A DNA stretch of 64,000 bases from NCBI RefSeq assembly GCF_009914755.1, contig NC_060927.1; one strand, 5' to 3'. The translations under genes were made by a program, and so were the position numbers. The DNA comes from the human T2T-CHM13v2.0 reference genome, Homo sapiens. The notes under the pieces were generated by a model. The model was not told where the DNA came from. It was given only the letters and a program-made list of their open reading frames with translations, and made no database searches. Below are positions 1-64,000 of this stretch, piece by piece (the stretch's first letter is position 1; the number at the start of each line of letters is the position of its first letter).

Positions 1-203
1 TGTGTGCGGTGTTAGGTATGGGCCCCTTAAGGAAATGGAAATCAACCAACCAATGGGACAGACAGACAGACAGACAGACAGAGATTCACTTGCCCAAGTG
101 TTCTGTCCTGTCCTCTGAATCCGCTTTCAAGTCGCAAGACGCTGTGAGCTCCAAGTCCACGCAGAGTCCGCCAAACGCTCCGGCCGCTGATCGGCTCCGC
201 GAA

Positions 204-272
204 GATCTGAGTACAGGCCAGCCAGGGTGGGTTTAAATAGCCTCGGGCGCAGCCTAGCAGCGGAAAGGGCGG
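204..272 (-). promoter_or_regulatory. Pol II core promoter (GC box, TATA, Inr) for a copy beyond the left edge
   Basis: GGGCGG 267-272; TATTTAAA 239-232; Inr TCAGATC with +1 A at 208, placing TATA at -31. Confidence 0.65.
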
Positions 273-736
273 ATCTTCACTCCTCCTTTCCATCAGTCAC
301 CCCCAACTTTCCCAGGCTACACCTCGTAGGAAACTGTTCTCCTGCTTTGATTTCATGCGCCACCTTTGGGACAATCTAAGAACTTACAGGTTTTCTTGGC
401 CAGATTTATTAGGAATTGTATGCACTGAAACACTGAAAACCAACTAGTGGTTCTGTGCTTCCCACGTTGTGGTTTTGACACCAGCAGCATCCTTGCCACA
501 ATCAAACCCCGGAGATCCGCAGATCTGTGTTGTAACAAGACCTCCCCCTGACCCTGAAGCATGGCAGTTGAAGAAGTCTTTCCGTGTAAGCGAAAAGACT
601 TTGAAGAAAAGGTGGAGATATGCGTTGTATAAACATTCTTTTGCTCTGGAACCACGTAGAGACTTGGGAGCCAGTTGGGTGGAGCATTCGTTGGATGAGG
701 GTGCTCGGGTTAGGAATATCAAGGTGTTTCTCCAGA

Positions 737-747
737 TAATCCAATCA
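737..747 (+). promoter_or_regulatory. DUX4-type double-homeodomain motif TAATCCAATCA (one per unit)
   Basis: Exact match to TAAYYYAATCA; also starts at 7051, 13357, 19663, 25825, 32137, 38303, 44609, 50913, 57217, 63516. Confidence 0.5.
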
Positions 748-831
748 TCTAATTAAGATTCCAGTTATGCTCATCTGTTTTAAAATTCCGTTTGGGTAAA
801 TTCTTTTAGTCAGACTGAGAATGGCAAAGCC

Positions 832-1286
832 TCAACCCCAATTTCCAGGGAGGGTGGAGAGCCTCAGGTGGAGTTGATCACCAATAGCCTATGGTTTAAC
901 CCATCATGCCTATAGAATGTGGTCTCCATCAAAACCCAAAAGGACTGGGTTCAGAGAGCTTCTGGATAACACTTCCTGGAAGGTAGTGCGCCCCTCCCCG
1001 CATGGCGGGCCCCACATTTATTTCTGAACTTTGTGCAATGTCCGCTAAAATACAACGGCAAATGTAAGTGATTCCCTGCGTGCTGTGAGCTCTTCCAGCA
1101 AATGAATGCAACTAAATCTGGGAGTGGTGGCAACCTGATTTATAGCCAGTTGCTGAGAAGCACAGGTAAAACAACGTAGGGCTTCCCATTGTTATTGGTG
1201 TGGGAGGCCTGTCTGGCGGGACTCGGCCCTTTGGAATCTAATGCTATGTCCCGGTAGATAGCGTCACCATTGAATTAGAAGACACA
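832..1286 (+). mobile_element. MER21-family LTR remnant
   Basis: Recalled consensus blocks gagttgatcaccaat, aaaacccaaaaggactgggttcagagagcttc, agaagcacaggtaaaacaac, ggtagatag..gaattagaagacac. Confidence 0.75.
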
Positions 1287-1450
1287 CATATGTGGATAAT
1301 AATCTTTCTGGTCATTTACTGCATGTCATATTTACAATATGTAATCAAATTCTTTATCCTGACCTTATGGCACCTGGGTTTAGGACCATGATTTGAACCA
1401 AACGTTGGTCTGTCACTTTCTGAGTTTGAAACTTTATTTTGCCTTTAGCG

Positions 1451-1762
1451 TTTTGCTATTGCTTTTTCGTTTTCTTTTGTTTCGTTTCGTTTCTAAGTTC
1501 TGGGGTATATGTGCAGGATGTGCAGATTTGTTACTAAGGTAAACGTGTGCCATGGTGGTTTGCTGCACCTGTCAACCCGTCACCTAGGTATTAAGCCCAG
1601 CATGCAGTAGCTGTTTTTCTTAACGCTCTGCCTCCCGAAAGGCCCCAGTGTGTGTTGTTCCCCTTCCTGTGTCCATGGGATCTCACTTTTCAGCTCCCAT
1701 TATAAGTGAGAAGGTGGCGTTTGGTTTTCTTTCCCTGGATTAGTTTGCTGACGATAATGACC
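1451..1762 (-). mobile_element. L1PA (older primate, about L1PA8-11) 3' end fragment with decayed poly(A)
   Basis: T-rich tract then taagttctggggtatatgtgcagga..ggtaaacgtgtgccatggtggtttgctgcacc..ctaggtattaagccc..ataagtgagaa, the typical L1PA 3' UTR. Confidence 0.9.
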
Positions 1763-1776
1763 ACACATCACCACTG

Positions 1777-1811
1777 TTTTTGTTTTTTAGTATAAAGAGT
1801 AGTATTTTATT
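1777..1811 (-). terminator. AATAAA poly(A) signal followed by an A-rich tract (one per unit)
   Basis: Minus strand reads AATAAAATACTACTCTTTATACTAAAAAACAAAAA. Confidence 0.45.
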
Positions 1812-2150
1812 GAATAAGATTTGCTCACAGAAAAATAAGTTTAAATCTACAACGAATGCCAGAGCCTACAGCAGAAAGCAATTTTCTCACTTTTCCACAC
1901 ACAATGGTTCCTAATAAGTGAAAAAAAAGCCATAAAATTTCATTCACAAATGTACTACTCTGTCTCAAAACACCTCACGTAATCATGCACTGTACTAAAG
2001 CCATCAGATCAGTTCTTCAGTCAGGTTAAAGAAGTATCCCTCTAATAACTGACTTTTATAATGCTATCAATATCCACTCCCAATCAGTCTGCCATTGTTA
2101 ATGGTGTACAGCATTACTGAATACAACGGAATTGATGACGCCCATATCCA

Positions 2151-2265
2151 CAGACAAACCGTGACTTATGATGGTTTGATTTATGATTTTTCAACGTTAT
2201 GATGGGTTTATTGGAATATTAGATTCGTTTCTGAGTTACACTGGGTTTATGAGTATGCGACCCTA
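2151..2265. mobile_element. MER47/Tigger5-like DNA transposon MITE remnant (one per unit)
   Basis: cagac..gacttatgatggtttgatttatgatttttcaacgttatgatgggtttat resembles MER47 internal repeats; copies start at 8465, 14771, 21077, 27239, 33551, 39717, 46023, 52327, 58618. Confidence 0.6.
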
Positions 2266-2504
2266 CACTCCAGAAACAGCTGTATAAGGAAAAACAGGTG
2301 TACCTAATAAAAATATGCTTAGTGACTTGGGATAAACCAATAGATGTTCACAAGTGATGGAGAGCCGTGAAAGAGAGATAGCGGTAAATAGATACAATAA
2401 CACAATTTTCCTGCACCGGTCGAGGATTTCCCCCAAAAAACGCAGAATGTGGGATGCACCTAAGGCATATGAAAGAGAGAGGGCAGAAGGAGTAAGAGAG
2501 AAAT

Positions 2505-2624
2505 AGGAGGAAGGAAGGAAGGAAGCAAGGAAGAAAGGAAGGAAGGAAAGAAGGAAGGCAGGACGGAAGGAAGGAAGGAAGGAAGGAAGGAAGGAAGGAA
2601 GGAAAGAAGGATGAAAGGAAGGAG
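2505..2624 (+). repeat. (GGAA)n purine microsatellite, variable length (one per unit)
   Basis: Longest pure run 10x here, 8x in most units, 9x in units 5 and 6, 11x in unit 10; copies start at 8819, 15125, 21431, 27593, 33905, 40071, 46377, 52681, 58972. Confidence 0.95.
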
Positions 2625-2678
2625 AAAACACCGGTGTTACTAAAACCCCCCAAAAAATGGTTTCCCCCTGTGGGTAAG

Positions 2679-3020
2679 CCTACAATGTGGATGAATCTTG
2701 AAAATATTGTGCTACGTGTTATGTCAGTCATAGCAGCTCACCTATTGTGCAATTCCGTTTATAGGAAATGTCCACAATATGGAAATCTATGCATATGGGA
2801 TTGATCGCACTAGGAAGTTGCTACCTAGGGCTGAGGGTCAGGGAGAGGGTTTGAGACAGAATGAGGAGTGACTAATGTCTACAGGGTCTTTCTCTGGTCG
2901 GGGCTGATAAGACGTTTTACAATGGATTGCGAATTAAAATTGAATGTGCACAACCACAGGTATACTAAAAGCCACTCAATTCATGACCTTTAATGGGGGA
3001 ATCTTACGTGGCGTAGTCTC
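2679..3020 (+). mobile_element. L1MB-type LINE 3' fragment
   Basis: ctacaatgtggatgaatcttgaaaatattgtgcta..aattccgtttataggaaatgtcca..gagtgactaatg..tatactaaaagccact matches the recalled L1MB 3' UTR. Confidence 0.8.
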
Positions 3021-3220
3021 ATGGAGACCACGGCAGACATAGTGAGAGAGAAAAAGGTGAGTAAATATCTGAAACGGAGGCAGAAACAGAGAGAATGAAA
3101 AGCCCTGTGAATGGAAGGGAGAGCGAAAAGGGAAAATGGTCCTATTTACAAATGACAGATGTGAAACTGGGGTTCACATCAACAGTGTCACTGCCAGGAA
3201 GGAGGGTCATGCTAGCCATG

Positions 3221-6202
3221 TCACCGGTAGTGTGGCCCGCAGGGACGCCGACCTGCTGGAGCGTCGTGCCAGCATGGGCTGTGGCAAGCACGTGGGCCAG
3301 CAGGAGGTTCCCGCTGCACAGCTGTGGGGTGAGGATAGACTGGGTGGTGATATCGGCCATTACAGGGGCCTCTTCTGCTGGCAAGAGTGTGACAGTAGCA
3401 AGTAGATGGACAGGCCTGCGTGTGAGGACGGAATGCAGGAGGGGTTCTTGTGCGCCTGGGTGTGGGGCCCTCACGGGAACCGTGGAGAAATGGCCAGGTA
3501 ACTGCGTCATGTGGGCTAGTAGATTGGCCAGGGCTTCGAACTGAAGGACGATAATGGGGAGTAGCTGTCAGGCCCTGGGAGTGCCTGAGTGTAAGTGGAG
3601 ATGGGTTTGGGGTCACTGAGGGATGCGTGGGAGCCATCCCTGTATAGGTACAGGTCATAGGGAGATAGTCTCGTGAGGCCTGTGAGTGTCTAGGGTTGTC
3701 CTGGGTGCCTGGGGCTGACTGTGGCAGAAATCTGGGGAAGGCTGGAGAGAAGCTGGGAGACCCAGGAGAGTCCCTGAAGGCAGGGGGTGAAGAGGTGAAA
3801 GAAATGGGGGAGGGTTGCAGTAAGGTCCGTGAGTTTGTAGGTGATTCCTGGGTGCGGGAAGCTGACTCCAGGTGAAATCTGGAGATGGTTGGAGAGTAGC
3901 TGAGAGAGACAGAAGAGTCCCTGAGGGCTGGGGGTGAGAACATGAGGGAGACGGGGGAGTAAGTCAGTGAAATTCGTGAGTTCGGTGGTGTATCGTGGGT
4001 GCCTGGAACTGACTCCAGCTGGAATCTAGAGAAGTTTTGAGAGTAGCTGAAGGAGACACAAGAGTCCCTGTGGGCTGAGGGCAAAGACCTGAGAGAGACC
4101 AGGGAGGACCTCAGTGAAGTCTGTGAGTCTGTAGGTGATTCCGGAGTGTGGGAGGCTGACTCCTGCTGAAATCTGGGCGTGGTGGGAGAGTAGCTGGGAC
4201 AGACAGGAGAGTCCCAGGGGGCTGGGGGTGAAGACATGAGAGAGACTGGGGAGTAACTCAGTGAAATTGCTGAGTTGGTTGGTGATACCTGGGTGCCTGG
4301 AACTGACCCCCGCTGAAATCTGGGCATGGTTGGAGAGTAGCTGGGACACACAGGAGAGTCCCTGAGGGCTGGGGGTGAAGACATGAGCGAGACCGGGGAG
4401 TAACTGAGTGAAACTGGTGAGTTTGGTGGTGACTCCGGGGTGCCTGGAACTGACTCCAGCTGAAATGTGGGCGTGGTTGGAGAGTAGCTGGGACAGACAG
4501 GAGAGTCCCTGAGGACTGGTGAAGACATGAGAGAGAGTGGAGAGTAATTGAGTGAAATTGGTGAGTTTGGTGGTGATTCCTGGGTGCCTGGAACTGACTC
4601 CCGCTGAAGTGTGGGCGTGGTTGGAGAGTAGCTGGGACAGACAGGCGAGTCCCTGAGGGTTGGAGATAAAGACGTGCTAGAGACTGAGGAGTAACTGAGT
4701 GAAATTGGTGAGTTTGGTGGTGATTCCGGGGTGCCTGGAACGGACTCCAGCTGAAATGTGGGCGTGGTTGGAGAGTAGCTGGGACAGACGGGAGAGTCCC
4801 TGAGGGATGGTGAAGACATGAGAGAGACTGGGGAGTAACGCAGTGAAATTGGTGAGTTTGGTGGTGATTTCTGGGTGTCTGCAACGGACTCCCGCTGAAG
4901 TGTGGGCGTGCTTGGAGAGTAGCTGGGACAGACAGGCGAGTCCCTGAGGGTTGGAGATAAAGACGTGCTGGAGACTGGGGAGTAACTCAGTGAAAGTGGT
5001 GGGCTTGGTGGTGATCCCAGGGTTCCTGGAACTGACCCGCGCTGAAATGTGGGCGTGGTTGGAGAGTAGCTGGGACAGACTGGAGGGTCCGTAAGGGCTG
5101 GGGGTGAAGACGTGAGAGAGACTGTCGAGGATCTCACTGAGGTCTGTGAGTCTGTAGGTGTTTCTGGGGTGTGGGGTACAGACTCCCGCTGAAATCTGGG
5201 CGTAGTTGGAGAGTAGCTGGGACAGACAGGAGAGTCATGGGTGGCTGGGGGTGAGCTGCTGGATGATGGCAGTAAGAACATATGGTACATTATTGATGAA
5301 TGAGGTGACTGTGAAGAATCTCCAGAGGAGGACACGGGAGAACACAATGACATGAGTGACTGTCCTGCTTGGTTAGGAAAGGGAAACGTAAAGTTGTGGA
5401 ATTCTGTTGATGATGGATGTGAGAGTGGTGAAGCCCTGCGGGATGATGTAGAGGACTTCCACATCCCTGGTGAGGAGCTGCCCCTTGGGTCTGAGTTTCT
5501 GGGAGGGGAGAGGGAGAAGCTGGGTGAGGCAGGCATGAATCTTGAGGAGTCAGGGCTGGGGGACCGCTCATATTCTCCCGAGACCTGTGAGTCTCTGGGG
5601 GACTCCTGGGTGCATGGGGCTGGCTCCCGCAGGAACCTGGGGATGGCTGGAGAGTAACTGGGAGCCACAGGAGGGTCCCTGAGGCCTGGGGGTGAAGAGA
5701 TGCAAGACACAGGGGTGGAGCAGCGTGAGGCTCGTGAGTTTGTAGGTGATTCCTGGGTGTGGGGGGCTGACTCCAGCTGAAATCTGGGGTTGTTTGGAGA
5801 GTAGCTGGGAGACACAGGAGACCCCCCGAGAGCTGGGGGTGAGCTGCTGGGTGATGGCAGTAAGAACATGTGGTATATTATTGATGAACGTGGGGACTCT
5901 GAGGAGTCCTCAGAGGAGGACACGGCAGAGCCCAATGGCTTCATTGATTGCCCATCACGGTGAGGACAGGGAAATGGGAGCTTGTGGGATTCTGGTGATG
6001 ACAGAGGTGAGTGTGGTGAAGCCCTAGGGGATGGTGAATGGTAGTTCCGGATCCCTGGTGAGGAGCTTCCCCTTAAGCCTGAGTTTCTGAGAGGGGAGAG
6101 GGAGAAGCTGGGTGAGGCTCGCATGGACCTTGGGGTGTCCGTGCTGGGGGACCGTTCATAAGAAGAGCCAGACAAGACCCTACTGTTCTTAGGTGCAGAC
6201 AT
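3221..6202 (-). CDS. 993-aa Ser/Pro/Thr-rich disordered protein with Pol II CTD-like heptad repeats, copy 1
   Basis: Uninterrupted 2982-bp ORF; ATG has A at -3 (aatcATG); first AUG after the TATA/Inr; diverged 48/49-aa repeats all stay in frame. Confidence 0.7.
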   Translation of the reverse strand: MSAPKNSRVLSGSSYERSPSTDTPRSMRASPSFSLSPLRNSGLRGSSSPGIRNYHSPSPRASPHSPLSSPESHKLPFPCPHRDGQSMKPLGSAVSSSEDSSESPRSSIIYHMFLLPSPSSSPPALGGSPVSPSYSPNNPRFQLESAPHTQESPTNSRASRCSTPVSCISSPPGLRDPPVAPSYSPAIPRFLREPAPCTQESPRDSQVSGEYERSPSPDSSRFMPASPSFSLSPPRNSDPRGSSSPGMWKSSTSSRRASPLSHPSSTEFHNFTFPFPNQAGQSLMSLCSPVSSSGDSSQSPHSSIMYHMFLLPSSSSSPPATHDSPVCPSYSPTTPRFQRESVPHTPETPTDSQTSVRSSTVSLTSSPPALTDPPVCPSYSPTTPTFQRGSVPGTLGSPPSPPLSLSYSPVSSTSLSPTLRDSPVCPSYSPSTPTLQRESVADTQKSPPNSPISLRYSPVSLMSSPSLRDSPVCPSYSPTTPTFQLESVPGTPESPPNSPISLSYSSVSSTSLSPTLRDSPVCPSYSPTTPTLQRESVPGTQESPPNSPISLNYSPLSLMSSPVLRDSPVCPSYSPTTPTFQLESVPGTPESPPNSPVSLSYSPVSLMSSPPALRDSPVCPSYSPTMPRFQRGSVPGTQVSPTNSAISLSYSPVSLMSSPPAPWDSPVCPSYSPTTPRFQQESASHTPESPTDSQTSLRSSLVSLRSLPSAHRDSCVSFSYSQNFSRFQLESVPGTHDTPPNSRISLTYSPVSLMFSPPALRDSSVSLSYSPTISRFHLESASRTQESPTNSRTLLQPSPISFTSSPPAFRDSPGSPSFSPAFPRFLPQSAPGTQDNPRHSQASRDYLPMTCTYTGMAPTHPSVTPNPSPLTLRHSQGLTATPHYRPSVRSPGQSTSPHDAVTWPFLHGSREGPTPRRTRTPPAFRPHTQACPSTCYCHTLASRRGPCNGRYHHPVYPHPTAVQREPPAGPRACHSPCWHDAPAGRRPCGPHYR
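3670..5255 (-). repeat. 147/144-bp tandem array (ACRO1-like), 11 monomers, inside the CDS
   Basis: Anchor Tyr/Phe codon at 5213, 5066, 4919, 4775, 4628, 4484, 4337, 4190, 4043, 3896, 3749 (spacing 147 or 144); two more monomers near 5580-5860. Confidence 0.9.
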
Positions 6203-6263
6203 GATTAGGAAACCTGCAGCTCCCAGGGGCCCCCACTAATGTTCTAACTCGCAGAAGGAAGGA

Positions 6264-6277
6264 GTGTGTGTGCGTGT

Positions 6278-6309
<32 letters not shown>

Positions 6310-6394
6310 TTGTGGGTGTGCGGTGTGAGGTATGGGCCCCTTAAGGAAATGGAAATCAACCAACCAATGGGACAGACAGACAGACAGACAGACA
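6264..6394 (+). repeat. (TG)n and (GACA)6 microsatellites in the predicted 5' leader (one pair per unit)
   Basis: Imperfect TG/CG run 6264-6327; GACA x6 at 6371-6394. Confidence 0.95.
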
Positions 6395-6517
6395 GAGATT
6401 CACTTGCCCAAGTGTTCTGTCCTGTCCTCTGAATCCGCTTTCAAGTCGCAAGACGCTGTGAGCTCCAAGTCCACGCAGAGTCCGCCAAACGCTCCGGCCG
6501 CTGATCCGCTCCGCGAA

Positions 6518-6586
6518 GATCTGAGTACAGGCCAGCCAGGGTGGGTTTAAATAGCCTCGGGCGCAGCCTAGCAGCGGAAAGGGCGG
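6518..6586 (-). promoter_or_regulatory. Core promoter, copy 1 (predicted TSS 6522)
   Basis: TATTTAAA 6553-6546, Inr, GC box. Confidence 0.65.
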
Positions 6587-7145
6587 ATCTTCACTCCTCC
6601 TTTCCATCAGTCACCCCCAACTTTCCCAGGCTACACCTCGTAGGAAACTGTTCTCCTGCTTTGATTTCATGCGCCACCTTTGGGACAATCTAAGAACTTA
6701 CAGGTTTTCTTGGCCAGATTTATTAGGAATTGTATGCACTGAAACACTGAAAACCAACTAGTGGTTCTGTGCTTCCCACGTTGTGGTTTTGACACCAGCA
6801 GCATCCTTGCCACAATCAAACCCCGGAGATCCGCAGATCTGTGTTGTAACAAGACCTCCCCCTGACCCTGAAGCATGGCAGTTGAAGAAGTCTTTCCGTG
6901 TAAGCGAAAAGACTTTGAAGAAAAGGTGGAGATATGCGTTGTATAAACATTCTTTTGCTCTGGAACCACGTAGAGACTTGGGAGCCAGTTGGGTGGAGCA
7001 TTCGTTGGATGAGGGTGCTCGGGTTAGGAATATCAAGGTGTTTCTCCAGATAATCCAATCATCTAATTAAGATTCCAGTTATGCTCATCTGTTTTAAAAT
7101 TCCGTTTGGGTAAATTCTTTTAGTCAGACTGAGAATGGCAAAGCC

Positions 7146-7600
7146 TCAACCCCAATTTCCAGGGAGGGTGGAGAGCCTCAGGTGGAGTTGATCACCAATA
7201 GCCTATGGTTTAACCCATCATGCCTATAGAATGAGGTCTCCATCAAAACCCAAAAGGACTGGGTTCAGAGAGCTTCTGGATAACACTTCCTGGAAGGTAG
7301 TGCGCCCCTCCCCGCATGGCGGGCCCCACATTTATTTCTGAACTTTGTGCAATGTCCGCTAAAATACAACGGCAAATGTAAGTGATTCCCTGCGTGCTGT
7401 GAGCTCTTCCAGCAAATGAATGCAACTAAATCTGGGAGTGGTGGCAACCTGATTTATAGCCAGTTGCTGAGAAGCACAGGTAAAACAACGTAGGGCTTCC
7501 CATTGTTATTGGTGTGGGAGGCCTGTCTGGCGGGACTCGGCCCTTTGGAATCTAATGCTATGTCCCGGTAGATAGCGTCACCATTGAATTAGAAGACACA
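7146..7600 (+). mobile_element. MER21-family LTR remnant
   Basis: Copy of 832-1286. Confidence 0.75.
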
Positions 7601-7764
7601 CATATGTGGAGAATAATCTTTCTGGTCATTTACTGCATGTCATATTTACAATATGTAATCAAATTCTTTATCCTGACCTTATGGCACCTGGGTTTAGGAC
7701 CATGATTTGAACCAAACGTTGGTCTGTCACTTTCTGAGTTTGAAACTTTATTTTGCCTTTAGCG

Positions 7765-8076
7765 TTTTGCTATTGCTTTTTCGTTTTCTTTTGTTTCGTT
7801 TCGTTTCTAAGTTCTGGGGTATATGTGCAGGATGTGCAGATTTGTTACTAAGGTAAACGTGTGCCATGGTGGTTTGCTGCACCTGTCAACCCGTCACCTA
7901 GGTATTAAGCCCAGCATGCAGTAGCTGTTTTTCTTAACGCTCTGCCTCCCGAAAGGCCCCAGTGTGTGTTGTTCCCCTTCCTGTGTCCATGGGATCTCAC
8001 TTTTCAGCTCCCATTATAAGTGAGAAGGTGGCGTTTGGTTTTCTTTCCCTGGATTAGTTTGCTGACGATAATGACC
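7765..8076 (-). mobile_element. L1PA 3' fragment
   Basis: Copy of 1451-1762. Confidence 0.9.
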
Positions 8077-8984
8077 ACACATCACCACTGTTTTTGTTTT
8101 TTAGTATAAAGAGTAGTATTTTATTGAATAAGATTTGCTCACAGAAAAATAAGTTTAAATCTACAACGAATGCCAGAGCCTACAGCAGAAAGCAATTTTC
8201 TCACTTTTCCACACACAATGGTTCCTAATAAGTGAAAAAAAAGCCATAAAATTTCATTCACAAATGTACTACTCTGTCTCAAAACACCTCACGTAATCAT
8301 GCACTGTACTAAAGCCATCAGATCAGTTCTTCAGTCAGGTTAAAGAAGTATCCCTCTAATAACTGACTTTTATAATGCTATCAATATCCACTCCCAATCA
8401 GTCTGCCATTGTTAATGGTGTACAGCATTACTGAATACAACGGAATTGATGACGCCCATATCCACAGACAAACCGTGACTTATGATGGTTTGATTTATGA
8501 TTTTTCAACGTTATGATGGGTTTATTGGAATATTAGATTCGTTTCTGAGTTACACTGGGTTTATGAGTATGCGACCCTACACTCCAGAAACAGCTGTATA
8601 AGGAAAAACAGGTGTACCTAATAAAAATATGCTTAGTGACTTGGGATAAACCAATAGATGTTCACAAGTGATGGAGAGCCGTGAAAGAGAGATAGCGGTA
8701 AATAGTTACAATAACACAATTTTCCTGCACCTGTCGAGGATTTCCCCCAAAAAACGCAGAATGTGGGATGCACCTAAGGCATATGAAAGAGAGAGGGCAG
8801 AAGGAGTAAGAGAGAAATAGGAGGAAGGAAGGAAGGAAGCAAGGAAGAAAGGAAGGAAGGAAAGAAGGAAGGTAGGACGGAAGGAAGGAAGGAAGGAAGG
8901 AAGGAAGGAAAGAAGGATGAAAGGAAGGAGAAAACACCGGTGTTACTAAAACCCCCCAAAAAATGGTTTCCCCCTGTGGGTAAG

Positions 8985-9326
8985 CCTACAATGTGGATGA
9001 ATCTTGAAAATATTGTGCTACGTGTTATGTCAGTCATAGCAGCTCACCTATTGTGCAATTCCGTTTATAGGAAATGTCCACAATATGGAAATCTATGCAT
9101 ATGGGATTGATCGCACTAGGTAGTTGCTACCTGGGGCTGAGGGTCAGGGAGAGGGTTTGAGACAGAATGAGGAGTGACTAATGTCTACAGGGTCTTTCTC
9201 TGGTCGGGGCTGATAAGACGTTTTACAATGGATTGCGAATTAAAATTGAATGTGCACAACCACAGGTATACTAAAAGCCACTCAATTCATGACCTTTAAT
9301 GGGGGAATCTTACGTGGCGTAGTCTC
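8985..9326 (+). mobile_element. L1MB 3' fragment
   Basis: Copy of 2679-3020. Confidence 0.8.
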
Positions 9327-9526
9327 ATGGAGACCACGGCAGACATAGTGAGAGAGAAAAAGGTGAGTAAATATCTGAAACGGAGGCAGAAACAGAGAGA
9401 ATGAAAAGCCCTGTGAATGGAAGGGAGAGCGAAAAGGGAAAATGGTCCTATTTACAAATGACAGATGTGAAACTGGGGTTCACATCAACAGTGTCACTGC
9501 CAGGAAGGAGGGTCATGCTAGCCATG

Positions 9527-12508
9527 TCACCGGTAGTGTGGCCCGCAGGGACGCCGACCTGCTGGAGCGTCGTGCCAGCATGGGCTGTGGCAAGCACGTG
9601 GGCCAGCAGGAGGTTCCCGCTGCACAGCTGTGGGGTGAGGATAGACTGGGTGGTGATATCGGCCATTACAGGGGCCTCTTCTGCTGGCAAGAGTGTGACA
9701 GTAGCAAGTAGATGGACAGGCCTGCGTGTGAGGACGGAATGCAGGAGGGGTTCTTGTGCGCCTGGGTGTGGGGCCCTCACGGGAACCGTGGAGAAATGGC
9801 CAGGTAACTGCGTCATGTGGGCTAGTAGATTGGCCAGGGCTTCGAACTGAAGGACGATAATGGGGAGTAGCTGTCAGGCCCTGGGAGTGCCTGAGTGTAA
9901 GTGGAGATGGGTTTGGGGTCACTGAGGGATGTGTGGGAGCCATCCCTGTATAGGTACAGGTCATAGGGAGATAGTCTCGTGAGGCCTGTGAGTGTCTAGG
10001 GTTGTCCTGGGTGCCTGGGGCTGACTGTGGCAGAAATCTGGGGAAGGCTGGAGAGAAGCTGGGAGACCCAGGAGAGTCCCTGAAGGCAGGGGGTGAAGAG
10101 GTGAAAGAAATGGGGGAGGGTTGCAGTAAGGTCCGTGAGTTTGTAGGTGATTCCTGGGTGCGGGAAGCTGACTCCAGGTGAAATCTGGAGATGGTTGGAG
10201 AGTAGCTGAGAGAGACAGAAGAGTCCCTGAGGGCTGGGGGTGAGAACATGAGGGAGACGGGGGAGTAAGTCAGTGAAATTCGTGAGTTCGGTGGTGTATC
10301 GTGGGTGCCTGGAACTGACTCCAGCTGGAATCTAGAGAAGTTTTGAGAGTAGCTGAAGGAGACACAAGAGTCCCTGTGGGCTGAGGGCAAAGACCTGAGA
10401 GAGACCAGGGAGGACCTCAGTGAAGTCTGTGAGTCTGTAGGTGATTCCGGAGTGTGGGAGGCTGACTCCCGCTGAAATCTGGGCGTGGTGGGAGAGTAGC
10501 TGGGACAGACAGGAGAGTCCCAGGGGGCTGGGGGTGAAGACATGAGAGAGACTGGGGAGTAACTCAGTGAAATTGCTGAGTTGGTTGGTGATACCTGGGT
10601 GCCTGGAACTGACCCCCGCTGAAATCTGGGCATGGTTGGAGAGTAGCTGGGACACACAGGAGAGTCCCTGAGGGCTGGGGGTGAAGACATGAGCGAGACC
10701 GGGGAGTAACTGAGTGAAACTGGTGAGTTTGGTGGTGACTCCGGGGTGCCTGGAACTGACTCCAGCTGAAATGTGGGCGTGGTTGGAGAGTAGCTGGGAC
10801 AGACAGGAGAGTCCCTGAGGACTGGTGAAGACATGAGAGAGAGTGGAGAGTAATTGAGTGAAATTGGTGAGTTTGGTGGTGATTCCTGGGTGCCTGGAAC
10901 TGACTCCCGCTGAAGTGTGGGCGTGGTTGGAGAGTAGCTGGGACACACAGGAGAGTCCCTGAGGGTTGGAGATAAAGACGTGCTAGAGACTGAGGAGTAA
11001 CTGAGTGAAATTGGTGAGTTTGGTGGTGATTCCGGGGTGCCTGGAACGGACTCCAGCTGAAATGTGGGCGTGGTTGGAGAGTAGCTGGGACAGACGGGAG
11101 AGTCCCTGAGGGATGGTGAAGACATGAGAGAGACTGGGGAGTAACGCAGTGAAATTGGTGAGTTTGGTGGTGATTTCTGGGTGTCTGCAACGGACTCCCG
11201 CTGAAGTGTGGGCGTGCTTGGAGAGTAGCTGGGACAGACAGGCGAGTCCCTGAGGGTTGGAGATAAAGACGTGCTGGAGACTGGGGAGTAACTCAGTGAA
11301 AGTGGTGGGCTTGGTGGTGATCCCAGGGTTCCTGGAACTGACCCGCGCTGAAATGTGGGCGTGGTTGGAGAGTAGCTGGGACAGACTGGAGGGTCCGTAA
11401 GGGCTGGGGGTGAAGACGTGAGAGAGACTGGCGAGGATCTCACTGAGGTCTGTGAGTTTGTAGGTGTTTCTGGGGTGTGGGGTACAGACTCCCGCTGAAA
11501 TCTGGGCGTAGTTGGAGAGTAGCTGGGACAGACAGGAGAGTCATGGGTGGCTGGGGGTGAGCTGCTGGATGATGGCAGTAAGAACATATGGTACATTATT
11601 GATGAATGAGGTGACTGTGAAGAATCTCCAGAGGAGGACACGGGAGAACACAATGACATGAGTGACTGTCCTGCTTGGTTAGGAAAGGGAAACGTAAAGT
11701 TGTGGAATTCTGTTGATGATGGATGTGAGAGTGGTGAAGCCCTGCGGGATGATGTAGAGGACTTCCACATCCCTGGTGAGGAGCTGCCCCTTGGGTCTGA
11801 GTTTCTGGGAGGGGAGAGGGAGAAGCTGGGTGAGGCAGGCATGAATCTTGAGGAGTCAGGGCTGGGGGACCGCTCATATTCTCCCGAGACCTGTGAGTCT
11901 CTGGGGGACTCCTGGGTGCATGGGGCTGACTCCCGCAGGAACCTGGGGATGGCTGGAGAGTAACTGGGAGCCACAGGAGGGTCCCTGAGGCCTGGGGGTG
12001 AAGAGATGCAAGACACAGGGGTGGAGCAGCGTGAGGCTCGTGAGTTTGTAGGTGATTCCTGGGTGTGGGGGGCTGACTCCAGCTGAAATCTGGGGTTGTT
12101 TGGAGAGTAGCTGGGAGACACAGGAGACCCCCCGAGAGCTGGGGGTGAGCTGCTGGGTGATGGCAGTAAGAACATGTGGTATATTATTGATGAACGTGGG
12201 GACTCTGAGGAGTCCTCAGAGGAGGACACGGCAGAGCCCAATGGCTTCATTGATTGCCCATCACGGTGAGGACAGGGAAATGGGAGCTTGTGGGATTCTG
12301 GTGATGACAGAGGTGAGTGTGGTGAAGCCCTAGGGGATGGTGAATGGTAGTTCCGGATCCCTGGTGAGGAGCTTCCCCTTAAGCCTGAGTTTCTGAGAGG
12401 GGAGAGGGAGAAGCTGGGTGAGGCTCGCATGGACCTTGGGGTGTCCGTGCTGGGGGACCGTTCATAAGAAGAGCCAGACAAGACCCTACTGTTCTTAGGT
12501 GCAGACAT
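9527..12508 (-). CDS. 993-aa CTD-like repeat protein, copy 2
   Basis: Intact ORF, near-identical to copy 1. Confidence 0.7.
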   Translation of the reverse strand: MSAPKNSRVLSGSSYERSPSTDTPRSMRASPSFSLSPLRNSGLRGSSSPGIRNYHSPSPRASPHSPLSSPESHKLPFPCPHRDGQSMKPLGSAVSSSEDSSESPRSSIIYHMFLLPSPSSSPPALGGSPVSPSYSPNNPRFQLESAPHTQESPTNSRASRCSTPVSCISSPPGLRDPPVAPSYSPAIPRFLRESAPCTQESPRDSQVSGEYERSPSPDSSRFMPASPSFSLSPPRNSDPRGSSSPGMWKSSTSSRRASPLSHPSSTEFHNFTFPFPNQAGQSLMSLCSPVSSSGDSSQSPHSSIMYHMFLLPSSSSSPPATHDSPVCPSYSPTTPRFQRESVPHTPETPTNSQTSVRSSPVSLTSSPPALTDPPVCPSYSPTTPTFQRGSVPGTLGSPPSPPLSLSYSPVSSTSLSPTLRDSPVCPSYSPSTPTLQRESVADTQKSPPNSPISLRYSPVSLMSSPSLRDSPVCPSYSPTTPTFQLESVPGTPESPPNSPISLSYSSVSSTSLSPTLRDSPVCPSYSPTTPTLQRESVPGTQESPPNSPISLNYSPLSLMSSPVLRDSPVCPSYSPTTPTFQLESVPGTPESPPNSPVSLSYSPVSLMSSPPALRDSPVCPSYSPTMPRFQRGSVPGTQVSPTNSAISLSYSPVSLMSSPPAPWDSPVCPSYSPTTPRFQRESASHTPESPTDSQTSLRSSLVSLRSLPSAHRDSCVSFSYSQNFSRFQLESVPGTHDTPPNSRISLTYSPVSLMFSPPALRDSSVSLSYSPTISRFHLESASRTQESPTNSRTLLQPSPISFTSSPPAFRDSPGSPSFSPAFPRFLPQSAPGTQDNPRHSQASRDYLPMTCTYTGMAPTHPSVTPNPSPLTLRHSQGLTATPHYRPSVRSPGQSTSPHDAVTWPFLHGSREGPTPRRTRTPPAFRPHTQACPSTCYCHTLASRRGPCNGRYHHPVYPHPTAVQREPPAGPRACHSPCWHDAPAGRRPCGPHYR
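9976..11561 (-). repeat. ACRO1-like 147/144-bp array, 11 monomers
   Basis: As unit 1. Confidence 0.9.
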
Positions 12509-12823
12509 GATTAGGAAACCTGCAGCTCCCAGGGGCCCCCACTAATGTTCTAACTCGCAGAAGGAAGGAGTGTGTGTGCGTGTGTGAGTGTGCGTGTGTG
12601 TGTGTGTGTGTGTGTTTGCGTGTGTGCGGTGTGAGGTATGGGCCCCTTAAGGAAATGGAAATCAACCAACCAATGGGACAGACAGACAGACAGACAGACA
12701 GAGATTCACTTGCCCAAGTGTTCTGTCCTGTCCTCTGAATCCGCTTCCAAGTCGCAAGACGCTGTGAGCTCCAAGTCCACGCAGAGTCCGCCAAACGCTG
12801 CGGCCGCTGATCCGCTCCGCGAA

Positions 12824-12892
12824 GATCTGAGTACAGGCCAGCCAGGGTGGGTTTAAATAGCCTCGGGCGCAGCCTAGCAGCGGAAAGGGCGG
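12824..12892 (-). promoter_or_regulatory. Core promoter, copy 2 (predicted TSS 12828)
   Basis: TATA 12859-12852; GC box GGGCGGAGC. Confidence 0.65.
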
Positions 12893-13451
12893 AGCTTCAC
12901 TCCTCCTTTCCATCAGTCACCCCCAACTTTCCCAGGCTACACCTCGTAGGAAACTGTTCTCCTGCTTTGATTTCATGCGCCACCTTTGGGACAATCTAAG
13001 AACTTACAGGTTTTCTTGGCCAGATTTATTAGGAATTGTATGCACTGAAACACTGAAAACCAACTAGTGGTTCTGTGCTTCCCACGTTGTGGTTTTGACA
13101 CCAGCAGCATCCTTGCCACAATCAAACCCCGGAGATCCGCAGATCTGTGTTGTAACAAGACCTCCCCCTGACCCTGAAGCATGGCAGTTGAAGAAGTCTT
13201 TCCGTGTAAGCGAAAAGACTTTGAAGAAAAGGTGGAGATATGCGTTGTATAAACATTCTTTTGCTCTGGAACCACGTAGAGACTTGGGAGCCAGTTGGGT
13301 GGAGCATTCGTTGGATGAGGGTGCTCGGGTTAGGAATATCAAGGTGTTTCTCCAGATAATCCAATCATCTAATTAAGATTCCAGTTATGCTCATCTGTTT
13401 TAAAATTCCGTTTGGGTAAATTCTTTTAGTCAGACTGAGAATGGCAAACCC

Positions 13452-13906
13452 TCAACCCCAATTTCCAGGGAGGGTGGAGAGCCTCAGGTGGAGTTGATCA
13501 CCAATAGCCTATGGTTTAACCCATCATGCCTATAGAATGAGGTCTCCATCAAAACCCAAAAGGACTGGGTTCAGAGAGCTTCTGGATAACACTTCCTGGA
13601 AGGTAGTGCACCCCTCCCCGCATGGCGGGCCCCACATTTATTTCTGAACTTTGTGCAATGTCCGCTAAAATACAACGGCAAATGTAAGTGTTTCCCTGCG
13701 TGCTGTGAGCTCTTCCAGCAAATGAATGCAACTAAATCTGGGAGTGGTGGCAACCTGAATTATAGCCAGTTGCTGAGAAGCACAGGTAAAACAACGTAGG
13801 GCTTCCCATTGTTATTGGTGTGGGAGGCCTGTCTGGCGGGACTCGGCCCTTTGGAATCTAATGCTATGTCCCGGTAGATAGCGTCACCATTGAATTAGAA
13901 GACACA
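13452..13906 (+). mobile_element. MER21-family LTR remnant
   Basis: Copy of 832-1286. Confidence 0.75.
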
Positions 13907-14070
13907 CATATGTGGAGAATAATCTTTCTGGTCATTTACTGCATGTCATATTTACAATATGTAATCAAATTCTTTATCCTGACCTTATGGCACCTGGGTT
14001 TAGGACCATGATTTGAACCAAACGTTGGTCTGTCACTTTCTGAGTTTGAAACTTTATTTTGCCTTTAGCG

Positions 14071-14382
14071 TTTTGCTATTGCTTTTTCGTTTTCTTTTGT
14101 TTCGTTTCGTTTCTAAGTTCTGGGGTATATGTGCAGGATGTGCAGATTTGTTACTAAGGTAAACGTGTGCCATGGTGGTTTGCTGCACCTGTCAACCCGT
14201 CACCTAGGTATTAAGCCCAGCATGCAGTAGCTGTTTTTCTTAACGCTCTGCCTCCCGAAAGGCCCCAGTGTGTGTTGTTCCCCTTCCTGTGTCCATGGGA
14301 TCTCACTTTTCAGCTCCCATTATAAGTGAGAAGGTGGCGTTTGGTTTTCTTTCCCTGGATTAGTTTGCTGACGATAATGACC
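14071..14382 (-). mobile_element. L1PA 3' fragment
   Basis: Copy of 1451-1762. Confidence 0.9.
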
Positions 14383-15290
14383 ACACATCACCACTGTTTT
14401 TGTTTTTTAGTATAAAGAGTAGTATTTTATTGAATAAGATTTGCTCACAGAAAAATAAGCTTAAATCTACAATGAATGCCAGACCCTACAGCAGAAAGCA
14501 ATTTTCTCACTTTTCCACACACAATGGTTCCTACTAAGTGAAAAAAAAGCCATAAAATTTCATTCACAAATGTACTACTCTGTCTCAAAACATCTCACGT
14601 AATCATGCACTGTACTAAAGCCATCAGATCAGTTCTTCAGTCAGGTTAAAGAAGTATCCCTCTAATAACTGACTTTTATAATGCTATCAATATCCACTCC
14701 CAATCAGTCTGCCATTGTTAATGGTGTACAGCATTACTGAATACAACGGAATTGATGACGCCCATATCCACAGACAAACCGTGACTTATGATGGTTTGAT
14801 TTATGATTTTTCAACGTTATGATGGGTTTATTGGAATATTAGATTCGTTTCTGAGTTACACTGGGTTTATGAGTATGCGACCCTACACTCCAGAAACAGC
14901 TGTATAAGGAAAAACAGGTGTACCTAATAAAAATATGCTTAGTGACTTGGGATAAACCAATAGATGTTCACAAGTGATGGAGAGCCGTGAAAGAGAGATA
15001 GCGGTAAATAGTTACAATAACACAATTTTCCTGCACCTGTCGAGGATTTCCCCCAAAAAACGCAGAATGTGGGATGCACCTAAGGCATATGAAAGAGAGA
15101 GGGCAGAAGGAGTAAGAGAGAAATAGGAGGAAGGAAGGAAGGAAGCAAGGAAGAAAGGAAGGAAGGAAAGAAGGAAGGTAGGACGGAAGGAAGGAAGGAA
15201 GGAAGGAAGGAAGGAAAGAAGGATGAAAGGAAGGAGAAAACACCGGTGTTACTAAAACCCCCCAAAAAATGGTTTTCCCCTGTGGGTAAG

Positions 15291-15632
15291 CCTACAATGT
15301 GGATGAATCTTGAAAATATTTTGCTACGTGATATGTCAGTCATAGCAGCTCACCTATTGTGCAATTCCGTTTATAGGAAATGTCCACAATATGGAAATCT
15401 ATGCATATGGGATTGATCGCACTAGGTAGTTGCTACCTGGGGCTGAGGGTCAGGGAGAGGGTTTGAGACAGAATGAGGAGTGACTAATGTCTACAGGGTC
15501 TTTCTCTGGTCAGGGGTGATAAGACGTTTTACAATGGATTGCGAATTAAAATTGAATGTGCACAACCACAGGTATACTAAAAGCCACTCAATTCATGACC
15601 TTTAATGGGGGAATCTTACGTGGCGTAGTCTC
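15291..15632 (+). mobile_element. L1MB 3' fragment
   Basis: Copy of 2679-3020. Confidence 0.8.
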
Positions 15633-15832
15633 ATGGAGACCACGGCAGACATAGTGAGAGAGAAAAAGGTGAGTAAATATCTGAAACGGAGGCAGAAACA
15701 GAGAGAATGAAAAGCCCTGTGAATGGAAGGGAGAGCGAAAAGGGAAAATGGTCCTATTTACAAATGACAGATGTGAAACTGGGGTTCACATCAACAGTGT
15801 CACTGCCAGGAAGGAGGGTCATGCTAGCCATG

Positions 15833-18814
15833 TCACCGGTAGTGTGGCCCGCAGGGACGCCGACCTGCTGGAGCGTCGTGCCAGCATGGGCTGTGGCAAG
15901 CACGTGGGCCAGCAGGAGGTTCCCGCTGCACAGCTGTGGGGTGAGGATAGACTGGGTGGTGATATCGGCCATTACAGGGGCCTCTTCTGCTGGCAAGAGT
16001 GTGACAGTAGCAAGTAGATGGACAGGCCTGCGTGTGAGGACGGAATGCAGGAGGGGTTCTTGTGCGCCTGGGTGTGGGGCCCTCACGGGAACCGTGGAGA
16101 AATGGCCAGGTAACTGCGTCATGTGGGCTAGTAGATTGGCCAGGGCTTCGAACTGAAGGACGATAATGGGGAGTAGCTGTCAGGCCCTGGGAGTGCCTGA
16201 GTGTAAGTGGAGATGGGTTTGGGGTCACTGAGGGATGCGTGGGAGCCATCCCTGTATAGGTACAGGTCATAGGGAGATAGTCTCGTGAGGCCTGTGAGTG
16301 TCTAGGGTTGTCCTGGGTGCCTGGGGCTGACTGTGGCAGAAATCTGGGGAAGGCTGGAGAGAAGCTGGGAGACCCAGGAGAGTCCCTGAAGGCAGGGGGT
16401 GAAGAGGTGAAAGAAATGGGGGAGGGTTGCAGTAAGGTCCGTGAGTTTGTAGGTGATTCCTGGGTGCGGGAAGCTGACTCCAGGTGAAATCTGGAGATGG
16501 TTGGAGAGTAGCTGAGAGAGACAGAAGAGTCCCTGAGGGCTGGGGGTGAGAACATGAGGGAGACGGGGGAGTAAGTCAGTGAAATTCGTGAGTTCGGTGG
16601 TGTATCGTGGGTGCCTGGAACTGACTCCAGCTGGAATCTAGAGAAGTTTTGAGAGTAGCTGAAGGAGACACAAGAGTCCCTGTGGGCTGAGGGCAAAGAC
16701 CTGAGAGAGACCAGGGAGGACCTCAGTGAAGTCTGTGAGTCTGTAGGTGATTCCGGAGTGTGGGAGGCTGACTCCTGCTGAAATCTGGGCGTGGTGGGAG
16801 AGTAGCTGGGACAGACAGGAGAGTCCCAGGGGGCTGGGGGTGAAGACATGAGAGAGACTGGGGAGTAACTCAGTGAAATTGCTGAGTTGGTTGGTGATAC
16901 CTGGGTGCCTGGAACTGACCCCCGCTGAAATCTGGGCATGGTTGGAGAGTAGCTGGGACACACAGGAGAGTCCCTGAGGGCTGGGGGTGAAGACATGAGC
17001 GAGACCGGGGAGTAACTGAGTGAAACTGGTGAGTTTGGTGGTGACTCCGGGGTGCCTGGAACTGACTCCAGCTGAAATGTGGGCGTGGTTGGAGAGTAGC
17101 TGGGACAGACAGGAGAGTCCCTGAGGACTGGTGAAGACATGAGAGAGAGTGGAGAGTAATTGAGTGAAATTGGTGAGTTTGGTGGTGATTCCTGGGTGCC
17201 TGGAACTGACTCCCGCTGAAGTGTGGGCGTGGTTGGAGAGTAGCTGGGACACACAGGAGAGTCCCTGAGGGTTGGAGATAAAGACGTGCTAGAGACTGAG
17301 GAGTAACTGAGTGAAATTGGTGAGTTTGGTGGTGATTCCGGGGTGCCTGGAACGGACTCCAGCTGAAATGTGGGCGTGGTTGGAGAGTAGCTGGGACAGA
17401 CGGGAGAGTCCCTGAGGGATGGTGAAGACATGAGAGAGACTGGGGAGTAACGCAGTGAAATTGGTGAGTTTGGTGGTGATTTCTGGGTGTCTGCAACGGA
17501 CTCCCGCTGAAGTGTGGGCGTGCTTGGAGAGTAGCTGGGACAGACAGGCGAGTCCCTGAGGGTTGGAGATAAAGACGTGCTGGAGACTGGGGAGTAACTC
17601 AGTGAAAGTGGTGGGCTTGGTGGTGATCCCAGGGTTCCTGGAACTGACCCGCGCTGAAATGTGGGCGTGGTTGGAGAGTAGCTGGGACAGACTGGAGGGT
17701 CCGTAAGGGCTGGGGGTGAAGACGTGAGAGAGACTGGCGAGGATCTCACTGAGGTCTGTGAGTTTGTAGGTGTTTCTGGGGTGTGGGGTACAGACTCCCG
17801 CTGAAATCTGGGCGTAGTTGGAGAGTAGCTGGGACAGACAGGAGAGTCATGGGTGGCTGGGGGTGAGCTGCTGGATGATGGCAGTAAGAACATATGGTAC
17901 ATTATTGATGAATGAGGTGACTGTGAAGAATCTCCAGAGGAGGACACGGGAGAACACAATGACATGAGTGACTGTCCTGCTTGGTTAGGAAAGGGAAACG
18001 TAAAGTTGTGGAATTCTGTTGATGATGGATGTGAGAGTGGTGAAGCCCTGCGGGATGATGTAGAGGACTTCCACATCCCTGGTGAGGAGCTGCCCCTTGG
18101 GTCTGAGTTTCTGGGAGGGGAGAGGGAGAAGCTGGGTGAGGCAGGCATGAATCTTGAGGAGTCAGGGCTGGGGGACCGCTCATATTCTCCCGAGACCTGT
18201 GAGTCTCTGGGGGACTCCTGGGTGCATGGGGCTGACTCCCGCAGGAACCTGGGGATGGCTGGAGAGTAACTGGGAGCCACAGGAGGGTCCCTGAGGCCTG
18301 GGGGTGAAGAGATGCAAGACACAGGGGTGGAGCAGCGTGAGGCTCGTGAGTTTGTAGGTGATTCCTGGGTGTGGGGGGCTGACTCCAGCTGAAATCTGGG
18401 GTTGTTTGGAGAGTAGCTGGGAGACACAGGAGACCCCCCGAGAGCTGGGGGTGAGCTGCTGGGTGATGGCAGTAAGAACATGTGGTATATTATTGATGAA
18501 CGTGGGGACTCTGAGGAGTCCTCAGAGGAGGACACGGCAGAGCCAAATGGCTTCATTGATTGCCCATCACGGTGAGGACAGGGAAATGGGAGCTTGTGGG
18601 ATTCTGGTGATGACAGAGGTGAGTGTGGTGAAGCCCTAGGGGATGGTGAATGGTAGTTCCGGATCCCTGGTGAGGAGCTTCCCCTTAAGCCTGAGTTTCT
18701 GAGAGGGGAGAGGGAGAAGCTGGGTGAGGCTCGCATGGACCTTGGGGTGTCCGTGCTGGGGGACCGTTCATAAGAAGAGCCAGACAAGACCCTACTGTTC
18801 TTAGGTGCAGACAT
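15833..18814 (-). CDS. 993-aa CTD-like repeat protein, copy 3
   Basis: Intact ORF; L90F variant. Confidence 0.7.
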   Translation of the reverse strand: MSAPKNSRVLSGSSYERSPSTDTPRSMRASPSFSLSPLRNSGLRGSSSPGIRNYHSPSPRASPHSPLSSPESHKLPFPCPHRDGQSMKPFGSAVSSSEDSSESPRSSIIYHMFLLPSPSSSPPALGGSPVSPSYSPNNPRFQLESAPHTQESPTNSRASRCSTPVSCISSPPGLRDPPVAPSYSPAIPRFLRESAPCTQESPRDSQVSGEYERSPSPDSSRFMPASPSFSLSPPRNSDPRGSSSPGMWKSSTSSRRASPLSHPSSTEFHNFTFPFPNQAGQSLMSLCSPVSSSGDSSQSPHSSIMYHMFLLPSSSSSPPATHDSPVCPSYSPTTPRFQRESVPHTPETPTNSQTSVRSSPVSLTSSPPALTDPPVCPSYSPTTPTFQRGSVPGTLGSPPSPPLSLSYSPVSSTSLSPTLRDSPVCPSYSPSTPTLQRESVADTQKSPPNSPISLRYSPVSLMSSPSLRDSPVCPSYSPTTPTFQLESVPGTPESPPNSPISLSYSSVSSTSLSPTLRDSPVCPSYSPTTPTLQRESVPGTQESPPNSPISLNYSPLSLMSSPVLRDSPVCPSYSPTTPTFQLESVPGTPESPPNSPVSLSYSPVSLMSSPPALRDSPVCPSYSPTMPRFQRGSVPGTQVSPTNSAISLSYSPVSLMSSPPAPWDSPVCPSYSPTTPRFQQESASHTPESPTDSQTSLRSSLVSLRSLPSAHRDSCVSFSYSQNFSRFQLESVPGTHDTPPNSRISLTYSPVSLMFSPPALRDSSVSLSYSPTISRFHLESASRTQESPTNSRTLLQPSPISFTSSPPAFRDSPGSPSFSPAFPRFLPQSAPGTQDNPRHSQASRDYLPMTCTYTGMAPTHPSVTPNPSPLTLRHSQGLTATPHYRPSVRSPGQSTSPHDAVTWPFLHGSREGPTPRRTRTPPAFRPHTQACPSTCYCHTLASRRGPCNGRYHHPVYPHPTAVQREPPAGPRACHSPCWHDAPAGRRPCGPHYR
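16282..17867 (-). repeat. ACRO1-like 147/144-bp array, 11 monomers
   Basis: As unit 1. Confidence 0.9.
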
Positions 18815-18889
18815 GATTAGGAAACCTGCAGCTCCCAGGGGCCCCCACTAATGTTCTAACTCGCAGAAGGAAGGAGTGTGTGTGCGTGT

Positions 18890-18921
<32 letters not shown>

Positions 18922-19129
18922 TTGTGTGTGTGCGGTGTGAGGTATGGGCCCCTTAAGGAAATGGAAATCAACCAACCAATGGGACAGACAGACAGACAGA
19001 CAGACAGAGATTCACTTGCCCAAGTGTTCTGTCCTGTCCTCTGAATCCGCTTTCAAGTCGCAAGACGCTGTGAGCTCCAAGTCCACGCAGAGTCCGCCAA
19101 ACGCTCCGGCCGCTGATCCGCTCCGCGAA

Positions 19130-19198
19130 GATCTGAGTACAGGCCAGCCAGGGTGGGTTTAAATAGCCTCGGGCGCAGCCTAGCAGCGGAAAGGGCGG
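19130..19198 (-). promoter_or_regulatory. Core promoter, copy 3 (predicted TSS 19134)
   Basis: Same motifs. Confidence 0.65.
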
Positions 19199-19757
19199 AG
19201 CTTCACTCCTCCTTTCCATCAGTCACCCCCAACTTTCCCAGGCTACACCTCGTAGGAAACTGTTCTCCTGCTTTGATTTCATGCGCCACCTTTGGGACAA
19301 TCTAAGAACTTACAGGTTTTCTTGGCCAGATTTATTAGGAATTGTATGCACTGAAACACTGAAAACCAACTAGTGGTTCTGTGCTTCCCACGTTGTGGTT
19401 TTGACACCAGCAGCATCCTTGCCACAATCAAACCCCGGAGATCCGCAGATCTGTGTTGTAACAAGACCTCCCCCTGACCCTGAAACATGGCAGTTGAAGA
19501 AGTCTTTCCGTGTAAGCGAAAAGACTTTGAAGAAAAGGTGGAGATATGCGTTGTATAAACATTCTTTTGCTCTGGAACCACGTAGAGACTTGGGAGCCAG
19601 TTGGGTGGAGCATTCGTTGGATGAGGGTGCTCGGGTTAGGAATATCAAGGTGTTTCTCCAGATAATCCAATCATCTAATTAAGATTCCAGTTATGCTCAT
19701 CTGTTTTAAAATTCCGTTTGGGTAAATTCTTTTAGTCAGACTGAGAATGGCAAAGCC

Positions 19758-20212
19758 TCAACCCCAATTTCCAGGGAGGGTGGAGAGCCTCAGGTGGAGT
19801 TGATCACCAATAGCCTATGGTTTAACCCATCATGCCTATAGAATGTGGTCTCCATCAAAACCCAAAAGGACTGGGTTCAGAGAGCTTCTGGATAACACTT
19901 CCTGGAAGGTAGTGCGCCCCTCCCCGCATGGCGGGCCCCACATTTATTTCTGAACTTTGTGCAATGTCCGCTAAAATACAACGGCAAATGTAAGTGATTC
20001 CCTGCGTGCTGTGAGCTCTTCCAGCAAATGAATGCAACTAAATCTGGGAGTGGTGGCAACCTGATTTATAGCCAGTTGCTGAGAAGCACAGGTAAAACAA
20101 CGTAGGGCTTCCCATTGTTATTGGTGTGGGAGGCCTGTCTGGCGGGACTCGGCCCTTTGGAATCTAATGCTATGTCCCGGTAGATAGCGTCACCATTGAA
20201 TTAGAAGACACA
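19758..20212 (+). mobile_element. MER21-family LTR remnant
   Basis: Copy of 832-1286. Confidence 0.75.
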
Positions 20213-20376
20213 CATATGTGGAGAATAATCTTTCTGGTCATTTACTGCATGTCATATTTACAATATGTAATCAAATTCTTTATCCTGACCTTATGGCACC
20301 TGGGTTTAGGACCATGATTTGAACCAAACGTTGGTCTGTCACTTTCTGAGTTTGAAACTTTATTTTGCCTTTAGCG

Positions 20377-20688
20377 TTTTGCTATTGCTTTTTCGTTTTC
20401 TTTTGTTTCGTTTCGTTTCTAAGTTCTGGGGTATATGTGCAGGATGTGCAGATTTGTTACTAAGGTAAACGTGTGCCATGGTGGTTTGCTGCACCTGTCA
20501 ACCCGTCACCTAGGTATTAAGCCCAGCATGCAGTAGCTGTTTTTCTTAACGCTCTGCCTCCCGAAAGGCCCCAGTGTGTGTTGTTCCCCTTCCTGTGTCC
20601 ATGGGATCTCACTTTTCAGCTCCCATTATAAGTGAGAAGGTGGCGTTTGGTTTTCTTTCCCTGGATTAGTTTGCTGACGATAATGACC
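20377..20688 (-). mobile_element. L1PA 3' fragment
   Basis: Copy of 1451-1762. Confidence 0.9.
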
Positions 20689-21596
20689 ACACATCACCAC
20701 TGTTTTTGTTTTTTAGTATAAAGAGTAGTATTTTATTGAATAAGATTTGCTCACAGAAAAATAAGTTTAAATCTACAACGAATGCCAGAGCCTACAGCAG
20801 AAAGCAATTTTCTCACTTTTCCACACACAATGGTTCCTAATAAGTGAAAAGAAAGCCATAAAATTTCATTCACAAATGTACTACTCTGTCTCAAAACACC
20901 TCACGTAATCATGCACTGTACTAAAGCCATCAGATCAGTTCTTCAGTCAGGTTAAAGAAGTATCCCTCTAATAACTGACTTTTATAATGCTATCAATATC
21001 CACTCCCAATCAGTCTGCCATTGTTAATGGTGTACAGCATTACTGAATACAACGGAATTGATGACGCCCATATCCACAGACAAACCGTGACTTATGATGG
21101 TTTGATTTATGATTTTTCAACGTTATGATGGGTTTATTGGAATATTAGATTCGTTTCTGAGTTACACTGGGTTTATGAGTATGCGACCCTACACTCCAGA
21201 AACAGCTGTATAAGGAAAAACAGGTGTACCTAATAAAAATATGCTTAGTGACTTGGGATAAACCAATAGATGTTCACAAGTGATGGAGAGCCGTGAAAGA
21301 GAGATAGCGGTAAATAGTTACAATAACACAATTTTCCTGCACCTGTCGAGGATTTCCCCCAAAAAACGCAGAATGTGGGATGCACCTAAGGCATATGAAA
21401 GAGAGAGGGCAGAAGGAGTAAGAGAGAAATAGGAGGAAGGAAGGAAGGAAGCAAGGAAGAAAGGAAGGAAGGAAAGAAGGAAGGTAGGACGGAAGGAAGG
21501 AAGGAAGGAAGGAAGGAAGGAAAGAAGGATGAAAGGAAGGAGAAAACACCGGTGTTACTAAAACCCCCCAAAAAATGGTTTCCCCCTGTGGGTAAG

Positions 21597-21938
21597 CCTA
21601 CAATGTGGATGAATCTTGAAAATATTGTGCTACGTGTTATGTCAGTCATAGCAGCTCACCTATTGTGCAATTCCGTTTATAGGAAATGTCCACAATATGG
21701 AAATCTATGCATATGGGATTGATCGCACTAGGTAGTTGCTACCTGGGGCTGAGGGTCAGGGAGAGGGTTTGAGACAGAATGAGGAGTGACTAATGTCTAC
21801 AGGGTCTTTCTCTGGTCGGGGCTGATAAGACGTTTTACAATGGATTGCGAATTAAAATTGAATGTGCACAACCACAGGTATACTAAAAGCCACTCAATTC
21901 ATGACCTTTAATGGGGGAATCTTACGTGGCGTAGTCTC
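21597..21938 (+). mobile_element. L1MB 3' fragment
   Basis: Copy of 2679-3020. Confidence 0.8.
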
Positions 21939-22138
21939 ATGGAGACCACGGCAGACATAGTGAGAGAGAAAAAGGTGAGTAAATATCTGAAACGGAGGCA
22001 GAAACAGAGAGAATGAAAAGCCCTGTGAATGGAAGGGAGAGCGAAAAGGGAAAATGGTCCTATTTACAAATGACAGATGTGAAACTGGGGTTCACATCAA
22101 CAGTGTCACTGCCAGGAAGGAGGGTCATGCTAGCCATG

Positions 22139-24976
22139 TCACCGGTAGTGTGGCCCGCAGGGACGCCGACCTGCTGGAGCGTCGTGCCAGCATGGGCTGT
22201 GGCAAGCACGTGGGCCAGCAGGAGGTTCCCGCTGCACAGCTGTGGGGTGAGGATAGACTGGGTGGTGATATCGGCCATTACAGGGGCCTCTTCTGCTGGC
22301 AAGAGTGTGACAGTAGCAAGTAGATGGACAGGCCTGCGTGTGAGGACGGAATGCAGGAGGGGTTCTTGTGCGGCTGGGTGTGGGGCCCTCACGGGAACCG
22401 TGGAGAAATGGCCAGGTAACTGCGTCATGTGGGCTAGTAGATTGGCCAGGGCTTCGAACTGAAGGACGATAATGGGGAGTAGCTGTCAGGCCCTGGGAGT
22501 GCCTGAGTGTAAGTGGAGATGGGTTTGGGGTCACTGAGGGATGTGTGGGAGCCATCCCTGTATAGGTACAGGTCATAGGGAGATAGTCTCGTGAGGCCTG
22601 TGAGTGTCTAGGGTTGTCCTGGGTGCCTGGGGCTGACTGTGGCAGAAATCTGGGGAAGGCTGGAGAGAAGCTGGGAGACCCAGGAGAGTCCCTGAAGGCA
22701 GGGGGTGAAGAGGTGAAAGAAATGGGGGAGGGTTGCAGTAAGGTCCGTGAGTTTGTAGGTGATTCCTGGGTGCGGGAAGCTGACTCCAGGTGAAATCTGG
22801 AGATGGTTGGAGAGTAGCTGAGAGAGACAGAAGAGTCCCTGAGGGCTGGGGGTGAGAACATGAGGGAGACGGGGGAGTAAGTCAGTGAAATTCGTGAGTT
22901 CGGTGGTGTATCGTGGGTGCCTGGAACTGACTCCAGCTGGAATCTAGAGAAGTTTTGAGAGTAGCTGAAGGAGACACAAGAGTCCCTGTGGGCTGAGGGC
23001 AAAGACCTGAGAGAGACCAGGGAGGACCTCAGTGAAGTCTGTGAGTCTGTAGGTGATTCCGGAGTGTGGGAGGCTGACTCCCGCTGAAATCTGGGCGTGG
23101 TGGGAGAGTAGCTGGGACAGACAGGAGAGTCCCAGGGGGCTGGGGGTGAAGACATGAGAGAGACTGGGGAGTAACTCAGTGAAATTGCTGAGTTGGTTGG
23201 TGATACCTGGGTGCCTGGAACTGACCCCCGCTGAAATCTGGGCATGGTTGGAGAGTAGCTGGGACACACAGGAGAGTCCCTGAGGGCTGGGGGTGAAGAC
23301 ATGAGCGAGACCGGGGAGTAACTGAGTGAAACTGGTGAGTTTGGTGGTGACTCCGGGGTGCCTGGAACTGACTCCAGCTGAAGTGTGGGCGTGGTTGGAG
23401 AGTAGCTGGGACACACAGGAGAGTCCCTGAGGGTTGGAGATAAAGACGTGCTAGAGACTGAGGAGTAACTGAGTGAAATTGGTGAGTTTGGTGGTGATTC
23501 CGGGGTGCCTGGAACGGACTCCAGCTGAAATGTGGGCGTGGTTGGAGAGTAGCTGGGACAGACGGGAGAGTCCCTGAGGGATGGTGAAGACATGAGAGAG
23601 ACTGGGGAGTAACGCAGTGAAATTGGTGAGTTTGGTGGTGATTTCTGGGTGTCTGCAACGGACTCCCGCTGAAGTGTGGGCGTGCTTGGAGAGTAGCTGG
23701 GACAGACAGGCGAGTCCCTGAGGGTTGGAGATAAAGACGTGCTGGAGACTGGGGAGTAACTCAGTGAAAGTGGTGGGCTTGGTGGTGATCCCAGGGTTCC
23801 TGGAACTGACCCGCGCTGAAATGTGGGCGTGGTTGGAGAGTAGCTGGGACAGACTGGAGGGTCCGTAAGGGCTGGGGGTGAAGACGTGAGAGAGACTGGC
23901 GAGGATCTCACTGAGGTCTGTGAGTTTGTAGGTGTTTCTGGGGTGTGGGGTACAGACTCCCGCTGAAATCTGGGCGTAGTTGGAGAGTAGCTGGGACAGA
24001 CAGGAGAGTCATGGGTGGCTGGGGGTGAGCTGCTGGATGATGGCAGTAAGAACATATGGTACATTATTGATGAATGAGGTGACTGTGAAGAATCTCCAGA
24101 GGAGGACACGGGAGAACACAATGACATGAGTGACTGTCCTGCTTGGTTAGGAAAGGGAAACGTAAAGTTGTGGAATTCTGTTGATGATGGATGTGAGAGT
24201 GGTGAAGCCCTGCGGGATGATGTAGAGGACTTCCACATCCCTGGTGAGGAGCTGCCCCTTGGGTCTGAGTTTCTGGGAGGGGAGAGGGAGAAGCTGGGTG
24301 AGGCAGGCATGAATCTTGAGGAGTCAGGGCTGGGGGACCGCTCATATTCTCCCGAGACCTGTGAGTCTCTGGGGGACTCCTGGGTGCATGGGGCTGACTC
24401 CCGCAGGAACCTGGGGATGGCTGGAGAGTAACTGGGAGCCACAGGAGGGTCCCTGAGGCCTGGGGGTGAAGAGATGCAAGACACAGGGGTGGAGCAGCGT
24501 GAGGCTCGTGAGTTTGTAGGTGATTCCTGGGTGTGGGGGGCTGACTCCAGCTGAAATCTGGGGTTGTTTGGAGAGTAGCTGGGAGACACAGGAGACCCCC
24601 CGAGAGCTGGGGGTGAGCTGCTGGGTGATGGCAGTAAGAACATGTGGTATATTATTGATGAACGTGGGGACTCTGAGGAGTCCTCAGAGGAGGACACGGC
24701 AGAGCCAAATGGCTTCATTGATTGCCCATCACGGTGAGGACAGGGAAATGGGAGCTTGTGGGATTCTGGTGATGACAGAGGTGAGTGTGGTGAAGCCCTA
24801 GGGGATGGTGAATGGTAGTTCCGGATCCCTGGTGAGGAGCTTCCCCTTAAGCCTGAGTTTCTGAGAGGGGAGAGGGAGAAGCTGGGTGAGGCTCGCATGG
24901 ACCTTGGGGTGTCCGTGCTGGGGGACCGTTCATAAGAAGAGCCAGACAAGACCCTACTGTTCTTAGGTGCAGACAT
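22139..24976 (-). CDS. 945-aa CTD-like repeat protein, copy 4 (one repeat deleted in frame)
   Basis: Intact ORF lacking one 144-bp monomer. Confidence 0.7.
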   Translation of the reverse strand: MSAPKNSRVLSGSSYERSPSTDTPRSMRASPSFSLSPLRNSGLRGSSSPGIRNYHSPSPRASPHSPLSSPESHKLPFPCPHRDGQSMKPFGSAVSSSEDSSESPRSSIIYHMFLLPSPSSSPPALGGSPVSPSYSPNNPRFQLESAPHTQESPTNSRASRCSTPVSCISSPPGLRDPPVAPSYSPAIPRFLRESAPCTQESPRDSQVSGEYERSPSPDSSRFMPASPSFSLSPPRNSDPRGSSSPGMWKSSTSSRRASPLSHPSSTEFHNFTFPFPNQAGQSLMSLCSPVSSSGDSSQSPHSSIMYHMFLLPSSSSSPPATHDSPVCPSYSPTTPRFQRESVPHTPETPTNSQTSVRSSPVSLTSSPPALTDPPVCPSYSPTTPTFQRGSVPGTLGSPPSPPLSLSYSPVSSTSLSPTLRDSPVCPSYSPSTPTLQRESVADTQKSPPNSPISLRYSPVSLMSSPSLRDSPVCPSYSPTTPTFQLESVPGTPESPPNSPISLSYSSVSSTSLSPTLRDSPVCPSYSPTTPTLQLESVPGTPESPPNSPVSLSYSPVSLMSSPPALRDSPVCPSYSPTMPRFQRGSVPGTQVSPTNSAISLSYSPVSLMSSPPAPWDSPVCPSYSPTTPRFQRESASHTPESPTDSQTSLRSSLVSLRSLPSAHRDSCVSFSYSQNFSRFQLESVPGTHDTPPNSRISLTYSPVSLMFSPPALRDSSVSLSYSPTISRFHLESASRTQESPTNSRTLLQPSPISFTSSPPAFRDSPGSPSFSPAFPRFLPQSAPGTQDNPRHSQASRDYLPMTCTYTGMAPTHPSVTPNPSPLTLRHSQGLTATPHYRPSVRSPGQSTSPHDAVTWPFLHGSREGPTPSRTRTPPAFRPHTQACPSTCYCHTLASRRGPCNGRYHHPVYPHPTAVQREPPAGPRACHSPCWHDAPAGRRPCGPHYR
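22588..24029 (-). repeat. ACRO1-like array, 10 monomers
   Basis: As unit 1 minus one monomer. Confidence 0.9.
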
Positions 24977-25291
24977 GATTAGGAAACCTGCAGCTCCCAG
25001 GGGCCCCCACTAATGTTCTAACTCGCAGAAGGAAGGAGTGTGTGTGCGTGTGTGAGTGTGCGTGTGTGTGTGTGTGTGTGTGTTTGTGTGTGTGCGGTGT
25101 GAGGTATGGGCCCCTTAAGGAAATGGAAATCAACCAACCAATGGGACAGACAGACAGACAGACAGACAGAGATTCACTTGCCCAAGTGTTCTGTCCTGTC
25201 CTCTGAATCCGCTTCCAAGTCGCAAGACGCTGTGAGCTCCAAGTCCACGCAGAGTCCGCCAAACGCTGCGGCCGCTGATCCGCTCCGCGAA

Positions 25292-25360
25292 GATCTGAGT
25301 ACAGGCCAGCCAGGGTGGGTTTAAATAGCCTCGGGCGCAGCCTAGCAGCGGAAAGGGCGG
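25292..25360 (-). promoter_or_regulatory. Core promoter, copy 4 (predicted TSS 25296)
   Basis: Same motifs. Confidence 0.65.
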
Positions 25361-25919
25361 AGCTTCACTCCTCCTTTCCATCAGTCACCCCCAACTTTCC
25401 CAGGCTACACCTCGTAGGAAACTGTTCTCCTGCTTTGATTTCATGCGCCACCTTTGGGACAATCTAAGAACTTACAGGTTTTCTTGGCCAGATTTATTAG
25501 GAATTGTATGCACTGAAACACTGAAAACCAACTAGTGGTTCTGTGCTTCCCACGTTGTGGTTTTGACACCAGCAGCATCCTTGCCACAATCAAACCCCGG
25601 AGATCCGCAGATCTGTGTTGTAACAAGACCTCCCCCTGACCCTGAAGCATGGCAGTTGAAGAAGTCTTTCCGTGTAAGCGAAAAGACTTTGAAGAAAAGG
25701 TGGAGATATGCGTTGTATAAACATTCTTTTGCTCTGGAACCACGTAGAGACTTGGGAGCCAGTTGGGTGGAGCATTCGTTGGATGAGGGTGCTCGGGTTA
25801 GGAATATCAAGGTGTTTCTCCAGATAATCCAATCATCTAATTAAGATTCCAGTTATGCTCATCTGTTTTAAAATTCCGTTTGGGTAAATTCTTTTAGTCA
25901 GACTGAGAATGGCAAACCC

Positions 25920-26374
25920 TCAACCCCAATTTCCAGGGAGGGTGGAGAGCCTCAGGTGGAGTTGATCACCAATAGCCTATGGTTTAACCCATCATGCCTA
26001 TAGAATGTGGTCTCCATCAAAACCCAAAAGGACTGGGTTCAGAGAGCTTCTGGATAACACTTCCTGGAAGGTAGTGCACCCCTCCCCGCATGGCGGGCCC
26101 CACATTTATTTCTGAACTTTGTGCAATGTCCGCTAAAATACAACGGCAAATGTAAGTGTTTCCCTGCGTGCTGTGAGCTCTTCCAGCAAATGAATGCAAC
26201 TAAATCTGGGAGTGGTGGCAACCTGAATTATAGCCAGTTGCTGAGAAGCACAGGTAAAACAACGTAGGGCTTCCCATTGTTATTGGTGTGGGAGGCCTGT
26301 CTGGCGGGACTCGGCCCTTTGGAATCTAATGCTATGTCCCGGTAGATAGCGTCACCATTGAATTAGAAGACACA
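25920..26374 (+). mobile_element. MER21-family LTR remnant
   Basis: Copy of 832-1286. Confidence 0.75.
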
Positions 26375-26538
26375 CATATGTGGAGAATAATCTTTCTGGT
26401 CATTTACTGCATGTCATATTTACAATATGTAATCAAATTCTTTATCCTGACCTTATGGCACCTGGGTTTAGGACCATGATTTGAACCAAACGTTGGTCTG
26501 TCACTTTCTGAGTTTGAAACTTTATTTTGCCTTTAGCG

Positions 26539-26850
26539 TTTTGCTATTGCTTTTTCGTTTTCTTTTGTTTCGTTTCGTTTCTAAGTTCTGGGGTATATGT
26601 GCAGGATGTGCAGATTTGTTACTAAGGTAAACGTGTGCCATGGTGGTTTGCTGCACCTGTCAACCCGTCACCTAGGTATTAAGCCCAGCATGCAGTAGCT
26701 GTTTTTCTTAACGCTCTGCCTCCCGAAAGGCCCCAGTGTGTGTTGTTCCCCTTCCTGTGTCCATGGGATCTCACTTTTCAGCTCCCATTATAAGTGAGAA
26801 GGTGGCGTTTGGTTTTCTTTCCCTGGATTAGTTTGCTGACGATAATGACC
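26539..26850 (-). mobile_element. L1PA 3' fragment
   Basis: Copy of 1451-1762. Confidence 0.9.
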
Positions 26851-27762
26851 ACACATCACCACTGTTTTTGTTTTTTAGTATAAAGAGTAGTATTTTATTG
26901 AATAAGATTTGCTCACAGAAAAATAAGCTTAAATCTACAATGAATGCCAGACCCTACAGCAGAAAGCAATTTTCTCACTTTTCCACACACAATGGTTCCT
27001 ACTAAGTGAAAAAAAAGCCATAAAATTTCATTCACAAATGTACTACTCTGTCTCAAAACATCTCACGTAATCATGCACTGTACTAAAGCCATCAGATCAG
27101 TTCTTCAGTCAGGTTAAAGAAGTATCCCTCTAATAACTGACTTTTATAATGCTATCAATATCCACTCCCAATCAGTCTGCCATTGTTAATGGTGTACAGC
27201 ATTACTGAATACAACGGAATTGATGACGCCCATATCCACAGACAAACCGTGACTTATGATGGTTTGATTTATGATTTTTCAACGTTATGATGGGTTTATT
27301 GGAATATTAGATTCGTTTCTGAGTTACACTGGGTTTATGAGTATGCGACCCTACACTCCAGAAACAGCTGTATAAGGAAAAACAGGTGTACCTAATAAAA
27401 ATATGCTTAGTGACTTGGGATAAACCAATAGATGTTCACAAGTGATGGAGAGCCGTGAAAGAGAGATAGCGGTAAATAGTTACAATAACACAATTTTCCT
27501 GCACCTGTCGAGGATTTCCCCCAAAAAACGCAGAATGTGGGATGCACCTAAGGCATATGAAAGAGAGAGGGCAGAAGGAGTAAGAGAGAAATAGGAGGAA
27601 GGAAGGAAGGAAGCAAGGAAGAAAGGAAGGAAGGAAAGAAGGAAGGTAGGACGGAAGGAAGGAAGGAAGGAAGGAAGGAAGGAAGGAAAGAAGGATGAAA
27701 GGAAGGAGAAAACACCGGTGTTACTAAAACCCCCCAAAAAATGGTTTTCCCCTGTGGGTAAG

Positions 27763-28104
27763 CCTACAATGTGGATGAATCTTGAAAATATTTTGCTACG
27801 TGATATGTCAGTCATAGCAGCTCACCTATTGTGCAATTCCGTTTATAGGAAATGTCCACAATATGGAAATCTATGCATATGGGATTGATCGCACTAGGTA
27901 GTTGCTACCTGGGGCTGAGGGTCAGGGAGAGGGTTTGAGACAGAATGAGGAGTGACTAATGTCTACAGGGTCTTTCTCTGGTCGGGGGTGATAAGACGTT
28001 TTACAATGGATTGCGAATTAAAATTGAATGTGCACAACCACAGGTATACTAAAAGCCACTCAATTCATGACCTTTAATGGGGGAATCTTACGTGGCGTAG
28101 TCTC
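27763..28104 (+). mobile_element. L1MB 3' fragment
   Basis: Copy of 2679-3020. Confidence 0.8.
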
Positions 28105-28304
28105 ATGGAGACCACGGCAGACATAGTGAGAGAGAAAAAGGTGAGTAAATATCTGAAACGGAGGCAGAAACAGAGAGAATGAAAAGCCCTGTGAATGGAA
28201 GGGAGAGCGAAAAGGGAAAATGGTCCTATTTACAAATGACAGATGTGAAACTGGGGTTCACATCAACAGTGTCACTGCCAGGAAGGAGGGTCATGCTAGC
28301 CATG

Positions 28305-31286
28305 TCACCGGTAGTGTGGCCCGCAGGGACGCCGACCTGCTGGAGCGTCGTGCCAGCATGGGCTGTGGCAAGCACGTGGGCCAGCAGGAGGTTCCCGCTG
28401 CACAGCTGTGGGGTGAGGATAGACTGGGTGGTGATATCGGCGATTACAGGGGCCTCTTCTGCTGGCAAGAGTGTGACAGTAGCAAGTAGATGGACAGGCC
28501 TGCGTGTGAGGACGGAATGCAGGAGGGGTTCTTGTGCGCCTGGGTGTGGGGCCCTCACGGGAACCGTGGAGAAATGGCCAGGTAACTGCGTCATGTGGGC
28601 TAGTAGATTGGCCAGGGCTTCGAACTGAAGGACGATAATGGGGAGTAGCTGTCAGGCCCTGGGAGTGCCTGAGTGTAAGTGGAGATGGGTTTGGGGTCAC
28701 TGAGGGATGCGTGGGAGCCATCCCTGTATAGGTACAGGTCATAGGGAGATAGTCTCGTGAGGCCTGTGAGTGTCTAGGGTTGTCCTGGGTGCCTGGGGCT
28801 GACTGTGGCAGAAATCTGGGGAAGGCTGGAGAGAAGCTGGGAGACCCAGGAGAGTCCCTGAAGGCAGGGGGTGAAGAGGTGAAAGAAATGGGGGAGGGTT
28901 GCAGTAAGGTCCGTGAGTTTGTAGGTGATTCCTGGGTGCGGGAAGCTGACTCCAGGTGAAATCTGGAGATGGTTGGAGAGTAGCTGAGAGAGACAGAAGA
29001 GTCCCTGAGGGCTGGGGGTGAGAACATGAGGGAGACGGGGGAGTAAGTCAGTGAAATTCGTGAGTTCGGTGGTGTATCGTGGGTGCCTGGAACTGACTCC
29101 AGCTGGAATCTAGAGAAGTTTTGAGAGTAGCTGAAGGAGACACAAGAGTCCCTGTGGGCTGAGGGCAAAGACCTGAGAGAGACCAGGGAGGACCTCAGTG
29201 AAGTCTGTGAGTCTGTAGGTGATTCCGGAGTGTGGGAGGCTGACTCCCGCTGAAATCTGGGTGTGGTGGGAGAGTAGCTGGGACAGACAGGAGAGTCCCA
29301 GGGGGCTGGGGGTGAAGACATGAGAGAGACTGGGGAGTAACTCAGTGAAATTGCTGAGTTGGTTGGTGATACCTGGGTGCCTGGAACTGACCCCCGCTGA
29401 AATCTGGGCATGGTTGGAGAGTAGCTGGGACACACAGGAGAGTCCCTGAGGGCTGGGGGTGAAGACATGAGCGAGACCGGGGAGTAACTGAGTGAAACTG
29501 GTGAGTTTGGTGGTGACTCCGGGGTGCCTGGAACTGACTCCAGCTGAAATGTGGGCGTGGTTGGAGAGTAGCTGGGACAGACAGGAGAGTCCCTGAGGAC
29601 TGGTGAAGACATGAGAGAGAGTGGAGAGTAATTGAGTGAAATTGGTGAGTTTGGTGGTGATTCCTGGGTGCCTGGAACTGACTCCCGCTGAAGTGTGGGC
29701 GTGGTTGGAGAGTAGCTGGGACACACAGGAGAGTCCCTGAGGGTTGGAGATAAAGACGTGCTAGAGACTGAGGAGTAACTGAGTGAAATTGGTGAGTTTG
29801 GTGGTGATTCCGGGGTGCCTGGAACGGACTCCAGCTGAAATGTGGGCGTGGTTGGAGAGTAGCTGGGACAGACGGGAGAGTCCCTGAGGGATGGTGAAGA
29901 CATGAGAGAGACTGGGGAGTAACGCAGTGAAATTGGTGAGTTTGGTGGTGATTTCTGGGTGTCTGCAACGGACTCCCGCTGAAGTGTGGGCGTGCTTGGA
30001 GAGTAGCTGGGACAGACAGGCGAGTCCCTGAGGGTTGGAGATAAAGACGTGCTGGAGACTGGGGAGTAACTCAGTGAAAGTGGTGGGCTTGGTGGTGATC
30101 CCAGGGTTCCTGGAACTGACCCGCGCTGAAATGTGGGCGTGGTTGGAGAGTAGCTGGGACAGACTGGAGGGTCCGTAAGGGCTGGGGGTGAAGACGTGAG
30201 AGAGACTGTCGAGGATCTCACTGAGGTCTGTGAGTCTGTAGGTGTTTCTGGGGTGTGGGTTACAGACTCCCGCTGAAATCTGGGCGTAGTTGGAGAGTAG
30301 CTGGGACAGACAGGAGAGTCATGGGTGGCTGGGGATGAGCTGCTGGATGATGGCAGTAAGAACATATGGTACATTATTGATGAATGAGGTGACTGTGAAG
30401 AATCTCCAGAGGAGGACACGGGAGAACACAATGACATGAGTGACTGTCCTGCTTGGTTAGGAAAGGGAAACGTAAAGTTGTGGAATTCTGTTGATGATGG
30501 ATGTGAGAGTGGTGAAGCCCTGCGGGATGATGTAGAGGACTTCCACATCCCTGGTGAGGAGCTGCCCCTTGGGTCTGAGTTTCTGGGAGGGGAGAGGGAG
30601 AAGCTGGGTGAGGCAGGCATGAATCTTGAGGAGTCAGGGCTGGGGGACCGCTCATATTCTCCCGAGACCTGTGAGTCTCTGGGGGACTCCTGGGTGCATG
30701 GGGCTGGCTCCCGCAGGAACCTGGGGATGGCTGGAGAGTAACTGGGAGCCACAGGAGGGTCCCTGAGGCCTGGGGGTGAAGAGATGCAAGACACAGGGGT
30801 GGAGCAGCGTGAGGCTCGTGAGTTTGTAGGTGATTCCTGGGTGTGGGGGGCTGACTCCAGCTGAAATCTGGGGTTGTTTGGAGAGTAGCTGGGAGACACA
30901 GGAGACCCCCCGAGAGCTGGGGGTGAGCTGCTGGGTGATGGCAGTAAGAACATGTGGTATATTATTGATGAACGTGGGGACTCTGAGGAGTCCTCAGAGG
31001 AGGACACGGCAGAGCCCAATGGCTTCATTGATTGCCCATCACGGTGAGGACAGGGAAATGGGAGCTTGTGGGATTCTGGTGATGACAGAGGTGAGTGTGG
31101 TGAAGCCCTAGGGGATGGTGAATGGTAGTTCCGGATCCCTGGTGAGGAGCTTCCCCTTAAGCCTGAGTTTCTGAGAGGGGAGAGGGAGAAGCTGGGTGAG
31201 GCTCGCATGGACCTTGGGGTGTCCGTGCTGGGGGACCGTTCATAAGAAGAGCCAGACAAGACCCTACTGTTCTTAGGTGCAGACAT
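28305..31286 (-). CDS. 993-aa CTD-like repeat protein, copy 5
   Basis: Intact ORF. Confidence 0.7.
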   Translation of the reverse strand: MSAPKNSRVLSGSSYERSPSTDTPRSMRASPSFSLSPLRNSGLRGSSSPGIRNYHSPSPRASPHSPLSSPESHKLPFPCPHRDGQSMKPLGSAVSSSEDSSESPRSSIIYHMFLLPSPSSSPPALGGSPVSPSYSPNNPRFQLESAPHTQESPTNSRASRCSTPVSCISSPPGLRDPPVAPSYSPAIPRFLREPAPCTQESPRDSQVSGEYERSPSPDSSRFMPASPSFSLSPPRNSDPRGSSSPGMWKSSTSSRRASPLSHPSSTEFHNFTFPFPNQAGQSLMSLCSPVSSSGDSSQSPHSSIMYHMFLLPSSSSSSPATHDSPVCPSYSPTTPRFQRESVTHTPETPTDSQTSVRSSTVSLTSSPPALTDPPVCPSYSPTTPTFQRGSVPGTLGSPPSPPLSLSYSPVSSTSLSPTLRDSPVCPSYSPSTPTLQRESVADTQKSPPNSPISLRYSPVSLMSSPSLRDSPVCPSYSPTTPTFQLESVPGTPESPPNSPISLSYSSVSSTSLSPTLRDSPVCPSYSPTTPTLQRESVPGTQESPPNSPISLNYSPLSLMSSPVLRDSPVCPSYSPTTPTFQLESVPGTPESPPNSPVSLSYSPVSLMSSPPALRDSPVCPSYSPTMPRFQRGSVPGTQVSPTNSAISLSYSPVSLMSSPPAPWDSPVCPSYSPTTPRFQRESASHTPESPTDSQTSLRSSLVSLRSLPSAHRDSCVSFSYSQNFSRFQLESVPGTHDTPPNSRISLTYSPVSLMFSPPALRDSSVSLSYSPTISRFHLESASRTQESPTNSRTLLQPSPISFTSSPPAFRDSPGSPSFSPAFPRFLPQSAPGTQDNPRHSQASRDYLPMTCTYTGMAPTHPSVTPNPSPLTLRHSQGLTATPHYRPSVRSPGQSTSPHDAVTWPFLHGSREGPTPRRTRTPPAFRPHTQACPSTCYCHTLASRRGPCNRRYHHPVYPHPTAVQREPPAGPRACHSPCWHDAPAGRRPCGPHYR
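28754..30339 (-). repeat. ACRO1-like array, 11 monomers
   Basis: As unit 1. Confidence 0.9.
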
Positions 31287-31603
31287 GATTAGGAAACCTG
31301 CAGCTCCCAGGGGCCCCCACTAATGTTCTAACTCGCAGAAGGAAGGAGTGTGTGTGCGTGTGTGAGTGTGCGTGTGTGTGTGTGTGTGTGTGTGTTTGTG
31401 GGTGTGCGGTGTGAGGTATGGGCCCCTTAAGGAAATGGAAATCAACCAACCAATGGGACAGACAGACAGACAGACAGACAGAGATTCACTTGCCCAAGTG
31501 TTCTGTCCTGTCCTCTGAATCCGCTTTCAAGTCGCAAGACGCTGTGAGCTCCAAGTCCACGCAGAGTCCGCCAAACGCTCCGGCCGCTGATCGGCTCCGC
31601 GAA

Positions 31604-31672
31604 GATCTGAGTACAGGCCAGCCAGGGTGGGTTTAAATAGCCTCGGGCGCAGCCTAGCAGCGGAAAGGGCGG
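31604..31672 (-). promoter_or_regulatory. Core promoter, copy 5 (predicted TSS 31608)
   Basis: Same motifs. Confidence 0.65.
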
Positions 31673-32231
31673 AGCTTCACTCCTCCTTTCCATCAGTCAC
31701 CCCCAACTTTCCCAGGCTACACCTCGTAGGAAACTGTTCTCCTGCTTTGATTTCATGCGCCACCTTTGGGACAATCTAAGAACTTACAGGTTTTCTTGGC
31801 CAGATTTATTAGGAATTGTATGCACTGAAACACTGAAAACCAACTAGTGGTTCTGTGCTTCCCACGTTGTGGTTTTGACACCAGCAGCATCCTTGCCACA
31901 ATCAAACCCCGGAGATCCGCAGATCTGTGTTGTAACAAGACCTCCCCCTGACCCTGAAGCATGGCAGTTGAAGAAGTCTTTCCGTGTAAGCGAAAAGACT
32001 TTGAAGAAAAGGTGGAGATATGCGTTGTATAAACATTCTTTTGCTCTGGAACCACGTAGAGACTTGGGAGCCAGTTGGGTGGAGCATTCGTTGGATGAGG
32101 GTGCTCGGGTTAGGAATATCAAGGTGTTTCTCCAGATAATCCAATCATCTAATTAAGATTCCAGTTATGCTCATCTGTTTTAAAATTCCGTTTGGGTAAA
32201 TTCTTTTAGTCAGACTGAGAATGGCAAAGCC

Positions 32232-32686
32232 TCAACCCCAATTTCCAGGGAGGGTGGAGAGCCTCAGGTGGAGTTGATCACCAATAGCCTATGGTTTAAC
32301 CCATCATGCCTATAGAATGTGGTCTCCATCAAAACCCAAAAGGACTGGGTTCAGAGAGCTTCTGGATAACACTTCCTGGAAGGTAGTGCGCCCCTCCCCG
32401 CATGGCGGGCCCCACATTTATTTCTGAACTTTGTGCAATGTCCGCTAAAATACAACGGCAAATGTAAGTGATTCCCTGCGTGCTGTGAGCTCTTCCAGCA
32501 AATGAATGCAACTAAATCTGGGAGTGGTGGCAACCTGATTTATAGCCAGTTGCTGAGAAGCACAGGTAAAACAACGTAGGGCTTCCCATTGTTATTGGTG
32601 TGGGAGGCCTGTCTGGCGGGACTCGGCCCTTTGGAATCTAATGCTATGTCCCGGTAGATAGCGTCACCATTGAATTAGAAGACACA
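32232..32686 (+). mobile_element. MER21-family LTR remnant
   Basis: Copy of 832-1286. Confidence 0.75.
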
Positions 32687-32850
32687 CATATGTGGAGAAT
32701 AATCTTTCTGGTCATTTACTGCATGTCATATTTACAATATGTAATCAAATTCTTTATCCTGACCTTATGGCACCTGGGTTTAGGACCATGATTTGAACCA
32801 AACGTTGGTCTGTCACTTTCTGAGTTTGAAACTTTATTTTGCCTTTAGCG

Positions 32851-33162
32851 TTTTGCTATTGCTTTTTCGTTTTCTTTTGTTTCGTTTCGTTTCTAAGTTC
32901 TGGGGTATATGTGCAGGATGTGCAGATTTGTTACTAAGGTAAACGTGTGCCATGGTGGTTTGCTGCACCTGTCAACCCGTCACCTAGGTATTAAGCCCAG
33001 CATGCAGTAGCTGTTTTTCTTAACGCTCTGCCTCCCGAAAGGCCCCAGTGTGTGTTGTTCCCCTTCCTGTGTCCATGGGATCTCACTTTTCAGCTCCCAT
33101 TATAAGTGAGAAGGTGGCGTTTGGTTTTCTTTCCCTGGATTAGTTTGCTGACGATAATGACC
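32851..33162 (-). mobile_element. L1PA 3' fragment
   Basis: Copy of 1451-1762. Confidence 0.9.
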
Positions 33163-34074
33163 ACACATCACCACTGTTTTTGTTTTTTAGTATAAAGAGT
33201 AGTATTTTATTGAATAAGATTTGCTCACAGAAAAATAAGTTTAAATCTACAACGAATGCCAGAGCCTACAGCAGAAAGCAATTTTCTCACTTTTCCACAC
33301 ACAATGGTTCCTAATAAGTGAAAAGAAAGCCATAAAATTTCATTCACAAATGTACTACTCTGTCTCAAAACACCTCACGTAATCATGCACTGTACTAAAG
33401 CCATCAGATCAGTTCTTCAGTCAGGTTAAAGAAGTATCCCTCTAATAACTGACTTTTATAATGCTATCAATATCCACTCCCAATCAGTCTGCCATTGTTA
33501 ATGGTGTACAGCATTACTGAATACAACGGAATTGATGACGCCCATATCCACAGACAAACCGTGACTTATGATGGTTTGATTTATGATTTTTCAACGTTAT
33601 GATGGGTTTATTGGAATATTAGATTCGTTTCTGAGTTACACTGGGTTTATGAGTATGCGACCCTACACTCCAGAAACAGCTGTATAAGGAAAAACAGGTG
33701 TACCTAATAAAAATATGCTTAGTGACTTGGGATAAACCAATAGATGTTCACAAGTGATGGAGAGCCGTGAAAGAGAGATAGCGGTAAATAGTTACAATAA
33801 CACAATTTTCCTGCACCTGTCGAGGATTTCCCCCAAAAAACGCAGAATGTGGGATGCACCTAAGGCATATGAAAGAGAGAGGGCAGAAGGAGTAAGAGAG
33901 AAATAGGAGGAAGGAAGGAAGGAAGCAAGGAAGAAAGGAAGGAAGGAAAGAAGGAAGGTAGGACGGAAGGAAGGAAGGAAGGAAGGAAGGAAGGAAGGAA
34001 AGAAGGATGAAAGGAAGGAGAAAACACCGGTGTTACTAAAACCCCCCAAAAAATGGTTTCCCCCTGTGGGTAAG

Positions 34075-34416
34075 CCTACAATGTGGATGAATCTTGAAAA
34101 TATTGTGCTACGTGTTATGTCAGTCATAGCAGCTCACCTATTGTGCAATTCCGTTTATAGGAAATGTCCACAATATGGAAATCTATGCATATGGGATTGA
34201 TCGCACTAGGTAGTTGCTACCTGGGGCTGAGGGTCAGGGAGAGGGTTTGAGACAGAATGAGGAGTGACTAATGTCTACAGGGTCTTTCTCTGGTCGGGGC
34301 TGATAAGACGTTTTACAATGGATTGCGAATTAAAATTGAATGTGCACAACCACAGGTATACTAAAAGCCACTCAATTCATGACCTTTAATGGGGGAATCT
34401 TACGTGGCGTAGTCTC
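34075..34416 (+). mobile_element. L1MB 3' fragment
   Basis: Copy of 2679-3020. Confidence 0.8.
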
Positions 34417-34616
34417 ATGGAGACCACGGCAGACATAGTGAGAGAGAAAAAGGTGAGTAAATATCTGAAACGGAGGCAGAAACAGAGAGAATGAAAAGCC
34501 CTGTGAATGGAAGGGAGAGCGAAAAGGGAAAATGGTCCTATTTACAAATGACAGATGTGAAACTGGGGTTCACATCAACAGTGTCACTGCCAGGAAGGAG
34601 GGTCATGCTAGCCATG

Positions 34617-37454
34617 TCACCGGTAGTGTGGCCCGCAGGGACGCCGACCTGCTGGAGCGTCGTGCCAGCATGGGCTGTGGCAAGCACGTGGGCCAGCAGG
34701 AGGTTCCCGCTGCACAGCTGTGGGGTGAGGATAGACTGGGTGGTGATATCGGCCATTACAGGGGCCTCTTCTGCTGGCAAGAGTGTGACAGTAGCAAGTA
34801 GATGGACAGGCCTGCGTGTGAGGACGGAATGCAGGAGGGGTTCTTGTGCGGCTGGGTGTGGGGCCCTCACGGGAACCGTGGAGAAATGGCCAGGTAACTG
34901 CGTCATGTGGGCTAGTAGATTGGCCAGGGCTTCGAACTGAAGGACGATAATGGGGAGTAGCTGTCAGGCCCTGGGAGTGCCTGAGTGTAAGTGGAGATGG
35001 GTTTGGGGTCACTGAGGGATGTGTGGGAGCCATCCCTGTATAGGTACAGGTCATAGGGAGATAGTCTCGTGAGGCCTGTGAGTGTCTAGGGTTGTCCTGG
35101 GTGCCTGGGGCTGACTGTGGCAGAAATCTGGGGAAGGCTGGAGAGAAGCTGGGAGACCCAGGAGAGTCCCTGAAGGCAGGGGGTGAAGAGGTGAAAGAAA
35201 TGGGGGAGGGTTGCAGTAAGGTCCGTGAGTTTGTAGGTGATTCCTGGGTGCGGGAAGCTGACTCCAGGTGAAATCTGGAGATGGTTGGAGAGTAGCTGAG
35301 AGAGACAGAAGAGTCCCTGAGGGCTGGGGGTGAGAACATGAGGGAGACGGGGGAGTAAGTCAGTGAAATTCGTGAGTTCGGTGGTGTATCGTGGGTGCCT
35401 GGAACTGACTCCAGCTGGAATCTAGAGAAGTTTTGAGAGTAGCTGAAGGAGACACAAGAGTCCCTGTGGGCTGAGGGCAAAGACCTGAGAGAGACCAGGG
35501 AGGACCTCAGTGAAGTCTGTGAGTCTGTAGGTGATTCCGGAGTGTGGGAGGCTGACTCCCGCTGAAATCTGGGCGTGGTGGGAGAGTAGCTGGGACAGAC
35601 AGGAGAGTCCCAGGGGGCTGGGGGTGAAGACATGAGAGAGACTGGGGAGTAACTCAGTGAAATTGCTGAGTTGGTTGGTGATACCTGGGTGCCTGGAACT
35701 GACCCCCGCTGAAATCTGGGCATGGTTGGAGAGTAGCTGGGACACACAGGAGAGTCCCTGAGGGCTGGGGGTGAAGACATGAGCGAGACCGGGGAGTAAC
35801 TGAGTGAAACTGGTGAGTTTGGTGGTGACTCCGGGGTGCCTGGAACTGACTCCAGCTGAAGTGTGGGCGTGGTTGGAGAGTAGCTGGGACACACAGGAGA
35901 GTCCCTGAGGGTTGGAGATAAAGACGTGCTAGAGACTGAGGAGTAACTGAGTGAAATTGGTGAGTTTGGTGGTGATTCCGGGGTGCCTGGAACGGACTCC
36001 AGCTGAAATGTGGGCGTGGTTGGAGAGTAGCTGGGACAGACGGGAGAGTCCCTGAGGGATGGTGAAGACATGAGAGAGACTGGGGAGTAACGCAGTGAAA
36101 TTGGTGAGTTTGGTGGTGATTTCTGGGTGTCTGCAACGGACTCCCGCTGAAGTGTGGGCGTGCTTGGAGAGTAGCTGGGACAGACAGGCGAGTCCCTGAG
36201 GGTTGGAGATAAAGACGTGCTGGAGACTGGGGAGTAACTCAGTGAAAGTGGTGGGCTTGGTGGTGATCCCAGGGTTCCTGGAACTGACCCGCGCTGAAAT
36301 GTGGGCGTGGTTGGAGAGTAGCTGGGACAGACTGGAGGGTCCGTAAGGGCTGGGGGTGAAGACGTGAGAGAGACTGGCGAGGATCTCACTGAGGTCTGTG
36401 AGTTTGTAGGTGTTTCTGGGGTGTGGGGTACAGACTCCCGCTGAAATCTGGGCGTAGTTGGAGAGTAGCTGGGACAGACAGGAGAGTCATGGGTGGCTGG
36501 GGGTGAGCTGCTGGATGATGGCAGTAAGAACATATGGTACATTATTGATGAATGAGGTGACTGTGAAGAATCTCCAGAGGAGGACACGGGAGAACACAAT
36601 GACATGAGTGACTGTCCTGCTTGGTTAGGAAAGGGAAACGTAAAGTTGTGGAATTCTGTTGATGATGGATGTGAGAGTGGTGAAGCCCTGCGGGATGATG
36701 TAGAGGACTTCCACATCCCTGGTGAGGAGCTGCCCCTTGGGTCTGAGTTTCTGGGAGGGGAGAGGGAGAAGCTGGGTGAGGCAGGCATGAATCTTGAGGA
36801 GTCAGGGCTGGGGGACCGCTCATATTCTCCCGAGACCTGTGAGTCTCTGGGGGACTCCTGGGTGCATGGGGCTGACTCCCGCAGGAACCTGGGGATGGCT
36901 GGAGAGTAACTGGGAGCCACAGGAGGGTCCCTGAGGCCTGGGGGTGAAGAGATGCAAGACACAGGGGTGGAGCAGCGTGAGGCTCGTGAGTTTGTAGGTG
37001 ATTCCTGGGTGTGGGGGGCTGACTCCAGCTGAAATCTGGGGTTGTTTGGAGAGTAGCTGGGAGACACAGGAGACCCCCCGAGAGCTGGGGGTGAGCTGCT
37101 GGGTGATGGCAGTAAGAACATGTGGTATATTATTGATGAACGTGGGGACTCTGAGGAGTCCTCAGAGGAGGACACGGCAGAGCCCAATGGCTTCATTGAT
37201 TGCCCATCACGGTGAGGACAGGGAAATGGGAGCTTGTGGGATTCTGGTGATGACAGAGGTGAGTGTGGTGAAGCCCTAGGGGATGGTGAATGGTAGTTCC
37301 GGATCCCTGGTGAGGAGCTTCCCCTTAAGCCTGAGTTTCTGAGAGGGGAGAGGGAGAAGCTGGGTGAGGCTCGCATGGACCTTGGGGTGTCCGTGCTGGG
37401 GGACCGTTCATAAGAAGAGCCAGACAAGACCCTACTGTTCTTAGGTGCAGACAT
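34617..37454 (-). CDS. 945-aa CTD-like repeat protein, copy 6 (one repeat deleted in frame)
   Basis: Intact ORF with the same 144-bp deletion as copy 4. Confidence 0.7.
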   Translation of the reverse strand: MSAPKNSRVLSGSSYERSPSTDTPRSMRASPSFSLSPLRNSGLRGSSSPGIRNYHSPSPRASPHSPLSSPESHKLPFPCPHRDGQSMKPLGSAVSSSEDSSESPRSSIIYHMFLLPSPSSSPPALGGSPVSPSYSPNNPRFQLESAPHTQESPTNSRASRCSTPVSCISSPPGLRDPPVAPSYSPAIPRFLRESAPCTQESPRDSQVSGEYERSPSPDSSRFMPASPSFSLSPPRNSDPRGSSSPGMWKSSTSSRRASPLSHPSSTEFHNFTFPFPNQAGQSLMSLCSPVSSSGDSSQSPHSSIMYHMFLLPSSSSSPPATHDSPVCPSYSPTTPRFQRESVPHTPETPTNSQTSVRSSPVSLTSSPPALTDPPVCPSYSPTTPTFQRGSVPGTLGSPPSPPLSLSYSPVSSTSLSPTLRDSPVCPSYSPSTPTLQRESVADTQKSPPNSPISLRYSPVSLMSSPSLRDSPVCPSYSPTTPTFQLESVPGTPESPPNSPISLSYSSVSSTSLSPTLRDSPVCPSYSPTTPTLQLESVPGTPESPPNSPVSLSYSPVSLMSSPPALRDSPVCPSYSPTMPRFQRGSVPGTQVSPTNSAISLSYSPVSLMSSPPAPWDSPVCPSYSPTTPRFQRESASHTPESPTDSQTSLRSSLVSLRSLPSAHRDSCVSFSYSQNFSRFQLESVPGTHDTPPNSRISLTYSPVSLMFSPPALRDSSVSLSYSPTISRFHLESASRTQESPTNSRTLLQPSPISFTSSPPAFRDSPGSPSFSPAFPRFLPQSAPGTQDNPRHSQASRDYLPMTCTYTGMAPTHPSVTPNPSPLTLRHSQGLTATPHYRPSVRSPGQSTSPHDAVTWPFLHGSREGPTPSRTRTPPAFRPHTQACPSTCYCHTLASRRGPCNGRYHHPVYPHPTAVQREPPAGPRACHSPCWHDAPAGRRPCGPHYR
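35066..36507 (-). repeat. ACRO1-like array, 10 monomers
   Basis: As unit 1 minus one monomer. Confidence 0.9.
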
Positions 37455-37529
37455 GATTAGGAAACCTGCAGCTCCCAGGGGCCCCCACTAATGTTCTAAC
37501 TCGCAGAAGGAAGGAGTGTGTGTGCGTGT

Positions 37530-37561
<32 letters not shown>

Positions 37562-37769
37562 TTGTGTGTGTGCGGTGTGAGGTATGGGCCCCTTAAGGAA
37601 ATGGAAATCAACCAACCAATGGGACAGACAGACAGACAGACAGACAGAGATTCACTTGCCCAAGTGTTCTGTCCTGTCCTCTGAATCCGCTTCCAAGTCG
37701 CAAGACGCTGTGAGCTCCAAGTCCACGCAGAGTCCGCCAAACGCTGCGGCCGCTGATCCGCTCCGCGAA

Positions 37770-37838
37770 GATCTGAGTACAGGCCAGCCAGGGTGGGTTT
37801 AAATAGCCTCGGGCGCAGCCTAGCAGCGGAAAGGGCGG
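37770..37838 (-). promoter_or_regulatory. Core promoter, copy 6 (predicted TSS 37774)
   Basis: Same motifs. Confidence 0.65.
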
Positions 37839-38397
37839 AGCTTCACTCCTCCTTTCCATCAGTCACCCCCAACTTTCCCAGGCTACACCTCGTAGGAAAC
37901 TGTTCTCCTGCTTTGATTTCATGCGCCACCTTTGGGACAATCTAAGAACTTACAGGTTTTCTTGGCCAGATTTATTAGGAATTGTATGCACTGAAACACT
38001 GAAAACCAACTAGTGGTTCTGTGCTTCCCACGTTGTGGTTTTGACACCAGCAGCATCCTTGCCACAATCAAACCCCGGAGATCCGCAGATCTGTGTTGTA
38101 ACAAGACCTCCCCCTGACCCTGAAGCATGGCAGTTGAAGAAGTCTTTCCGTGTAAGCGAAAAGACTTTGAAGAAAAGGTGGAGATATGCTTTGTATAAAC
38201 ATTCTTTTGCTCTGGAACCACGTAGAGACTTGGGAGCCAGTTGGGTGGAGCATTCGTTGGATGAGGGTGCTCGGGTTAGGAATATCAAGGTGTTTCTCCA
38301 GATAATCCAATCATCTAATTAAGATTCCAGTTATGCTCATCTGTTTTAAAATTCCGTTTGGGTAAATTCTTTTAGTCAGACTGAGAATGGCAAAGCC

Positions 38398-38852
38398 TCA
38401 ACCCCAATTTCCAGGGAGGGTGGAGAGCCTCAGGTGGAGTTGATCACCAATAGCCTATGGTTTAACCCATCATGCCTATAGAATGAGGTCTCCATCAAAA
38501 CCCAAAAGGACTGGGTTCAGAGAGCTTCTGGATAACACTTCCTGGAAGGTAGTGCACCCCTCCCCGCATGGCGGGCCCCACATTTATTTCTGAACTTTGT
38601 GCAATGTCCGCTAAAATACAACGGCAAATGTAAGTGTTTCCCTGCGTGCTGTGAGCTCTTCCAGCAAATGAATGCAACTAAATCTGGGAGTGGTGGCAAC
38701 CTGAATTATAGCCAGTTGCTGAGAAGCACAGGTAAAACAACGTAGGGCTTCCCATTGTTATTGGTGTGGGAGGCCTGTCTGGCGGGACTCGGCCCTTTGG
38801 AATCTAATGCTATGTCCCGGTAGATAGCGTCACCATTGAATTAGAAGACACA
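38398..38852 (+). mobile_element. MER21-family LTR remnant
   Basis: Copy of 832-1286. Confidence 0.75.
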
Positions 38853-39016
38853 CATATGTGGAGAATAATCTTTCTGGTCATTTACTGCATGTCATATTTA
38901 CAATATGTAATCAAATTCTTTATCCTGACCTTATGGCACCTGGGTTTAGGACCATGATTTGAACCAAACGTTGGTCTGTCACTTTCTGAGTTTGAAACTT
39001 TATTTTGCCTTTAGCG

Positions 39017-39328
39017 TTTTGCTATTGCTTTTTCGTTTTCTTTTGTTTCGTTTCGTTTCTAAGTTCTGGGGTATATGTGCAGGATGTGCAGATTTGTTAC
39101 TAAGGTAAACGTGTGCCATGGTGGTTTGCTGCACCTGTCAACCCGTCACCTAGGTATTAAGCCCAGCATGCAGTAGCTGTTTTTCTTAACGCTCTGCCTC
39201 CCGAAAGGCCCCAGTGTGTGTTGTTCCCCTTCCTGTGTCCATGGGATCTCACTTTTCAGCTCCCATTATAAGTGAGAAGGTGGCGTTTGGTTTTCTTTCC
39301 CTGGATTAGTTTGCTGACGATAATGACC
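39017..39328 (-). mobile_element. L1PA 3' fragment
   Basis: Copy of 1451-1762. Confidence 0.9.
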
Positions 39329-40236
39329 ACACATCACCACTGTTTTTGTTTTTTAGTATAAAGAGTAGTATTTTATTGAATAAGATTTGCTCACAGAAAA
39401 ATAAGCTTAAATCTACAATGAATGCCAGACCCTACAGCAGAAAGCAATTTTCTCACTTTTCCACACACAATGGTTCCTACTAAGTGAAAAAAAAGCCATA
39501 AAATTTCATTCACAAATGTACTACTCTGTCTCAAAACATCTCACGTAATCATGCACTGTACTAAAGCCATCAGATCAGTTCTTCAGTCAGGTTAAAGAAG
39601 TATCCCTCTAATAACTGACTTTTATAATGCTATCAATATCCACTCCCAATCAGTCTGCCATTGTTAATGGTGTACAGCATTACTGAATACAACGGAATTG
39701 ATGACGCCCATATCCACAGACAAACCGTGACTTATGATGGTTTGATTTATGATTTTTCAACGTTATGATGGGTTTATTGGAATATTAGATTCGTTTCTGA
39801 GTTACACTGGGTTTATGAGTATGCGACCCTACACTCCAGAAACAGCTGTATAAGGAAAAACAGGTGTACCTAATAAAAATATGCTTAGTGACTTGGGATA
39901 AACCAATAGATGTTCACAAGTGATGGAGAGCCGTGAAAGAGAGATAGCGGTAAATAGTTACAATAACACAATTTTCCTGCACCTGTCGAGGATTTCCCCC
40001 AAAAAACGCAGAATGTGGGATGCACCTAAGGCATATGAAAGAGAGAGGGCAGAAGGAGTAAGAGAGAAATAGGAGGAAGGAAGGAAGGAAGCAAGGAAGA
40101 AAGGAAGGAAGGAAAGAAGGAAGGTAGGACGGAAGGAAGGAAGGAAGGAAGGAAGGAAGGAAAGAAGGATGAAAGGAAGGAGAAAACACCGGTGTTACTA
40201 AAACCCCCCAAAAAATGGTTTTCCCCTGTGGGTAAG

Positions 40237-40578
40237 CCTACAATGTGGATGAATCTTGAAAATATTTTGCTACGTGATATGTCAGTCATAGCAGCTCACC
40301 TATTGTGCAATTCCGTTTATAGGAAATGTCCACAATATGGAAATCTATGCATATGGGATTGATCGCACTAGGTAGTTGCTACCTGGGGCTGAGGGTCAGG
40401 GAGAGGGTTTGAGACAGAATGAGGAGTGACTAATGTCTACAGGGTCTTTCTCTGGTCGGGGGTGATAAGACGTTTTACAATGGATTGCGAATTAAAATTG
40501 AATGTGCACAACCACAGGTATACTAAAAGCCACTCAATTCATGACCTTTAATGGGGGAATCTTACGTGGCGTAGTCTC
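40237..40578 (+). mobile_element. L1MB 3' fragment
   Basis: Copy of 2679-3020. Confidence 0.8.
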
Positions 40579-40778
40579 ATGGAGACCACGGCAGACATAG
40601 TGAGAGAGAAAAAGGTGAGTAAATATCTGAAACGGAGGCAGAAACAGAGAGAATGAAAAGCCCTGTGAATGGAAGGGAGAGCGAAAAGGGAAAATGGTCC
40701 TATTTACAAATGACAGATGTGAAACTGGGGTTCACATCAACAGTGTCACTGCCAGGAAGGAGGGTCATGCTAGCCATG

Positions 40779-43760
40779 TCACCGGTAGTGTGGCCCGCAG
40801 GGACGCCGACCTGCTGGAGCGTCGTGCCAGCATGGGCTGTGGCAAGCACGTGGGCCAGCAGGAGGTTCCCGCTGCACAGCTGTGGGGTGAGGATAGACTG
40901 GGTGGTGATATCGGCCATTACAGGGGCCTCTTCTGCTGGCAAGAGTGTGACAGTAGCAAGTAGATGGACAGGCCTGCGTGTGAGGACGGAATGCAGGAGG
41001 GGTTCTTGTGCGCCTGGGTGTGGGGCCCTCACGGGAACCGTGGAGAAATGGCCAGGTAACTGCGTCATGTGGGCTAGTAGATTGGCCAGGGCTTCGAACT
41101 GAAGGACGATAATGGGGAGTAGCTGTCAGGCCCTGGGAGTGCCTGAGTGTAAGTGGAGATGGGTTTGGGGTCACTGAGGGATGCGTGGGAGCCATCCCTG
41201 TATAGGTACAGGTCATAGGGAGATAGTCTCGTGAGGCCTGTGAGTGTCTAGGGTTGTCCTGGGTGCCTGGGGCTGACTGTGGCAGAAATCTGGGGAAGGC
41301 TGGAGAGAAGCTGGGAGACCCAGGAGAGTCCCTGAAGGCAGGGGGTGAAGAGGTGAAAGAAATGGGGGAGGGTTGCAGTAAGGTCCGTGAGTTTGTAGGT
41401 GATTCCTGGGTGCGGGAAGCTGACTCCAGGTGAAATCTGGAGATGGTTGGAGAGTAGCTGAGAGAGACAGAAGAGTCCTTGAGGGCTGGGGGTGAGAACA
41501 TGAGGGAGACGGGGGAGTAAGTCAGTGAAATTCGTGAGTTCGGTGGTGTATCGTGGGTGCCTGGAACTGACTCCAGCTGGAATCTAGAGAAGTTTTGAGA
41601 GTAGCTGAAGGAGACACAAGAGTCCCTGTGGGCTGAGGGCAAAGACCTGAGAGAGACCAGGGAGGACCTCAGTGAAGTCTGTGAGTCTGTAGGTGATTCC
41701 GGAGTGTGGGAGGCTGACTCCCGCTGAAATCTGGGCGTGGTGGGAGAGTAGCTGGGACAGACAGGAGAGTCCCAGGGGGCTGGGGGTGAAGACATGAGAG
41801 AGACTGGGGAGTAACTCAGTGAAATTGCTGAGTTGGTTGGTGATACCTGGGTGCCTGGAACTGACCCCCGCTGAAATCTGGGCATGGTTGGAGAGTAGCT
41901 GGGACACACAGGAGAGTCCCTGAGGGCTGGGGGTGAAGACATGAGCGAGACCGGGGAGTAACTGAGTGAAACTGGTGAGTTTGGTGGTGACTCCGGGGTG
42001 CCTGGAACTGACTCCAGCTGAAATGTGGGCGTGGTTGGAGAGTAGCTGGGACAGACAGGAGAGTCCCTGAGGACTGGTGAAGACATGAGAGAGAGTGGAG
42101 AGTAATTGAGTGAAATTGGTGAGTTTGGTGGTGATTCCTGGGTGCCTGGAACTGACTCCCGCTGAAGTGTGGGCGTGGTTGGAGAGTAGCTGGGACACAC
42201 AGGAGAGTCCCTGAGGGTTGGAGATAAAGACGTGCTAGAGACTGAGGAGTAACTGAGTGAAATTGGTGAGTTTGGTGGTGATTCCGGGGTGCCTGGAACG
42301 GACTCCAGCTGAAATGTGGGCGTGGTTGGAGAGTAGCTGGGACAGACGGGAGAGTCCCTGAGGGATGGTGAAGACATGAGAGAGACTGGGGAGTAACGCA
42401 GTGAAATTGGTGAGTTTGGTGGTGATTTCTGGGTGTCTGCAACGGACTCCCGCTGAAGTGTGGGCGTGCTTGGAGAGTAGCTGGGACAGACAGGCGAGTC
42501 CCTGAGGGTTGGAGATAAAGACGTGCTGGAGACTGGGGAGTAACTCAGTGAAAGTGGTGGGCTTGGTGGTGATCCCAGGGTTCCTGGAACTGACCCGCGC
42601 TGAAATGTGGGCGTGGTTGGAGAGTAGCTGGGACAGACTGGAGGGTCCGTAAGGGCTGGGGGTGAAGACGTGAGAGAGACTGGCGAGGATCTCACTGAGG
42701 TCTGTGAGTTTGTAGGTGTTTCTGGGGTGTGGGGTACAGACTCCCGCTGAAATCTGGGCGTAGTTGGAGAGTAGCTGGGACAGACAGGAGAGTCATGGGT
42801 GGCTGGGGGTGAGCTGCTGGATGATGGCAGTAAGAACATATGGTACATTATTGATGAATGAGGTGACTGTGAAGAATCTCCAGAGGAGGACACGGGAGAA
42901 CACAATGACATGAGTGACTGTCCTGCTTGGTTAGGAAAGGGAAACGTAAAGTTGTGGAATTCTGTTGATGATGGATGTGAGAGTGGTGAAGCCCTGCGGG
43001 ATGATGTAGAGGACTTCCACATCCCTGGTGAGGAGCTGCCCCTTGGGTCTGAGTTTCTGGGAGGGGAGAGGGAGAAGCTGGGTGAGGCAGGCATGAATCT
43101 TGAGGAGTCAGGGCTGGGGGACCGCTCATATTCTCCCGAGACCTGTGAGTCTCTGGGGGACTCCTGGGTGCATGGGGCTGACTCCCGCAGGAACCTGGGG
43201 ATGGCTGGAGAGTAACTGGGAGCCACAGGAGGGTCCCTGAGGCCTGGGGGTGAAGAGATGCAAGACACAGGGGTGGAGCAGCGTGAGGCTCGTGAGTTTG
43301 TAGGTGATTCCTGGGTGTGGGGGGCTGACTCCAGCTGAAATCTGGGGTTGTTTGGAGAGTAGCTGGGAGACACAGGAGACCCCCCGAGAGCTGGGGGTGA
43401 GCTGCTGGGTGATGGCAGTAAGAACATGTGGTATATTATTGATGAACGTGGGGACTCTGAGGAGTCCTCAGAGGAGGACACGGCAGAGCCCAATGGCTTC
43501 ATTGATTGCCCATCACGGTGAGGACAGGGAAATGGGAGCTTGTGGGATTCTGGTGATGACAGAGGTGAGTGTGGTGAAGCCCTAGGGGATGGTGAATGGT
43601 AGTTCCGGATCCCTGGTGAGGAGCTTCCCCTTAAGCCTGAGTTTCTGAGAGGGGAGAGGGAGAAGCTGGGTGAGGCTCGCATGGACCTTGGGGTGTCCGT
43701 GCTGGGGGACCGTTCATAAGAAGAGCCAGACAAGACCCTACTGTTCTTAGGTGCAGACAT
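40779..43760 (-). CDS. 993-aa CTD-like repeat protein, copy 7
   Basis: Intact ORF; PPALKDSS variant. Confidence 0.7.
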   Translation of the reverse strand: MSAPKNSRVLSGSSYERSPSTDTPRSMRASPSFSLSPLRNSGLRGSSSPGIRNYHSPSPRASPHSPLSSPESHKLPFPCPHRDGQSMKPLGSAVSSSEDSSESPRSSIIYHMFLLPSPSSSPPALGGSPVSPSYSPNNPRFQLESAPHTQESPTNSRASRCSTPVSCISSPPGLRDPPVAPSYSPAIPRFLRESAPCTQESPRDSQVSGEYERSPSPDSSRFMPASPSFSLSPPRNSDPRGSSSPGMWKSSTSSRRASPLSHPSSTEFHNFTFPFPNQAGQSLMSLCSPVSSSGDSSQSPHSSIMYHMFLLPSSSSSPPATHDSPVCPSYSPTTPRFQRESVPHTPETPTNSQTSVRSSPVSLTSSPPALTDPPVCPSYSPTTPTFQRGSVPGTLGSPPSPPLSLSYSPVSSTSLSPTLRDSPVCPSYSPSTPTLQRESVADTQKSPPNSPISLRYSPVSLMSSPSLRDSPVCPSYSPTTPTFQLESVPGTPESPPNSPISLSYSSVSSTSLSPTLRDSPVCPSYSPTTPTLQRESVPGTQESPPNSPISLNYSPLSLMSSPVLRDSPVCPSYSPTTPTFQLESVPGTPESPPNSPVSLSYSPVSLMSSPPALRDSPVCPSYSPTMPRFQRGSVPGTQVSPTNSAISLSYSPVSLMSSPPAPWDSPVCPSYSPTTPRFQRESASHTPESPTDSQTSLRSSLVSLRSLPSAHRDSCVSFSYSQNFSRFQLESVPGTHDTPPNSRISLTYSPVSLMFSPPALKDSSVSLSYSPTISRFHLESASRTQESPTNSRTLLQPSPISFTSSPPAFRDSPGSPSFSPAFPRFLPQSAPGTQDNPRHSQASRDYLPMTCTYTGMAPTHPSVTPNPSPLTLRHSQGLTATPHYRPSVRSPGQSTSPHDAVTWPFLHGSREGPTPRRTRTPPAFRPHTQACPSTCYCHTLASRRGPCNGRYHHPVYPHPTAVQREPPAGPRACHSPCWHDAPAGRRPCGPHYR
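41228..42813 (-). repeat. ACRO1-like array, 11 monomers
   Basis: As unit 1. Confidence 0.9.
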
Positions 43761-43835
43761 GATTAGGAAACCTGCAGCTCCCAGGGGCCCCCACTAATGT
43801 TCTAACTCGCAGAAGGAAGGAGTGTGTGTGCGTGT

Positions 43836-43867
<32 letters not shown>

Positions 43868-44075
43868 TTGTGTGTGTGCGGTGTGAGGTATGGGCCCCTT
43901 AAGGAAATGGAAATCAACCAACCAATGGGACAGACAGACAGACAGACAGACAGAGATTCACTTGCCCAAGTGTTCTGTCCTGTCCTCTGAATCCGCTTCC
44001 AAGTCGCAAGACGCTGTGAGCTCCAAGTCCACGCAGAGTCCGCCAAACGCTCCGGCCGCTGATCCGCTCCGCGAA

Positions 44076-44144
44076 GATCTGAGTACAGGCCAGCCAGGGT
44101 GGGTTTAAATAGCCTCGGGCGCAGCCTAGCAGCGGAAAGGGCGG
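44076..44144 (-). promoter_or_regulatory. Core promoter, copy 7 (predicted TSS 44080)
   Basis: Same motifs. Confidence 0.65.
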
Positions 44145-44703
44145 AGCTTCACTCCTCCTTTCCATCAGTCACCCCCAACTTTCCCAGGCTACACCTCGTA
44201 GGAAACTGTTCTCCTGCTTTGATTTCATGCGCCACCTTTGGGACAATCTAAGAACTTACAGGTTTTCTTGGCCAGATTTATTAGGAATTGTATGCACTGA
44301 AACACTGAAAACCAACTAGTGGTTCTGTGCTTCCCACGTTGTGGTTTTGACACCAGCAGCATCCTTGCCACAATCAAACCCCGGAGATCCGCAGATCTGT
44401 GTTGTAACAAGACCTCCCCCTGACCCTGAAGCATGGCAGTTGAAGAAGTCTTTCCGTGTAAGCGAAAAGACTTTGAAGAAAAGGTGGAGATATGCGTTGT
44501 ATAAACATTCTTTTGCTCTGGAACCACGTAGAGACTTGGGAGCCAGTTGGGTGGAGCATTCGTTGGATGAGGGTGCTCGGGTTAGGAATATCAAGGTGTT
44601 TCTCCAGATAATCCAATCATCTAATTAAGATTCCAGTTATGCTCATCTGTTTTAAAATTCCGTTTGGGTAAATTCTTTTAGTCAGACTGAGAATGGCAAA
44701 CCC

Positions 44704-45158
44704 TCAACCCCAATTTCCAGGGAGGGTGGAGAGCCTCAGGTGGAGTTGATCACCAATAGCCTATGGTTTAACCCATCATGCCTATAGAATGAGGTCTCCA
44801 TCAAAACCCAAAAGGACTGGGTTCAGAGAGCTTCTGGATAACACTTCCTGGAAGGTAGTGCACCCCTCCCCGCATGGCGGGCCCCACATTTATTTCTGAA
44901 CTTTGTGCAATGTCCGCTAAAATACAACGGCAAATGTAAGTGTTTCCCTGCGTGCTGTGAGCTCTTCCAGCAAATGAATGCAACTAAATCTGGGAGTGGT
45001 GGCAACCTGAATTATAGCCAGTTGCTGAGAAGCACAGGTAAAACAACGTAGGGCTTCCCATTGTTATTGGTGTGGGAGGCCTGTCTGGCGGGACTCGGCC
45101 CTTTGGAATCTAATGCTATGTCCCGGTAGATAGCGTCACCATTGAATTAGAAGACACA
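44704..45158 (+). mobile_element. MER21-family LTR remnant
   Basis: Copy of 832-1286. Confidence 0.75.
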
Positions 45159-45322
45159 CATATGTGGAGAATAATCTTTCTGGTCATTTACTGCATGTCA
45201 TATTTACAATATGTAATCAAATTCTTTATCCTGACCTTATGGCACCTGGGTTTAGGACCATGATTTGAACCAAACGTTGGTCTGTCACTTTCTGAGTTTG
45301 AAACTTTATTTTGCCTTTAGCG

Positions 45323-45634
45323 TTTTGCTATTGCTTTTTCGTTTTCTTTTGTTTCGTTTCGTTTCTAAGTTCTGGGGTATATGTGCAGGATGTGCAGATT
45401 TGTTACTAAGGTAAACGTGTGCCATGGTGGTTTGCTGCACCTGTCAACCCGTCACCTAGGTATTAAGCCCAGCATGCAGTAGCTGTTTTTCTTAACGCTC
45501 TGCCTCCCGAAAGGCCCCAGTGTGTGTTGTTCCCCTTCCTGTGTCCATGGGATCTCACTTTTCAGCTCCCATTATAAGTGAGAAGGTGGCGTTTGGTTTT
45601 CTTTCCCTGGATTAGTTTGCTGACGATAATGACC
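45323..45634 (-). mobile_element. L1PA 3' fragment
   Basis: Copy of 1451-1762. Confidence 0.9.
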
Positions 45635-46542
45635 ACACATCACCACTGTTTTTGTTTTTTAGTATAAAGAGTAGTATTTTATTGAATAAGATTTGCTCAC
45701 AGAAAAATAAGCTTAAATCTACAATGAATGCCAGACCCTACAGCAGAAAGCAATTTTCTCACTTTTCCACACACAATGGTTCCTACTAAGTGAAAAAAAA
45801 GCCATAAAATTTCATTCACAAATGTACTACTCTGTCTCAAAACATCTCACGTAATCATGCACTGTACTAAAGCCATCAGATCAGTTCTTCAGTCAGGTTA
45901 AAGAAGTATCCCTCTAATAACTGACTTTTATAATGCTATCAATATCCACTCCCAATCAGTCTGCCATTGTTAATGGTGTACAGCATTACTGAATACAACG
46001 GAATTGATGACGCCCATATCCACAGACAAACCGTGACTTATGATGGTTTGATTTATGATTTTTCAACGTTATGATGGGTTTATTGGAATATTAGATTCGT
46101 TTCTGAGTTACACTGGGTTTATGAGTATGCGACCCTACACTCCAGAAACAGCTGTATAAGGAAAAACAGGTGTACCTAATAAAAATATGCTTAGTGACTT
46201 GGGATAAACCAATAGATGTTCACAAGTGATGGAGAGCCGTGAAAGAGAGATAGCGGTAAATAGTTACAATAACACAATTTTCCTGCACCTGTCGAGGATT
46301 TCCCCCAAAAAACGCAGAATGTGGGATGCACCTAAGGCATATGAAAGAGAGAGGGCAGAAGGAGTAAGAGAGAAATAGGAGGAAGGAAGGAAGGAAGCAA
46401 GGAAGAAAGGAAGGAAGGAAAGAAGGAAGGTAGGACGGAAGGAAGGAAGGAAGGAAGGAAGGAAGGAAAGAAGGATGAAAGGAAGGAGAAAACACCGGTG
46501 TTACTAAAACCCCCCAAAAAATGGTTTTCCCCTGTGGGTAAG

Positions 46543-46884
46543 CCTACAATGTGGATGAATCTTGAAAATATTTTGCTACGTGATATGTCAGTCATAGCAG
46601 CTCACCTATTGTGCAATTCCGTTTATAGGAAATGTCCACAATATGGAAATCTATGCATATGGGATTGATCGCACTAGGTAGTTGCTACCTGGGGCTGAGG
46701 GTCAGGGAGAGGGTTTGAGACAGAATGAGGAGTGACTAATGTCTACAGGGTCTTTCTCTGGTCGGGGGTGATAAGACGTTTTACAATGGATTGCGAATTA
46801 AAATTGAATGTGCACAACCACAGGTATACTAAAAGCCACTCAATTCATGACCTTTAATGGGGGAATCTTACGTGGCGTAGTCTC
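46543..46884 (+). mobile_element. L1MB 3' fragment
   Basis: Copy of 2679-3020. Confidence 0.8.
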
Positions 46885-47084
46885 ATGGAGACCACGGCAG
46901 ACATAGTGAGAGAGAAAAAGGTGAGTAAATATCTGAAACGGAGGCAGAAACAGAGAGAATGAAAAGCCCTGTGAATGGAAGGGAGAGCGAAAAGGGAAAA
47001 TGGTCCTATTTACAAATGACAGATGTGAAACTGGGGTTCACATCAACAGTGTCACTGCCAGGAAGGAGGGTCATGCTAGCCATG

Positions 47085-50066
47085 TCACCGGTAGTGTGGC
47101 CCGCAGGGACGCCGACCTGCTGGAGCGTCGTGCCAGCATGGGCTGTGGCAAGCACGTGGGCCAGCAGGAGGTTCCCGCTGCACAGCTGTGGGGTGAGGAT
47201 AGACTGGGTGGTGATATCGGCCATTACAGGGGCCTCTTCTGCTGGCAAGAGTGTGACAGTAGCAAGTAGATGGACAGGCCTGCGTGTGAGGACGGAATGC
47301 AGGAGGGGTTCTTGTGCGCCTGGGTGTGGGGCCCTCACGGGAACCGTGGAGAAATGGCCAGGTAACTGCGTCATGTGGGCTAGTAGATTGGCCAGGGCTT
47401 CGAACTGAAGGACGATAATGGGGAGTAGCTGTCAGGCCCTGGGAGTGCCTGAGTGTAAGTGGAGATGGGTTTGGGGTCACTGAGGGATGCGTGGGAGCCA
47501 TCCCTGTATAGGTACAGGTCATAGGGAGATAGTCTCGTGAGGCCTGTGAGTGTCTAGGGTTGTCCTGGGTGCCTGGGGCTGACTGTGGCAGAAATCTGGG
47601 GAAGGCTGGAGAGAAGCTGGGAGACCCAGGAGAGTCCCTGAAGGCAGGGGGTGAAGAGGTGAAAGAAATGGGGGAGGGTTGCAGTAAGGTCCGTGAGTTT
47701 GTAGGTGATTCCTGGGTGCGGGAAGCTGACTCCAGGTGAAATCTGGAGATGGTTGGAGAGTAGCTGAGAGAGACAGAAGAGTCCTTGAGGGCTGGGGGTG
47801 AGAACATGAGGGAGACGGGGGAGTAAGTCAGTGAAATTCGTGAGTTCGGTGGTGTATCGTGGGTGCCTGGAACTGACTCCAGCTGGAATCTAGAGAAGTT
47901 TTGAGAGTAGCTGAAGGAGACACAAGAGTCCCTGTGGGCTGAGGGCAAAGACCTGAGAGAGACCAGGGAGGACCTCAGTGAAGTCTGTGAGTCTGTAGGT
48001 GATTCCGGAGTGTGGGAGGCTGACTCCCGCTGAAATCTGGGCGTGGTGGGAGAGTAGCTGGGACAGACAGGAGAGTCCCAGGGGGCTGGGGGTGAAGACA
48101 TGAGAGAGACTGGGGAGTAACTCAGTGAAATTGCTGAGTTGGTTGGTGATACCTGGGTGCCTGGAACTGACCCCCGCTGAAATCTGGGCATGGTTGGAGA
48201 GTAGCTGGGACACACAGGAGAGTCCCTGAGGGCTGGGGGTGAAGACATGAGCGAGACCGGGGAGTAACTGAGTGAAACTGGTGAGTTTGGTGGTGACTCC
48301 GGGGTGCCTGGAACTGACTCCAGCTGAAATGTGGGCGTGGTTGGAGAGTAGCTGGGACAGACAGGAGAGTCCCTGAGGACTGGTGAAGACATGAGAGAGA
48401 GTGGAGAGTAATTGAGTGAAATTGGTGAGTTTGGTGGTGATTCCTGGGTGCCTGGAACTGACTCCCGCTGAAGTGTGGGCGTGGTTGGAGAGTAGCTGGG
48501 ACACACAGGAGAGTCCCTGAGGGTTGGAGATAAAGACGTGCTAGAGACTGAGGAGTAACTGAGTGAAATTGGTGAGTTTGGTGGTGATTCCGGGGTGCCT
48601 GGAACGGACTCCAGCTGAAATGTGGGCGTGGTTGGAGAGTAGCTGGGACAGACGGGAGAGTCCCTGAGGGATGGTGAAGACATGAGAGAGACTGGGGAGT
48701 AACGCAGTGAAATTGGTGAGTTTGGTGGTGATTTCTGGGTGTCTGCAACGGACTCCCGCTGAAGTGTGGGCGTGCTTGGAGAGTAGCTGGGACAGACAGG
48801 CGAGTCCCTGAGGGTTGGAGATAAAGACGTGCTGGAGACTGGGGAGTAACTCAGTGAAAGTGGTGGGCTTGGTGGTGATCCCAGGGTTCCTGGAACTGAC
48901 CCGCGCTGAAATGTGGGCGTGGTTGGAGAGTAGCTGGGACAGACTGGAGGGTCCGTAAGGGCTGGGGGTGAAGACGTGAGAGAGACTGGCGAGGATCTCA
49001 CTGAGGTCTGTGAGTTTGTAGGTGTTTCTGGGGTGTGGGGTACAGACTCCCGCTGAAATCTGGGCGTAGTTGGAGAGTAGCTGGGACAGACAGGAGAGTC
49101 ATGGGTGGCTGGGGGTGAGCTGCTGGATGATGGCAGTAAGAACATATGGTACATTATTGATGAATGAGGTGACTGTGAAGAATCTCCAGAGGAGGACACG
49201 GGAGAACACAATGACATGAGTGACTGTCCTGCTTGGTTAGGAAAGGGAAACGTAAAGTTGTGGAATTCTGTTGATGATGGATGTGAGAGTGGTGAAGCCC
49301 TGCGGGATGATGTAGAGGACTTCCACATCCCTGGTGAGGAGCTGCCCCTTGGGTCTGAGTTTCTGGGAGGGGAGAGGGAGAAGCTGGGTGAGGCAGGCAT
49401 GAATCTTGAGGAGTCAGGGCTGGGGGACCGCTCATATTCTCCCGAGACCTGTGAGTCTCTGGGGGACTCCTGGGTGCATGGGGCTGACTCCCGCAGGAAC
49501 CTGGGGATGGCTGGAGAGTAACTGGGAGCCACAGGAGGGTCCCTGAGGCCTGGGGGTGAAGAGATGCAAGACACAGGGGTGGAGCAGCGTGAGGCTCGTG
49601 AGTTTGTAGGTGATTCCTGGGTGTGGGGGGCTGACTCCAGCTGAAATCTGGGGTTGTTTGGAGAGTAGCTGGGAGACACAGGAGACCCCCCGAGAGCTGG
49701 GGGTGAGCTGCTGGGTGATGGCAGTAAGAACATGTGGTATATTATTGATGAACGTGGGGACTCTGAGGAGTCCTCAGAGGAGGACACGGCAGAGCCCAAT
49801 GGCTTCATTGATTGCCCATCACGGTGAGGACAGGGAAATGGGAGCTTGTGGGATTCTGGTGATGACAGAGGTGAGTGTGGTGAAGCCCTAGGGGATGGTG
49901 AATGGTAGTTCCGGATCCCTGGTGAGGAGCTTCCCCTTAAGCCTGAGTTTCTGAGAGGGGAGAGGGAGAAGCTGGGTGAGGCTCGCATGGACCTTGGGGT
50001 GTCCGTGCTGGGGGACCGTTCATAAGAAGAGCCAGACAAGACCCTACTGTTCTTAGGTGCAGACAT
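47085..50066 (-). CDS. 993-aa CTD-like repeat protein, copy 8
   Basis: Intact ORF; PPALKDSS variant. Confidence 0.7.
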   Translation of the reverse strand: MSAPKNSRVLSGSSYERSPSTDTPRSMRASPSFSLSPLRNSGLRGSSSPGIRNYHSPSPRASPHSPLSSPESHKLPFPCPHRDGQSMKPLGSAVSSSEDSSESPRSSIIYHMFLLPSPSSSPPALGGSPVSPSYSPNNPRFQLESAPHTQESPTNSRASRCSTPVSCISSPPGLRDPPVAPSYSPAIPRFLRESAPCTQESPRDSQVSGEYERSPSPDSSRFMPASPSFSLSPPRNSDPRGSSSPGMWKSSTSSRRASPLSHPSSTEFHNFTFPFPNQAGQSLMSLCSPVSSSGDSSQSPHSSIMYHMFLLPSSSSSPPATHDSPVCPSYSPTTPRFQRESVPHTPETPTNSQTSVRSSPVSLTSSPPALTDPPVCPSYSPTTPTFQRGSVPGTLGSPPSPPLSLSYSPVSSTSLSPTLRDSPVCPSYSPSTPTLQRESVADTQKSPPNSPISLRYSPVSLMSSPSLRDSPVCPSYSPTTPTFQLESVPGTPESPPNSPISLSYSSVSSTSLSPTLRDSPVCPSYSPTTPTLQRESVPGTQESPPNSPISLNYSPLSLMSSPVLRDSPVCPSYSPTTPTFQLESVPGTPESPPNSPVSLSYSPVSLMSSPPALRDSPVCPSYSPTMPRFQRGSVPGTQVSPTNSAISLSYSPVSLMSSPPAPWDSPVCPSYSPTTPRFQRESASHTPESPTDSQTSLRSSLVSLRSLPSAHRDSCVSFSYSQNFSRFQLESVPGTHDTPPNSRISLTYSPVSLMFSPPALKDSSVSLSYSPTISRFHLESASRTQESPTNSRTLLQPSPISFTSSPPAFRDSPGSPSFSPAFPRFLPQSAPGTQDNPRHSQASRDYLPMTCTYTGMAPTHPSVTPNPSPLTLRHSQGLTATPHYRPSVRSPGQSTSPHDAVTWPFLHGSREGPTPRRTRTPPAFRPHTQACPSTCYCHTLASRRGPCNGRYHHPVYPHPTAVQREPPAGPRACHSPCWHDAPAGRRPCGPHYR
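47534..49119 (-). repeat. ACRO1-like array, 11 monomers
   Basis: As unit 1. Confidence 0.9.
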
Positions 50067-50141
50067 GATTAGGAAACCTGCAGCTCCCAGGGGCCCCTAC
50101 TAATGTTCTAACTCGCAGAAGGAAGGAGTGTGTGTGCGTGT

Positions 50142-50174
<33 letters not shown>

Positions 50175-50379
50175 CTTGTGTGTGTGCGGTGTGAGGTATG
50201 TGTCCCTTAAGAAAATGGAAATCAACCAACCAATGAGACAGAGAGACAGACAGACAGAGATTCACTTGCCCAAGTGTTCTGTCCTGTCCTCTGAATCCGC
50301 TTCCAAGTCGCAAGACGCTGTGAGCTCCAAGTCCACGCAGAGTCCGCCAAACGCTCCGGCCGCTGATCCGCTCCGCGAA

Positions 50380-50448
50380 GATCTGAGTACAGGCCAGCCA
50401 GGGTGGGTTTAAATAGCCTCGGGCGCAGCCTAGCAGCGGAAAGGGCGG
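50380..50448 (-). promoter_or_regulatory. Core promoter, copy 8 (predicted TSS 50384)
   Basis: Same motifs. Confidence 0.65.
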
Positions 50449-51007
50449 AGCTTCACTCCTCCTTTCCATCAGTCACCCCCAACTTTCCCAGGCTACACCT
50501 CGTAGGAAACTGTTCTCCTGCTTTGATTTCATGCGCCACCTTTGGGACAATCTAAGAACTTACAGGTTTTCTTGGCCAGATTTATTAGGAATTGTATGCA
50601 CTGAAACACTGAAAACCAACTAGTGGTTCTGTGCTTCCCACGTTGTGGTTTTGACACCAGCAGCATCCTTGCCACAATCAAACCCCGGAGATCCGCAGAT
50701 CTGTGTTGTAACAAGACCTCCCCCTGACCCTGAAGCATGGCAGTTGAAGAAGTCTTTCCGTGTAAGCGAAAAGACTTTGAAGAAAAGGTGGAGATATGCG
50801 TTGTATAAACATTCTTTTGCTCTGGAACCACGTAGAGACTTGGGAGCCAGTTGGGTGGAGCATTCGTTGGATGAGGGTGCTCGGGTTAGGAATATCAAGG
50901 TGTTTCTCCAGATAATCCAATCATCTAATTAAGATTCCAGTTATGCTCATCTGTTTTAAAATTCCGTTTGGGTAAATTCTTTTAGTCAGACTGAGAATGG
51001 CAAAGCC

Positions 51008-51462
51008 TCAACCCCAATTTCCAGGGAGGGTGGAGAGCCTCAGGTGGAGTTGATCACCAATAGCCTATGGTTTAACCCATCATGCCTATAAAATGTGGTC
51101 TCCATCAAAACCCAAAAGGACTGGGTTCAGAGAGCTTCTGGATAACACTTCCTGGAAGGTAGTGCGCCCCTCCCCGCATGGCGGGCCCCACATTTATTTC
51201 TGAACTTTGTGCAATGTCCGCTAAAATACAACGGCAAATGTAAGTGTTTCCCTGCGTGCTGTGAGCTCTTCCAGCAAATGAATGCACCTAAATCTGGCAG
51301 TGGTGGCAACCTGATTTATAGCCAGTTGCTGAGAAGCACAGGTAAAACAACGTAGGGCTTCCCATTGTTATTGGTGTGGGAGGCCTGTCTGGCGGGACTC
51401 GGCCCTTTGGAATCTAATGCTATGTCCCGGTAGATAGCGTCACCATTGAATTAGAAGACACA
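51008..51462 (+). mobile_element. MER21-family LTR remnant
   Basis: Copy of 832-1286. Confidence 0.75.
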
Positions 51463-51626
51463 CATATGTGGAGAATAATCTTTCTGGTCATTTACTGCAT
51501 GTCATATTTACAATATGTAATCAAATTCTTTATCCTGACCTTATGGCACCTGGGTTTAGGACCATGATTTGAACCAAACGTTGGTCTGTCACTTTCTGAG
51601 TTTGAAACTTTATTTTGCCTTTAGCG

Positions 51627-51938
51627 TTTTGCTATTGCTTTTTCGTTTTCTTTTGTTTCGTTTCGTTTCTAAGTTCTGGGGTATATGTGCAGGATGTGCA
51701 GATTTGTTACTAAGGTAAACGTGTGCCATGGTGGTTTGCTGCACCTGTCAACCCGTCACCTAGGTATTAAGCCCAGCATGCAGTAGCTGTTTTTCTTAAC
51801 GCTCTGCCTCCCGAAAGGCCCCAGTGTGTGTTGTTCCCCTTCCTGTGTCCATGGGATCTCACTTTTCAGCTCCCATTATAAGTGAGAAGGTGGCGTTTGG
51901 TTTTCTTTCCCTGGATTAGTTTGCTGACGATAATGACC
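51627..51938 (-). mobile_element. L1PA 3' fragment
   Basis: Copy of 1451-1762. Confidence 0.9.
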
Positions 51939-52846
51939 ACACATCACCACTGTTTTTGTTTTTTAGTATAAAGAGTAGTATTTTATTGAATAAGATTTGC
52001 TCACAGAAAAATAAGCTTAAATCTACAATGAATGCCAGACCCTACAGCAGAAAGCAATTTTCTCACTTTTCCACACACAATGGTTCCTACTAAGTGAAAA
52101 AAAAGCCATAAAATTTCATTCACAAATGTACTACTCTGTCTCAAAACATCTCACGTAATCATGCACTGTACTAAAGCCATCAGATCAGTTCTTCAGTCAG
52201 GTTAAAGAAGTATCCCTCTAATAACTGACTTTTATAATGCTATCAATATCCACTCCCAATCAGTCTGCCATTGTTAATGGTGTACAGCATTACTGAATAC
52301 AACGGAATTGATGACGCCCATATCCACAGACAAACCGTGACTTATGATGGTTTGATTTATGATTTTTCAACGTTATGATGGGTTTATTGGAATATTAGAT
52401 TCGTTTCTGAGTTACACTGGGTTTATGAGTATGCGACCCTACACTCCAGAAACAGCTGTATAAGGAAAAACAGGTGTACCTAATAAAAATATGCTTAGTG
52501 ACTTGGGATAAACCAATAGATGTTCACAAGTGATGGAGAGCCGTGAAAGAGAGATAGCGGTAAATAGTTACAATAACACAATTTTCCTGCACCTGTCGAG
52601 GATTTCCCCCAAAAAACGCAGAATGTGGGATGCACCTAAGGCATATGAAAGAGAGAGGGCAGAAGGAGTAAGAGAGAAATAGGAGGAAGGAAGGAAGGAA
52701 GCAAGGAAGAAAGGAAGGAAGGAAAGAAGGAAGGTAGGACGGAAGGAAGGAAGGAAGGAAGGAAGGAAGGAAAGAAGGATGAAAGGAAGGAGAAAACACC
52801 GGTGTTACTAAAACCCCCCAAAAAATGGTTTTCCCCTGTGGGTAAG

Positions 52847-53188
52847 CCTACAATGTGGATGAATCTTGAAAATATTTTGCTACGTGATATGTCAGTCATA
52901 GCAGCTCACCTATTGTGCAATTCCGTTTATAGGAAATGTCCACAATATGGAAATCTATGCATATGGGATTGATCGCACTAGGTAGTTGCTACCTGGGGCT
53001 GAGGGTCAGGGAGAGGGTTTGAGACAGAATGAGGAGTGACTAATGTCTACAGGGTCTTTCTCTGGTCGGGGGTGATAAGACGTTTTACAATGGATTGCGA
53101 ATTAAAATTGAATGTGCACAACCACAGGTATACTAAAAGCCACTCAATTCATGACCTTTAATGGGGGAATCTTACGTGGCGTAGTCTC
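52847..53188 (+). mobile_element. L1MB 3' fragment
   Basis: Copy of 2679-3020. Confidence 0.8.
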
Positions 53189-53388
53189 ATGGAGACCACG
53201 GCAGACATAGTGAGAGAGAAAAAGGTGAGTAAATATCTGAAACGGAGGCAGAAACAGAGAGAATGAAAAGCCCTGTGAATGGAAGGGAGAGCGAAAAGGG
53301 AAAATGGTCCTATTTACAAATGACAGATGTGAAACTGGGGTTCACATCAACAGTGTCACTGCCAGGAAGGAGGGTCATGCTAGCCATG

Positions 53389-56370
53389 TCACCGGTAGTG
53401 TGGCCCGCAGGGACGCCGACCTGCTGGAGCGTCGTGCCAGCATGGGCTGTGGCAAGCACGTGGGCCAGCAGGAGGTTCCCGCTGCACAGCTGTGGGGTGA
53501 GGATAGACTGGGTGGTGATATCGGCCATTACAGGGGCCTCTTCTGCTGGCAAGAGTGTGACAGTAGCAAGTAGATGGACAGGCCTGCGTGTGAGGACGGA
53601 ATGCAGGAGGGGTTCTTGTGCGCCTGGGTGTGGGGCCCTCACGGGAACCGTGGAGAAATGGCCAGGTAACTGCGTCATGTGGGCTAGTAGATTGGCCAGG
53701 GCTTCGAACTGAAGGACGATAATGGGGAGTAGCTGTCAGGCCCTGGGAGTGCCTGAGTGTAAGTGGAGATGGGTTTGGGGTCACTGAGGGATGCGTGGGA
53801 GCCATCCCTGTATAGGTACAGGTCATAGGGAGATAGTCTCGTGAGGCCTGTGAGTGTCTAGGGTTGTCCTGGGTGCCTGGGGCTGACTGTGGCAGAAATC
53901 TGGGGAAGGCTGGAGAGAAGCTGGGAGACCCAGGAGAGTCCCTGAAGGCAGGGGGTGAAGAGGTGAAAGAAATGGGGGAGGGTTGCAGTAAGGTCCGTGA
54001 GTTTGTAGGTGATTCCTGGGTGCGGGAAGCTGACTCCAGGTGAAATCTGGAGATGGTTGGAGAGTAGCTGAGAGAGACAGAAGAGTCCTTGAGGGCTGGG
54101 GGTGAGAACATGAGGGAGACGGGGGAGTAAGTCAGTGAAATTCGTGAGTTCGGTGGTGTATCGTGGGTGCCTGGAACTGACTCCAGCTGGAATCTAGAGA
54201 AGTTTTGAGAGTAGCTGAAGGAGACACAAGAGTCCCTGTGGGCTGAGGGCAAAGACCTGAGAGAGACCAGGGAGGACCTCAGTGAAGTCTGTGAGTCTGT
54301 AGGTGATTCCGGAGTGTGGGAGGCTGACTCCCGCTGAAATCTGGGCGTGGTGGGAGAGTAGCTGGGACAGACAGGAGAGTCCCAGGGGGCTGGGGGTGAA
54401 GACATGAGAGAGACTGGGGAGTAACTCAGTGAAATTGCTGAGTTGGTTGGTGATACCTGGGTGCCTGGAACTGACCCCCGCTGAAATCTGGGCATGGTTG
54501 GAGAGTAGCTGGGACACACAGGAGAGTCCCTGAGGGCTGGGGGTGAAGACATGAGCGAGACCGGGGAGTAACTGAGTGAAACTGGTGAGTTTGGTGGTGA
54601 CTCCGGGGTGCCTGGAACTGACTCCAGCTGAAATGTGGGCGTGGTTGGAGAGTAGCTGGGACAGACAGGAGAGTCCCTGAGGACTGGTGAAGACATGAGA
54701 GAGAGTGGAGAGTAATTGAGTGAAATTGGTGAGTTTGGTGGTGATTCCTGGGTGCCTGGAACTGACTCCCGCTGAAGTGTGGGCGTGGTTGGAGAGTAGC
54801 TGGGACACACAGGAGAGTCCCTGAGGGTTGGAGATAAAGACGTGCTAGAGACTGAGGAGTAACTGAGTGAAATTGGTGAGTTTGGTGGTGATTCCGGGGT
54901 GCCTGGAACGGACTCCAGCTGAAATGTGGGCGTGGTTGGAGAGTAGCTGGGACAGACGGGAGAGTCCCTGAGGGATGGTGAAGACATGAGAGAGACTGGG
55001 GAGTAACGCAGTGAAATTGGTGAGTTTGGTGGTGATTTCTGGGTGTCTGCAACGGACTCCCGCTGAAGTGTGGGCGTGCTTGGAGAGTAGCTGGGACAGA
55101 CAGGCGAGTCCCTGAGGGTTGGAGATAAAGACGTGCTGGAGACTGGGGAGTAACTCAGTGAAAGTGGTGGGCTTGGTGGTGATCCCAGGGTTCCTGGAAC
55201 TGACCCGCGCTGAAATGTGGGCGTGGTTGGAGAGTAGCTGGGACAGACTGGAGGGTCCGTAAGGGCTGGGGGTGAAGACGTGAGAGAGACTGGCGAGGAT
55301 CTCACTGAGGTCTGTGAGTTTGTAGGTGTTTCTGGGGTGTGGGGTACAGACTCCCGCTGAAATCTGGGCGTAGTTGGAGAGTAGCTGGGACAGACAGGAG
55401 AGTCATGGGTGGCTGGGGGTGAGCTGCTGGATGATGGCAGTAAGAACATATGGTACATTATTGATGAATGAGGTGACTGTGAAGAATCTCCAGAGGAGGA
55501 CACGGGAGAACACAATGACATGAGTGACTGTCCTGCTTGGTTAGGAAAGGGAAACGTAAAGTTGTGGAATTCTGTTGATGATGGATGTGAGAGTGGTGAA
55601 GCCCTGCGGGATGATGTAGAGGACTTCCACATCCCTGGTGAGGAGCTGCCCCTTGGGTCTGAGTTTCTGGGAGGGGAGAGGGAGAAGCTGGGTGAGGCAG
55701 GCATGAATCTTGAGGAGTCAGGGCTGGGGGACCGCTCATATTCTCCCGAGACCTGTGAGTCTCTGGGGGACTCCTGGGTGCATGGGGCTGACTCCCGCAG
55801 GAACCTGGGGATGGCTGGAGAGTAACTGGGAGCCACAGGAGGGTCCCTGAGGCCTGGGGGTGAAGAGATGCAAGACACAGGGGTGGAGCAGCGTGAGGCT
55901 CGTGAGTTTGTAGGTGATTCCTGGGTGTGGGGGGCTGACTCCAGCTGAAATCTGGGGTTGTTTGGAGAGTAGCTGGGAGACACAGGAGACCCCCCGAGAG
56001 CTGGGGGTGAGCTGCTGGGTGATGGCAGTAAGAACATGTGGTATATTATTGATGAACGTGGGGACTCTGAGGAGTCCTCAGAGGAGGACACGGCAGAGCC
56101 CAATGGCTTCATTGATTGCCCATCACGGTGAGGACAGGGAAATGGGAGCTTGTGGGATTCTGGTGATGACAGAGGTGAGTGTGGTGAAGCCCTAGGGGAT
56201 GGTGAATGGTAGTTCCGGATCCCTGGTGAGGAGCTTCCCCTTAAGCCTGAGTTTCTGAGAGGGGAGAGGGAGAAGCTGGGTGAGGCTCGCATGGACCTTG
56301 GGGTGTCCGTGCTGGGGGACCGTTCATAAGAAGAGCCAGACAAGACCCTACTGTTCTTAGGTGCAGACAT
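53389..56370 (-). CDS. 993-aa CTD-like repeat protein, copy 9
   Basis: Intact ORF; PPALKDSS variant. Confidence 0.7.
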   Translation of the reverse strand: MSAPKNSRVLSGSSYERSPSTDTPRSMRASPSFSLSPLRNSGLRGSSSPGIRNYHSPSPRASPHSPLSSPESHKLPFPCPHRDGQSMKPLGSAVSSSEDSSESPRSSIIYHMFLLPSPSSSPPALGGSPVSPSYSPNNPRFQLESAPHTQESPTNSRASRCSTPVSCISSPPGLRDPPVAPSYSPAIPRFLRESAPCTQESPRDSQVSGEYERSPSPDSSRFMPASPSFSLSPPRNSDPRGSSSPGMWKSSTSSRRASPLSHPSSTEFHNFTFPFPNQAGQSLMSLCSPVSSSGDSSQSPHSSIMYHMFLLPSSSSSPPATHDSPVCPSYSPTTPRFQRESVPHTPETPTNSQTSVRSSPVSLTSSPPALTDPPVCPSYSPTTPTFQRGSVPGTLGSPPSPPLSLSYSPVSSTSLSPTLRDSPVCPSYSPSTPTLQRESVADTQKSPPNSPISLRYSPVSLMSSPSLRDSPVCPSYSPTTPTFQLESVPGTPESPPNSPISLSYSSVSSTSLSPTLRDSPVCPSYSPTTPTLQRESVPGTQESPPNSPISLNYSPLSLMSSPVLRDSPVCPSYSPTTPTFQLESVPGTPESPPNSPVSLSYSPVSLMSSPPALRDSPVCPSYSPTMPRFQRGSVPGTQVSPTNSAISLSYSPVSLMSSPPAPWDSPVCPSYSPTTPRFQRESASHTPESPTDSQTSLRSSLVSLRSLPSAHRDSCVSFSYSQNFSRFQLESVPGTHDTPPNSRISLTYSPVSLMFSPPALKDSSVSLSYSPTISRFHLESASRTQESPTNSRTLLQPSPISFTSSPPAFRDSPGSPSFSPAFPRFLPQSAPGTQDNPRHSQASRDYLPMTCTYTGMAPTHPSVTPNPSPLTLRHSQGLTATPHYRPSVRSPGQSTSPHDAVTWPFLHGSREGPTPRRTRTPPAFRPHTQACPSTCYCHTLASRRGPCNGRYHHPVYPHPTAVQREPPAGPRACHSPCWHDAPAGRRPCGPHYR
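53838..55423 (-). repeat. ACRO1-like array, 11 monomers
   Basis: As unit 1. Confidence 0.9.
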
Positions 56371-56445
56371 GATTAGGAAACCTGCAGCTCCCAGGGGCCC
56401 CTACTAATGTTCTAACTCGCAGAAGGAAGGAGTGTGTGTGCGTGT

Positions 56446-56478
<33 letters not shown>

Positions 56479-56683
56479 CTTGTGTGTGTGCGGTGTGAGG
56501 TATGTGTCCCTTAAGAAAATGGAAATCAACCAACCAATGAGACAGAGAGACAGACAGACAGAGATTCACTTGCCCAAGTGTTCTGTCCTGTCCTCTGAAT
56601 CCGCTTCCAAGTCGCAAGACGCTGTGAGCTCCAAGTCCACGCAGAGTCCGCCAAACGCTCCGGCCGCTGATCCGCTCCGCGAA

Positions 56684-56752
56684 GATCTGAGTACAGGCCA
56701 GCCAGGGTGGGTTTAAATAGCCTCGGGCGCAGCCTAGCAGCGGAAAGGGCGG
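56684..56752 (-). promoter_or_regulatory. Core promoter, copy 9 (predicted TSS 56688)
   Basis: Same motifs. Confidence 0.65.
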
Positions 56753-57311
56753 AGCTTCACTCCTCCTTTCCATCAGTCACCCCCAACTTTCCCAGGCTAC
56801 ACCTCGTAGGAAACTGTTCTCCTGCTTTGATTTCATGCGCCACCTTTGGGACAATCTAAGAACTTACAGGTTTTCTTGGCCAGATTTATTAGGAATTGTA
56901 TGCACTGAAACACTGAAAACCAACTAGTGGTTCTGTGCTTCCCACGTTGTGGTTTTGACACCAGCAGCATCCTTGCCACAATCAAACCCCGGAGATCCGC
57001 AGATCTGTGTTGTAACAAGACCTCCCCCTGACCCTGAAGCATGGCAGTTGAAGAAGTCTTTCCGTGTAAGCGAAAAGACTTTGAAGAAAAGGTGGAGATA
57101 TGCGTTGTATAAACATTCTTTTGCTCTGGAACCACGTAGAGACTTGGGAGCCAGTTGGGTGGAGCATTCGTTGGATGAGGGTGCTCGGGTTAGGAATATC
57201 AAGGTGTTTCTCCAGATAATCCAATCATCTAATTAAGATTCCAGTTATGCTCATCTGTTTTAAAATTCCGTTTGGGTAAATTCTTTTAGTCAGACTGAGA
57301 ATGGCAAAGCC

Positions 57312-57766
57312 TCAACCCCAATTTCCAGGGAGGGTGGAGAGCCTCAGGTGGAGTTGATCACCAATAGCCTATGGTTTAACCCATCATGCCTATAAAATGT
57401 GGTCTCCATCAAAACCCAAAAGGACTGGGTTCAGAGAGCTTCTGGATAACACTTCCTGGAAGGTAGTGCGCCCCTCCCCGCATGGCGGGCCCCACATTTA
57501 TTTCTGAACTTTGTGCAATGTCCGCTAAAATACAACGGCAAATGTAAGTGTTTCCCTGCGTGCTGTGAGCTCTTCCAGCAAATGAATGCACCTAAATCTG
57601 GCAGTGGTGGCAACCTGATTTATAGCCAGTTGCTGAGAAGCACAGGTAAAACAACGTAGGGCTTCCCATTGTTATTGGTGTGGGAGGCCTGTCTGGCGGG
57701 ACTCGGCCCTTTGGAATCTAATGCTATGTCCCGGTAGATAGCGTCACCATTGAATTAGAAGACACA
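57312..57766 (+). mobile_element. MER21-family LTR remnant
   Basis: Copy of 832-1286. Confidence 0.75.
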
Positions 57767-57917
57767 CATATGTGGAGAATAATCTTTCTGGTCATTTACT
57801 GCATGTCATATTTACAATATGTAATCAAATTCTTTATCCTGACCTTATGGCACCTGGGTTTGAACCAAAAGTTGGTCTGTCAGTTTCTGAGTTTGAAACT
57901 TTATTTTGCCTTTAGCG

Positions 57918-58229
57918 TTTTGCTATTGCTTTTTCGTTTTCTTTTGTTTCGTTTCGATTCCAAGTTCTGGGGTATATGTGCAGGATGTGCAGATTTGTTA
58001 CTAAGGTAAACGTGTGCCATGGTGGTTTGCTGCACCTGTCAACCCGTCACCTAGGTATTAAGCCCAGCATGCAGTAGCTGTTTTTCTTAACGCTCTGCCT
58101 CCCGAAAGGCCCCAGTGTTTGTTGTTCCCCTTCCTGTGTCCATGGGATCTCACTTTTCAGCTCCCATTATAAGTGAGAAGGTGGCGTTTGGTTTTCTTTC
58201 CCTGGATTAGTTTGCTGACGATAATGACC
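57918..58229 (-). mobile_element. L1PA 3' fragment
   Basis: Copy of 1451-1762. Confidence 0.9.
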
Positions 58230-59145
58230 ACACATCACCACTGTTTTTGTTTTTTAGTATAAAGAGTAGTATTTTATTGAATAAGATTTGCTCACAGAAA
58301 AATAAGCTTAAATCTACAATGAATGCCAGACCCTACAGCAGAAAGCAATTTTCTCACTTTTCCACACACAATGGTTCCTACTAAGTGAAAAAAAAGCCAT
58401 AAAATTTCATTCACAAATGTACTACTCTGTCTCAAAACATCTCACGTAATCATGCACTGTACTAAAGCCATCAGATCAGTTCTTCAGTCAGGTTAAAGAA
58501 GTATCCCTCTAATAACTGACTTTTATAATGCTATCAATATCCACTCCCAATCAGTCTGCCATTGTTAATGGTGTACAGCATTACTGAATACAACGGAATT
58601 GATGACGCCCATATCCACAGACAAACCGTGACTTATGATGGTTTGATTTATGATTTTTCAACGTTATGATGGGTTTATTGGAATATTAGATTCGTTTCTG
58701 AGTTACACTGGGTTTATGAGTATGCGACCCTACACTCCAGAAACAGCTGTATAAGGAAAAACAGGTGTACCTAATAAAAATATGCTTAGTGACTTGGGAT
58801 AAACCAATAGAAGTTCACAAGTGATGGAGAGCCGTGAAAGAGAGATAGCGGTAAATAGTTACAATAACACAATTTTCCTGCACCTGTCGAGGATTTCCCC
58901 CAACAAACGCAGAATGTGGGATGCACCTAAGGCATATGAAAGAGAGAGGGCAGAAGGAGTAAGAGAGAAATAGGAGGAAGGAAGGAAGGAAGCAAGGAAG
59001 AAAGGAAGGAAGGAAAGAAGGAAGGTAGGAAGGAAGGAAGGAAGGAAGGAAGGAAGGAAGGAAGGAAGGAAAGAAGGATGAAAGGAAGGAGAAAACACCG
59101 GTGTTACTAAAACCCCCCAAAAAATGGTTTCCCCCTGTGGGTAAG

Positions 59146-59487
59146 CCTACAATGTGGATGAATCTTGAAAATATTGTGCTACGTGTTATGTCAGTCATAG
59201 CAGCTCACCTATTGTGCAATTCCGTTTATAGGAAATGTCCACAATATGGAAATCTATGCATATGGGATTGATCGCACTAGGAAGTTGCTACCTAGGGCTG
59301 AGGGTCAGGGAGAGGGTTTGAGACAGAATGAGGAGTGACTAATGTCTACAGGGTCTTTCTCTGGTCGGGGGTGATAAGACGTTTTACAATGGATTGCGAA
59401 TTAAAATTGAATGTGCACAACCACAGGTATACTAAAAGCCACTCAATTCATGACCTTTAATGGGGGAATCTTACGTGGCGTAGTCTC
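59146..59487 (+). mobile_element. L1MB 3' fragment
   Basis: Copy of 2679-3020. Confidence 0.8.
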
Positions 59488-59687
59488 ATGGAGACCACGG
59501 CAGACATAGTGAGAGAGAAAAAGGTGAGTAAATATCTGAAACGGAGGCAGAAACAGAGAGAATGAAAAGCCCTGTGAATGGAAGGGAGAGCGAAAAGGGA
59601 AAATGGTCCTATTTACAAATGACAGATGTGAAACTGGGGTTCACATCAACAGTGTCACTGCCAGGAAGGAGGGTCATGCTAGCCATG

Positions 59688-62669
59688 TCACCGGTAGTGT
59701 GGCCCGCAGGGACGCCGACCTGCTGGAGCGTCGTGCCAGCATGGGCTGTGGCAAGCACGTGGGACAGCAGGAGGTTCCCGCTGCACAGCTGTGGGGTGAG
59801 GATAGACTGGGTGGTGATATCGGCGATTACAGGGGCCTCTTCTGCTGGCAAGAGTGTGACAGTAGCAAGTAGATGGACAGGCCTGCGTGTGAGGACGGAA
59901 TGCAGGAGGGGTTCTTGTGCGCCTGGGTGTGGGGCCCTCACGGGACCCGTGGAGAAATGGCCAGGTAACTGCGTCATGTGGGCTAGTAGATTGGCCAGGG
60001 CTTCGAACTGAAGGACGATAATGGGGAGTAGCTGTCAGGCCCTGGGAGTGCCTGAGTGTAAGTGGAGATGGGTTTGGGGTCACTGAGGGATGCGTGGGAG
60101 CCATCCCTGTATAGGTACAGGTCATAGGGAGATAGTCTCGTGAGGCCTGTGAGTGTCTAGGGTTGTCCTGGGTGCCTGGGGCTGACTGTGGCAGAAATCT
60201 GGGGAAGGCTGGAGAGAAGCTGGGAGACCCAGGAGAGTCCCTGAAGGCAGGGGGTGAAGAGGTGAAAGAAATGGGGGAGGGTTGCAGTAAGGTCCGTGAG
60301 TTTGTAGGTGATTCCTGGGTGCGGGAAGCTGACTCCAGGTGAAATCTGGAGATGGTTGGAGAGTAGCTGAGAGAGACAGAAGAGTCCCTGAGGGCTGGGG
60401 GTGAGAACATGAGGGAGACGGGGGAGTAAGTCAGTGAAATTCGTGAGTTCGGTGGTGTATCGTGGGTGCCTGGAACTGACTCCAGCTGGAATCTAGAGAA
60501 GTTTTGAGAGTAGCTGAAGGAGACACAAGAGTCCCTGTGGGCTGAGGGCAAAGACCTGAGAGAGACCAGGGAGGACCTCAGTGAAGTCTGTGAGTCTGTA
60601 GGTGATTCCGGAGTGTGGGAGGCTGACTCCCGCTGAAATCTGGGCGTGGTGGGAGAGTAGCTGGGACAGACAGGAGAGTCCCAGGGGGCTGGGGGTGAAG
60701 ACATGAGAGAGACTGGGGAGTAACTCAGTGAAATTGCTGAGTTGGTTGGTGATACCTGGGTGCCTGGAACTGACCCCCGCTGAAATCTGGGCATGGTTGG
60801 AGAGTAGCTGGGACACACAGGAGAGTCCCTGAGGGCTGGGGGTGAAGACATGAGCGAGACCGGGGAGTAACTGAGTGAAACTGGTGAGTTTGGTGGTGAC
60901 TCCGGGGTGCCTGGAACTGACTCCAGCTGAAATGTGGGCGTGGTTGGAGAGTAGCTGGGACAGACAGGAGAGTCCCTGAGGACTGGTGAAGACATGAGAG
61001 AGAGTGGAGAGTAATTGAGTGAAATTGGTGAGTTTGGTGGTGATTCCTGGGTGCCTGGAACTGACTCCCGCTGAAGTGTGGGCGTGGTTGGAGAGTAGCT
61101 GGGACACACAGGAGAGTCCCTGAGGGTTGGAGATAAAGACGTGCTAGAGACTGAGGAGTAACTGAGTGAAATTGGTGAGTTTGGTGGTGATTCCGGGGTG
61201 CCTGGAACGGACTCCAGCTGAAATGTGGGCGTGGTTGGAGAGTAGCTGGGACAGACGGGAGAGTCCCTGAGGGATGGTGAAGACATGAGAGAGACTGGGG
61301 AGTAACGCAGTGAAATTGGTGAGTTTGGTGGTGATTTCTGGGTGTCTGCAACGGACTCCCGCTGAAGTGTGGGCGTGCTTGGAGAGTAGCTGGGACAGAC
61401 AGGCGAGTCCCTGAGGGTTGGAGATAAAGACGTGCTGGAGACTGGGGAGTAACTCAGTGAAAGTGGTGGGCTTGGTGGTGATCCCAGGGTTCCTGGAACT
61501 GACCCGCGCTGAAATGTGGGCGTGGTTGGAGAGTAGCTGGGACAGACTGGAGGGTCCGTAAGGGCTGGGGGTGAAGACGTGAGAGAGACTGGCGAGGATC
61601 TCACTGAGGTCTGTGAGTTTGTAGGTGTTTCTGGGGTGTGGGGTACAGACTCCCGCTGAAATCTGGGCGTAGTTGGAGAGTAGCTGGGACAGACAGGAGA
61701 GTCATGGGTGGCTGGGGATGAGCTGCTGGATGATGGCAGTAAGAACATATGGTACATTATTGATGAATGAGGTGACTGTGAAGAATCTCCAGAGGAGGAC
61801 ACGGGAGAACACAATGACATGAGTGACTGTCCTGCTTGGTTAGGAAAGGGAAACGTAAAGTTGTGGAATTCTGTTGATGATGGATGTGAGAGTGGTGAAG
61901 CCCTGCGGGATGATGTAGAGGACTTCCACATCCCTGGTGAGGAGCTGCCCCTTGGGTCTGAGTTTCTGGGAGGGGAGAGGGAGAAGCTGGGTGAGGCAGG
62001 CATGAATCTTGAGGAGTCAGGGCTGGGGGACCGCTCATATTCTCCCGAGACCTGTGAGTCTCTGGGGGACTCCTGGGTGCATGGGGCTGGCTCCCGCAGG
62101 AACCTGGGGATGGCTGGAGAGTAACTGGGAGCCACAGGAGGGTCCCTGAGGCCTGGGGGTGAAGAGATGCAAGACACAGGGGTGGAGCAGCGTGAGGCTC
62201 GTGAGTTTGTAGGTGATTCCTGGGTGTGGGGGGCTGACTCCAGCTGAAATCTGGGGTTGTTTGGAGAGTAGCTGGGAGACACAGGAGACCCCCCGAGAGC
62301 TGGGGGTGAGCTGCTGGGTGATGGCAGTAAGAACATGTGGTATATTATTGATGAACGTGGGGACTCTGAGGAGTCCTCAGAGGAGGACACGGCAGAGCCC
62401 AATGGCTTCATTGATTGCCCATCACGGTGAGGACAGGGAAATGGGAGCTTGTGGGATTCTGGTGATGACAGAGGTGAGTGTGGTGAAGCCCTAGGGGATG
62501 GTGAATGGTAGTTCCGGATCCCTGGTGAGGAGCTTCCCCTTAAGCCTGAGTTTCTGAGAGGGGAGAGGGAGAAGCTGGGTGAGGCTCGCATGGACCTTGG
62601 GGTGTCCGTGCTGGGGGACCGTTCATAAGAAGAGCCAGACAAGACCCTACTGTTCTTAGGTGCAGACAT
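59688..62669 (-). CDS. 993-aa CTD-like repeat protein, copy 10
   Basis: Intact ORF. Confidence 0.7.
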   Translation of the reverse strand: MSAPKNSRVLSGSSYERSPSTDTPRSMRASPSFSLSPLRNSGLRGSSSPGIRNYHSPSPRASPHSPLSSPESHKLPFPCPHRDGQSMKPLGSAVSSSEDSSESPRSSIIYHMFLLPSPSSSPPALGGSPVSPSYSPNNPRFQLESAPHTQESPTNSRASRCSTPVSCISSPPGLRDPPVAPSYSPAIPRFLREPAPCTQESPRDSQVSGEYERSPSPDSSRFMPASPSFSLSPPRNSDPRGSSSPGMWKSSTSSRRASPLSHPSSTEFHNFTFPFPNQAGQSLMSLCSPVSSSGDSSQSPHSSIMYHMFLLPSSSSSSPATHDSPVCPSYSPTTPRFQRESVPHTPETPTNSQTSVRSSPVSLTSSPPALTDPPVCPSYSPTTPTFQRGSVPGTLGSPPSPPLSLSYSPVSSTSLSPTLRDSPVCPSYSPSTPTLQRESVADTQKSPPNSPISLRYSPVSLMSSPSLRDSPVCPSYSPTTPTFQLESVPGTPESPPNSPISLSYSSVSSTSLSPTLRDSPVCPSYSPTTPTLQRESVPGTQESPPNSPISLNYSPLSLMSSPVLRDSPVCPSYSPTTPTFQLESVPGTPESPPNSPVSLSYSPVSLMSSPPALRDSPVCPSYSPTMPRFQRGSVPGTQVSPTNSAISLSYSPVSLMSSPPAPWDSPVCPSYSPTTPRFQRESASHTPESPTDSQTSLRSSLVSLRSLPSAHRDSCVSFSYSQNFSRFQLESVPGTHDTPPNSRISLTYSPVSLMFSPPALRDSSVSLSYSPTISRFHLESASRTQESPTNSRTLLQPSPISFTSSPPAFRDSPGSPSFSPAFPRFLPQSAPGTQDNPRHSQASRDYLPMTCTYTGMAPTHPSVTPNPSPLTLRHSQGLTATPHYRPSVRSPGQSTSPHDAVTWPFLHGSREGPTPRRTRTPPAFRPHTQACPSTCYCHTLASRRGPCNRRYHHPVYPHPTAVQREPPAVPRACHSPCWHDAPAGRRPCGPHYR
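60137..61722 (-). repeat. ACRO1-like array, 11 monomers
   Basis: As unit 1. Confidence 0.9.
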
Positions 62670-62982
62670 GATTAGGAAACCTGCAGCTCCCAGGGGCCCC
62701 CACTAATGTTCTAACTCGCAGAAGGAAGGAGTGTGTGTGCGTGTGTGCGTGTGCGTGTGTGTGTGTGTGTGTGTTTGTGTGTGTGCAGTGTGAGGTATGG
62801 GCCCCTTAAGGAAATGGAAATCAACCAACCAATGGGACAGACAGACAGACAGACAGACAGAGATTCACTTGCCCAAGTGTTCTGTCCTGTCCTCTGAATC
62901 CGCTTTCAAGTCGCAAGACGCTGTGAGCTCCAAGTCCACGCAGAGTCCGCCAAACGCTCCGGCCGCTGATCGGCTCCGCGAA

Positions 62983-63051
62983 GATCTGAGTACAGGCCAG
63001 CCAGGGTGGGTTTAAATAGCCTCGGGCGCAGCCTAGCAGCGGAAAGGGCGG
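62983..63051 (-). promoter_or_regulatory. Core promoter, copy 10 (predicted TSS 62987)
   Basis: Same motifs. Confidence 0.65.
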
Positions 63052-63610
63052 AGCTTCACTCCTCCTTTCCATCAGTCACCCCCAACTTTCCCAGGCTACA
63101 CCTCGTAGGAAACTGTTCTCCTGCTTTGATTTCATGCGCCACCTTTGGGACAATCTAAGAACTTACAGGTTTTCTTGGCCAGATTTATTAGGAATTGTAT
63201 GCACTGAAACACTGAAAACCAACTAGTGGTTCTGTGCTTCCCACGTTGTGGTTTTGACACCAGCAGCATCCTTGCCACAATCAAACCCCGGAGATCCGCA
63301 GATCTGTGTTGTAACAAGACCTCCCCCTGACCCTGAAGCATGGCAGTTGAAGAAGTCTTTCCGTGTAAGCGAAAAGACTTTGAAGAAAAGGTGGAGATAT
63401 GCGTTGTATAAACATTCTTTTGCTCTGGAACCACGTAGAGACTTGGGAGCCAGTTGGGTGGAGCATTCGTTGGATGAGGGTGCTCGGGTTAGGAATATCA
63501 AGGTGTTTCTCCAGATAATCCAATCATCTAATTAAGATTCCAGTTATGCTCATCTGTTTTAAAATTCCGTTTGGGTAAATTCTTTTAGTCAGACTGAGAA
63601 TGGCAAAGCC

Positions 63611-64000
63611 TCAACCCCAATTTCCAGGGAGGGTGGAGAGCCTCAGGTGGAGTTGATCACCAATAGCCTATGGTTTAACCCATCATGCCTATAGAATGTG
63701 GTCTCCATCAAAACCCAAAAGGACTGGGTTCAGAGAGCTTCTGGATAACACTTCCTGGAAGGTAGTGCGCCCCTCCCCGCATGGCGGGCCCCACATTTAT
63801 TTCTGAACTTTGTGCAATGTCCGCTAAAATACAACGGCAAATGTAAGTGATTCCCTGCGTGCTGTGAGCTCTTCCAGCAAATGAATGCAACTAAATCTGG
63901 GAGTGGTGGCAACCTGATTTATAGCCAGTTGCTGAGAAGCACAGGTAAAACAACGTAGGGCTTCCCATTGTTATTGGTGTGGGAGGCCTGTCTGGCGGGA
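63611..64000 (+). mobile_element. MER21-family LTR remnant (cut by window end)
   Basis: Copy of 832-1221. Confidence 0.75.

What the first reader, a model, noticed from the sequence alone, without database searches (positions are those of the whole stretch)
3670..5255. The 147-bp ACRO1-like monomer is exactly 7 x 21 bp: seven degenerate CTD heptads
Seen: the 49-aa repeat parses as DSPVCPS/YSPTTPT/FQLESVP/GTPESPP/NSPVSLS/YSPVSLM/SSPPALR. Against Y1S2P3T4S5P6S7: S/T-P at positions 2-3 in 6 of 7 heptads, S/T at 5 in 5 of 7, Y/F at 1 in 3 of 7. Ser7 codons are AGY (CCC AGC TAC TCT CCA ACC; CTC AGT TAC TCC CCA GTC TCT) while Ser2 and Ser5 are TCN, and position-7 variants include R (AGA) and T (ACA). 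From recall, POLR2A has the same codon split and similar position-7 variants. Monomer length changes only by one codon (144 vs 147) despite clear divergence between monomers. Inference: the satellite arose from a POLR2A CTD fragment (retrocopy or duplication), or by strong convergence, and was then amplified as a 7-heptad block under frame constraint.
Basis: partly seen in the sequence, partly recalled or inferred. Interest (0 to 1): 0.88.

Follow-up and report, generated by a model that had tools for sequence, protein, structure and literature searches.

The report
ACRO1 satellite is an old gene's coding repeat
The 147-base ACRO1 satellite unit really is built from seven 21-base sub-units that resemble the tail repeat of RNA polymerase II, but it sits inside a long open reading frame with relatives in whales, so it looks like the expanded coding repeat of an old gene, not a recent copy of the polymerase gene.

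Summary
Observation confirmed. The block is the ACRO1 array of one 6.3-kb ACRO/ACRE unit. Lags 21, 63 and 42 are the top 3 of 73 autocorrelation lags. The 21-mer consensus, TAC TCA CCA GTC TCA CTC AGA, matches the POLR2A CTD heptad codons in frame: 14/21; 0 of 5000 column permutations and 3 of 720 codon orders reach it. The Ser7=AGY versus Ser2/5=TCN split holds in both sequences.

The CTD likeness and the idea of CTD descent are already printed (Boots 2020, PMC7714431). It is also weaker than printed: one monomer gives E about 1 against PDB sequences.

New here: the array lies in an ATG-to-stop frame of 993 or 945 codons, open in all 10 units. That frame has 0 stops, against 13 and 17 in the other two frames of the same strand. 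Predicted proteins from marmoset, colobus and two whales, and unnamed records, share its start, an IMYHMF motif, the RDSPxxPSYSPTxPRF unit and the C-terminus. An intact compact paralogue lies on chr2, and old decayed copies lie on chr19.

No POLR2A flank homology was found. A recent POLR2A retrocopy is rejected; deep descent from CTD-coding DNA stays possible (about 0.3).

The parts
3626..5236 (-). Main ACRO1 array of unit 1. It holds 11 in-frame monomers of 49 or 48 codons. Each 147-nt monomer is 7 x 21 nt.
5531..5824 (-). Short upstream ACRO1 block: one full monomer (5678-5824) and one partial monomer, in the same frame.
   Evidence: It matches the '256 bp array' described in Boots 2020.
3221..6202 (-). 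Intronless ATG-to-stop frame of 993 codons. The ATG of MSAPKNS is at 6202-6200 and the stop is at 3223-3221. The stop-to-stop frame is 3224-6235 (1004 codons).
   Evidence: Whale and marmoset proteins align from their residue 1 at window position 6202.
9527..62669 (-). The same frame in the other nine units. Stop-to-stop spans are 9530-12541, 15836-18847, 22142-25009, 28308-31319, 34620-37487, 40782-43793, 47088-50096, 53392-56400 and 59691-62702. In total, eight units have 993 codons and two have 945.
737..747 (+). TAATCCAATCA, a match to the DUX4-type motif TAAYBBAATCA. It occurs once per unit. The copy at 7051-7061 lies about 850 nt upstream of the ATG at 6202.
   Evidence: 11 matches against 0.45 expected for the whole window, but only one independent site per unit (my estimate p about 0.05). 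The motif is recalled, not taken from a tool.
2508..2623 (+). (AGGA)n, equivalent to (GGAA)n, microsatellite of about 27-29 copies. It occurs once per unit.

Best explanation
What it is. The block is the ACRO1 satellite of the 6.3-kb ACRO/ACRE macrosatellite. The 147-bp monomer is the 49-codon internal repeat of an old, fast-evolving, Ser/Pro-rich intronless reading frame of about 1000 codons.

Shown:
- The frame is open in every unit of the window and in most scored copies on chr3, 13, 14, 15, 21 and 22.
- It starts at an ATG that aligns with the start of predicted proteins from marmoset and two whales.
- It has a compact two-unit paralogue with an intact frame on chr2 and old decayed copies in a zinc-finger gene cluster on chr19.

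Inferred history:
1. A short heptad-type (21-bp) repeat grew into a 49-codon unit before primates and whales split.
2. Unequal crossing-over in 147-bp register then expanded that unit inside the frame. This adds or removes whole codons, so the frame survives.
3. In primates the whole gene, with flanking transposon pieces, was amplified as a tandem 6.3-kb unit.

The CTD likeness. The 21-bp consensus resembles the Pol II CTD heptad codons in frame, including AGY at Ser7. This likeness is real but modest, and it is concentrated in the family's conserved core, DSPVSPS-YSPTxPR. It did not come from a recent POLR2A copy. I rate convergence or chance in an SP-motif repeat as somewhat more likely than deep descent from CTD-coding DNA.

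Expression. Transcription is reported as DUX4-induced with a 4-cell peak (other people's data). The C-rich coding strand is reported to give an RNA that binds Pol II and stalls it in cis.
For: Frame:
- 0 stops in 1004 codons, against 13 and 17 in the other two frames of the same strand.
- Simulated substitutions make stops in all three frames at like rates, 6.9, 6.35 and 5.55 per 212 changes. Composition therefore does not explain the open frame.
- 10 of 10 units in the window are open. 24 of 30 fetched copies keep a frame of about 1003 aa or more; 6 are cut to 540-977 aa. By my hand count, 91 of 113 scored places list an open frame of 900 aa or more.
- chr3 versus the young chr19 copy: 212 substitutions in 2961 sites, with all 3 internal indels 3 nt long. 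Frame 1 has 2 stops where 6.9 are expected; frames 2 and 3 have 6 and 5 where 6.35 and 5.55 are expected.

Homologues:
- Marmoset P0005: 832 aa, 58-63% identity by tblastn.
- Colobus P0010.
- Rice's whale P0006: E=1e-6 in 5.8e9 sequences; tblastn E=3.5e-16, with residue 1 aligning at the ATG; BLASTP against the compact human ORF E=1e-5.
- Gray whale P0007; unnamed P0009 (E=1e-6); P0024, P0077, P0078.
- Shared motifs are visible in alignment A1.

Sub-period and CTD match.

No POLR2A flank match.

Literature, passages only:
- PMC7714431.
- PMC6545021.
- PMC12767296.
- PMC8990217 and PMC11467316.
Against: No clear purifying selection on the protein within primates:
- dN/dS is 0.74 (chr3 vs chr19) and 0.92 (chr3 vs chr2). 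Control frames give 0.81 and 1.01, and 0.84 and 0.87.
- Substitutions are even over codon positions, 68/67/77.
- Among monomers, pN/pS is 0.77, with 1.20 and 0.79 in the control frames.
The frame may now be a relic carried along by amplification of one open master copy.

Other weaknesses:
- The many open copies are 98-100% alike, so they are not independent.
- The whale and marmoset proteins are computer predictions. Their pairwise E-values are modest (1e-5 to 1e-6) and the sequences are low-complexity.
- I could not see repeat annotation of the unit. Part of the frame outside ACRO1 could be transposon-derived.
- No Pfam family matches.
- No evidence of translation was available.
Confidence: 0.72

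Rival explanations
1. Recent (primate-age) origin. A retrocopy or duplicated piece of the POLR2A CTD exon was amplified directly into the ACRO1 satellite.
For: - The 21-mer matches in frame, 14/21.
- Ser7 is AGY.
- The best ungapped windows are 19/21, 33/42 and 59/84, all in phase.
- The literature calls ACRO primate-specific.
Against: - The unit and its frame have homologues in whales and other records.
- Only the CTD part of the 3.6-kb POLR2A 3' region matches the unit. No linker, tail or UTR matches.
- Identity to the CTD consensus is 72-86/147 (49-59%). By recalled neutral primate rates a copy under 70 My old should be above 85%.
- Old chr19 copies are no more CTD-like than young ones.
Confidence: 0.03
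2. Deep descent. Before the primate-whale split, a stretch of CTD-coding DNA of at least two, perhaps seven, heptads was built into a new reading frame. The 49-codon unit is its decayed descendant.
For: - Frame and register coincide; it is the best of 42 registrations.
- 0 of 5000 column permutations and 3 of 720 codon orders reach the match.
- The silent feature Ser7=AGY with Ser2/5=TCN is shared.
- Sub-repeats match the CTD consensus (84/147) at least as well as their own leave-one-out consensus (77/147).
- Nucleotide likeness is equal in monomers whose protein likeness differs, as neutral decay would give.
- By my estimate from recalled rates, about 55% identity fits 100-200 My of near-neutral decay.
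Against: - One monomer against PDB sequences gives only E=1.1-2.3, and the compact chr2 ORF gives no hit.
- The Pfam CTD model gives no hit.
- The family profile finds no RPB1 among 70 hits in 1.84e9 proteins.
- If SP is treated as a block, the order test weakens to about 0.02-0.05 (my estimate).
- The two AGY-TAC junctions may be one event.
- There is no signal at third codon positions: 0.33 against a background of 0.28.
- Non-primate relatives are CTD-like mainly in two heptads.
- Other human loci match the CTD model better, at chr16:30.91 Mb and chr1:215.87 Mb.
Confidence: 0.28
3. Non-coding satellite. The open frame and the heptad reading are by-products of a pyrimidine-rich strand with a 21-bp sub-repeat, and no gene was ever involved.
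For: - The strand is 40% C.
- The other frames also hold long open stretches of 185-242 aa.
- dN/dS is near the control frames.
- RefSeq annotates no gene here (hub note).
Against: - 0 stops against 13 and 17 on the same strand, with equal stop-proneness in simulation.
- The frame runs about 1400 nt beyond the ACRO1 blocks.
- The ATG, the non-repeat motifs and the C-terminus are shared with whale, marmoset and other proteins.
- All three internal indels against the chr19 copy are 3 nt long.
Confidence: 0.12

Closest known systems
ACRO1 satellite within the 6-kb ACRO composite ('ACRE'), as described by Boots et al. 2020 (PMC7714431) and PMC12767296
   Same: - 147-bp monomer.
- A long block plus a short block of about 256 bp, inside a tandem unit of about 6 kb.
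- Copies on chr3 and on acrocentric chr13, 14, 15, 21 and 22.
- The translation matches the CTD at up to 23/49 residues, the figure Boots gives.
   Different: Both papers call the element primate-specific and treat it as satellite plus transposon pieces. In the passages I read, neither mentions a ~1000-codon frame, its ATG, or relatives outside primates. I did not see their supplements. I could not align to the Dfam or Repbase consensus, which is not held here.
RNA polymerase II RPB1 C-terminal domain heptad repeat (YSPTSPS; Pfam PF05001)
   Same: - 21-bp/7-residue period.
- In-frame consensus YSPVSLR against YSPTSPS, 14/21 nt.
- Ser7 is AGY and Ser2/5 are TCN.
- RPB1 chains or CTD peptides are the only PDB sequences below E=0.01, of 14 listed, for the whole array, and all 4 listed for one monomer.
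   Different: - There is no Pfam hit.
- A single monomer is not significant (E about 1).
- Heptad 3 (FQLESVP) matches 4/21 nt.
- The repeat unit is 49 residues, not 7.
- No RPB1 body or POLR2A flanks are present.
- The host frame has its own N- and C-terminal parts.
Gene-bearing macrosatellites such as D4Z4 with DUX4 (recalled knowledge)
   Same: - A kilobase-scale unit in head-to-tail arrays near centromeres and on acrocentric short arms.
- One complete intronless frame per unit.
- Transcripts reported at the human 4-cell stage and after DUX4 expression (passages).
   Different: The product has no known domain and looks disordered from its composition. Translation is unproven and recent protein-level constraint is not detectable. 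The frame itself contains a satellite (ACRO1).

Membership tests
ACRO1 / ACRO (ACRE) composite satellite | Tandem 147-bp monomers | tested here: met
   TRF gives period 147, 10.6 copies and 80% matches at 3699-5254, and the same in the other nine units.
ACRO1 / ACRO (ACRE) composite satellite | Monomer blocks (one long, one of about 256 bp) embedded in a tandem unit of about 6 kb | tested here: met
   The unit period is about 6306 bp. The blocks lie at 3626-5236 and 5531-5824. The description comes from Boots 2020.
ACRO1 / ACRO (ACRE) composite satellite | Copies on acrocentric short arms and chr3 | tested here: met
   All 40 scored matches are at 98-100% identity and lie on chr3, 13, 14, 15, 21 and 22.
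ACRO1 / ACRO (ACRE) composite satellite | Alignment to the Dfam/Repbase ACRO1 consensus | not testable with these tools
   No Dfam or Repbase library is held. The name rests on the features above and on the 23/49 CTD match also reported by Boots.
RNA Pol II CTD heptad repeat (PF05001) | Match to the Pfam model above its cut-off | tested here: not met
   hmmscan of the 1004-aa frame gives no PF05001 hit at E<=10. The own-genome search gives 17 matches, none in ACRE, with only 150 of 629 candidates scored.
RNA Pol II CTD heptad repeat (PF05001) | Tandem heptads with consensus Y-S-P-T-S-P-S | tested here: inconclusive
   The 7-residue period is real. The consensus is YSPVSLR, 4/7 aa and 14/21 nt. 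Per sub-repeat, 15, 16, 4, 10, 12, 15 and 12 of 21 nt match. Single-monomer E is 1.1-2.3.
RNA Pol II CTD heptad repeat (PF05001) | Continuity with RPB1/POLR2A sequence on either side | tested here: not met
   Lenient blastn and tblastx of the 6.3-kb unit against 3.6 kb of the POLR2A 3' end match only the CTD exon part. Upstream POLR2A exons were not fetched.
RNA Pol II CTD heptad repeat (PF05001) | Codon signature: Ser7 AGY, Ser2 and Ser5 TCN | tested here: met
   ACRO1 consensus: position 7 has 2/2 AGY, and positions 1, 2 and 5 have 10/10 TCN. POLR2A: position 7 has 22 AGY and 3 TCN. Synonymous shuffle gives p=0.009.
Gene-bearing macrosatellite (D4Z4-like kind) | One complete ATG-to-stop frame per tandem unit | tested here: met
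   10 of 10 units have a frame of 993 or 945 codons.
Gene-bearing macrosatellite (D4Z4-like kind) | The frame has homologues outside the array and outside the lineage | tested here: met
   A chr2 compact intact ORF, and marmoset, colobus, two whale and unnamed records.
Gene-bearing macrosatellite (D4Z4-like kind) | Selective constraint on the product | tested here: inconclusive
   There is a deficit of stops, and the three indels are all 3 nt long. But dN/dS of 0.74-0.92 is no different from the control frames.
Gene-bearing macrosatellite (D4Z4-like kind) | The product is made | not testable with these tools
   No expression, ribosome-profiling or peptide data are held here. Transcription is known only from the cited papers.

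The most novel reading that the evidence does not exclude
The ACRO/ACRE arrays on the acrocentric short arms and near the chr3 centromere are not plain satellites. They are hundreds of copies of a DUX4-switched, cleavage-stage gene that predates primates. Its product is a disordered Ser/Pro protein with CTD-like heptads (core SPxSPSYSPTxP). It could act as a decoy or substrate for the enzymes and readers of the Pol II tail at genome activation. Its own mRNA binds and stalls Pol II, as Boots 2020 reports. In whales the homologue may sit beside a DUX-type gene.
Probability: 0.15. Interest if true: 0.88.

Novelty: new member of a known kind. Interest (0 to 1): 0.6.

Why it matters

What the follow-up adds would change how a well-known satellite is filed. 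Current papers call ACRO a primate-specific composite of satellite and transposon pieces whose 4-cell expression is unexplained.

If it is an amplified old gene, three things follow:
- The strict multiple-of-three monomer length and the long open frame are explained.
- The 'primate-specific' label is wrong for its core.
- A concrete test opens up: look for ribosome footprints and peptides from one defined frame in DUX4-expressing cells and cleavage embryos, mapped to complete genomes.

It also gives the CTD-descent question a proper comparative frame, namely DNA of the non-primate homologues in place of one human consensus.

Tried and rejected
- Rfam on 1-7000: no match.
- Pfam on the frame, on 40 other stop-to-stop frames of 45 aa or more chosen from the 66 found in window 1-6700 (the overlapping frames inside the array were left out), and on 5 homologues: nothing above cut-off. 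The weak rows were Homeodomain E=0.055 at 505-744(-), Yae1_N and DUF3930. I take these as noise, given 45 proteins scanned.
- Flank homology to POLR2A: none.
- The E=1.5e-8 of the whole array against RPB1 is not a fair figure. It is inflated by about ten near-identical monomers, as searches show.
- Purifying selection by dN/dS: not detectable.
- 'Older copies are more CTD-like': not seen.
- ESM Atlas look-up of P0024: no usable hit.
- Earlier findings of this scan: not open.
- Diverged ACRE families (chr4, chr1, chr20, chr2:132.7 Mb) were seen only as rows or not at all, because only the best candidates are scored.
- No paper in the held library was found that treats ACRO1/ACRE as a gene. Searches were 'ACRO1'+'satellite' (35 papers, 20 listed), 'ACRO1'+'open reading frame' (10 papers, 8 listed), 'ACRO1'+'DUX4' (8 papers, 6 listed) and 'RPB1-like'+'satellite'+'acrocentric' (0 papers). 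Subscription papers and all supplements were not seen.
Full report
WHAT IS THERE. The window is ten head-to-tail copies of a unit of about 6306 bp. Each unit holds a 147-bp array (3699-5254 in unit 1; 10.6 copies, 80% matches), a (GGAA)n tract, a (GT)n tract and a (GACA)n tract. On the minus strand the array reads as 11 units of 49 or 48 codons (3626-5236). A further full unit and a partial one lie upstream at 5531-5824. This matches the ACRO1 satellite inside the 6-kb 'ACRE'/ACRO composite described in Boots et al. 2020 (PMC7714431, passages) and in PMC12767296 (passages). The same 3-kb stretch recurs at 98-100% identity on chr3, 13, 14, 15, 21 and 22; all 40 scored matches of 249 candidates are of this kind.

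- Nucleotide autocorrelation over the 9 monomers of 147 nt puts lags 21, 63 and 42 first among 73 lags (0.413, 0.389, 0.382; multiples of three average 0.288).
- Every one of the 9 monomers beats codon shuffles (z 2.9-7.8).
- Five monomers from much older chr19 copies do too (z 3.7-5.6).

I took the POLR2A CTD exon from the window's own genome (chr17). In its 46 regular heptads, Ser7 is AGY 22 times and TCN 3 times, while Ser2 and Ser5 are mostly TCN. In the ACRO1 consensus monomer, both Ser at position 7 are AGY and all ten other Ser are TCN.

HOW CTD-LIKE IS IT.
- The consensus of the seven sub-repeats is TAC TCA CCA GTC TCA CTC AGA (YSPVSLR). The CTD consensus is TAC TCC CCC ACC TCT CCC AGC. 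That is 14/21.
- The best of 42 registrations is the in-frame one, with profile similarity 0.514; the next best is 0.372.
- No column permutation of 5000 reaches it (maximum 0.478). 3 of 720 codon orders do.
- Sub-repeats match the CTD consensus at 15, 16, 4, 10, 12, 15 and 12 of 21 nt, 84/147 in all. Against their own leave-one-out consensus they score 77/147.
- The signal is in codon positions 1 and 2. It is absent at position 3: 0.33 against a background of 0.28.
- Shuffling synonymous codons lowers the match (p=0.009).
- The best ungapped windows against the real exon are 19/21, 33/42 and 59/84, all in phase. The 84-nt window beats 60 of 60 codon shuffles and 60 of 60 synonymous shuffles. 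The 42-nt window is reached by 5 of 60 synonymous shuffles, and the 21-nt window by 42 of 60.

Results against a strong CTD claim:
- The Pfam CTD model does not hit the frame.
- The array's E=1.5e-8 against RPB1 chains comes from about ten near-identical monomers. One monomer gives E=1.1-2.3, although all four listed sequences are CTD peptides. The two-unit chr2 protein gives nothing.
- The two AGY-TAC junctions may go back to one event.
- If SP is treated as a fixed dipeptide, I estimate that the order test weakens to about 0.02-0.05.

PRIOR ART. Boots et al. [quoted passage not shown] My best monomer also scores 23/49. Their e-value of 1.9e-15 comes from a global alignment without composition correction, so tempers it. 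In the text I searched they do not mention a long frame, stop codons or 21 bp.

THE ARRAY LIES IN A LONG FRAME.
- The minus strand is open from 6235 to 3224 (1004 codons), with an ATG at 6202 (993 codons). The frame spans both ACRO1 blocks and about 1400 nt of other sequence.
- The other two frames of the same strand carry 13 and 17 stops.
- Simulated substitutions create stops in all three frames at like rates (6.9, 6.35 and 5.55 per 212 changes). Base composition therefore does not explain the open frame.
- All ten units are open: eight with 993 codons and two lacking one 48-codon monomer.
- 24 of 30 fetched copies elsewhere keep a frame of about 1003 aa or more. The other six are cut to 540-977 aa.
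- In a wider search, by my hand count, 91 of 113 scored places list an open frame of 900 aa or more. Lengths step by 49, for example 1006, 1055 and 1104, and reach up to 1582.
- These copies are close kin, so they count as few observations.

RELATIVES. A search of 5.8e9 proteins with the frame returned:
- a marmoset protein of 832 aa (P0005);
- a Rice's whale protein of 633 aa (P0006, E=1e-6).
Their sources name both 'RNA polymerase II subunit RPB1', evidently by likeness.

The whale query then found a gray whale protein (P0007) and two unnamed records, P0008 and P0009. tblastn places residue 1 of the marmoset and whale proteins at the ATG at 6202.

Shared features that are not low-complexity include:
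- SIMYHMF;
- PALRDSPxxxSYSP followed by PR[FL];
- a C-terminal CPSTCYCHTLA, which reads CSSACYCQAL in P0009.

A profile of six members found 70 proteins at E<=0.001 among 1.84e9, and none of them is an RPB1. They include a 355-aa form with one or two units (P0024) and a divergent form with about five units of about 49 residues (P0077). BLASTP with composition adjustment gives E=1e-5 (whale) and 1e-6 (P0009) against the compact human protein. These are predictions, and the scores are modest; the collinearity carries the case.

OTHER HUMAN COPIES.
- chr2:161,739,833-161,740,915 holds an intact compact frame: 358 codons from the ATG, with the N-terminal part, one unit, the last unit and the C-terminal part. 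It is 98% identical to P0078. It differs from the matching parts of the chr3 frame at 56 of 1107 sites, with no gaps.
- A 33-kb stretch of chr19 lies among zinc-finger genes. It holds about 1.1 units at 89% identity and two fragments at 71-73% identity with broken frames. The element is therefore much older than the arrays.

IS THE FRAME UNDER SELECTION NOW? The evidence is mixed.
- chr3 versus the young chr19 copy: 212 substitutions in 2961 sites. All three internal indels are 3 nt long. There are two stops in frame 1 against 6.9 expected, while frames 2 and 3 show 6 and 5 against 6.35 and 5.55.
- Against that, dN/dS is 0.74 (control frames 0.81 and 1.01), and 0.92 against chr2 (controls 0.84 and 0.87). 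Substitutions are even over codon positions.
- Among monomers, pN/pS is 0.77, 1.20 and 0.79 for the three frames.
I read this as a frame that was coding in the past. It may or may not be coding today.

ORIGIN OF THE CTD LIKENESS. A recent POLR2A copy is excluded:
- There is no match to POLR2A outside the CTD, in the 3.6 kb of its 3' end that I held.
- Identity to the CTD consensus is 72-86 of 147 nt in all 15 monomers tested, old and young alike.
- The unit predates primates.

Two readings remain.
- Deep descent fits the shared frame, the AGY signature and the star-like distances.
- Convergence or chance fits the weak single-unit statistics, the restriction of the likeness in non-primate relatives to the core DSPVSPS-YSPTxPR, the weaker 7-residue period there (z 2.0-3.4 against 4.3 in marmoset), and the existence of other human loci that match the CTD model better.
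I put deep descent near 0.3.

EXPRESSION CONTEXT, from papers (passages only). ACRO1 RNA peaks at the 4-cell stage (PMC6545021). DUX4 induces ACRO1 transcripts. ACRO1 RNA binds Pol II and blocks elongation in cis, while its reverse complement does not. Each unit carries one match to the recalled DUX4 motif, about 850 nt upstream of the ATG. For one unit this is only about a 1-in-20 event by my estimate.

LIMITS.
- No repeat annotation, no non-primate DNA and no expression data were available.
- Supplements of the cited papers were not seen. In particular, Boots SI Fig. S3 on unit structure and primate conservation may bear on the claims about unit make-up and age.
- The rates used for dating are recalled.

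Noticed in passing
P0007 (gray whale protein), last ~87 residues; matches at e.g. G000:C1:128443101-128443343, C13:9629801-9630040, C10:42544298-42544495, C3:95379255-95379491: The gray whale gene model joins the ACRE-type Ser/Pro frame to a C-terminal end (LLDELL......LEAPLSEEEFQALLDML). From recall this looks like the DUX4/DUXC C-terminus. In the human genome it matches 150 scored places (E 3.5e-7 to 5e-3) on acrocentric short arms, chr1 near 128 Mb, chr10 near 42.5 Mb and chr3 at 95.38 Mb, which is the spread I recall for D4Z4-like repeats. It has no match inside the ACRE unit. In whales the homologue may lie beside a DUX-type gene.
   Followed up: partly
window 737-747 and every ~6306 bp after (7051-7061 ...): There is one exact match per unit to the recalled DUX4-type motif (TAATCCAATCA). 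It lies about 850 nt upstream of the frame's ATG. This fits the published DUX4 induction of ACRO1 RNA, but it is a single site per unit.
   Followed up: partly
G000:C2:161739833-161740915 (L055): An intact compact paralogue of the ACRE frame lies on chr2: 358 codons, two units and no array. It differs from the chr3 copy at 5% of sites with no gaps. Whether it is the pre-expansion form or a collapsed copy is open.
   Followed up: partly
G000:C19:47270001-47303000 (L051-L054): Within a zinc-finger gene cluster there are one ~1.1-unit ACRE copy at 89% identity and two old fragments at 71-73% identity with broken frames. One of the old fragments abuts the younger copy. A further copy is listed at C19:47234716. 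This could be the ancestral neighbourhood.
   Followed up: partly
window 2508-2623 and the same place in each unit: Each unit holds a (GGAA)n microsatellite of about 27-29 copies. One listed paper (PMC11060741, abstract start only) reports that ETS fusion proteins bind and activate GGAA-rich pericentromeric repeats, and it mentions ACRO1.
   Followed up: no
G000:C16:30912683-30912931(-) and G000:C1:215870425-215870460(-): Two other human loci match the Pfam CTD-repeat model at or near its cut-off. One of them lies within a 536-aa open frame. They would serve as natural controls for CTD-like heptads outside RPB1. They could not be fetched.
   Followed up: no
window 3626-5236 and old chr19 monomers: There are two monomer types...NSPISLS YSPVSLM... 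and ...DSQTSLR SSLVSLR... / ...NSQTSLC SSPMCSI.... Both already exist in the old chr19 copy. TRF scores periods of 291 and 438 above 147. This suggests an old two- or three-monomer higher order.
   Followed up: partly
rows (chr13, 14, 15, 21, 22): Different ACRE arrays carry open frames of different lengths (about 956, 1006, 1055, 1104, 1148, 1342, 1390 and 1582 aa). That is, they hold different numbers of 49-codon units, all still open.
   Followed up: no
window 505-744 (-): There is a weak Pfam Homeodomain row (E=0.055, helix-3 part only...VSTWFQSKR...) in a broken frame. Among 45 proteins scanned this is at noise level.
   Followed up: partly

What the first reader, a model, noticed from the sequence alone, without database searches (positions are those of the whole stretch)
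3670..5255. The 147-bp ACRO1-like monomer is exactly 7 x 21 bp: seven degenerate CTD heptads
Seen: the 49-aa repeat parses as DSPVCPS/YSPTTPT/FQLESVP/GTPESPP/NSPVSLS/YSPVSLM/SSPPALR. Against Y1S2P3T4S5P6S7: S/T-P at positions 2-3 in 6 of 7 heptads, S/T at 5 in 5 of 7, Y/F at 1 in 3 of 7. Ser7 codons are AGY (CCC AGC TAC TCT CCA ACC; CTC AGT TAC TCC CCA GTC TCT) while Ser2 and Ser5 are TCN, and position-7 variants include R (AGA) and T (ACA). From recall, POLR2A has the same codon split and similar position-7 variants. Monomer length changes only by one codon (144 vs 147) despite clear divergence between monomers. Inference: the satellite arose from a POLR2A CTD fragment (retrocopy or duplication), or by strong convergence, and was then amplified as a 7-heptad block under frame constraint.
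Basis: partly seen in the sequence, partly recalled or inferred. Interest (0 to 1): 0.88.

Follow-up and report, generated by a model that had tools for sequence, protein, structure and literature searches.

The report
ACRO1 satellite reads as CTD-like heptads
This is the known human ACRO1 satellite, whose 147-base unit really is seven decayed 21-base sub-repeats that read like the tail of RNA polymerase II; the resemblance was published in 2020 and its origin is still unsettled.

Summary
The window carries 10 copies of a ~6.3-kb ACRO/ACRE macrosatellite unit. Each has an ACRO1 array; the first has 11 monomers, 9 of 147 bp and 2 of 144 bp. The consensus monomer has 21-bp periodicity (0 of 5000 shuffles reach it). 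On the minus strand it reads as seven degenerate Y-S-P-T-S-P-S heptads, 23 of 49 residues identical to the human CTD. The serine codon split matches POLR2A. Nucleotide similarity to the POLR2A CTD exon is register- and orientation-specific and exceeds two control minisatellites.

The resemblance and the idea of descent from CTD mRNA are already in print (Boots et al. 2020, PMC7714431).

Origin from POLR2A stays unproven:
- no homology outside the heptads;
- no identifiable seven-heptad source block;
- nhmmer is marginal (E 0.027);
- unrelated 21/42-bp minisatellites give stronger protein-level CTD hits.

"Frame constraint" is weakly supported. The heptad frame is part of a ~1004-codon open frame kept in 39 of 42 full-length copies scored genome-wide. 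Stop-creating variants are somewhat depleted. But dN/dS is about 1, and an older chr19 array has stops and a frameshift.

Verdict: real, largely known; moderate interest.

The parts
3627..5236 (-). Main ACRO1 array of the first unit: 11 monomers (9 x 147 bp, 2 x 144 bp), each seven 21-bp sub-repeats
   Evidence: TRF; monomer alignment; nhmmer with the monomer HMM, E 3e-30 to 4e-45
4361..4507 (-).
5573..5821 (-). Small second ACRO1 array (about 1.7 monomers); corresponds to the '256 bp' array described for ACRE units
   Evidence: nhmmer; PMC7714431 section 7
5237..5572 (-). Spacer inside the open frame. It is 3-periodic in base composition and keeps residual 21-bp and 147-bp periodicity. It is part of a 588-bp (4 x 147) internal duplication
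5822..6235 (-). N-terminal flank of the open frame: no in-frame stop, 3-periodic composition, residual 21-bp periodicity
3224..3626 (-). C-terminal flank of the open frame: no in-frame stop, 3-periodic composition
3221..6235 (-). Stop-to-stop open frame of 1004 codons (first Met at residue 12) in the CTD-like frame, spanning both arrays and their flanks
9530..12541 (-). Same open frame in the second unit. All 10 units in the window keep it (956-1004 codons): 3224, 9530, 15836, 22142, 28308, 34620, 40782, 47088, 53392, 59691
10005..11560 (-). ACRO1 array of unit 2. Further arrays at 16311-17866, 22617-24028, 28783-30320, 35095-36506, 41257-42812, 47563-49118, 53867-55422, 60166-61703
   Evidence: TRF

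Best explanation
This is the known ACRO1 satellite inside the ~6.3-kb ACRO/ACRE composite macrosatellite, here the pericentromeric chromosome 3 array.

Its 147-bp monomer is a higher-order unit of seven strongly diverged 21-bp sub-repeats. It was later amplified in 147-, 291- and 438-bp registers and then as the whole 6.3-kb unit.

On the pyrimidine-rich (minus) strand the sub-repeats read as degenerate Y-S-P-x-S-P/L-S heptads. The likeness to the POLR2A CTD exists at nucleotide level, not only in amino-acid composition.

I lean, only slightly, to descent from a stretch of CTD-coding sequence (gene or mRNA) that decayed before the 147-bp block was amplified. This step is inferred.

Today the sequence behaves as non-coding DNA with no selection on the encoded residues. 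The ~1000-codon open frame is then mostly a legacy of the stop-poor periodic sequence and the youth of the copies.

The function shown by others, not tested here, is at RNA level: the C/U-rich ACRO1 transcript binds Pol II and blocks elongation in cis.
For: Identity as ACRO1/ACRE:
- 147-bp monomers in a 6306-bp unit with a 1.6-kb array and a 249-bp array.
- Near-identical units on chromosomes 3, 13, 14, 15, 21 and 22.
- My consensus reproduces the published 23 of 49 identity to the CTD (PMC7714431 section 7).

Seven 21-bp sub-repeats: 0 of 5000 shuffles reach the observed periodicity.

Nucleotide-level likeness to the POLR2A CTD exon:
- 82 of 147 identical in register 0; 0 of 3000 column-permuted nulls reach the score, z 5.3.
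- 5 of 7 sub-repeats are 13-16 of 21 identical to the CTD majority 21-mer.
- All 48 blastn HSPs with E<0.04 lie in the CTD exon (best E 7e-22), against best E 0.04 on the reversed locus.
- The longest shared word is 16 nt, against 8-11 nt in four controls.
- Identity to the CTD 21-mer is 0.558, against 0.441 and 0.486 for the two control minisatellites.

Coding-like ancestry:
- Column conservation among the seven sub-repeats is 0.245 at third codon positions against 0.510 elsewhere. The one-sided p is 0.0024 in the CTD frame and 0.98 and 0.82 in the other two frames.
- The Ser codon-family split is the same as in POLR2A.

Neutral evolution today:
- 30 copies, 242 distinct variants: 68 synonymous against 67.3+/-6.6 expected.
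- chr14 copy: 72 differences spread 24/24/24 over codon positions.
- chr19 paralogue, 7.3% diverged: 67 synonymous against 64.6 expected.

RNA function: PMC7714431 abstract and sections 7 and 12.
Against: Against descent from POLR2A:
- No similarity to any non-heptad part of the 40-kb POLR2A locus (linker, acidic tail, 3'UTR), and no poly(A) relic.
- No seven-heptad block stands out: 280 placements, mean 73.8, maximum 84 of 147.
- Sub-repeats 3 and 4 are only 4 and 7 of 21 identical to the CTD majority. They do not map to the irregular first CTD heptads.
- nhmmer best E is 0.027.
- A 21-bp minisatellite on chr7 and a 42-bp one on chr16 give stronger protein-level CTD hits (E 3e-36 and 5e-39) than ACRO arrays (E 6e-23), so CTD-like translations do arise elsewhere.
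- My rough estimate is that a random C-rich 21-mer matches the CTD this well in about 1% of cases. This is an inference, not a call.
- The sub-repeats are so diverged (about 45% pairwise identity) that a primate-only history is hard to fit (inference).
- A DNA search of the genome with the CTD exon found no retrocopy intermediate: 5 matches, none ACRO.

Against 'purely non-coding':
- The 384 non-array codons of the frame have 0 stops, against 7 and 13 in the other two frames. P(0) is 0.00045 under a Markov null and 0.007 under a 3-periodic Markov null.
- Stop-creating variants are depleted among the 30 copies: 3 against 8.4-9.0 expected, P 0.02-0.03.
Confidence: 0.45

Rival explanations
1. Independent origin. 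ACRO1 grew from a pyrimidine-rich 21-bp minisatellite unrelated to POLR2A. One frame happens to read S-P-rich heptads, and the CTD likeness is chance plus composition, noticed after the fact.
For: - Two unrelated minisatellites, chr7 (21 bp x 127 copies) and chr16 (42 bp x 48 copies), translate into CTD-like periodic peptides and score higher against the CTD protein than ACRO arrays do.
- No flank homology and no source block.
- nhmmer E is 0.027.
- Pfam PF05001 does not hit the translated frame at E<=10.
- Two of seven sub-repeats are unlike the CTD.
- Evolution among copies is neutral.
Against: - At nucleotide level ACRO1 is closer to the CTD 21-mer (0.558) than both control minisatellites (0.441, 0.486).
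- 0 of 3000 periodicity-preserving permutations reach its score.
- The shared word is 16 nt against 8-11 nt in controls.
- Position 7 is AGN in 4 of 7 sub-repeats, as in POLR2A.
- Third-position columns are the least conserved only in the CTD frame (p 0.0024), which a never-coding repeat does not predict.
Confidence: 0.35
2. The ~1000-codon frame is, or recently was, a real gene. Each ACRO unit would encode an intronless, disordered, CTD-mimicking Ser/Pro-rich protein, selected for staying open and for composition rather than for exact residues.
For: - The frame is open in 10 of 10 window copies.
- It is open in 39 of 42 full-length matches scored on chromosomes 3, 13, 14, 15, 21 and 22 (only 46 of 2556 candidates were scored).
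- Non-array flanks are stop-free in the same frame (P 0.00045 to 0.007).
- Stop-creating variants number 3 against 8.4-9.0 expected (P 0.02-0.03).
- Indels inside the frame are 3 bp in 3 of 3 cases against the chr19 paralogue. Among the 30 copies there is one 3-bp and one 1-bp event.
- An old internal duplicate gives dN/dS 0.67 in this frame, against 1.14 and 0.88 in the others (not significant).
Against: - dN/dS is about 1 in all three copy comparisons.
- Stops do occur in 3 of 42 full-length copies, and one copy has a 1-bp deletion.
- The chr19 paralogue has 2 stops. Frame 2 shows the same apparent stop depletion there: 2 against 6.5 expected.
- The older chr19 array has stops in 2 of 8 monomers and one 148-bp spacing, yet still keeps ~147-bp spacing. 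Few indels are therefore a property of the sequence, not of a frame.
- No gene is annotated in the window (hub annotation).
- No CpG island is present, and the only nearby poly(A) signal is ATTAAA, 229 nt downstream.
- Boots et al. detected no stable ACRO1 transcripts in HeLa cells.
- The frame was picked because it is open, so part of the stop evidence is circular.
Confidence: 0.13
3. The 3-kb periodic block descends from a coding heptad repeat of some gene other than POLR2A, or from a transposon-borne repeat, and only converged on CTD-like residues.
For: - Coding-like 3-periodicity covers the whole 3-kb block, including the flanks (p 0.008, 0.0002, 0.0001). It is absent from 8 of 8 control windows in the rest of the unit.
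- The flanks have no POLR2A counterpart.
Against: - Pfam finds no family for the 1004-residue translation: 2 hits, both E>1.
- In PDB, 14 of 15 hits at E<=10 are RPB1 or CTD peptides.
- The genome search with the frame returned only ACRO copies among the 46 candidates scored.
- No alternative parent was found.
Confidence: 0.07

Closest known systems
ACRO1 satellite in the ACRO / 'ACRE' 6-kb composite macrosatellite (Warburton et al. 2008, PMC2588610; Boots et al. 2020, PMC7714431; ape-acrocentric preprint 2025, PMC12767296)
   Same: 147-bp monomer. ~6.3-kb unit with one long and one ~250-bp ACRO1 block. Location on chromosome 3 and the acrocentric short arms. 23 of 49 residues identical to the CTD when translated.
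   Different: Nothing essential; this is a member. Not in the passages I read: the 21-bp periodicity statistics, the codon-level comparison, and the ~1000-codon frame spanning the arrays and flanks.
C-terminal domain of RNA polymerase II largest subunit (POLR2A, single CTD exon at chr17:7417042-7418238 of this assembly)
   Same: Heptad period and S-P at positions 2-3 and 5-6. Tyr at position 1 in two sub-repeats. TCN for Ser2 and Ser5, and AGY/AGN at position 7. 56% nucleotide identity in register.
   Different: Only 23 of 49 residues are identical, and two sub-repeats are unrelated. No flanking POLR2A sequence. The Pfam CTD repeat model gives no hit. The setting is a satellite and evolution is neutral.
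D4Z4 macrosatellite carrying the DUX4 retrogene (comparison from general knowledge, not tested here)
   Same: A kilobase-scale tandem unit on heterochromatic chromosome ends with an intronless open frame in each copy. RNA is reported in cleavage-stage embryos (ACRO1: PMC6545021).
   Different: DUX4 has recognisable homeodomains and is conserved as a protein. The ACRO frame has no domain, dN/dS about 1 and no protein evidence.
Ordinary 21-bp and 42-bp minisatellites whose translation mimics the CTD (chr7:107946121-107948788 and chr16:95731308-95733326 of this assembly)
   Same: Period a multiple of 21 bp, a pyrimidine-rich strand, long stop-free frames, and strong HMMER hits to the CTD protein.
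   Different: Near-identical short units with no 147-bp higher order. No Tyr-Ser-Pro core. Lower nucleotide identity to the CTD 21-mer (0.44 and 0.49 against 0.56).

Membership tests
ACRO1 satellite / ACRO (ACRE) composite repeat | 147-bp monomers in tandem | tested here: met
   TRF period 147 in 10 arrays; 11 monomers of 147 or 144 bp
ACRO1 satellite / ACRO (ACRE) composite repeat | Arrays of 1.3-2.4 kb and ~256 bp embedded in a ~6-kb tandem unit | tested here: met
   Unit spacing 6306 bp; 1.6-kb array at 3627-5236 and 249-bp array at 5573-5821; description in PMC7714431 section 7
ACRO1 satellite / ACRO (ACRE) composite repeat | Found on chromosome 3, chromosome 4 and the acrocentric short arms | tested here: met
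   Window is chr3 (hub annotation). 95-100% identical frames on chromosomes 3, 13, 14, 15, 21 and 22. Copies on chr4 and chr19. FISH reported in PMC2588610
ACRO1 satellite / ACRO (ACRE) composite repeat | Alignment to the Dfam/Repbase ACRO1 consensus; L1PA10, MER21B and L1MB8 fragments in the rest of the unit | not testable with these tools
   No Dfam or RepeatMasker is available. Indirect support only: the translated consensus reproduces the published 23 of 49 identity
RNA polymerase II CTD heptad repeat (Pfam PF05001) | Match to the Pfam repeat model above its cut-off | tested here: not met
   No PF05001 hit at E<=10 for the 1004-residue translation. Caveat: the same model also failed to ring on POLR2A itself and on all control genomes in the genome search, so the model is insensitive
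RNA polymerase II CTD heptad repeat (Pfam PF05001) | Tandem heptads close to Y-S-P-T-S-P-S | tested here: inconclusive
   23 of 49 residues identical; 0 of 2000 residue shuffles reach this. [ST]P falls only at phases 2 and 5. But 2 of 7 heptads are unlike the CTD
Processed retrocopy or segmental copy of POLR2A | Homology continuing into non-repeat POLR2A sequence (linker, acidic tail, 3'UTR), or a poly(A) relic | tested here: not met
   Sensitive blastn of the 6.4-kb unit against 40 kb of the POLR2A locus: all 48 HSPs with E<0.04 lie inside the heptad part of the CTD exon
Processed retrocopy or segmental copy of POLR2A | Co-linear match to a particular run of heptads | tested here: not met
   280 placements give 57-84 of 147 identities with no outlier. 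Sub-repeats 3-4 do not map to the irregular first heptads
Protein-coding macrosatellite (D4Z4/DUX4-like) | Open frame kept across copies | tested here: met
   10 of 10 window copies; 39 of 42 full-length matches without a stop
Protein-coding macrosatellite (D4Z4/DUX4-like) | Purifying selection on the protein (dN/dS < 1) | tested here: not met
   Synonymous counts equal the neutral expectation: 68 against 67.3, 17 against 20.2, 67 against 64.6
Protein-coding macrosatellite (D4Z4/DUX4-like) | Transcript and protein evidence | not testable with these tools
   No gene is annotated in the window (hub). RNA at the 4-cell stage is reported at family level (PMC6545021). No translation data were available here

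The most novel reading that the evidence does not exclude
Each ACRO unit carries a ~1000-codon intronless gene. It would be translated when ACRO1 RNA peaks at the 4-cell stage, from hundreds of copies next to the nucleolar organisers. The product would be a disordered Ser/Pro-rich mimic of the Pol II CTD, for example a decoy for CTD kinases, phosphatases or condensates. Selection would act on openness and heptad composition rather than on exact residues. That would explain dN/dS of about 1 together with depleted stop-creating variants and stop-free flanks.
Probability: 0.12. Interest if true: 0.85.

Novelty: already known. Interest (0 to 1): 0.4.

Why it matters
ACRO is, after rDNA, the repeat most tightly tied to ape acrocentric short arms (PMC12767296, passages). 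Its RNA is reported to bind Pol II and stall it. If the satellite descends from the CTD-coding exon, it would be a rare case of a housekeeping-gene fragment seeding a chromosome-scale satellite. It would also give a concrete basis for the published RNA-CTD binding idea.

- a codon-level and periodicity-controlled test of the resemblance;
- the demonstration that ordinary minisatellites can mimic the CTD at protein level, so published E-values overstate the case;
- the observation of a ~1000-codon frame kept in most copies but evolving neutrally.

The practical value is a set of sharply defined tests rather than a new class of element.

Tried and rejected
- **Pfam PF05001.** No hit on the translated frame. 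A genome search with the family rang nowhere, not even on POLR2A, so it is uninformative.
- **Irregular first CTD heptads as source of sub-repeats 3-4.** I guessed these two odd sub-repeats descend from the irregular first heptads. Rejected: the best ungapped match is 21 of 42 and lies elsewhere in the exon.
- **A specific seven-heptad source block.** No outlier among 280 placements.
- **Retrocopy hallmarks.** None found. A genome DNA search with the CTD exon plus part of the 3'UTR gave 5 matches, none ACRO and none a retrocopy.
- **PDB phmmer E-values (best 4.9e-10) as evidence of homology.** Rejected as inflated, because bias scores are large and unrelated minisatellites score better in the genome search.
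- **Correlation of column conservation between ACRO1 and POLR2A** (rho 0.55). It is equally high at every shift that is a multiple of 3, so it reflects only 3-periodicity, not register.
- **Stop depletion among monomer variants** (1 against 5.4). Discounted as circular, since the frame was chosen for being open.
- **Promoter, CpG island or strong poly(A) signal around the frame.** Nothing convincing.
- It timed out and was rerun vectorised.

No protein-database, structure or complex jobs were run; a disordered low-complexity human sequence would gain little from them.


Full report
**What is there**

The window holds ten tandem copies of a unit about 6306 bp long. Each has a 147-bp-period array and (AGGA)n, (GT)n and (GACA)n microsatellites. 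In the first unit, a monomer HMM places 11 monomers at 3627-5236 on the minus strand and a second, 249-bp block at 5573-5821. Nine monomers are 147 bp and two are 144 bp. The two short ones share one 3-bp deletion and alternate with 147-mers, which is the 291-bp period TRF also reports. The length change is therefore one event, not repeated evidence of a frame.

This anatomy matches the published description of ACRO1 within 6-kb 'ACRE' units, with arrays of 1.3-2.4 kb and 256 bp and a FISH signal on chromosome 3 (PMC7714431 section 7; PMC2588610 passages). A 2025 preprint describes the unit as ACRO1 plus L1PA10, MER21B and L1MB8, primate-specific and concentrated on acrocentric short arms (PMC12767296 passages). 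I could not align to Dfam.

**The observation**

The consensus monomer has circular self-identity of 0.449, 0.401 and 0.415 at lags 21, 42 and 63, against about 0.28. These are the three highest lags. 0 of 5000 dinucleotide shuffles and 0 of 5000 codon shuffles reach them. [ST]P dipeptides fall only at heptad phases 2 and 5.

POLR2A was located in the window's own genome with a short degenerate heptad pattern. There were 25 forward hits, all at chr17:7417171-7418126, with 0 reverse hits and 0 and 1 control hits. The CTD is one exon with 49 regular heptads.
- In POLR2A, Ser7 is AGY in 22 of 26 cases, Ser2 is TCN in 35 of 41, and Ser5 is TCN in 35 of 48.
- In ACRO1, Ser is TCN in 48 of 48 cases at position 2, TCN in 43 of 43 at position 5, and AGY in 15 of 17 at position 7.
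- These ACRO1 copies are not independent. The consensus has AGC, AGT, AGA and AGG at position 7 in four of its seven sub-repeats.

Two details in the finding need correction. One quoted codon string is not exact. POLR2A's only Arg at position 7 is CGA.

**Prior art**

Boots et al. 2020 reached ACRO1 independently, through a genomic SELEX for Pol II-binding RNAs. They state that the translated consensus is identical to the CTD at 23 of 49 residues and reflects the heptad repeat. [quoted passage not shown] My consensus gives the same 23 of 49; 0 of 2000 residue shuffles reach it, with a mean of 14.0.

A search for ACRO1 together with CTD returned 3 papers, and only this one deals with the matter. 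A search for ACRO1 with 'open reading frame' returned 10 papers (8 listed). I saw listings plus passages of three, and found no description of a long frame in ACRO units.

**Is the likeness more than Ser/Pro composition?**

At nucleotide level the consensus matches the POLR2A majority 21-mer at 82 of 147 positions in one register on one strand. The next best register gives 61 and the median is 39. 0 of 3000 nulls that permute the 21 columns identically in all seven sub-repeats, keeping periodicity and composition, reach the score (z 5.3). Of 5040 codon orders, 35 reach it, about what rotations and swaps of the two Ser and two Pro codons allow.

A permissive blastn of the 6.4-kb unit against 40 kb around POLR2A puts all 48 HSPs with E<0.04 inside the CTD exon. 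They have 55-71% identity over up to about 1100 bp, with best E 7e-22. Against the same locus reversed, the best E is 0.04.

The five best hits are all in the CTD exon, but the best E is 0.027, against 1.3 for the reversed locus. The longest shared word is 16 nt, against 8-11 nt in four controls.

**A caution on significance**

Searching the whole genome in six frames with the CTD protein gives stronger hits at two other loci than at any ACRO array. These are a 42-bp minisatellite on chr16 (E 5e-39) and a 21-bp minisatellite on chr7 (E 3e-36); ACRO arrays start at E 6e-23. Periodicity alone therefore inflates such E-values, including the PDB result where 14 of 15 hits were RPB1 or CTD peptides. 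CTD-like translations of pyrimidine-rich 21-bp repeats arise without POLR2A.

At nucleotide level, however, those controls are further from the CTD 21-mer (0.441 and 0.486) than ACRO1 (0.558). The CTD against itself scores 0.759.

**Descent or convergence?**

For descent:
- Among the seven sub-repeats, third codon positions are the least conserved columns: 0.245 against 0.510, one-sided p 0.0024. The other two frames give 0.98 and 0.82. This is what a copy of a coding heptad array would look like, and POLR2A shows the same pattern.
- Position 7 shares AGN with POLR2A.

Against descent:
- There is no homology to any non-heptad POLR2A sequence.
- No particular seven-heptad block stands out: 280 placements, 57-84 identities.
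- Sub-repeats 3 and 4 are at 4 and 7 of 21 identities and do not map to the irregular first heptads.
- The human genome holds no retrocopy intermediate.
- The sub-repeats are so diverged that a purely primate history is awkward (inference).

I put descent from CTD-coding sequence at about 0.45 and independent origin at about 0.35.

**The open frame**

The heptad frame belongs to a stop-to-stop frame of 1004 codons (3221-6235, minus strand) spanning both arrays and three non-array stretches. It is open in 10 of 10 window units at 956-1004 codons; two units lack one monomer. It is open in 39 of 42 full-length matches on chromosomes 3, 13, 14, 15, 21 and 22, though only 46 of 2556 candidates were scored.

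The 384 non-array codons have 0 stops, against 7 and 13 in the other two frames. P(0) is 0.00045 under a first-order Markov null and 0.007 under a stricter 3-periodic null fitted to those same codons. These flanks are 3-periodic in composition (p 0.008, 0.0002, 0.0001), against 8 of 8 control windows with p>=0.23. Two of the three keep residual 21-bp periodicity. They are therefore probably very old ACRO1-like sequence. A 588-bp (4 x 147) internal duplicate, 80.6% identical over 366 nt without indels, fits this.

**Is the frame under selection?**

Amino-acid selection is absent:
- The chr14 copy has 72 differences spread 24/24/24 over codon positions, with 17 synonymous against 20.2 expected.
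- 242 distinct variants in 30 copies give 68 synonymous against 67.3+/-6.6 expected. A 12-class mutation spectrum gives 65.1 expected.
- The chr19 paralogue, 7.3% diverged, has 67 synonymous against 64.6 expected.

Stop-creating variants are somewhat rare:
- Among the 30 copies there are 3 against 9.0 or 8.4 expected (P 0.02-0.03). One of the three lies at codon 1, before the first Met.
- The chr19 paralogue has 2 against 6.8 expected, but frame 2 shows 2 against 6.5 there.

Indels inside the frame are 3 bp in 3 of 3 cases against chr19. Among the 30 copies there is one 3-bp and one 1-bp event.

An older array beside the chr19 copy, about 70% identical, has stops in 2 of 8 monomers. Its spacings are 148, 147, 147, 147, 147 and 144 bp, so rarity of indels does not need a reading frame. 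No CpG island or strong signals flank the frame, and no gene is annotated (hub annotation).

I read the frame as mostly a legacy of stop-poor periodic sequence in young, homogenised copies. The depletion of stops and the stop-free flanks remain partly unexplained.

**How it works**

By publication, not by my tests: the C/U-rich ACRO1 transcript is a Pol II-binding aptamer that blocks elongation in cis (PMC7714431 abstract and passages). ACRO1 RNA peaks at the 4-cell stage (PMC6545021 passages).

**Verdict**

The central claim is already known. The additions here are the codon-level controls, the minisatellite counter-examples and the neutral but persistently open ~1000-codon frame.

I did not see the supplementary figures of Boots et al. 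on ACRE structure and primate conservation, which may bear on the origin.

Noticed in passing
L044:1121-3788 (chr7:107946121-107948788 of the assembly): A 21-bp minisatellite of 127 copies is open for 900+ codons in all three frames of one strand. One frame reads IPTSASL-type heptads that hit the CTD protein at E 3e-36, better than any ACRO array.
   Followed up: partly
L043:808-2826 (chr16:95731308-95733326): A 42-bp minisatellite of 48 copies at 97% identity, near the end of chr16. Its translation (a 14-residue Ser/Pro/Thr-rich period) gives the best non-self CTD hit in the genome, E 5e-39.
   Followed up: partly
L049 (chr19:47277001-47287000): An isolated ACRO paralogue of just over one unit, 88-91% identical to the chr3 unit. 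Next to it lies an older array of about 8 monomers, about 70% identical, with stops and one 148-bp spacing. It is a useful outgroup for dating ACRO.
   Followed up: partly
window 5237-6160 (minus strand): A 588-bp (exactly 4 x 147) internal duplication upstream of the main array. It is 366 nt at 80.6% identity with no indel. The 'spacer' is therefore itself old periodic sequence.
   Followed up: yes
window 22142-25009 and 34620-37487: Two of the ten units lack one monomer (frame of 956 instead of 1004 codons; TRF gives 9.6 instead of 10.6 copies). The pattern recurs with a spacing of two units, which hints at a higher-order structure of the 6.3-kb units.
   Followed up: no
chr22:3.86-4.12 Mb, chr15:0.09-0.15 and 1.9-2.06 Mb, chr21:0.1-0.21 Mb (table): ACRO copies on the acrocentric arms have open frames of many lengths (805 to 1579 codons). 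Monomer number therefore varies while the frame stays open.
   Followed up: no
chr2:127510279-127510493 (L048), chr11:64829664-64829732, chr6:74529151-74529243, chr1:236979647-236979794: These are the only non-self DNA matches to the POLR2A CTD exon plus part of its 3'UTR (69-81% identity over 69-217 nt). The chr1 match is to the 3'UTR part. Their nature was not examined beyond seeing a Pro/Ser-rich repeat at the chr2 locus.
   Followed up: no
L045 (chr11:65826497-65827588): A leucine/serine-rich 7-residue-period frame (LSFSPLN-type) of 364 codons also hits the CTD protein, E 1e-17. It is another periodic look-alike.
   Followed up: no

What the first reader, a model, noticed from the sequence alone, without database searches (positions are those of the whole stretch)
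6203..6586. Textbook GC box-TATA-Inr promoter points at the ORF, and the ORF ATG is the first AUG
Seen on the minus strand: GGGCGG at about -60, TATTTAAA starting at -31 (6553), and Inr TCAGATC matching YYANWYY with +1 at 6522, in locally CpG-rich DNA. The 320-nt leader (6522-6203) has no ATG, and the start context has A at -3. The motifs are kept in all 11 promoter copies. The GC box reads GGGCGGATC in the first two and the better Sp1 match GGGCGGAGC in the rest. This is evidence, independent of the ORF, that the unit is a real Pol II gene.
Basis: partly seen in the sequence, partly recalled or inferred. Interest (0 to 1): 0.72.

Follow-up and report, generated by a model that had tools for sequence, protein, structure and literature searches.

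The report
Hidden gene inside ACRO satellite repeats
Each 6.3-kb unit of this known human 'satellite' array carries promoter motifs, a match to the binding motif of the embryo factor DUX4 and a long intact reading frame also found in monkeys, so it is likely an overlooked multi-copy early-embryo gene whose predicted protein resembles the repetitive tail of RNA polymerase II.

Summary
The motifs are real. TATTTAAA (6553, -31), Inr (+1 6522) and an ATG-free leader occur as stated; the GC box (6581-6586) reads GGGCGG on the plus strand, not the minus. The triple is uncommon by chance (about 2% per unit), but the copies are 99.6% identical, so 11 of 11 adds nothing. The array is the known ACRO composite repeat. 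Each unit has the parts of a gene: a perfect DUX4 motif at -539..-529, a likely 5'-UTR intron, an intact ORF in 10 of 10 complete units (993 or 945 aa) and an ATTAAA signal. Database proteins from marmoset, colobus and more distant unnamed sources start at the same Met in the same frame. The 147-bp monomer encodes seven degenerate heptads in Pol II CTD register. Against: amino acids change at nearly neutral rates, broken relatives exist, and no 5'-end, binding or translation data could be seen. Print already notes the CTD likeness, DUX4-linked 4-cell expression and a 'putative protein coding gene'; I found no description of the promoter, gene anatomy or frame conservation. Verdict: likely a DUX4-driven multi-copy gene for a free-standing CTD-like protein (about 65%).

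The parts
7051..7061 (+). Perfect match (TAATCCAATCA) to the DUX4 double-homeobox core motif TAAYYYAATCA, -539..-529 from +1; likely at the edge of the MER21B LTR fragment (inferred)
   Evidence: once per unit, 11 of 11; 11 of 3000 shuffles of the upstream kb; motif as printed in PMC3616921; published primer marking the MER21 side matches 7032-7051
6581..6586 (+). GC box GGGCGG (CCGCCC on the transcribed strand), -64..-59
6546..6553 (-). TATA-like box TATTTAAA, first T at -31, one mismatch to TATAWAWR
   Evidence: a titi monkey gene model runs over it without a gap and is compatible with an AT-rich box
6518..6524 (-). Initiator TCAGATC, predicted +1 at 6522
6404..6522 (-). Predicted non-coding exon 1 (119 nt), CpG-rich
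   Evidence: prediction only
6244..6403 (-). Predicted 160-nt 5'-UTR intron: donor CAA|GTGAAT, acceptor TTAG|AAC, holds TCTG and CA microsatellites
   Evidence: 9 of 13 variable leader sites and 3 of 3 leader indels lie here, Fisher p 0.26 for the sites
3221..6202 (-). ORF, 993 aa, 23% Ser, 18% Pro, 17 YSP; intact in 10 of 10 complete units (8 x 993 aa, 2 x 945 aa by a 144-bp in-frame loss)
5135..6160 (-). Two ancient copies, 588 nt apart, of the N-terminal block (aa 15-160 and 211-356), 80% identical over 438 nt with no gap
3699..5254 (-). ACRO1 147-bp satellite array (10.6 copies); each monomer encodes 49 aa = 7 degenerate heptads in CTD register
3224..3745 (-). Non-repetitive basic Cys/His/Pro C-terminal region (aa 820-993) with conserved CPSTCYCHTLA motif at 3412-3380
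2989..2994 (-). ATTAAA poly(A) signal 227 nt after the stop, followed by a GT-rich stretch; 0 of 251 sites vary between stop and 2970
1..64000 (-). Head-to-tail array of ACRO composite units (6162-6314 bp); TATA first bases at 239, 6553, 12859, 19165, 25327, 31639, 37805, 44111, 50415, 56719, 63018
   Evidence: published ACRO primers match 10 units exactly and 11 units with 2 mismatches

Best explanation
The motifs sit at the head of every 6.3-kb ACRO repeat unit and are likely the core promoter of a multi-copy protein-coding gene, predicted to be switched on by DUX4 in the cleavage-stage embryo and to make a disordered 993-aa protein built from degenerate RNA polymerase II CTD-like heptads. 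Inferred steps: DUX4 binds the motif at 7051-7061; Sp/KLF, TBP and TFIID use the GC box, TATA and Inr to start at 6522; intron 6403-6244 is removed, leaving a 160-nt ATG-free leader; the single-exon ORF is read from 6202; the RNA is polyadenylated after ATTAAA 2994. The ACRO1 'satellite' would then be an in-frame coding repeat that expanded inside an older, shorter gene. In somatic cells the array would be kept off by methylation and by the elongation block that ACRO1 RNA imposes in cis. The most likely action of the protein (untested) is as a substrate and low-affinity decoy for CTD kinases and CTD-binding factors during genome activation. Shown: motifs, ORF, frame and start shared with other primates, heptad periodicity. 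From print: family-level expression. Inferred: start site, DUX4 binding, splicing, translation, function.
For: Promoter triple is the only one in a unit and points at the ORF. One perfect DUX4 motif per unit, 11 of 3000 shuffles. Print: DUX4 raises ACRO1 RNA (PMC8990217, PMC11467316, citing Hendrickson 2017); ACRO1 peaks at the 4-cell stage (PMC6545021); hypomethylated in sperm, rising in early embryos (PMC5832720). ORF 993 codons against median 239, maximum 613 in 1000 shuffles; the other sense frames have 12 and 17 stops. About 201 substitutions between internal repeats give 0 stops (6.3 expected, P 0.002) and one gap, of 3 nt; dN/dS 0.73-0.82 in the ORF frame against 1.0-1.6 in the others. 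Same Met and frame in P0024 (90%), P0008 (86-89%), colobus P0025 (82%), marmoset P0005 (72-74%) and, from an internal Met, P0020 (46%). Over 512 human-marmoset codons neutral simulation gives 6-8 stops, 1 of 400 and 0 of 400 runs stop-free. 19 of 76 C-terminal columns invariant in five sequences, 8 expected. Heptad period in monomers: 0 of 5000 (protein) and 0 of 2000 (DNA) shuffles reach it; CTD-type [ST]P spacing also in aa 1-160 (p 0.0006) and P0020 (p 0.004). 13 of 14 PDB matches are RPB1 chains.
Against: No 5'-end, ChIP, ribosome or peptide data seen. RefSeq annotates nothing in the window. Variants among the ten units are 11 non-synonymous to 5 synonymous, as neutrality predicts (28% synonymous sites); coding identity to New World monkeys (70-76%) is little above that of the translated non-coding exon 1 (65%). 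Database proteins are stop-free by construction, which inflates the cross-species test; several relatives leave the frame (P0003, P0004, P0009, P0011, P0019) and the marmoset model has about 62 off-frame residues near aa 605-670. ACRO1 in this orientation blocks Pol II elongation in HeLa reporters and no stable HeLa transcript was found (PMC7714431). No exact YSPTSPS; Tyr1 in 13 of 56 and Thr4 in 10 of 56 heptads. A strong acceptor at 6087 could skip the ATG. Expression data are for the whole family, unstranded in the passages I saw, and may come from other chromosomes.
Confidence: 0.65

Rival explanations
1. The promoter is real and DUX4-responsive, but the product is a non-coding or untranslated RNA; the ORF is a relic of a once-functional gene carried along by recent array homogenisation.
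For: Near-neutral amino-acid change; frameshifted relatives; ACRO1 RNA binds Pol II and acts as RNA (PMC7714431); units are 99.6% identical so one intact founder explains 10 of 10.
Against: No stop and no frameshift across about 201 substitutions between internal repeats measured at DNA level; all length changes inside the ORF are multiples of 3; same start and frame in several lineages; clustered C-terminal conservation.
Confidence: 0.2
2. The motifs are incidental. ACRO RNA in embryos starts in the MER21B LTR or runs through the array from scattered or bidirectional starts, as described for other DUX4-induced satellites.
For: TATA+Inr alone arises in 45-65% of shuffled units; the DUX4 motif is 530 bp away and likely LTR-derived; promoter plus upstream variation (4 of 631 sites) is not significantly below the spacer (p 0.11); divergence of exon 1 from titi monkey looks neutral.
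Against: The full triple is rare, has canonical -31 spacing, lies in the unit's only CpG-rich patch and faces an ATG-free leader; TATA-to-Inr spacing is kept without a gap in titi monkey.
Confidence: 0.1
3. The promoter is real but splicing from donor 6403 goes to acceptor 6087 or 3069, so the long ORF is cut or intronic and the mature RNA is short or encodes something else.
For: Acceptor 6087 has a 17 of 17 pyrimidine tract and 3069 a 14 of 17 tract with a donor at 3007 behind it, against 13 of 17 at 6244.
Against: Met1 and the residues before 6087 are kept in 5 of the homologues that reach the N terminus; C-rich coding repeats create such tracts passively; the pyrimidine tract before the ATG is recognisable in distant P0020.
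Confidence: 0.05

Closest known systems
ACRO composite repeat / ACRE with the ACRO1 147-bp satellite (PMC2588610; PMC7714431; 10.1101/2021.07.12.451456; 10.64898/2025.12.22.696095)
   Same: This is that element: 147-bp monomers, about 6-kb unit, published primers match, chr3 pericentromeric signal reported by FISH.
   Different: These papers treat it as a satellite or transposon composite. [quoted passage not shown] None of the passages I read describes a promoter, DUX4 site, full ORF or cross-species frame.
RPB1 (POLR2A) C-terminal domain
   Same: Ser/Pro-rich heptad period, [ST]P spacing at 0, 3, 4 modulo 7, 17 YSP; only clear PDB matches; automatic 'RPB1' names on the marmoset and colobus records.
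   Different: No polymerase domains, no exact YSPTSPS, heptads grouped in a 7-heptad higher-order unit, and an unrelated Cys/His C-terminal region. Works-like candidate, not an RPB1.
Macrosatellite-encoded and tandem cleavage-stage genes (DUX4 in D4Z4; USP17L, TAF11L, PRAMEF, ZSCAN4-type DUX4 targets; list recalled)
   Same: One compact gene per repeat unit, short non-coding first exon, DUX4 motif upstream, fast protein evolution, burst at genome activation.
   Different: The coding region itself is what is annotated as a satellite; no Pfam family (0 of 7 proteins scanned); arrays lie on acrocentric arms and pericentromeres.
Focused TATA-Inr Pol II core promoter with upstream GC box
   Same: TATA-like box at -31, Inr at +1, GC box at -60.
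   Different: One TATA mismatch; use not shown.

Membership tests
TATA-Inr Pol II core promoter | TATAWAWR-like box about 30 nt upstream of +1 | tested here: met
   TATTTAAA, one mismatch, first T at -31
TATA-Inr Pol II core promoter | Initiator consensus at +1 | tested here: met
   fits YYANWYY and BBCABW (consensus strings recalled)
TATA-Inr Pol II core promoter | Motifs conserved above background | tested here: inconclusive
   0 of 64 core sites vary but P 0.73 by chance for the motif bases; titi monkey model compatible and ungapped, DNA not seen
TATA-Inr Pol II core promoter | Capped 5' ends at the site, TBP binding, reporter activity | not testable with these tools
   no CAGE, ChIP or reporter data available
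ACRO composite (ACRE) | About 6-kb unit with long 147-bp ACRO1 array, about 332-bp spacer and 256-bp short array | tested here: met
   332+256 = 588 equals the internal period seen; description in PMC7714431 supplement
ACRO composite (ACRE) | Published ACRO primers match | tested here: met
ACRO composite (ACRE) | L1PA10, MER21B and L1MB8 fragments | not testable with these tools
   no Dfam or RepeatMasker library; names from 10.64898/2025.12.22.696095
Direct DUX4 target gene | TAAYYYAATCA motif near the start | tested here: met
   7051-7061, 0 mismatches
Direct DUX4 target gene | DUX4 binding and induction of this locus | not testable with these tools
   only family-level statements citing Hendrickson 2017; that paper was not held
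Protein-coding gene | Reading frame kept beyond neutral expectation | tested here: met
   cross-species part biased by database selection
Protein-coding gene | dN/dS clearly below 1 | tested here: inconclusive
   0.73-0.82 between internal repeats, neutral among units; no orthologous DNA available
Protein-coding gene | Translation shown | not testable with these tools
   no ribosome profiling or proteomics access
RPB1 / POLR2A | Polymerase catalytic domains | tested here: not met
   no Pfam match; PDB matches confined to the CTD region
RPB1 / POLR2A | Consensus YSPTSPS heptads | tested here: not met
   0 exact heptads
RPB1 / POLR2A | Seven-residue period in CTD register | tested here: met
RPB1 / POLR2A | Descent from the POLR2A 3' end | tested here: inconclusive
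   by eye 16 of 45 ungapped identities between 6229-6095 and the RPB1 linker printed, but 0 hits in four HMMER searches

The most novel reading that the evidence does not exclude
The ACRO 'satellite', the repeat most enriched on ape acrocentric arms, is an amplified gene family descended from the 3' end of POLR2A: DUX4 fires hundreds of kilobases of copies at the 4-cell stage to flood the nucleus with a free-standing CTD mimic that titrates or concentrates CTD kinases and readers and so tunes human genome activation; it would be re-expressed in FSHD muscle and some cancers, and its copy number varies between relatives.
Probability: 0.22. Interest if true: 0.92.

Novelty: new variant of a known kind. 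Interest (0 to 1): 0.75.

Why it matters
If right, a repeat that current telomere-to-telomere papers still list as satellite DNA is a multi-copy human gene missing from the annotation here, expressed at the moment of embryonic genome activation and in DUX4-driven disease. [quoted passage not shown] Copy-number changes between generations (PMC12746033) would become gene-dosage changes. The predictions (start base, splice junction, peptides) can be checked in public data at once.

Tried and rejected
Pfam: no family for the ORF or six homologues. Rfam on 200-7200: two matches at E 0.7-1.0, far under gathering scores, chance. AlphaFold2 on a 4-sequence alignment of the short relative P0020: mean pLDDT 40, no fold, so no fold search was run. 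PDB search with P0020: three fungal kinase matches at E 0.05, rejected. Atlas: top feature match for P0005 is a 993-aa, 70-member cluster auto-named 'putative extensin-like' at score 0.89, a lead only; structure matches TM under 0.4. Linker-level descent from POLR2A: seen by eye, not recovered by HMMER. Conservation across 11 copies as evidence: rejected as non-independent. Fewer variable sites in the ORF (16 of 2982) than in the spacer (32 of 2130; p 0.0006): not used as proof of selection, since synonymous sites are equally quiet (5 in 842) and conversion tracts link sites. Long identical runs in the C terminus: significant in 1 of 6 pairwise tests only. Bacterial promoter scan: irrelevant. 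Literature search was too loose and gave nothing relevant. EWS-FLI1 as driver through the GGAA tract: PMC11060741 reports ACRO1 not substantially changed by EWS:FLI1 in HeLa. No complex prediction was run.

Full report
Observation. On the minus strand TATTTAAA begins at 6553 and TCAGATC at 6524, putting the Inr A at 6522, 31 nt from the first T. The first ATG after 6522 is the ORF start at 6202, with A at -3 and T at +4, in 10 of the 10 copies whose ORF lies in the window; leaders are 318-322 nt. The GC box is at 6581-6586 but reads GGGCGG on the plus strand (11 plus, 0 minus). The 200 bp around it are the most CpG-rich of the unit (60% GC, o/e 0.85). In one unit, 1 of 20 TATA-like sites has both an Inr at the right distance and a GC box: this one. 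Shuffles give the triple in 5-6 of 300 units and in 5 of 3000 for the kilobase upstream of the ATG; TATA plus Inr alone is common; the ATG-free leader occurs in 104 of 5000 shuffles. These criteria were chosen after seeing the site, and the consensus strings are recalled. The ten complete units are 99.4-99.9% identical, so presence in all copies is not independent support (P 0.73).

What the array is. The window is a head-to-tail array of 6162-6314-bp units, each with 10.6 copies of a 147-bp monomer at 3699-5254. Primers published for the ACRO 6-kb repeat (PMC2588610, passages read) match 10 units exactly and 11 units with two mismatches; that paper reports FISH signal on chromosomes 3, 4 and the acrocentrics. 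So this is the ACRO composite. A 2026 version of a preprint on ape acrocentrics (10.64898/2025.12.22.696095, passages) calls it the repeat class most enriched on acrocentric arms, made of ACRO1, L1PA10, MER21B and L1MB8, and does not call it a gene in the six passages that name it.

Gene anatomy. It abuts the primer that marks the MER21 side, so it is likely LTR-derived (inference). The best donor after +1 is at 6403 and a plausible acceptor at 6244, giving a predicted 160-nt intron and a 160-nt spliced leader without ATG. The ORF runs 6202-3221, 993 aa, intact in 10 of 10 units; two have lost 144 bp in frame. ATTAAA lies at 2994-2989 with a GT-rich stretch behind it. Competing acceptors exist at 6087 and 3069.

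Is the frame under selection? The C-rich strand is poor in stops, but shuffles reach a median of 239 and at most 613 codons, and the other two sense frames have 12 and 17 stops. Two internal 438-nt copies differ at 89 sites with no gap, and ten monomers show at least 112 changes with a single 3-nt gap; no stop arises where 6.3 are expected (P 0.002), and dN/dS is 0.73-0.82 in the ORF frame against 1.0-1.6 in the others. Three searches of the large protein set and one of the representative set returned 25 distinct proteins. Named ones are marmoset P0005 (832 aa, 'RPB1'), colobus P0025 ('RPB1-like'), titi monkey P0009 (hypothetical) and a yeast RPB1. P0002, P0004, P0005, P0008, P0015, P0024 and P0025 begin at the same Met; identity in non-repeat regions is 90% (P0024), 86-89% (P0008), 82% (colobus) and 72-74% (marmoset) with at most one one-residue gap. 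Neutral simulation over 512 human-marmoset codons gives 6-8 stops, with 1 of 400 and 0 of 400 runs stop-free. P0020, unnamed and 46% identical, is a colinear short form of about 305 aa with one module and the same C terminus, and its predicted extension lines up with the human leader just before the ATG; the gene is therefore likely older than the satellite. In the C-terminal region 19 of 76 columns are invariant across five sequences, 8 expected if independent, centred on CPSTCYCHTLA. The titi monkey model also runs, 200 residues after its C-terminal match, over the promoter (6554-6411) for 48 codons without a gap, compatible with a kept TATA and Inr and with a tandem layout in that species.

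Against. Protein databases hold only stop-free strings, which biases the cross-species test. P0003, P0004, P0009, P0011 and P0019 leave the frame, and the marmoset model has about 62 residues in another frame. Among the ten units 11 of 16 ORF variants change the residue, as neutrality predicts. The translated non-coding exon 1 is 65% identical to titi monkey, little below the coding regions, so the protein evolves almost neutrally in sequence while keeping its frame. PMC7714431 (main text parts 1-3 of 5 and supplement part 1 of 3 read) found that ACRO1 RNA in this orientation blocks elongation in HeLa reporters and detected no stable HeLa transcript. RefSeq has no model in the window.

The protein. 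It is 23% Ser and 18% Pro, with 17 YSP and no exact YSPTSPS; no Pfam family; the short relative folds to nothing (pLDDT 40). The 49-residue monomer is seven heptads: identity at lags 7, 14, 21 is 0.217 against 0.119 (0 of 5000 shuffles) and at DNA lags 21, 42, 63 is 0.40 against 0.29 (0 of 2000); Ser2, Pro3 and Ser5 positions match in 35, 31 and 32 of 56 heptads, Tyr1 in 13. CTD-type [ST]P spacing extends to aa 1-160 (p 0.0006) and P0020 (p 0.004) but not to the C terminus (p 0.41). In the PDB 13 of 14 matches are RPB1 chains, best E 5e-10, with heavy composition bias. By eye 6229-6095 matches the RPB1 linker printed at 16 of 45 positions without a gap, but four HMMER searches did not recover it, so descent from POLR2A stays open.

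Expression in print. ACRO1 RNA peaks at the 4-cell stage (PMC6545021, passages), is low in germ and somatic cells, rises in early embryos and is hypomethylated in sperm (PMC5832720, passage), and rises with DUX4 (PMC8990217, PMC11467316 and 10.64898/2025.12.22.696056, passages citing Hendrickson 2017; the original was not held). All are family-level counts.

Novelty. Known: the repeat, the CTD likeness of the monomer and the idea of a CTD origin (PMC7714431), DUX4-linked expression, automatic primate gene models, and one sentence calling it a putative protein-coding gene (PMC12746033, passages and two supplementary files searched; its Supplementary Figure 11 was not visible). Not found in the library: ACRO1 with promoter and TATA (0 papers), extensin-like with T2T-CHM13 (0), RPB1-like with human and embryo (5 unrelated listings), ACRO with DUX4 and long-read (4 listings, assembly or annotation papers), CTD-like satellite terms (1 listing, not read). 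Subscription journals, bioRxiv supplements and gene annotation files of other chromosomes were out of reach, so a named model may exist.

Verdict. The promoter motifs are real and modestly beyond chance; their value is as one part of a complete gene anatomy. Best reading, 0.65: a DUX4-driven, multi-copy, protein-coding gene for a disordered CTD-like protein, whose coding repeat is annotated as the ACRO1 satellite. Non-coding relic 0.2, incidental motifs 0.1, ORF-skipping splicing 0.05. New variant of a known kind; interest 0.75.

Noticed in passing
window 3069-3007, minus strand: A strong acceptor (3069) and a good donor (3007) bracket a possible 61-nt exon in the 3' region; splicing from a weak donor at the stop codon (3224) would extend the ORF by 25 residues to a stop inside ATTAAA.
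   Followed up: partly
window 2508-2623 and each unit: GGAA microsatellite of about 29 units; ACRO1 RNA was reported in plasma vesicles of metastatic Ewing sarcoma patients, but EWS:FLI1 did not change it in HeLa (PMC11060741).
   Followed up: partly
window about 1480-1740, minus strand: Stretch that looks like an L1 3' end (recalled resemblance; the preprint lists L1PA10 in the unit).
   Followed up: no
P0002 (unnamed record, 2350-bp contig): Intact 652-aa version from the same Met to the same last residue; its contig length is close to the 2369 nt that the predicted spliced mRNA would have with that ORF. Could be a cDNA; not checkable here.
   Followed up: no
Atlas cluster: A 70-member cluster with a 993-aa representative, auto-named 'putative extensin-like', has exactly this ORF's length; automatic models of other copies probably exist.
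   Followed up: partly
LOC124906202, -47309..-43177, minus strand (outside the window): Unnamed 4.1-kb pseudogene model on the same strand; might be another ACRO unit. Not testable here.
   Followed up: no
window 7059-7069, plus strand: A second, overlapping DUX4-like half match (2 mismatches) directly beside the perfect site.
   Followed up: no
units at TATA 25327 and 37805: These two non-adjacent units share the 144-bp in-frame deletion and many spacer variants with each other and with unit 12859, a sign of higher-order structure or conversion in the array.
   Followed up: no

What the first reader, a model, noticed from the sequence alone, without database searches (positions are those of the whole stretch)
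7051..7061. Perfect DUX4-type site about 530 bp upstream of every predicted TSS
Seen: TAATCCAATCA, overlapped by a second near-match (TCATCTAATTA), invariant in all 11 promoter regions and in sequence I could not assign to a TE. Known: DUX4 binds TAAYYYAATCA-like sites and activates cleavage-stage multicopy genes (ZSCAN4, PRAMEF, TRIM43, MBD3L) and repeats. Inference: the array may be switched on at zygotic genome activation, in FSHD muscle or in DUX4-positive cancers, which would put a CTD mimic at the time Pol II is first deployed. A single 11-mer can occur by chance, and invariance among young copies is weak evidence.
Basis: partly seen in the sequence, partly recalled or inferred. Interest (0 to 1): 0.7.

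Follow-up and report, generated by a model that had tools for sequence, protein, structure and literature searches.

The report
DUX4 switch on a satellite-hidden gene
Every unit of this 6.3-kb human 'satellite' (ACRO) carries a binding site for the early-embryo activator DUX4 in front of a predicted promoter and a ~1,000-codon open reading frame; published data place DUX4 on the same site in two related copies, so the satellite is likely a hidden multi-copy gene switched on as the embryo's genome wakes up, though its protein is still only predicted.

Summary
The 11-mer is real: one per unit, 11 of 11, 529 bp upstream of a predicted TATA/initiator start. Its invariance means little (86.5% of 11-column windows are invariant), and the 'second site' is 2 mismatches off. 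The array is the known ACRO composite; the exact 27-mer context occurs 171 times in the genome. New here: two DUX4 ChIP-seq peaks in Young 2013 (hg19 chr2) map onto the homologous site of two ACRO paralogs. The spacing is 5,905 bp in both assemblies, and a non-ACRO anchor peak fits within 10 bp. The same study shows ACRO1 RNA up 15.8-fold while the ACRO1 repeat itself is unbound (1.1x, 0 peaks). The downstream ORF is open for at least 900 codons in 132 of 150 best copies. It has a colinear marmoset homolog and a rabbit homolog. Against: it is a single site, lost in some copies; local induction was not significant; dN/dS is at least 1; no start site or protein is shown; there are no true CTD heptads; the chr3 copies are untested. 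DUX4 induction of ACRO1 and its CTD likeness are already in print. The site, the promoter and the gene reading were not found in my searches.

The parts
1..64000 (.). Tandem array of the ACRO composite (ACRE), unit 6,162-6,314 bp: 10 whole units plus parts
   Evidence: the same 25-mer context occurs 203 times (<=3 mismatches), listed rows on C3, C4, C13, C14, C15, C21, C22; structure matches Boots 2020
7051..7061 (+). DUX4 site TAATCCAATCA (CC flavour); other copies at 737, 13357, 19663, 25825, 32137, 38303, 44609, 50913, 57217, 63516
   Evidence: this 11-mer is bound and activates a reporter in Zhang 2016; the homologous site lies under DUX4 ChIP-seq peaks in two chr2 paralogs
7059..7069 (+). 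Overlapping TCATCTAATTA: 2 mismatches from the consensus, probably not a second DUX4 site
   Evidence: half-sites and TAATTA are inactive in Zhang 2016
6546..6553 (-). TATA-like box TATTTAAA, first base 31 nt upstream of the predicted start
   Evidence: sequence; kept in 21 of 22 aligned copies, including those at 84.5% identity
6519..6524 (-). Predicted initiator TCAGAT, +1 at 6522, in a CpG-rich patch (6420-6600: GC 61%, CpG o/e 0.91)
   Evidence: inferred from spacing to the TATA box; no 5'-end data found
6244..6403 (-). Predicted 160-nt intron in the 5' leader, holding the (GACA)n and (GT)n microsatellites
   Evidence: donor AAG|GTGAAT-like site at 6403 and pyrimidine tract plus AG at 6244; no ATG between the predicted start and the ORF; prediction only
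3221..6202 (-). 993-aa Ser/Pro/Thr-rich ORF (993 aa in 8 of 10 units, 945 aa in 2 of 10)
   Evidence: S 23%, P 18%; no Pfam family; marmoset, colobus and rabbit homologs
3699..5254 (-). Long ACRO1 array (147-bp period, 10.6 copies), read in frame as ~49-aa repeats, most with CPSYSPTTP
5605..5843 (-). Short ACRO1 array (about two units) in the N-terminal part of the ORF
   Evidence: cross-matches; Boots 2020 describes a 256-bp second array
3335..3412 (-). Non-repetitive Cys/His-rich C-terminal block (aa 931-956) shared with distant homologs
2207..2994 (-). Candidate polyadenylation signals: ATTAAA at 2994, AATAAA at 2212
   Evidence: prediction only
7150..7480 (.). Probable MER21B LTR fragment just beyond the site; the bounds are approximate
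   Evidence: MER21B is a listed part of ACRO; placing it here is from recall and was not tested

Best explanation
The 11-mer is a DUX4 site (DUX4 sits on its homolog in two chr2 copies) and likely works as the upstream switch of a predicted TATA promoter, which would drive a multi-copy gene hidden in the ACRO macrosatellite. When DUX4 appears (zygote to cleavage stage, FSHD muscle), it binds about 530 bp upstream of the start. It would recruit its co-activators (p300/CBP and MED15 are named) and fire a minus-strand transcript. That transcript runs through the ACRO1 repeats and encodes a ~950-1,100-aa disordered Ser/Pro/Thr protein. One site per unit is weak; the output would come from about 170 copies. 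Shown: the site, its fixed spacing, binding at paralogs, family-level induction, open frames and homologs. Inferred: the start site and strand, dependence on the site, activity of these chr3 copies, and translation.
For: (1) Young 2013 Table S1 has hg19 chr2 peaks with best motifs at 133,041,212, 133,047,117 and 133,070,340. T2T chr2 has the ACRO-context motif at 132,719,993 and 132,725,898: spacing 5,905 against 5,905. A non-ACRO TAACCTAATCA at 132,749,111 lies 10 bp off the third peak over 29 kb. The second and third stretches were fetched at places predicted from the first. The two loci are ACRO paralogs at 90.6% and 84.8% identity. (2) The chr4 peak pair has spacing 12,434, against 12,435 between two T2T chr4 copies with the identical CC motif; there is no independent anchor. 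(3) Table S2: ACRO1 has 0 peaks and 1.1x ChIP reads but 15.8x RNA, so the switch lies outside the 147-bp repeat. (4) Both TAATCCAATCA and TAATTCAATCA are bound and activate reporters. (5) The site is old: 2 of the 3 most diverged copies keep a perfect consensus through a change at a Y position, and the third is 1 mismatch off. (6) ACRO1 RNA peaks at the 4-cell stage and is cited as DUX4-induced. (7) ORF: 132 of the 150 best copies have an open frame of 900 codons or more. Against chr14 and chr22 copies the ORF has 70 and 75 substitutions with 0 frameshifts and 0 stops. The flanks (about 1,960 bp) have 9 and 4 non-triplet indels, and about 3 stops would be expected per comparison. The marmoset protein is colinear, with the same start and nearly the same end. 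The rabbit protein shares the non-repeat C-terminal block (71.2 bits; best of 200 shuffles 24.3).
Against: Overexpressed DUX4 gave 63,795 peaks, and most bound sites are not activated. At the four mapped peaks local RNA was 'not expressed', Inf (FDR 0.62), 'not expressed' and log2FC 3.21 (FDR 0.97); these are unique reads, which are blind to near-identical copies. Single sites are about 20-fold weaker than pairs. The site is lost in 5 of 22 aligned copies and is no better conserved than its surroundings. dN/dS between human paralogs is 1.3-2.3 on few changes, so amino acids show no purifying selection. The marmoset model has a ~60-aa stretch that reads like the alternative frame. ACRO1 RNA blocks its own elongation in reporters, and no stable transcript was seen in HeLa. 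No 5' end was found at the predicted places in Tohonen 2015 supplements. The 15.8x value is not strand- or locus-resolved. A third chr4 peak (0 motifs, 7,376 bp further on) could not be placed. The two ORF comparisons are not independent, and some flank indels lie in microsatellites.
Confidence: 0.68

Rival explanations
1. DUX4 binds the site and ACRO is transcribed, but the product is a non-coding or self-attenuating RNA. The ORF stays open only because the strand is C-rich and the arrays are homogenised.
For: dN/dS >= 1; Pol II-binding aptamers in ACRO1 that stop elongation in cis; only 4.2% of single changes create a stop; no protein evidence found
Against: No frameshift in the ORF against 13 non-triplet indels in the flanks over two comparisons; colinear marmoset ORF; rabbit and compact homologs keep the Cys/His block
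Confidence: 0.3
2. The site is an incidental DUX4 landing spot. ACRO1 RNA rises indirectly, through general opening of heterochromatin, read-through, or a DUX4 target factor. A paired-like K50 homeodomain protein that reads the TAATCC core is one candidate (preference recalled, not tested).
For: Single site; no significant local induction at the mapped peaks; ACRO1 is among the least methylated repeats in FSHD cells; DUX4 knockdown in embryos changes little; site lost in some arrays
Against: Fixed position upstream of a conserved TATA/initiator in copies as diverged as 84.5%; peaks centred on this site and not on ACRO1; TAATCC is absent from the chr2 copies that are bound (TAATTC)
Confidence: 0.2
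3. The family is DUX4-responsive, but these chr3 copies, in the centromeric region (location recalled), stay silent; expression comes from acrocentric arrays.
For: No gene is annotated in the window (hub note); no locus-resolved data for chr3 were found
Against: The chr3 promoter stretch is 99.1-99.4% identical to the sampled chr15/21/22 copies, and all 10 window ORFs are intact
Confidence: 0.3

Closest known systems
ACRO composite / ACRE with the ACRO1 147-bp satellite (Boots 2020 PMC7714431; Hoyt bioRxiv 10.1101/2021.07.12.451456; PMC12767296)
   Same: 6-kb unit, long and short 147-bp arrays, acrocentric plus chr3/chr4 distribution, CTD-like in-silico translation, 4-cell expression
   Different: In the parts I read, these papers treat ACRO as a primate-specific satellite or self-silencing RNA. 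They mention no full ORF, promoter, DUX4 site or non-primate homolog.
DUX4-activated multicopy cleavage-stage genes (ZSCAN4, PRAMEF, TRIM43/49, RFPL4A, MBD3L; list partly recalled)
   Same: Tandem multicopy array, upstream DUX4 consensus, fast-evolving coding sequence, embryo and FSHD expression
   Different: One site rather than a cluster; far higher copy number (171 exact site contexts); located on acrocentric arms; the coding sequence is itself a tandem repeat; protein not shown
HSATII satellite (Young 2013)
   Same: A satellite induced by DUX4
   Different: HSATII is bound in the repeat (30 peaks) and induced 857x; ACRO1 is unbound (0 peaks) and induced 15.8x, consistent with a separate promoter
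RNA polymerase II RPB1 C-terminal domain
   Same: Ser/Pro/Thr/Tyr-rich, YSPT motifs; similarity exceeds shuffles (125 bits against a best of 74.7)
   Different: No YSPTSPS heptad, motifs about 49 aa apart, no polymerase domains; the database names 'RPB1' on homologs are automatic

Membership tests
ACRO composite (ACRE) | 147-bp array of 1.3-2.4 kb plus a ~256-bp second array in a ~6-kb unit | tested here: met
   1.4-1.55-kb arrays of period 147, short array of about 240 bp, unit 6.16-6.31 kb; definition
ACRO composite (ACRE) | Arrays on the five acrocentrics, chr3 and chr4 | tested here: met
ACRO composite (ACRE) | Match to the Dfam ACRO1 consensus; L1PA10, MER21B and L1MB8 pieces | not testable with these tools
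   No repeat library on hand; the Boots oligonucleotide table showed no ACRO primer
Direct DUX4 target | Consensus TAAT[T/C][T/C]AATCA site near the start | tested here: met
Direct DUX4 target | ChIP occupancy of the site | tested here: met
   Met for two chr2 paralogs and likely for two chr4 copies; the chr3 copies themselves could not be tested
Direct DUX4 target | RNA induced by DUX4 | tested here: inconclusive
   Family level 15.8x; locus level not significant; strand unknown
Direct DUX4 target | Two or more clustered sites for strong activation | tested here: not met
   One site per unit with <=1 mismatch; the overlapping candidate has 2 mismatches
Direct DUX4 target | Induction depends on the site | not testable with these tools
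   Needs a reporter or genome editing
Pol II CTD | Tandem YSPTSPS heptads | tested here: not met
   0 heptads; YSPT 8 times
Pol II CTD | Attached to RPB1 catalytic domains | tested here: not met
   No Pfam family at E<=1
Pol II CTD | Substrate of CTD kinases and ligand of CTD readers | not testable with these tools
   80 SP and 19 TP dipeptides make proline-directed phosphorylation plausible; inference only
Protein-coding gene family | Reading frame kept across paralogs and species | tested here: met
Protein-coding gene family | Purifying selection on amino acids (dN/dS < 1) | tested here: not met
   1.3-2.3 among human paralogs, 25-39 changes per pair; no cross-species DNA on hand

The most novel reading that the evidence does not exclude
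ACRO is not a satellite but the most amplified DUX4-target gene in the human genome. An old mammalian gene grew an internal YSPT repeat, spread to about 170 copies on the rDNA-bearing arms and centromeric regions, and makes a disordered ~1,000-aa phospho-sponge at genome activation. The protein would titrate CTD kinases or readers, or seed condensates, while its own RNA limits the burst by stalling Pol II.
Probability: 0.25. Interest if true: 0.92.

Novelty: new member of a known kind. Interest (0 to 1): 0.72.

Why it matters
ACRO is described as the repeat most specific to great-ape acrocentric arms after rDNA, with an unexplained 4-cell expression peak. A bound DUX4 site, a candidate promoter and a conserved ORF give that peak a mechanism. 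They turn a 'satellite' into a testable gene family that short-read analyses on older references would largely miss. This bears on embryonic genome activation and on FSHD and DUX4-positive tumours (biomarker or antigen, if translated). It also bears on the origin of ACRO1: a rabbit homolog argues against 'primate-specific' and against derivation from the POLR2A mRNA.

Tried and rejected
Invariance as evidence: rejected. Second overlapping site: rejected. Special conservation of the motif among human paralogs: not seen. An independent hg19-to-T2T anchor for chr4 (the HSAT5 peak): not found in C4:49,174,001-49,193,000, so the chr4 match rests on spacing alone. Start-site data: the NET-CAGE table of Vuoristo 2022 was too large to read; six coordinate prefixes gave no hit in 7 Tohonen 2015 files. 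LOC124906202 as an ACRO copy: no match for C3:95,742,000-95,748,500. Pfam: nothing. Atlas with the marmoset protein: best feature hit 0.89, a lead only, a 993-aa 'putative extensin-like' chordate cluster of 70; model pTM 0.30 and no structural match above TM 0.39. A 'VNTR_148 composite' label from recall: 0 papers. Hendrickson 2017 and Mayor 2015 are not held. No fold or complex job was run, because the protein looks disordered. Searches for prior description: ACRO1+DUX4 (6 papers listed); ACRO1+satellite+147+open reading frame (4); ACRO1+embryo+8-cell (4); ACRO1+chr4 (3); extensin-like+CHM13+acrocentric (0 occurrences of extensin-like in the 20 listed); ACRO+composite+T2T+DUX4 (4); DUX4+TAATCCAATCA (3); RPB1-like+genome activation (0). 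One search was too loose to be informative.

Full report
Observation. TAATCCAATCA is at 7051-7061 (+) and occurs 11 times, once per unit. With one mismatch allowed to TAAYYYAATCA no other site appears, and the overlapping TCATCTAATTA is 2 mismatches off. The units are 6,162-6,314 bp long and 96.2% invariant by column; 5,455 of 6,306 11-column windows are invariant. The 11 hits are therefore one event. In a single unit the consensus arises in 30 of 1,500 shuffles; in the 601 bp upstream of the TATA box it arises in 47 of 20,000. That is suggestive, but the motif was chosen after the fact.

Anatomy, on the minus strand. The site is followed about 500 bp on by TATTTAAA (6553-6546), and a TCAGAT initiator-like element has its A at 6522, 31 nt from the first base of the box. 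The spacing is identical in all 11 copies. Next come a predicted 160-nt leader intron, no upstream ATG, and an ORF at 6202-3221: 993 aa in 8 of 10 units and 945 aa in 2. A 147-bp tandem array lies inside the ORF. Start, intron and polyA sites are predictions.

Identity. The layout matches the ACRO composite as described by Boots 2020: 147-bp arrays of 1.3-2.4 kb and 256 bp in a 6-kb unit, with a CTD-like in-silico translation (I read parts 1-3 of 5 of the text and parts 2-3 of the supplement). It also matches the acrocentric preprint (passages) and Hoyt et al. (one passage). In this genome the 25-mer around the site has 203 matches at up to 3 mismatches, against 1 for the control. The exact 27-mer has 171 matches; with the 11-mer left free there are 184, at least 2 of them unrelated. 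I could not compare with the Dfam consensus.

Age of the site. I aligned 22 promoter copies, chosen partly for divergence. Fifteen have TAATCCAATCA; two (chr2 at 90.6%, chr13 at 84.8%) have TAATTCAATCA; one (chr14 at 84.5%) has TAATTCAATCT; two chr15 copies have TAATTCCGTCA; two chr4 copies have CGATCCAATCA. The TATA box is kept in 21 of 22. The site is old, but it is not better conserved than its surroundings (6 variable columns of 11, typical 3).

Does DUX4 bind it? Zhang 2016 (passages) shows that all four TAAT[T/C][T/C]AATCA flavours are bound and activate reporters. Single sites are about 20-fold weaker than pairs, and half-sites are inactive. Young 2013 Table S1 is in hg19; I searched rows by coordinate prefix and read one part, and the stored file is cut. 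It lists chr2 peaks with best motifs at 133,041,212 (height 141), 133,047,117 (121) and 133,070,340 (298, MLT1A). I assumed the first was the chr2 ACRO paralog at T2T 132,719,993 and fetched the two predicted places. A second ACRO paralog (84.8% identity) has TAATTCAATCA at 132,725,898, a spacing of 5,905 in both assemblies. A non-ACRO TAACCTAATCA lies at 132,749,111, 10 bp from the prediction. That anchor fixes the offset independently of the repeat period, so DUX4 occupies the homologous site in two paralogs. On chr4 a pair of peaks 12,434 bp apart fits two T2T copies with the identical CC motif 12,435 bp apart. I found no anchor there, and a third peak could not be placed.

Is ACRO induced? 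Young Table S2 (four rows seen) gives ACRO1 0 peaks, 1.1x ChIP reads and 15.8x RNA. HSATII has 30 peaks and 857x; MER21B has 1.6x and 2.3x. Induction without binding in the repeat is what an upstream site would give. Three papers state that DUX4 induces ACRO1 transcripts (passages); the primary paper, Hendrickson 2017, was not held. ACRO1 peaks at the 4-cell stage (passages). Against this: at the four mapped peaks local RNA was not expressed or not significant (FDR 0.62 and 0.97); the experiment gave 63,795 peaks; strand and start are unknown; no 5' end turned up in the tables I could search.

Is the ORF a gene? Of the 150 best genome matches to aa 1-249, 132 lie in an open frame of 900 codons or more and 18 do not. 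Against one chr14 and one chr22 copy the ORF has 70 and 75 substitutions, no stop and no frameshift; one whole 147-bp unit differs. About 1,960 bp of flank has 9 and 4 non-triplet indels; the comparisons are not independent and some flank indels are in microsatellites. A marmoset protein of 832 aa is colinear from the same start to near the end: 71% over aa 1-330, with one ~60-aa stretch that reads like the other frame. A colobus fragment is also named. A rabbit protein (P0042, named) shares the non-repeat C-terminal Cys/His block (E 7e-19; 71.2 bits against a shuffled best of 24.3). An unnamed 355-aa record, P0039, has the N-terminal block, one YSP unit and the C-terminal block, without the array. 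Many of the other 89 hits look like human-type fragments or frameshifted reads and were not counted as evidence. Against: dN/dS among human paralogs is 1.3-2.3 on 25-39 changes per pair; there is no Pfam domain; no protein evidence was found; ACRO1 RNA blocks elongation in cis and is not stable in HeLa.

CTD likeness. The repeat region scores above shuffles against a real CTD tail (125 bits against a best of 74.7 in 200). But it has no YSPTSPS, and its 8 YSPT motifs are about 49 aa apart. It is CTD-like in composition and local motif, not a CTD. The compact homolog suggests the array grew from one internal unit of an older gene rather than from POLR2A mRNA, as Boots proposed; this is inference.

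Verdict. The most likely reading (0.68) is a real DUX4 site acting as the switch of a TATA promoter for the ACRO transcript. I put translation into a functional protein at about 0.45 and a CTD-decoy role at about 0.15-0.25. Already in print: ACRO, its DUX4 induction, the 4-cell peak and the in-silico CTD likeness. Automatic database models of the protein also exist ('RPB1-like', 'extensin-like'). Not found in the searches listed: the cis site with ChIP support, the promoter, the full-length ORF in more than 130 copies, and a non-primate homolog. The library lacks most subscription papers, so absence is not proven. Rating: new member of a known kind (DUX4-activated multicopy gene arrays), interest 0.72.

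Noticed in passing
P0089 (598 aa, unnamed record): It has an ACRO-like N-terminus (library E 4e-4; E 5e-6 against P0039). Its last 66 aa hit the 3.3-kb-spaced array at C4:193.43-193.47 Mb and many acrocentric copies (52-60% identity, best E 1.9e-5); I take these to be D4Z4/DUX4-like from recall. It could be a true chimera carrying a DUX-type activation tail, or a gene model fusing neighbours. It hints that ACRO-like and DUX genes are linked in some genome. One sequence only.
   Followed up: partly
P0042 (rabbit), P0039, P0074, P0027; window 3335-3412: A Cys/His-rich C-terminal block and an N-terminal I[IM]YHMF block are shared by distant homologs, against the statement that ACRO has no non-primate homolog. 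The block may bind metal; untested.
   Followed up: partly
L046, L047 (C15:~91,000 and ~126,200); L034, L035 (C4:49,248,400 and 49,254,550): Natural copies that have lost the DUX4 consensus (TAATTCCGTCA; CGATCCAATCA): built-in controls for site dependence
   Followed up: partly
L054, C2:132,726,430; window 7581-7591: The chr2 paralog has a second near-site TAATTGAATTA 532 bp beyond the main one; the window copy is 2 mismatches off there. Older copies may have had two sites.
   Followed up: no
C3:95,756,424-95,783,291, just before the window: Four chr3 units have the frame cut at 462 aa, and the unit just after the window at 658 aa; all 10 units inside the window are intact
   Followed up: no
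L031, L040 (C4:49,174,001-49,193,000): Degenerate ~3-kb duplications, each with TGATTAAATCA-type near-palindromic motifs, upstream of the chr4 ACRO cluster
   Followed up: no
window 22139-24976 and 34617-37454: Two units lack one 144-bp repeat (945 aa), in frame; across the genome the open frames differ in steps of about 48-49 codons
   Followed up: partly
P0001, P0002, P0097: Near-identical ACRO proteins sit in sequence collections under other labels, one named as a Plasmodium hypothetical protein; likely human contamination
   Followed up: no
L053 (C3:95,742,000-95,748,500): The neighbouring pseudogene LOC124906202 is not an ACRO unit (no match)
   Followed up: yes
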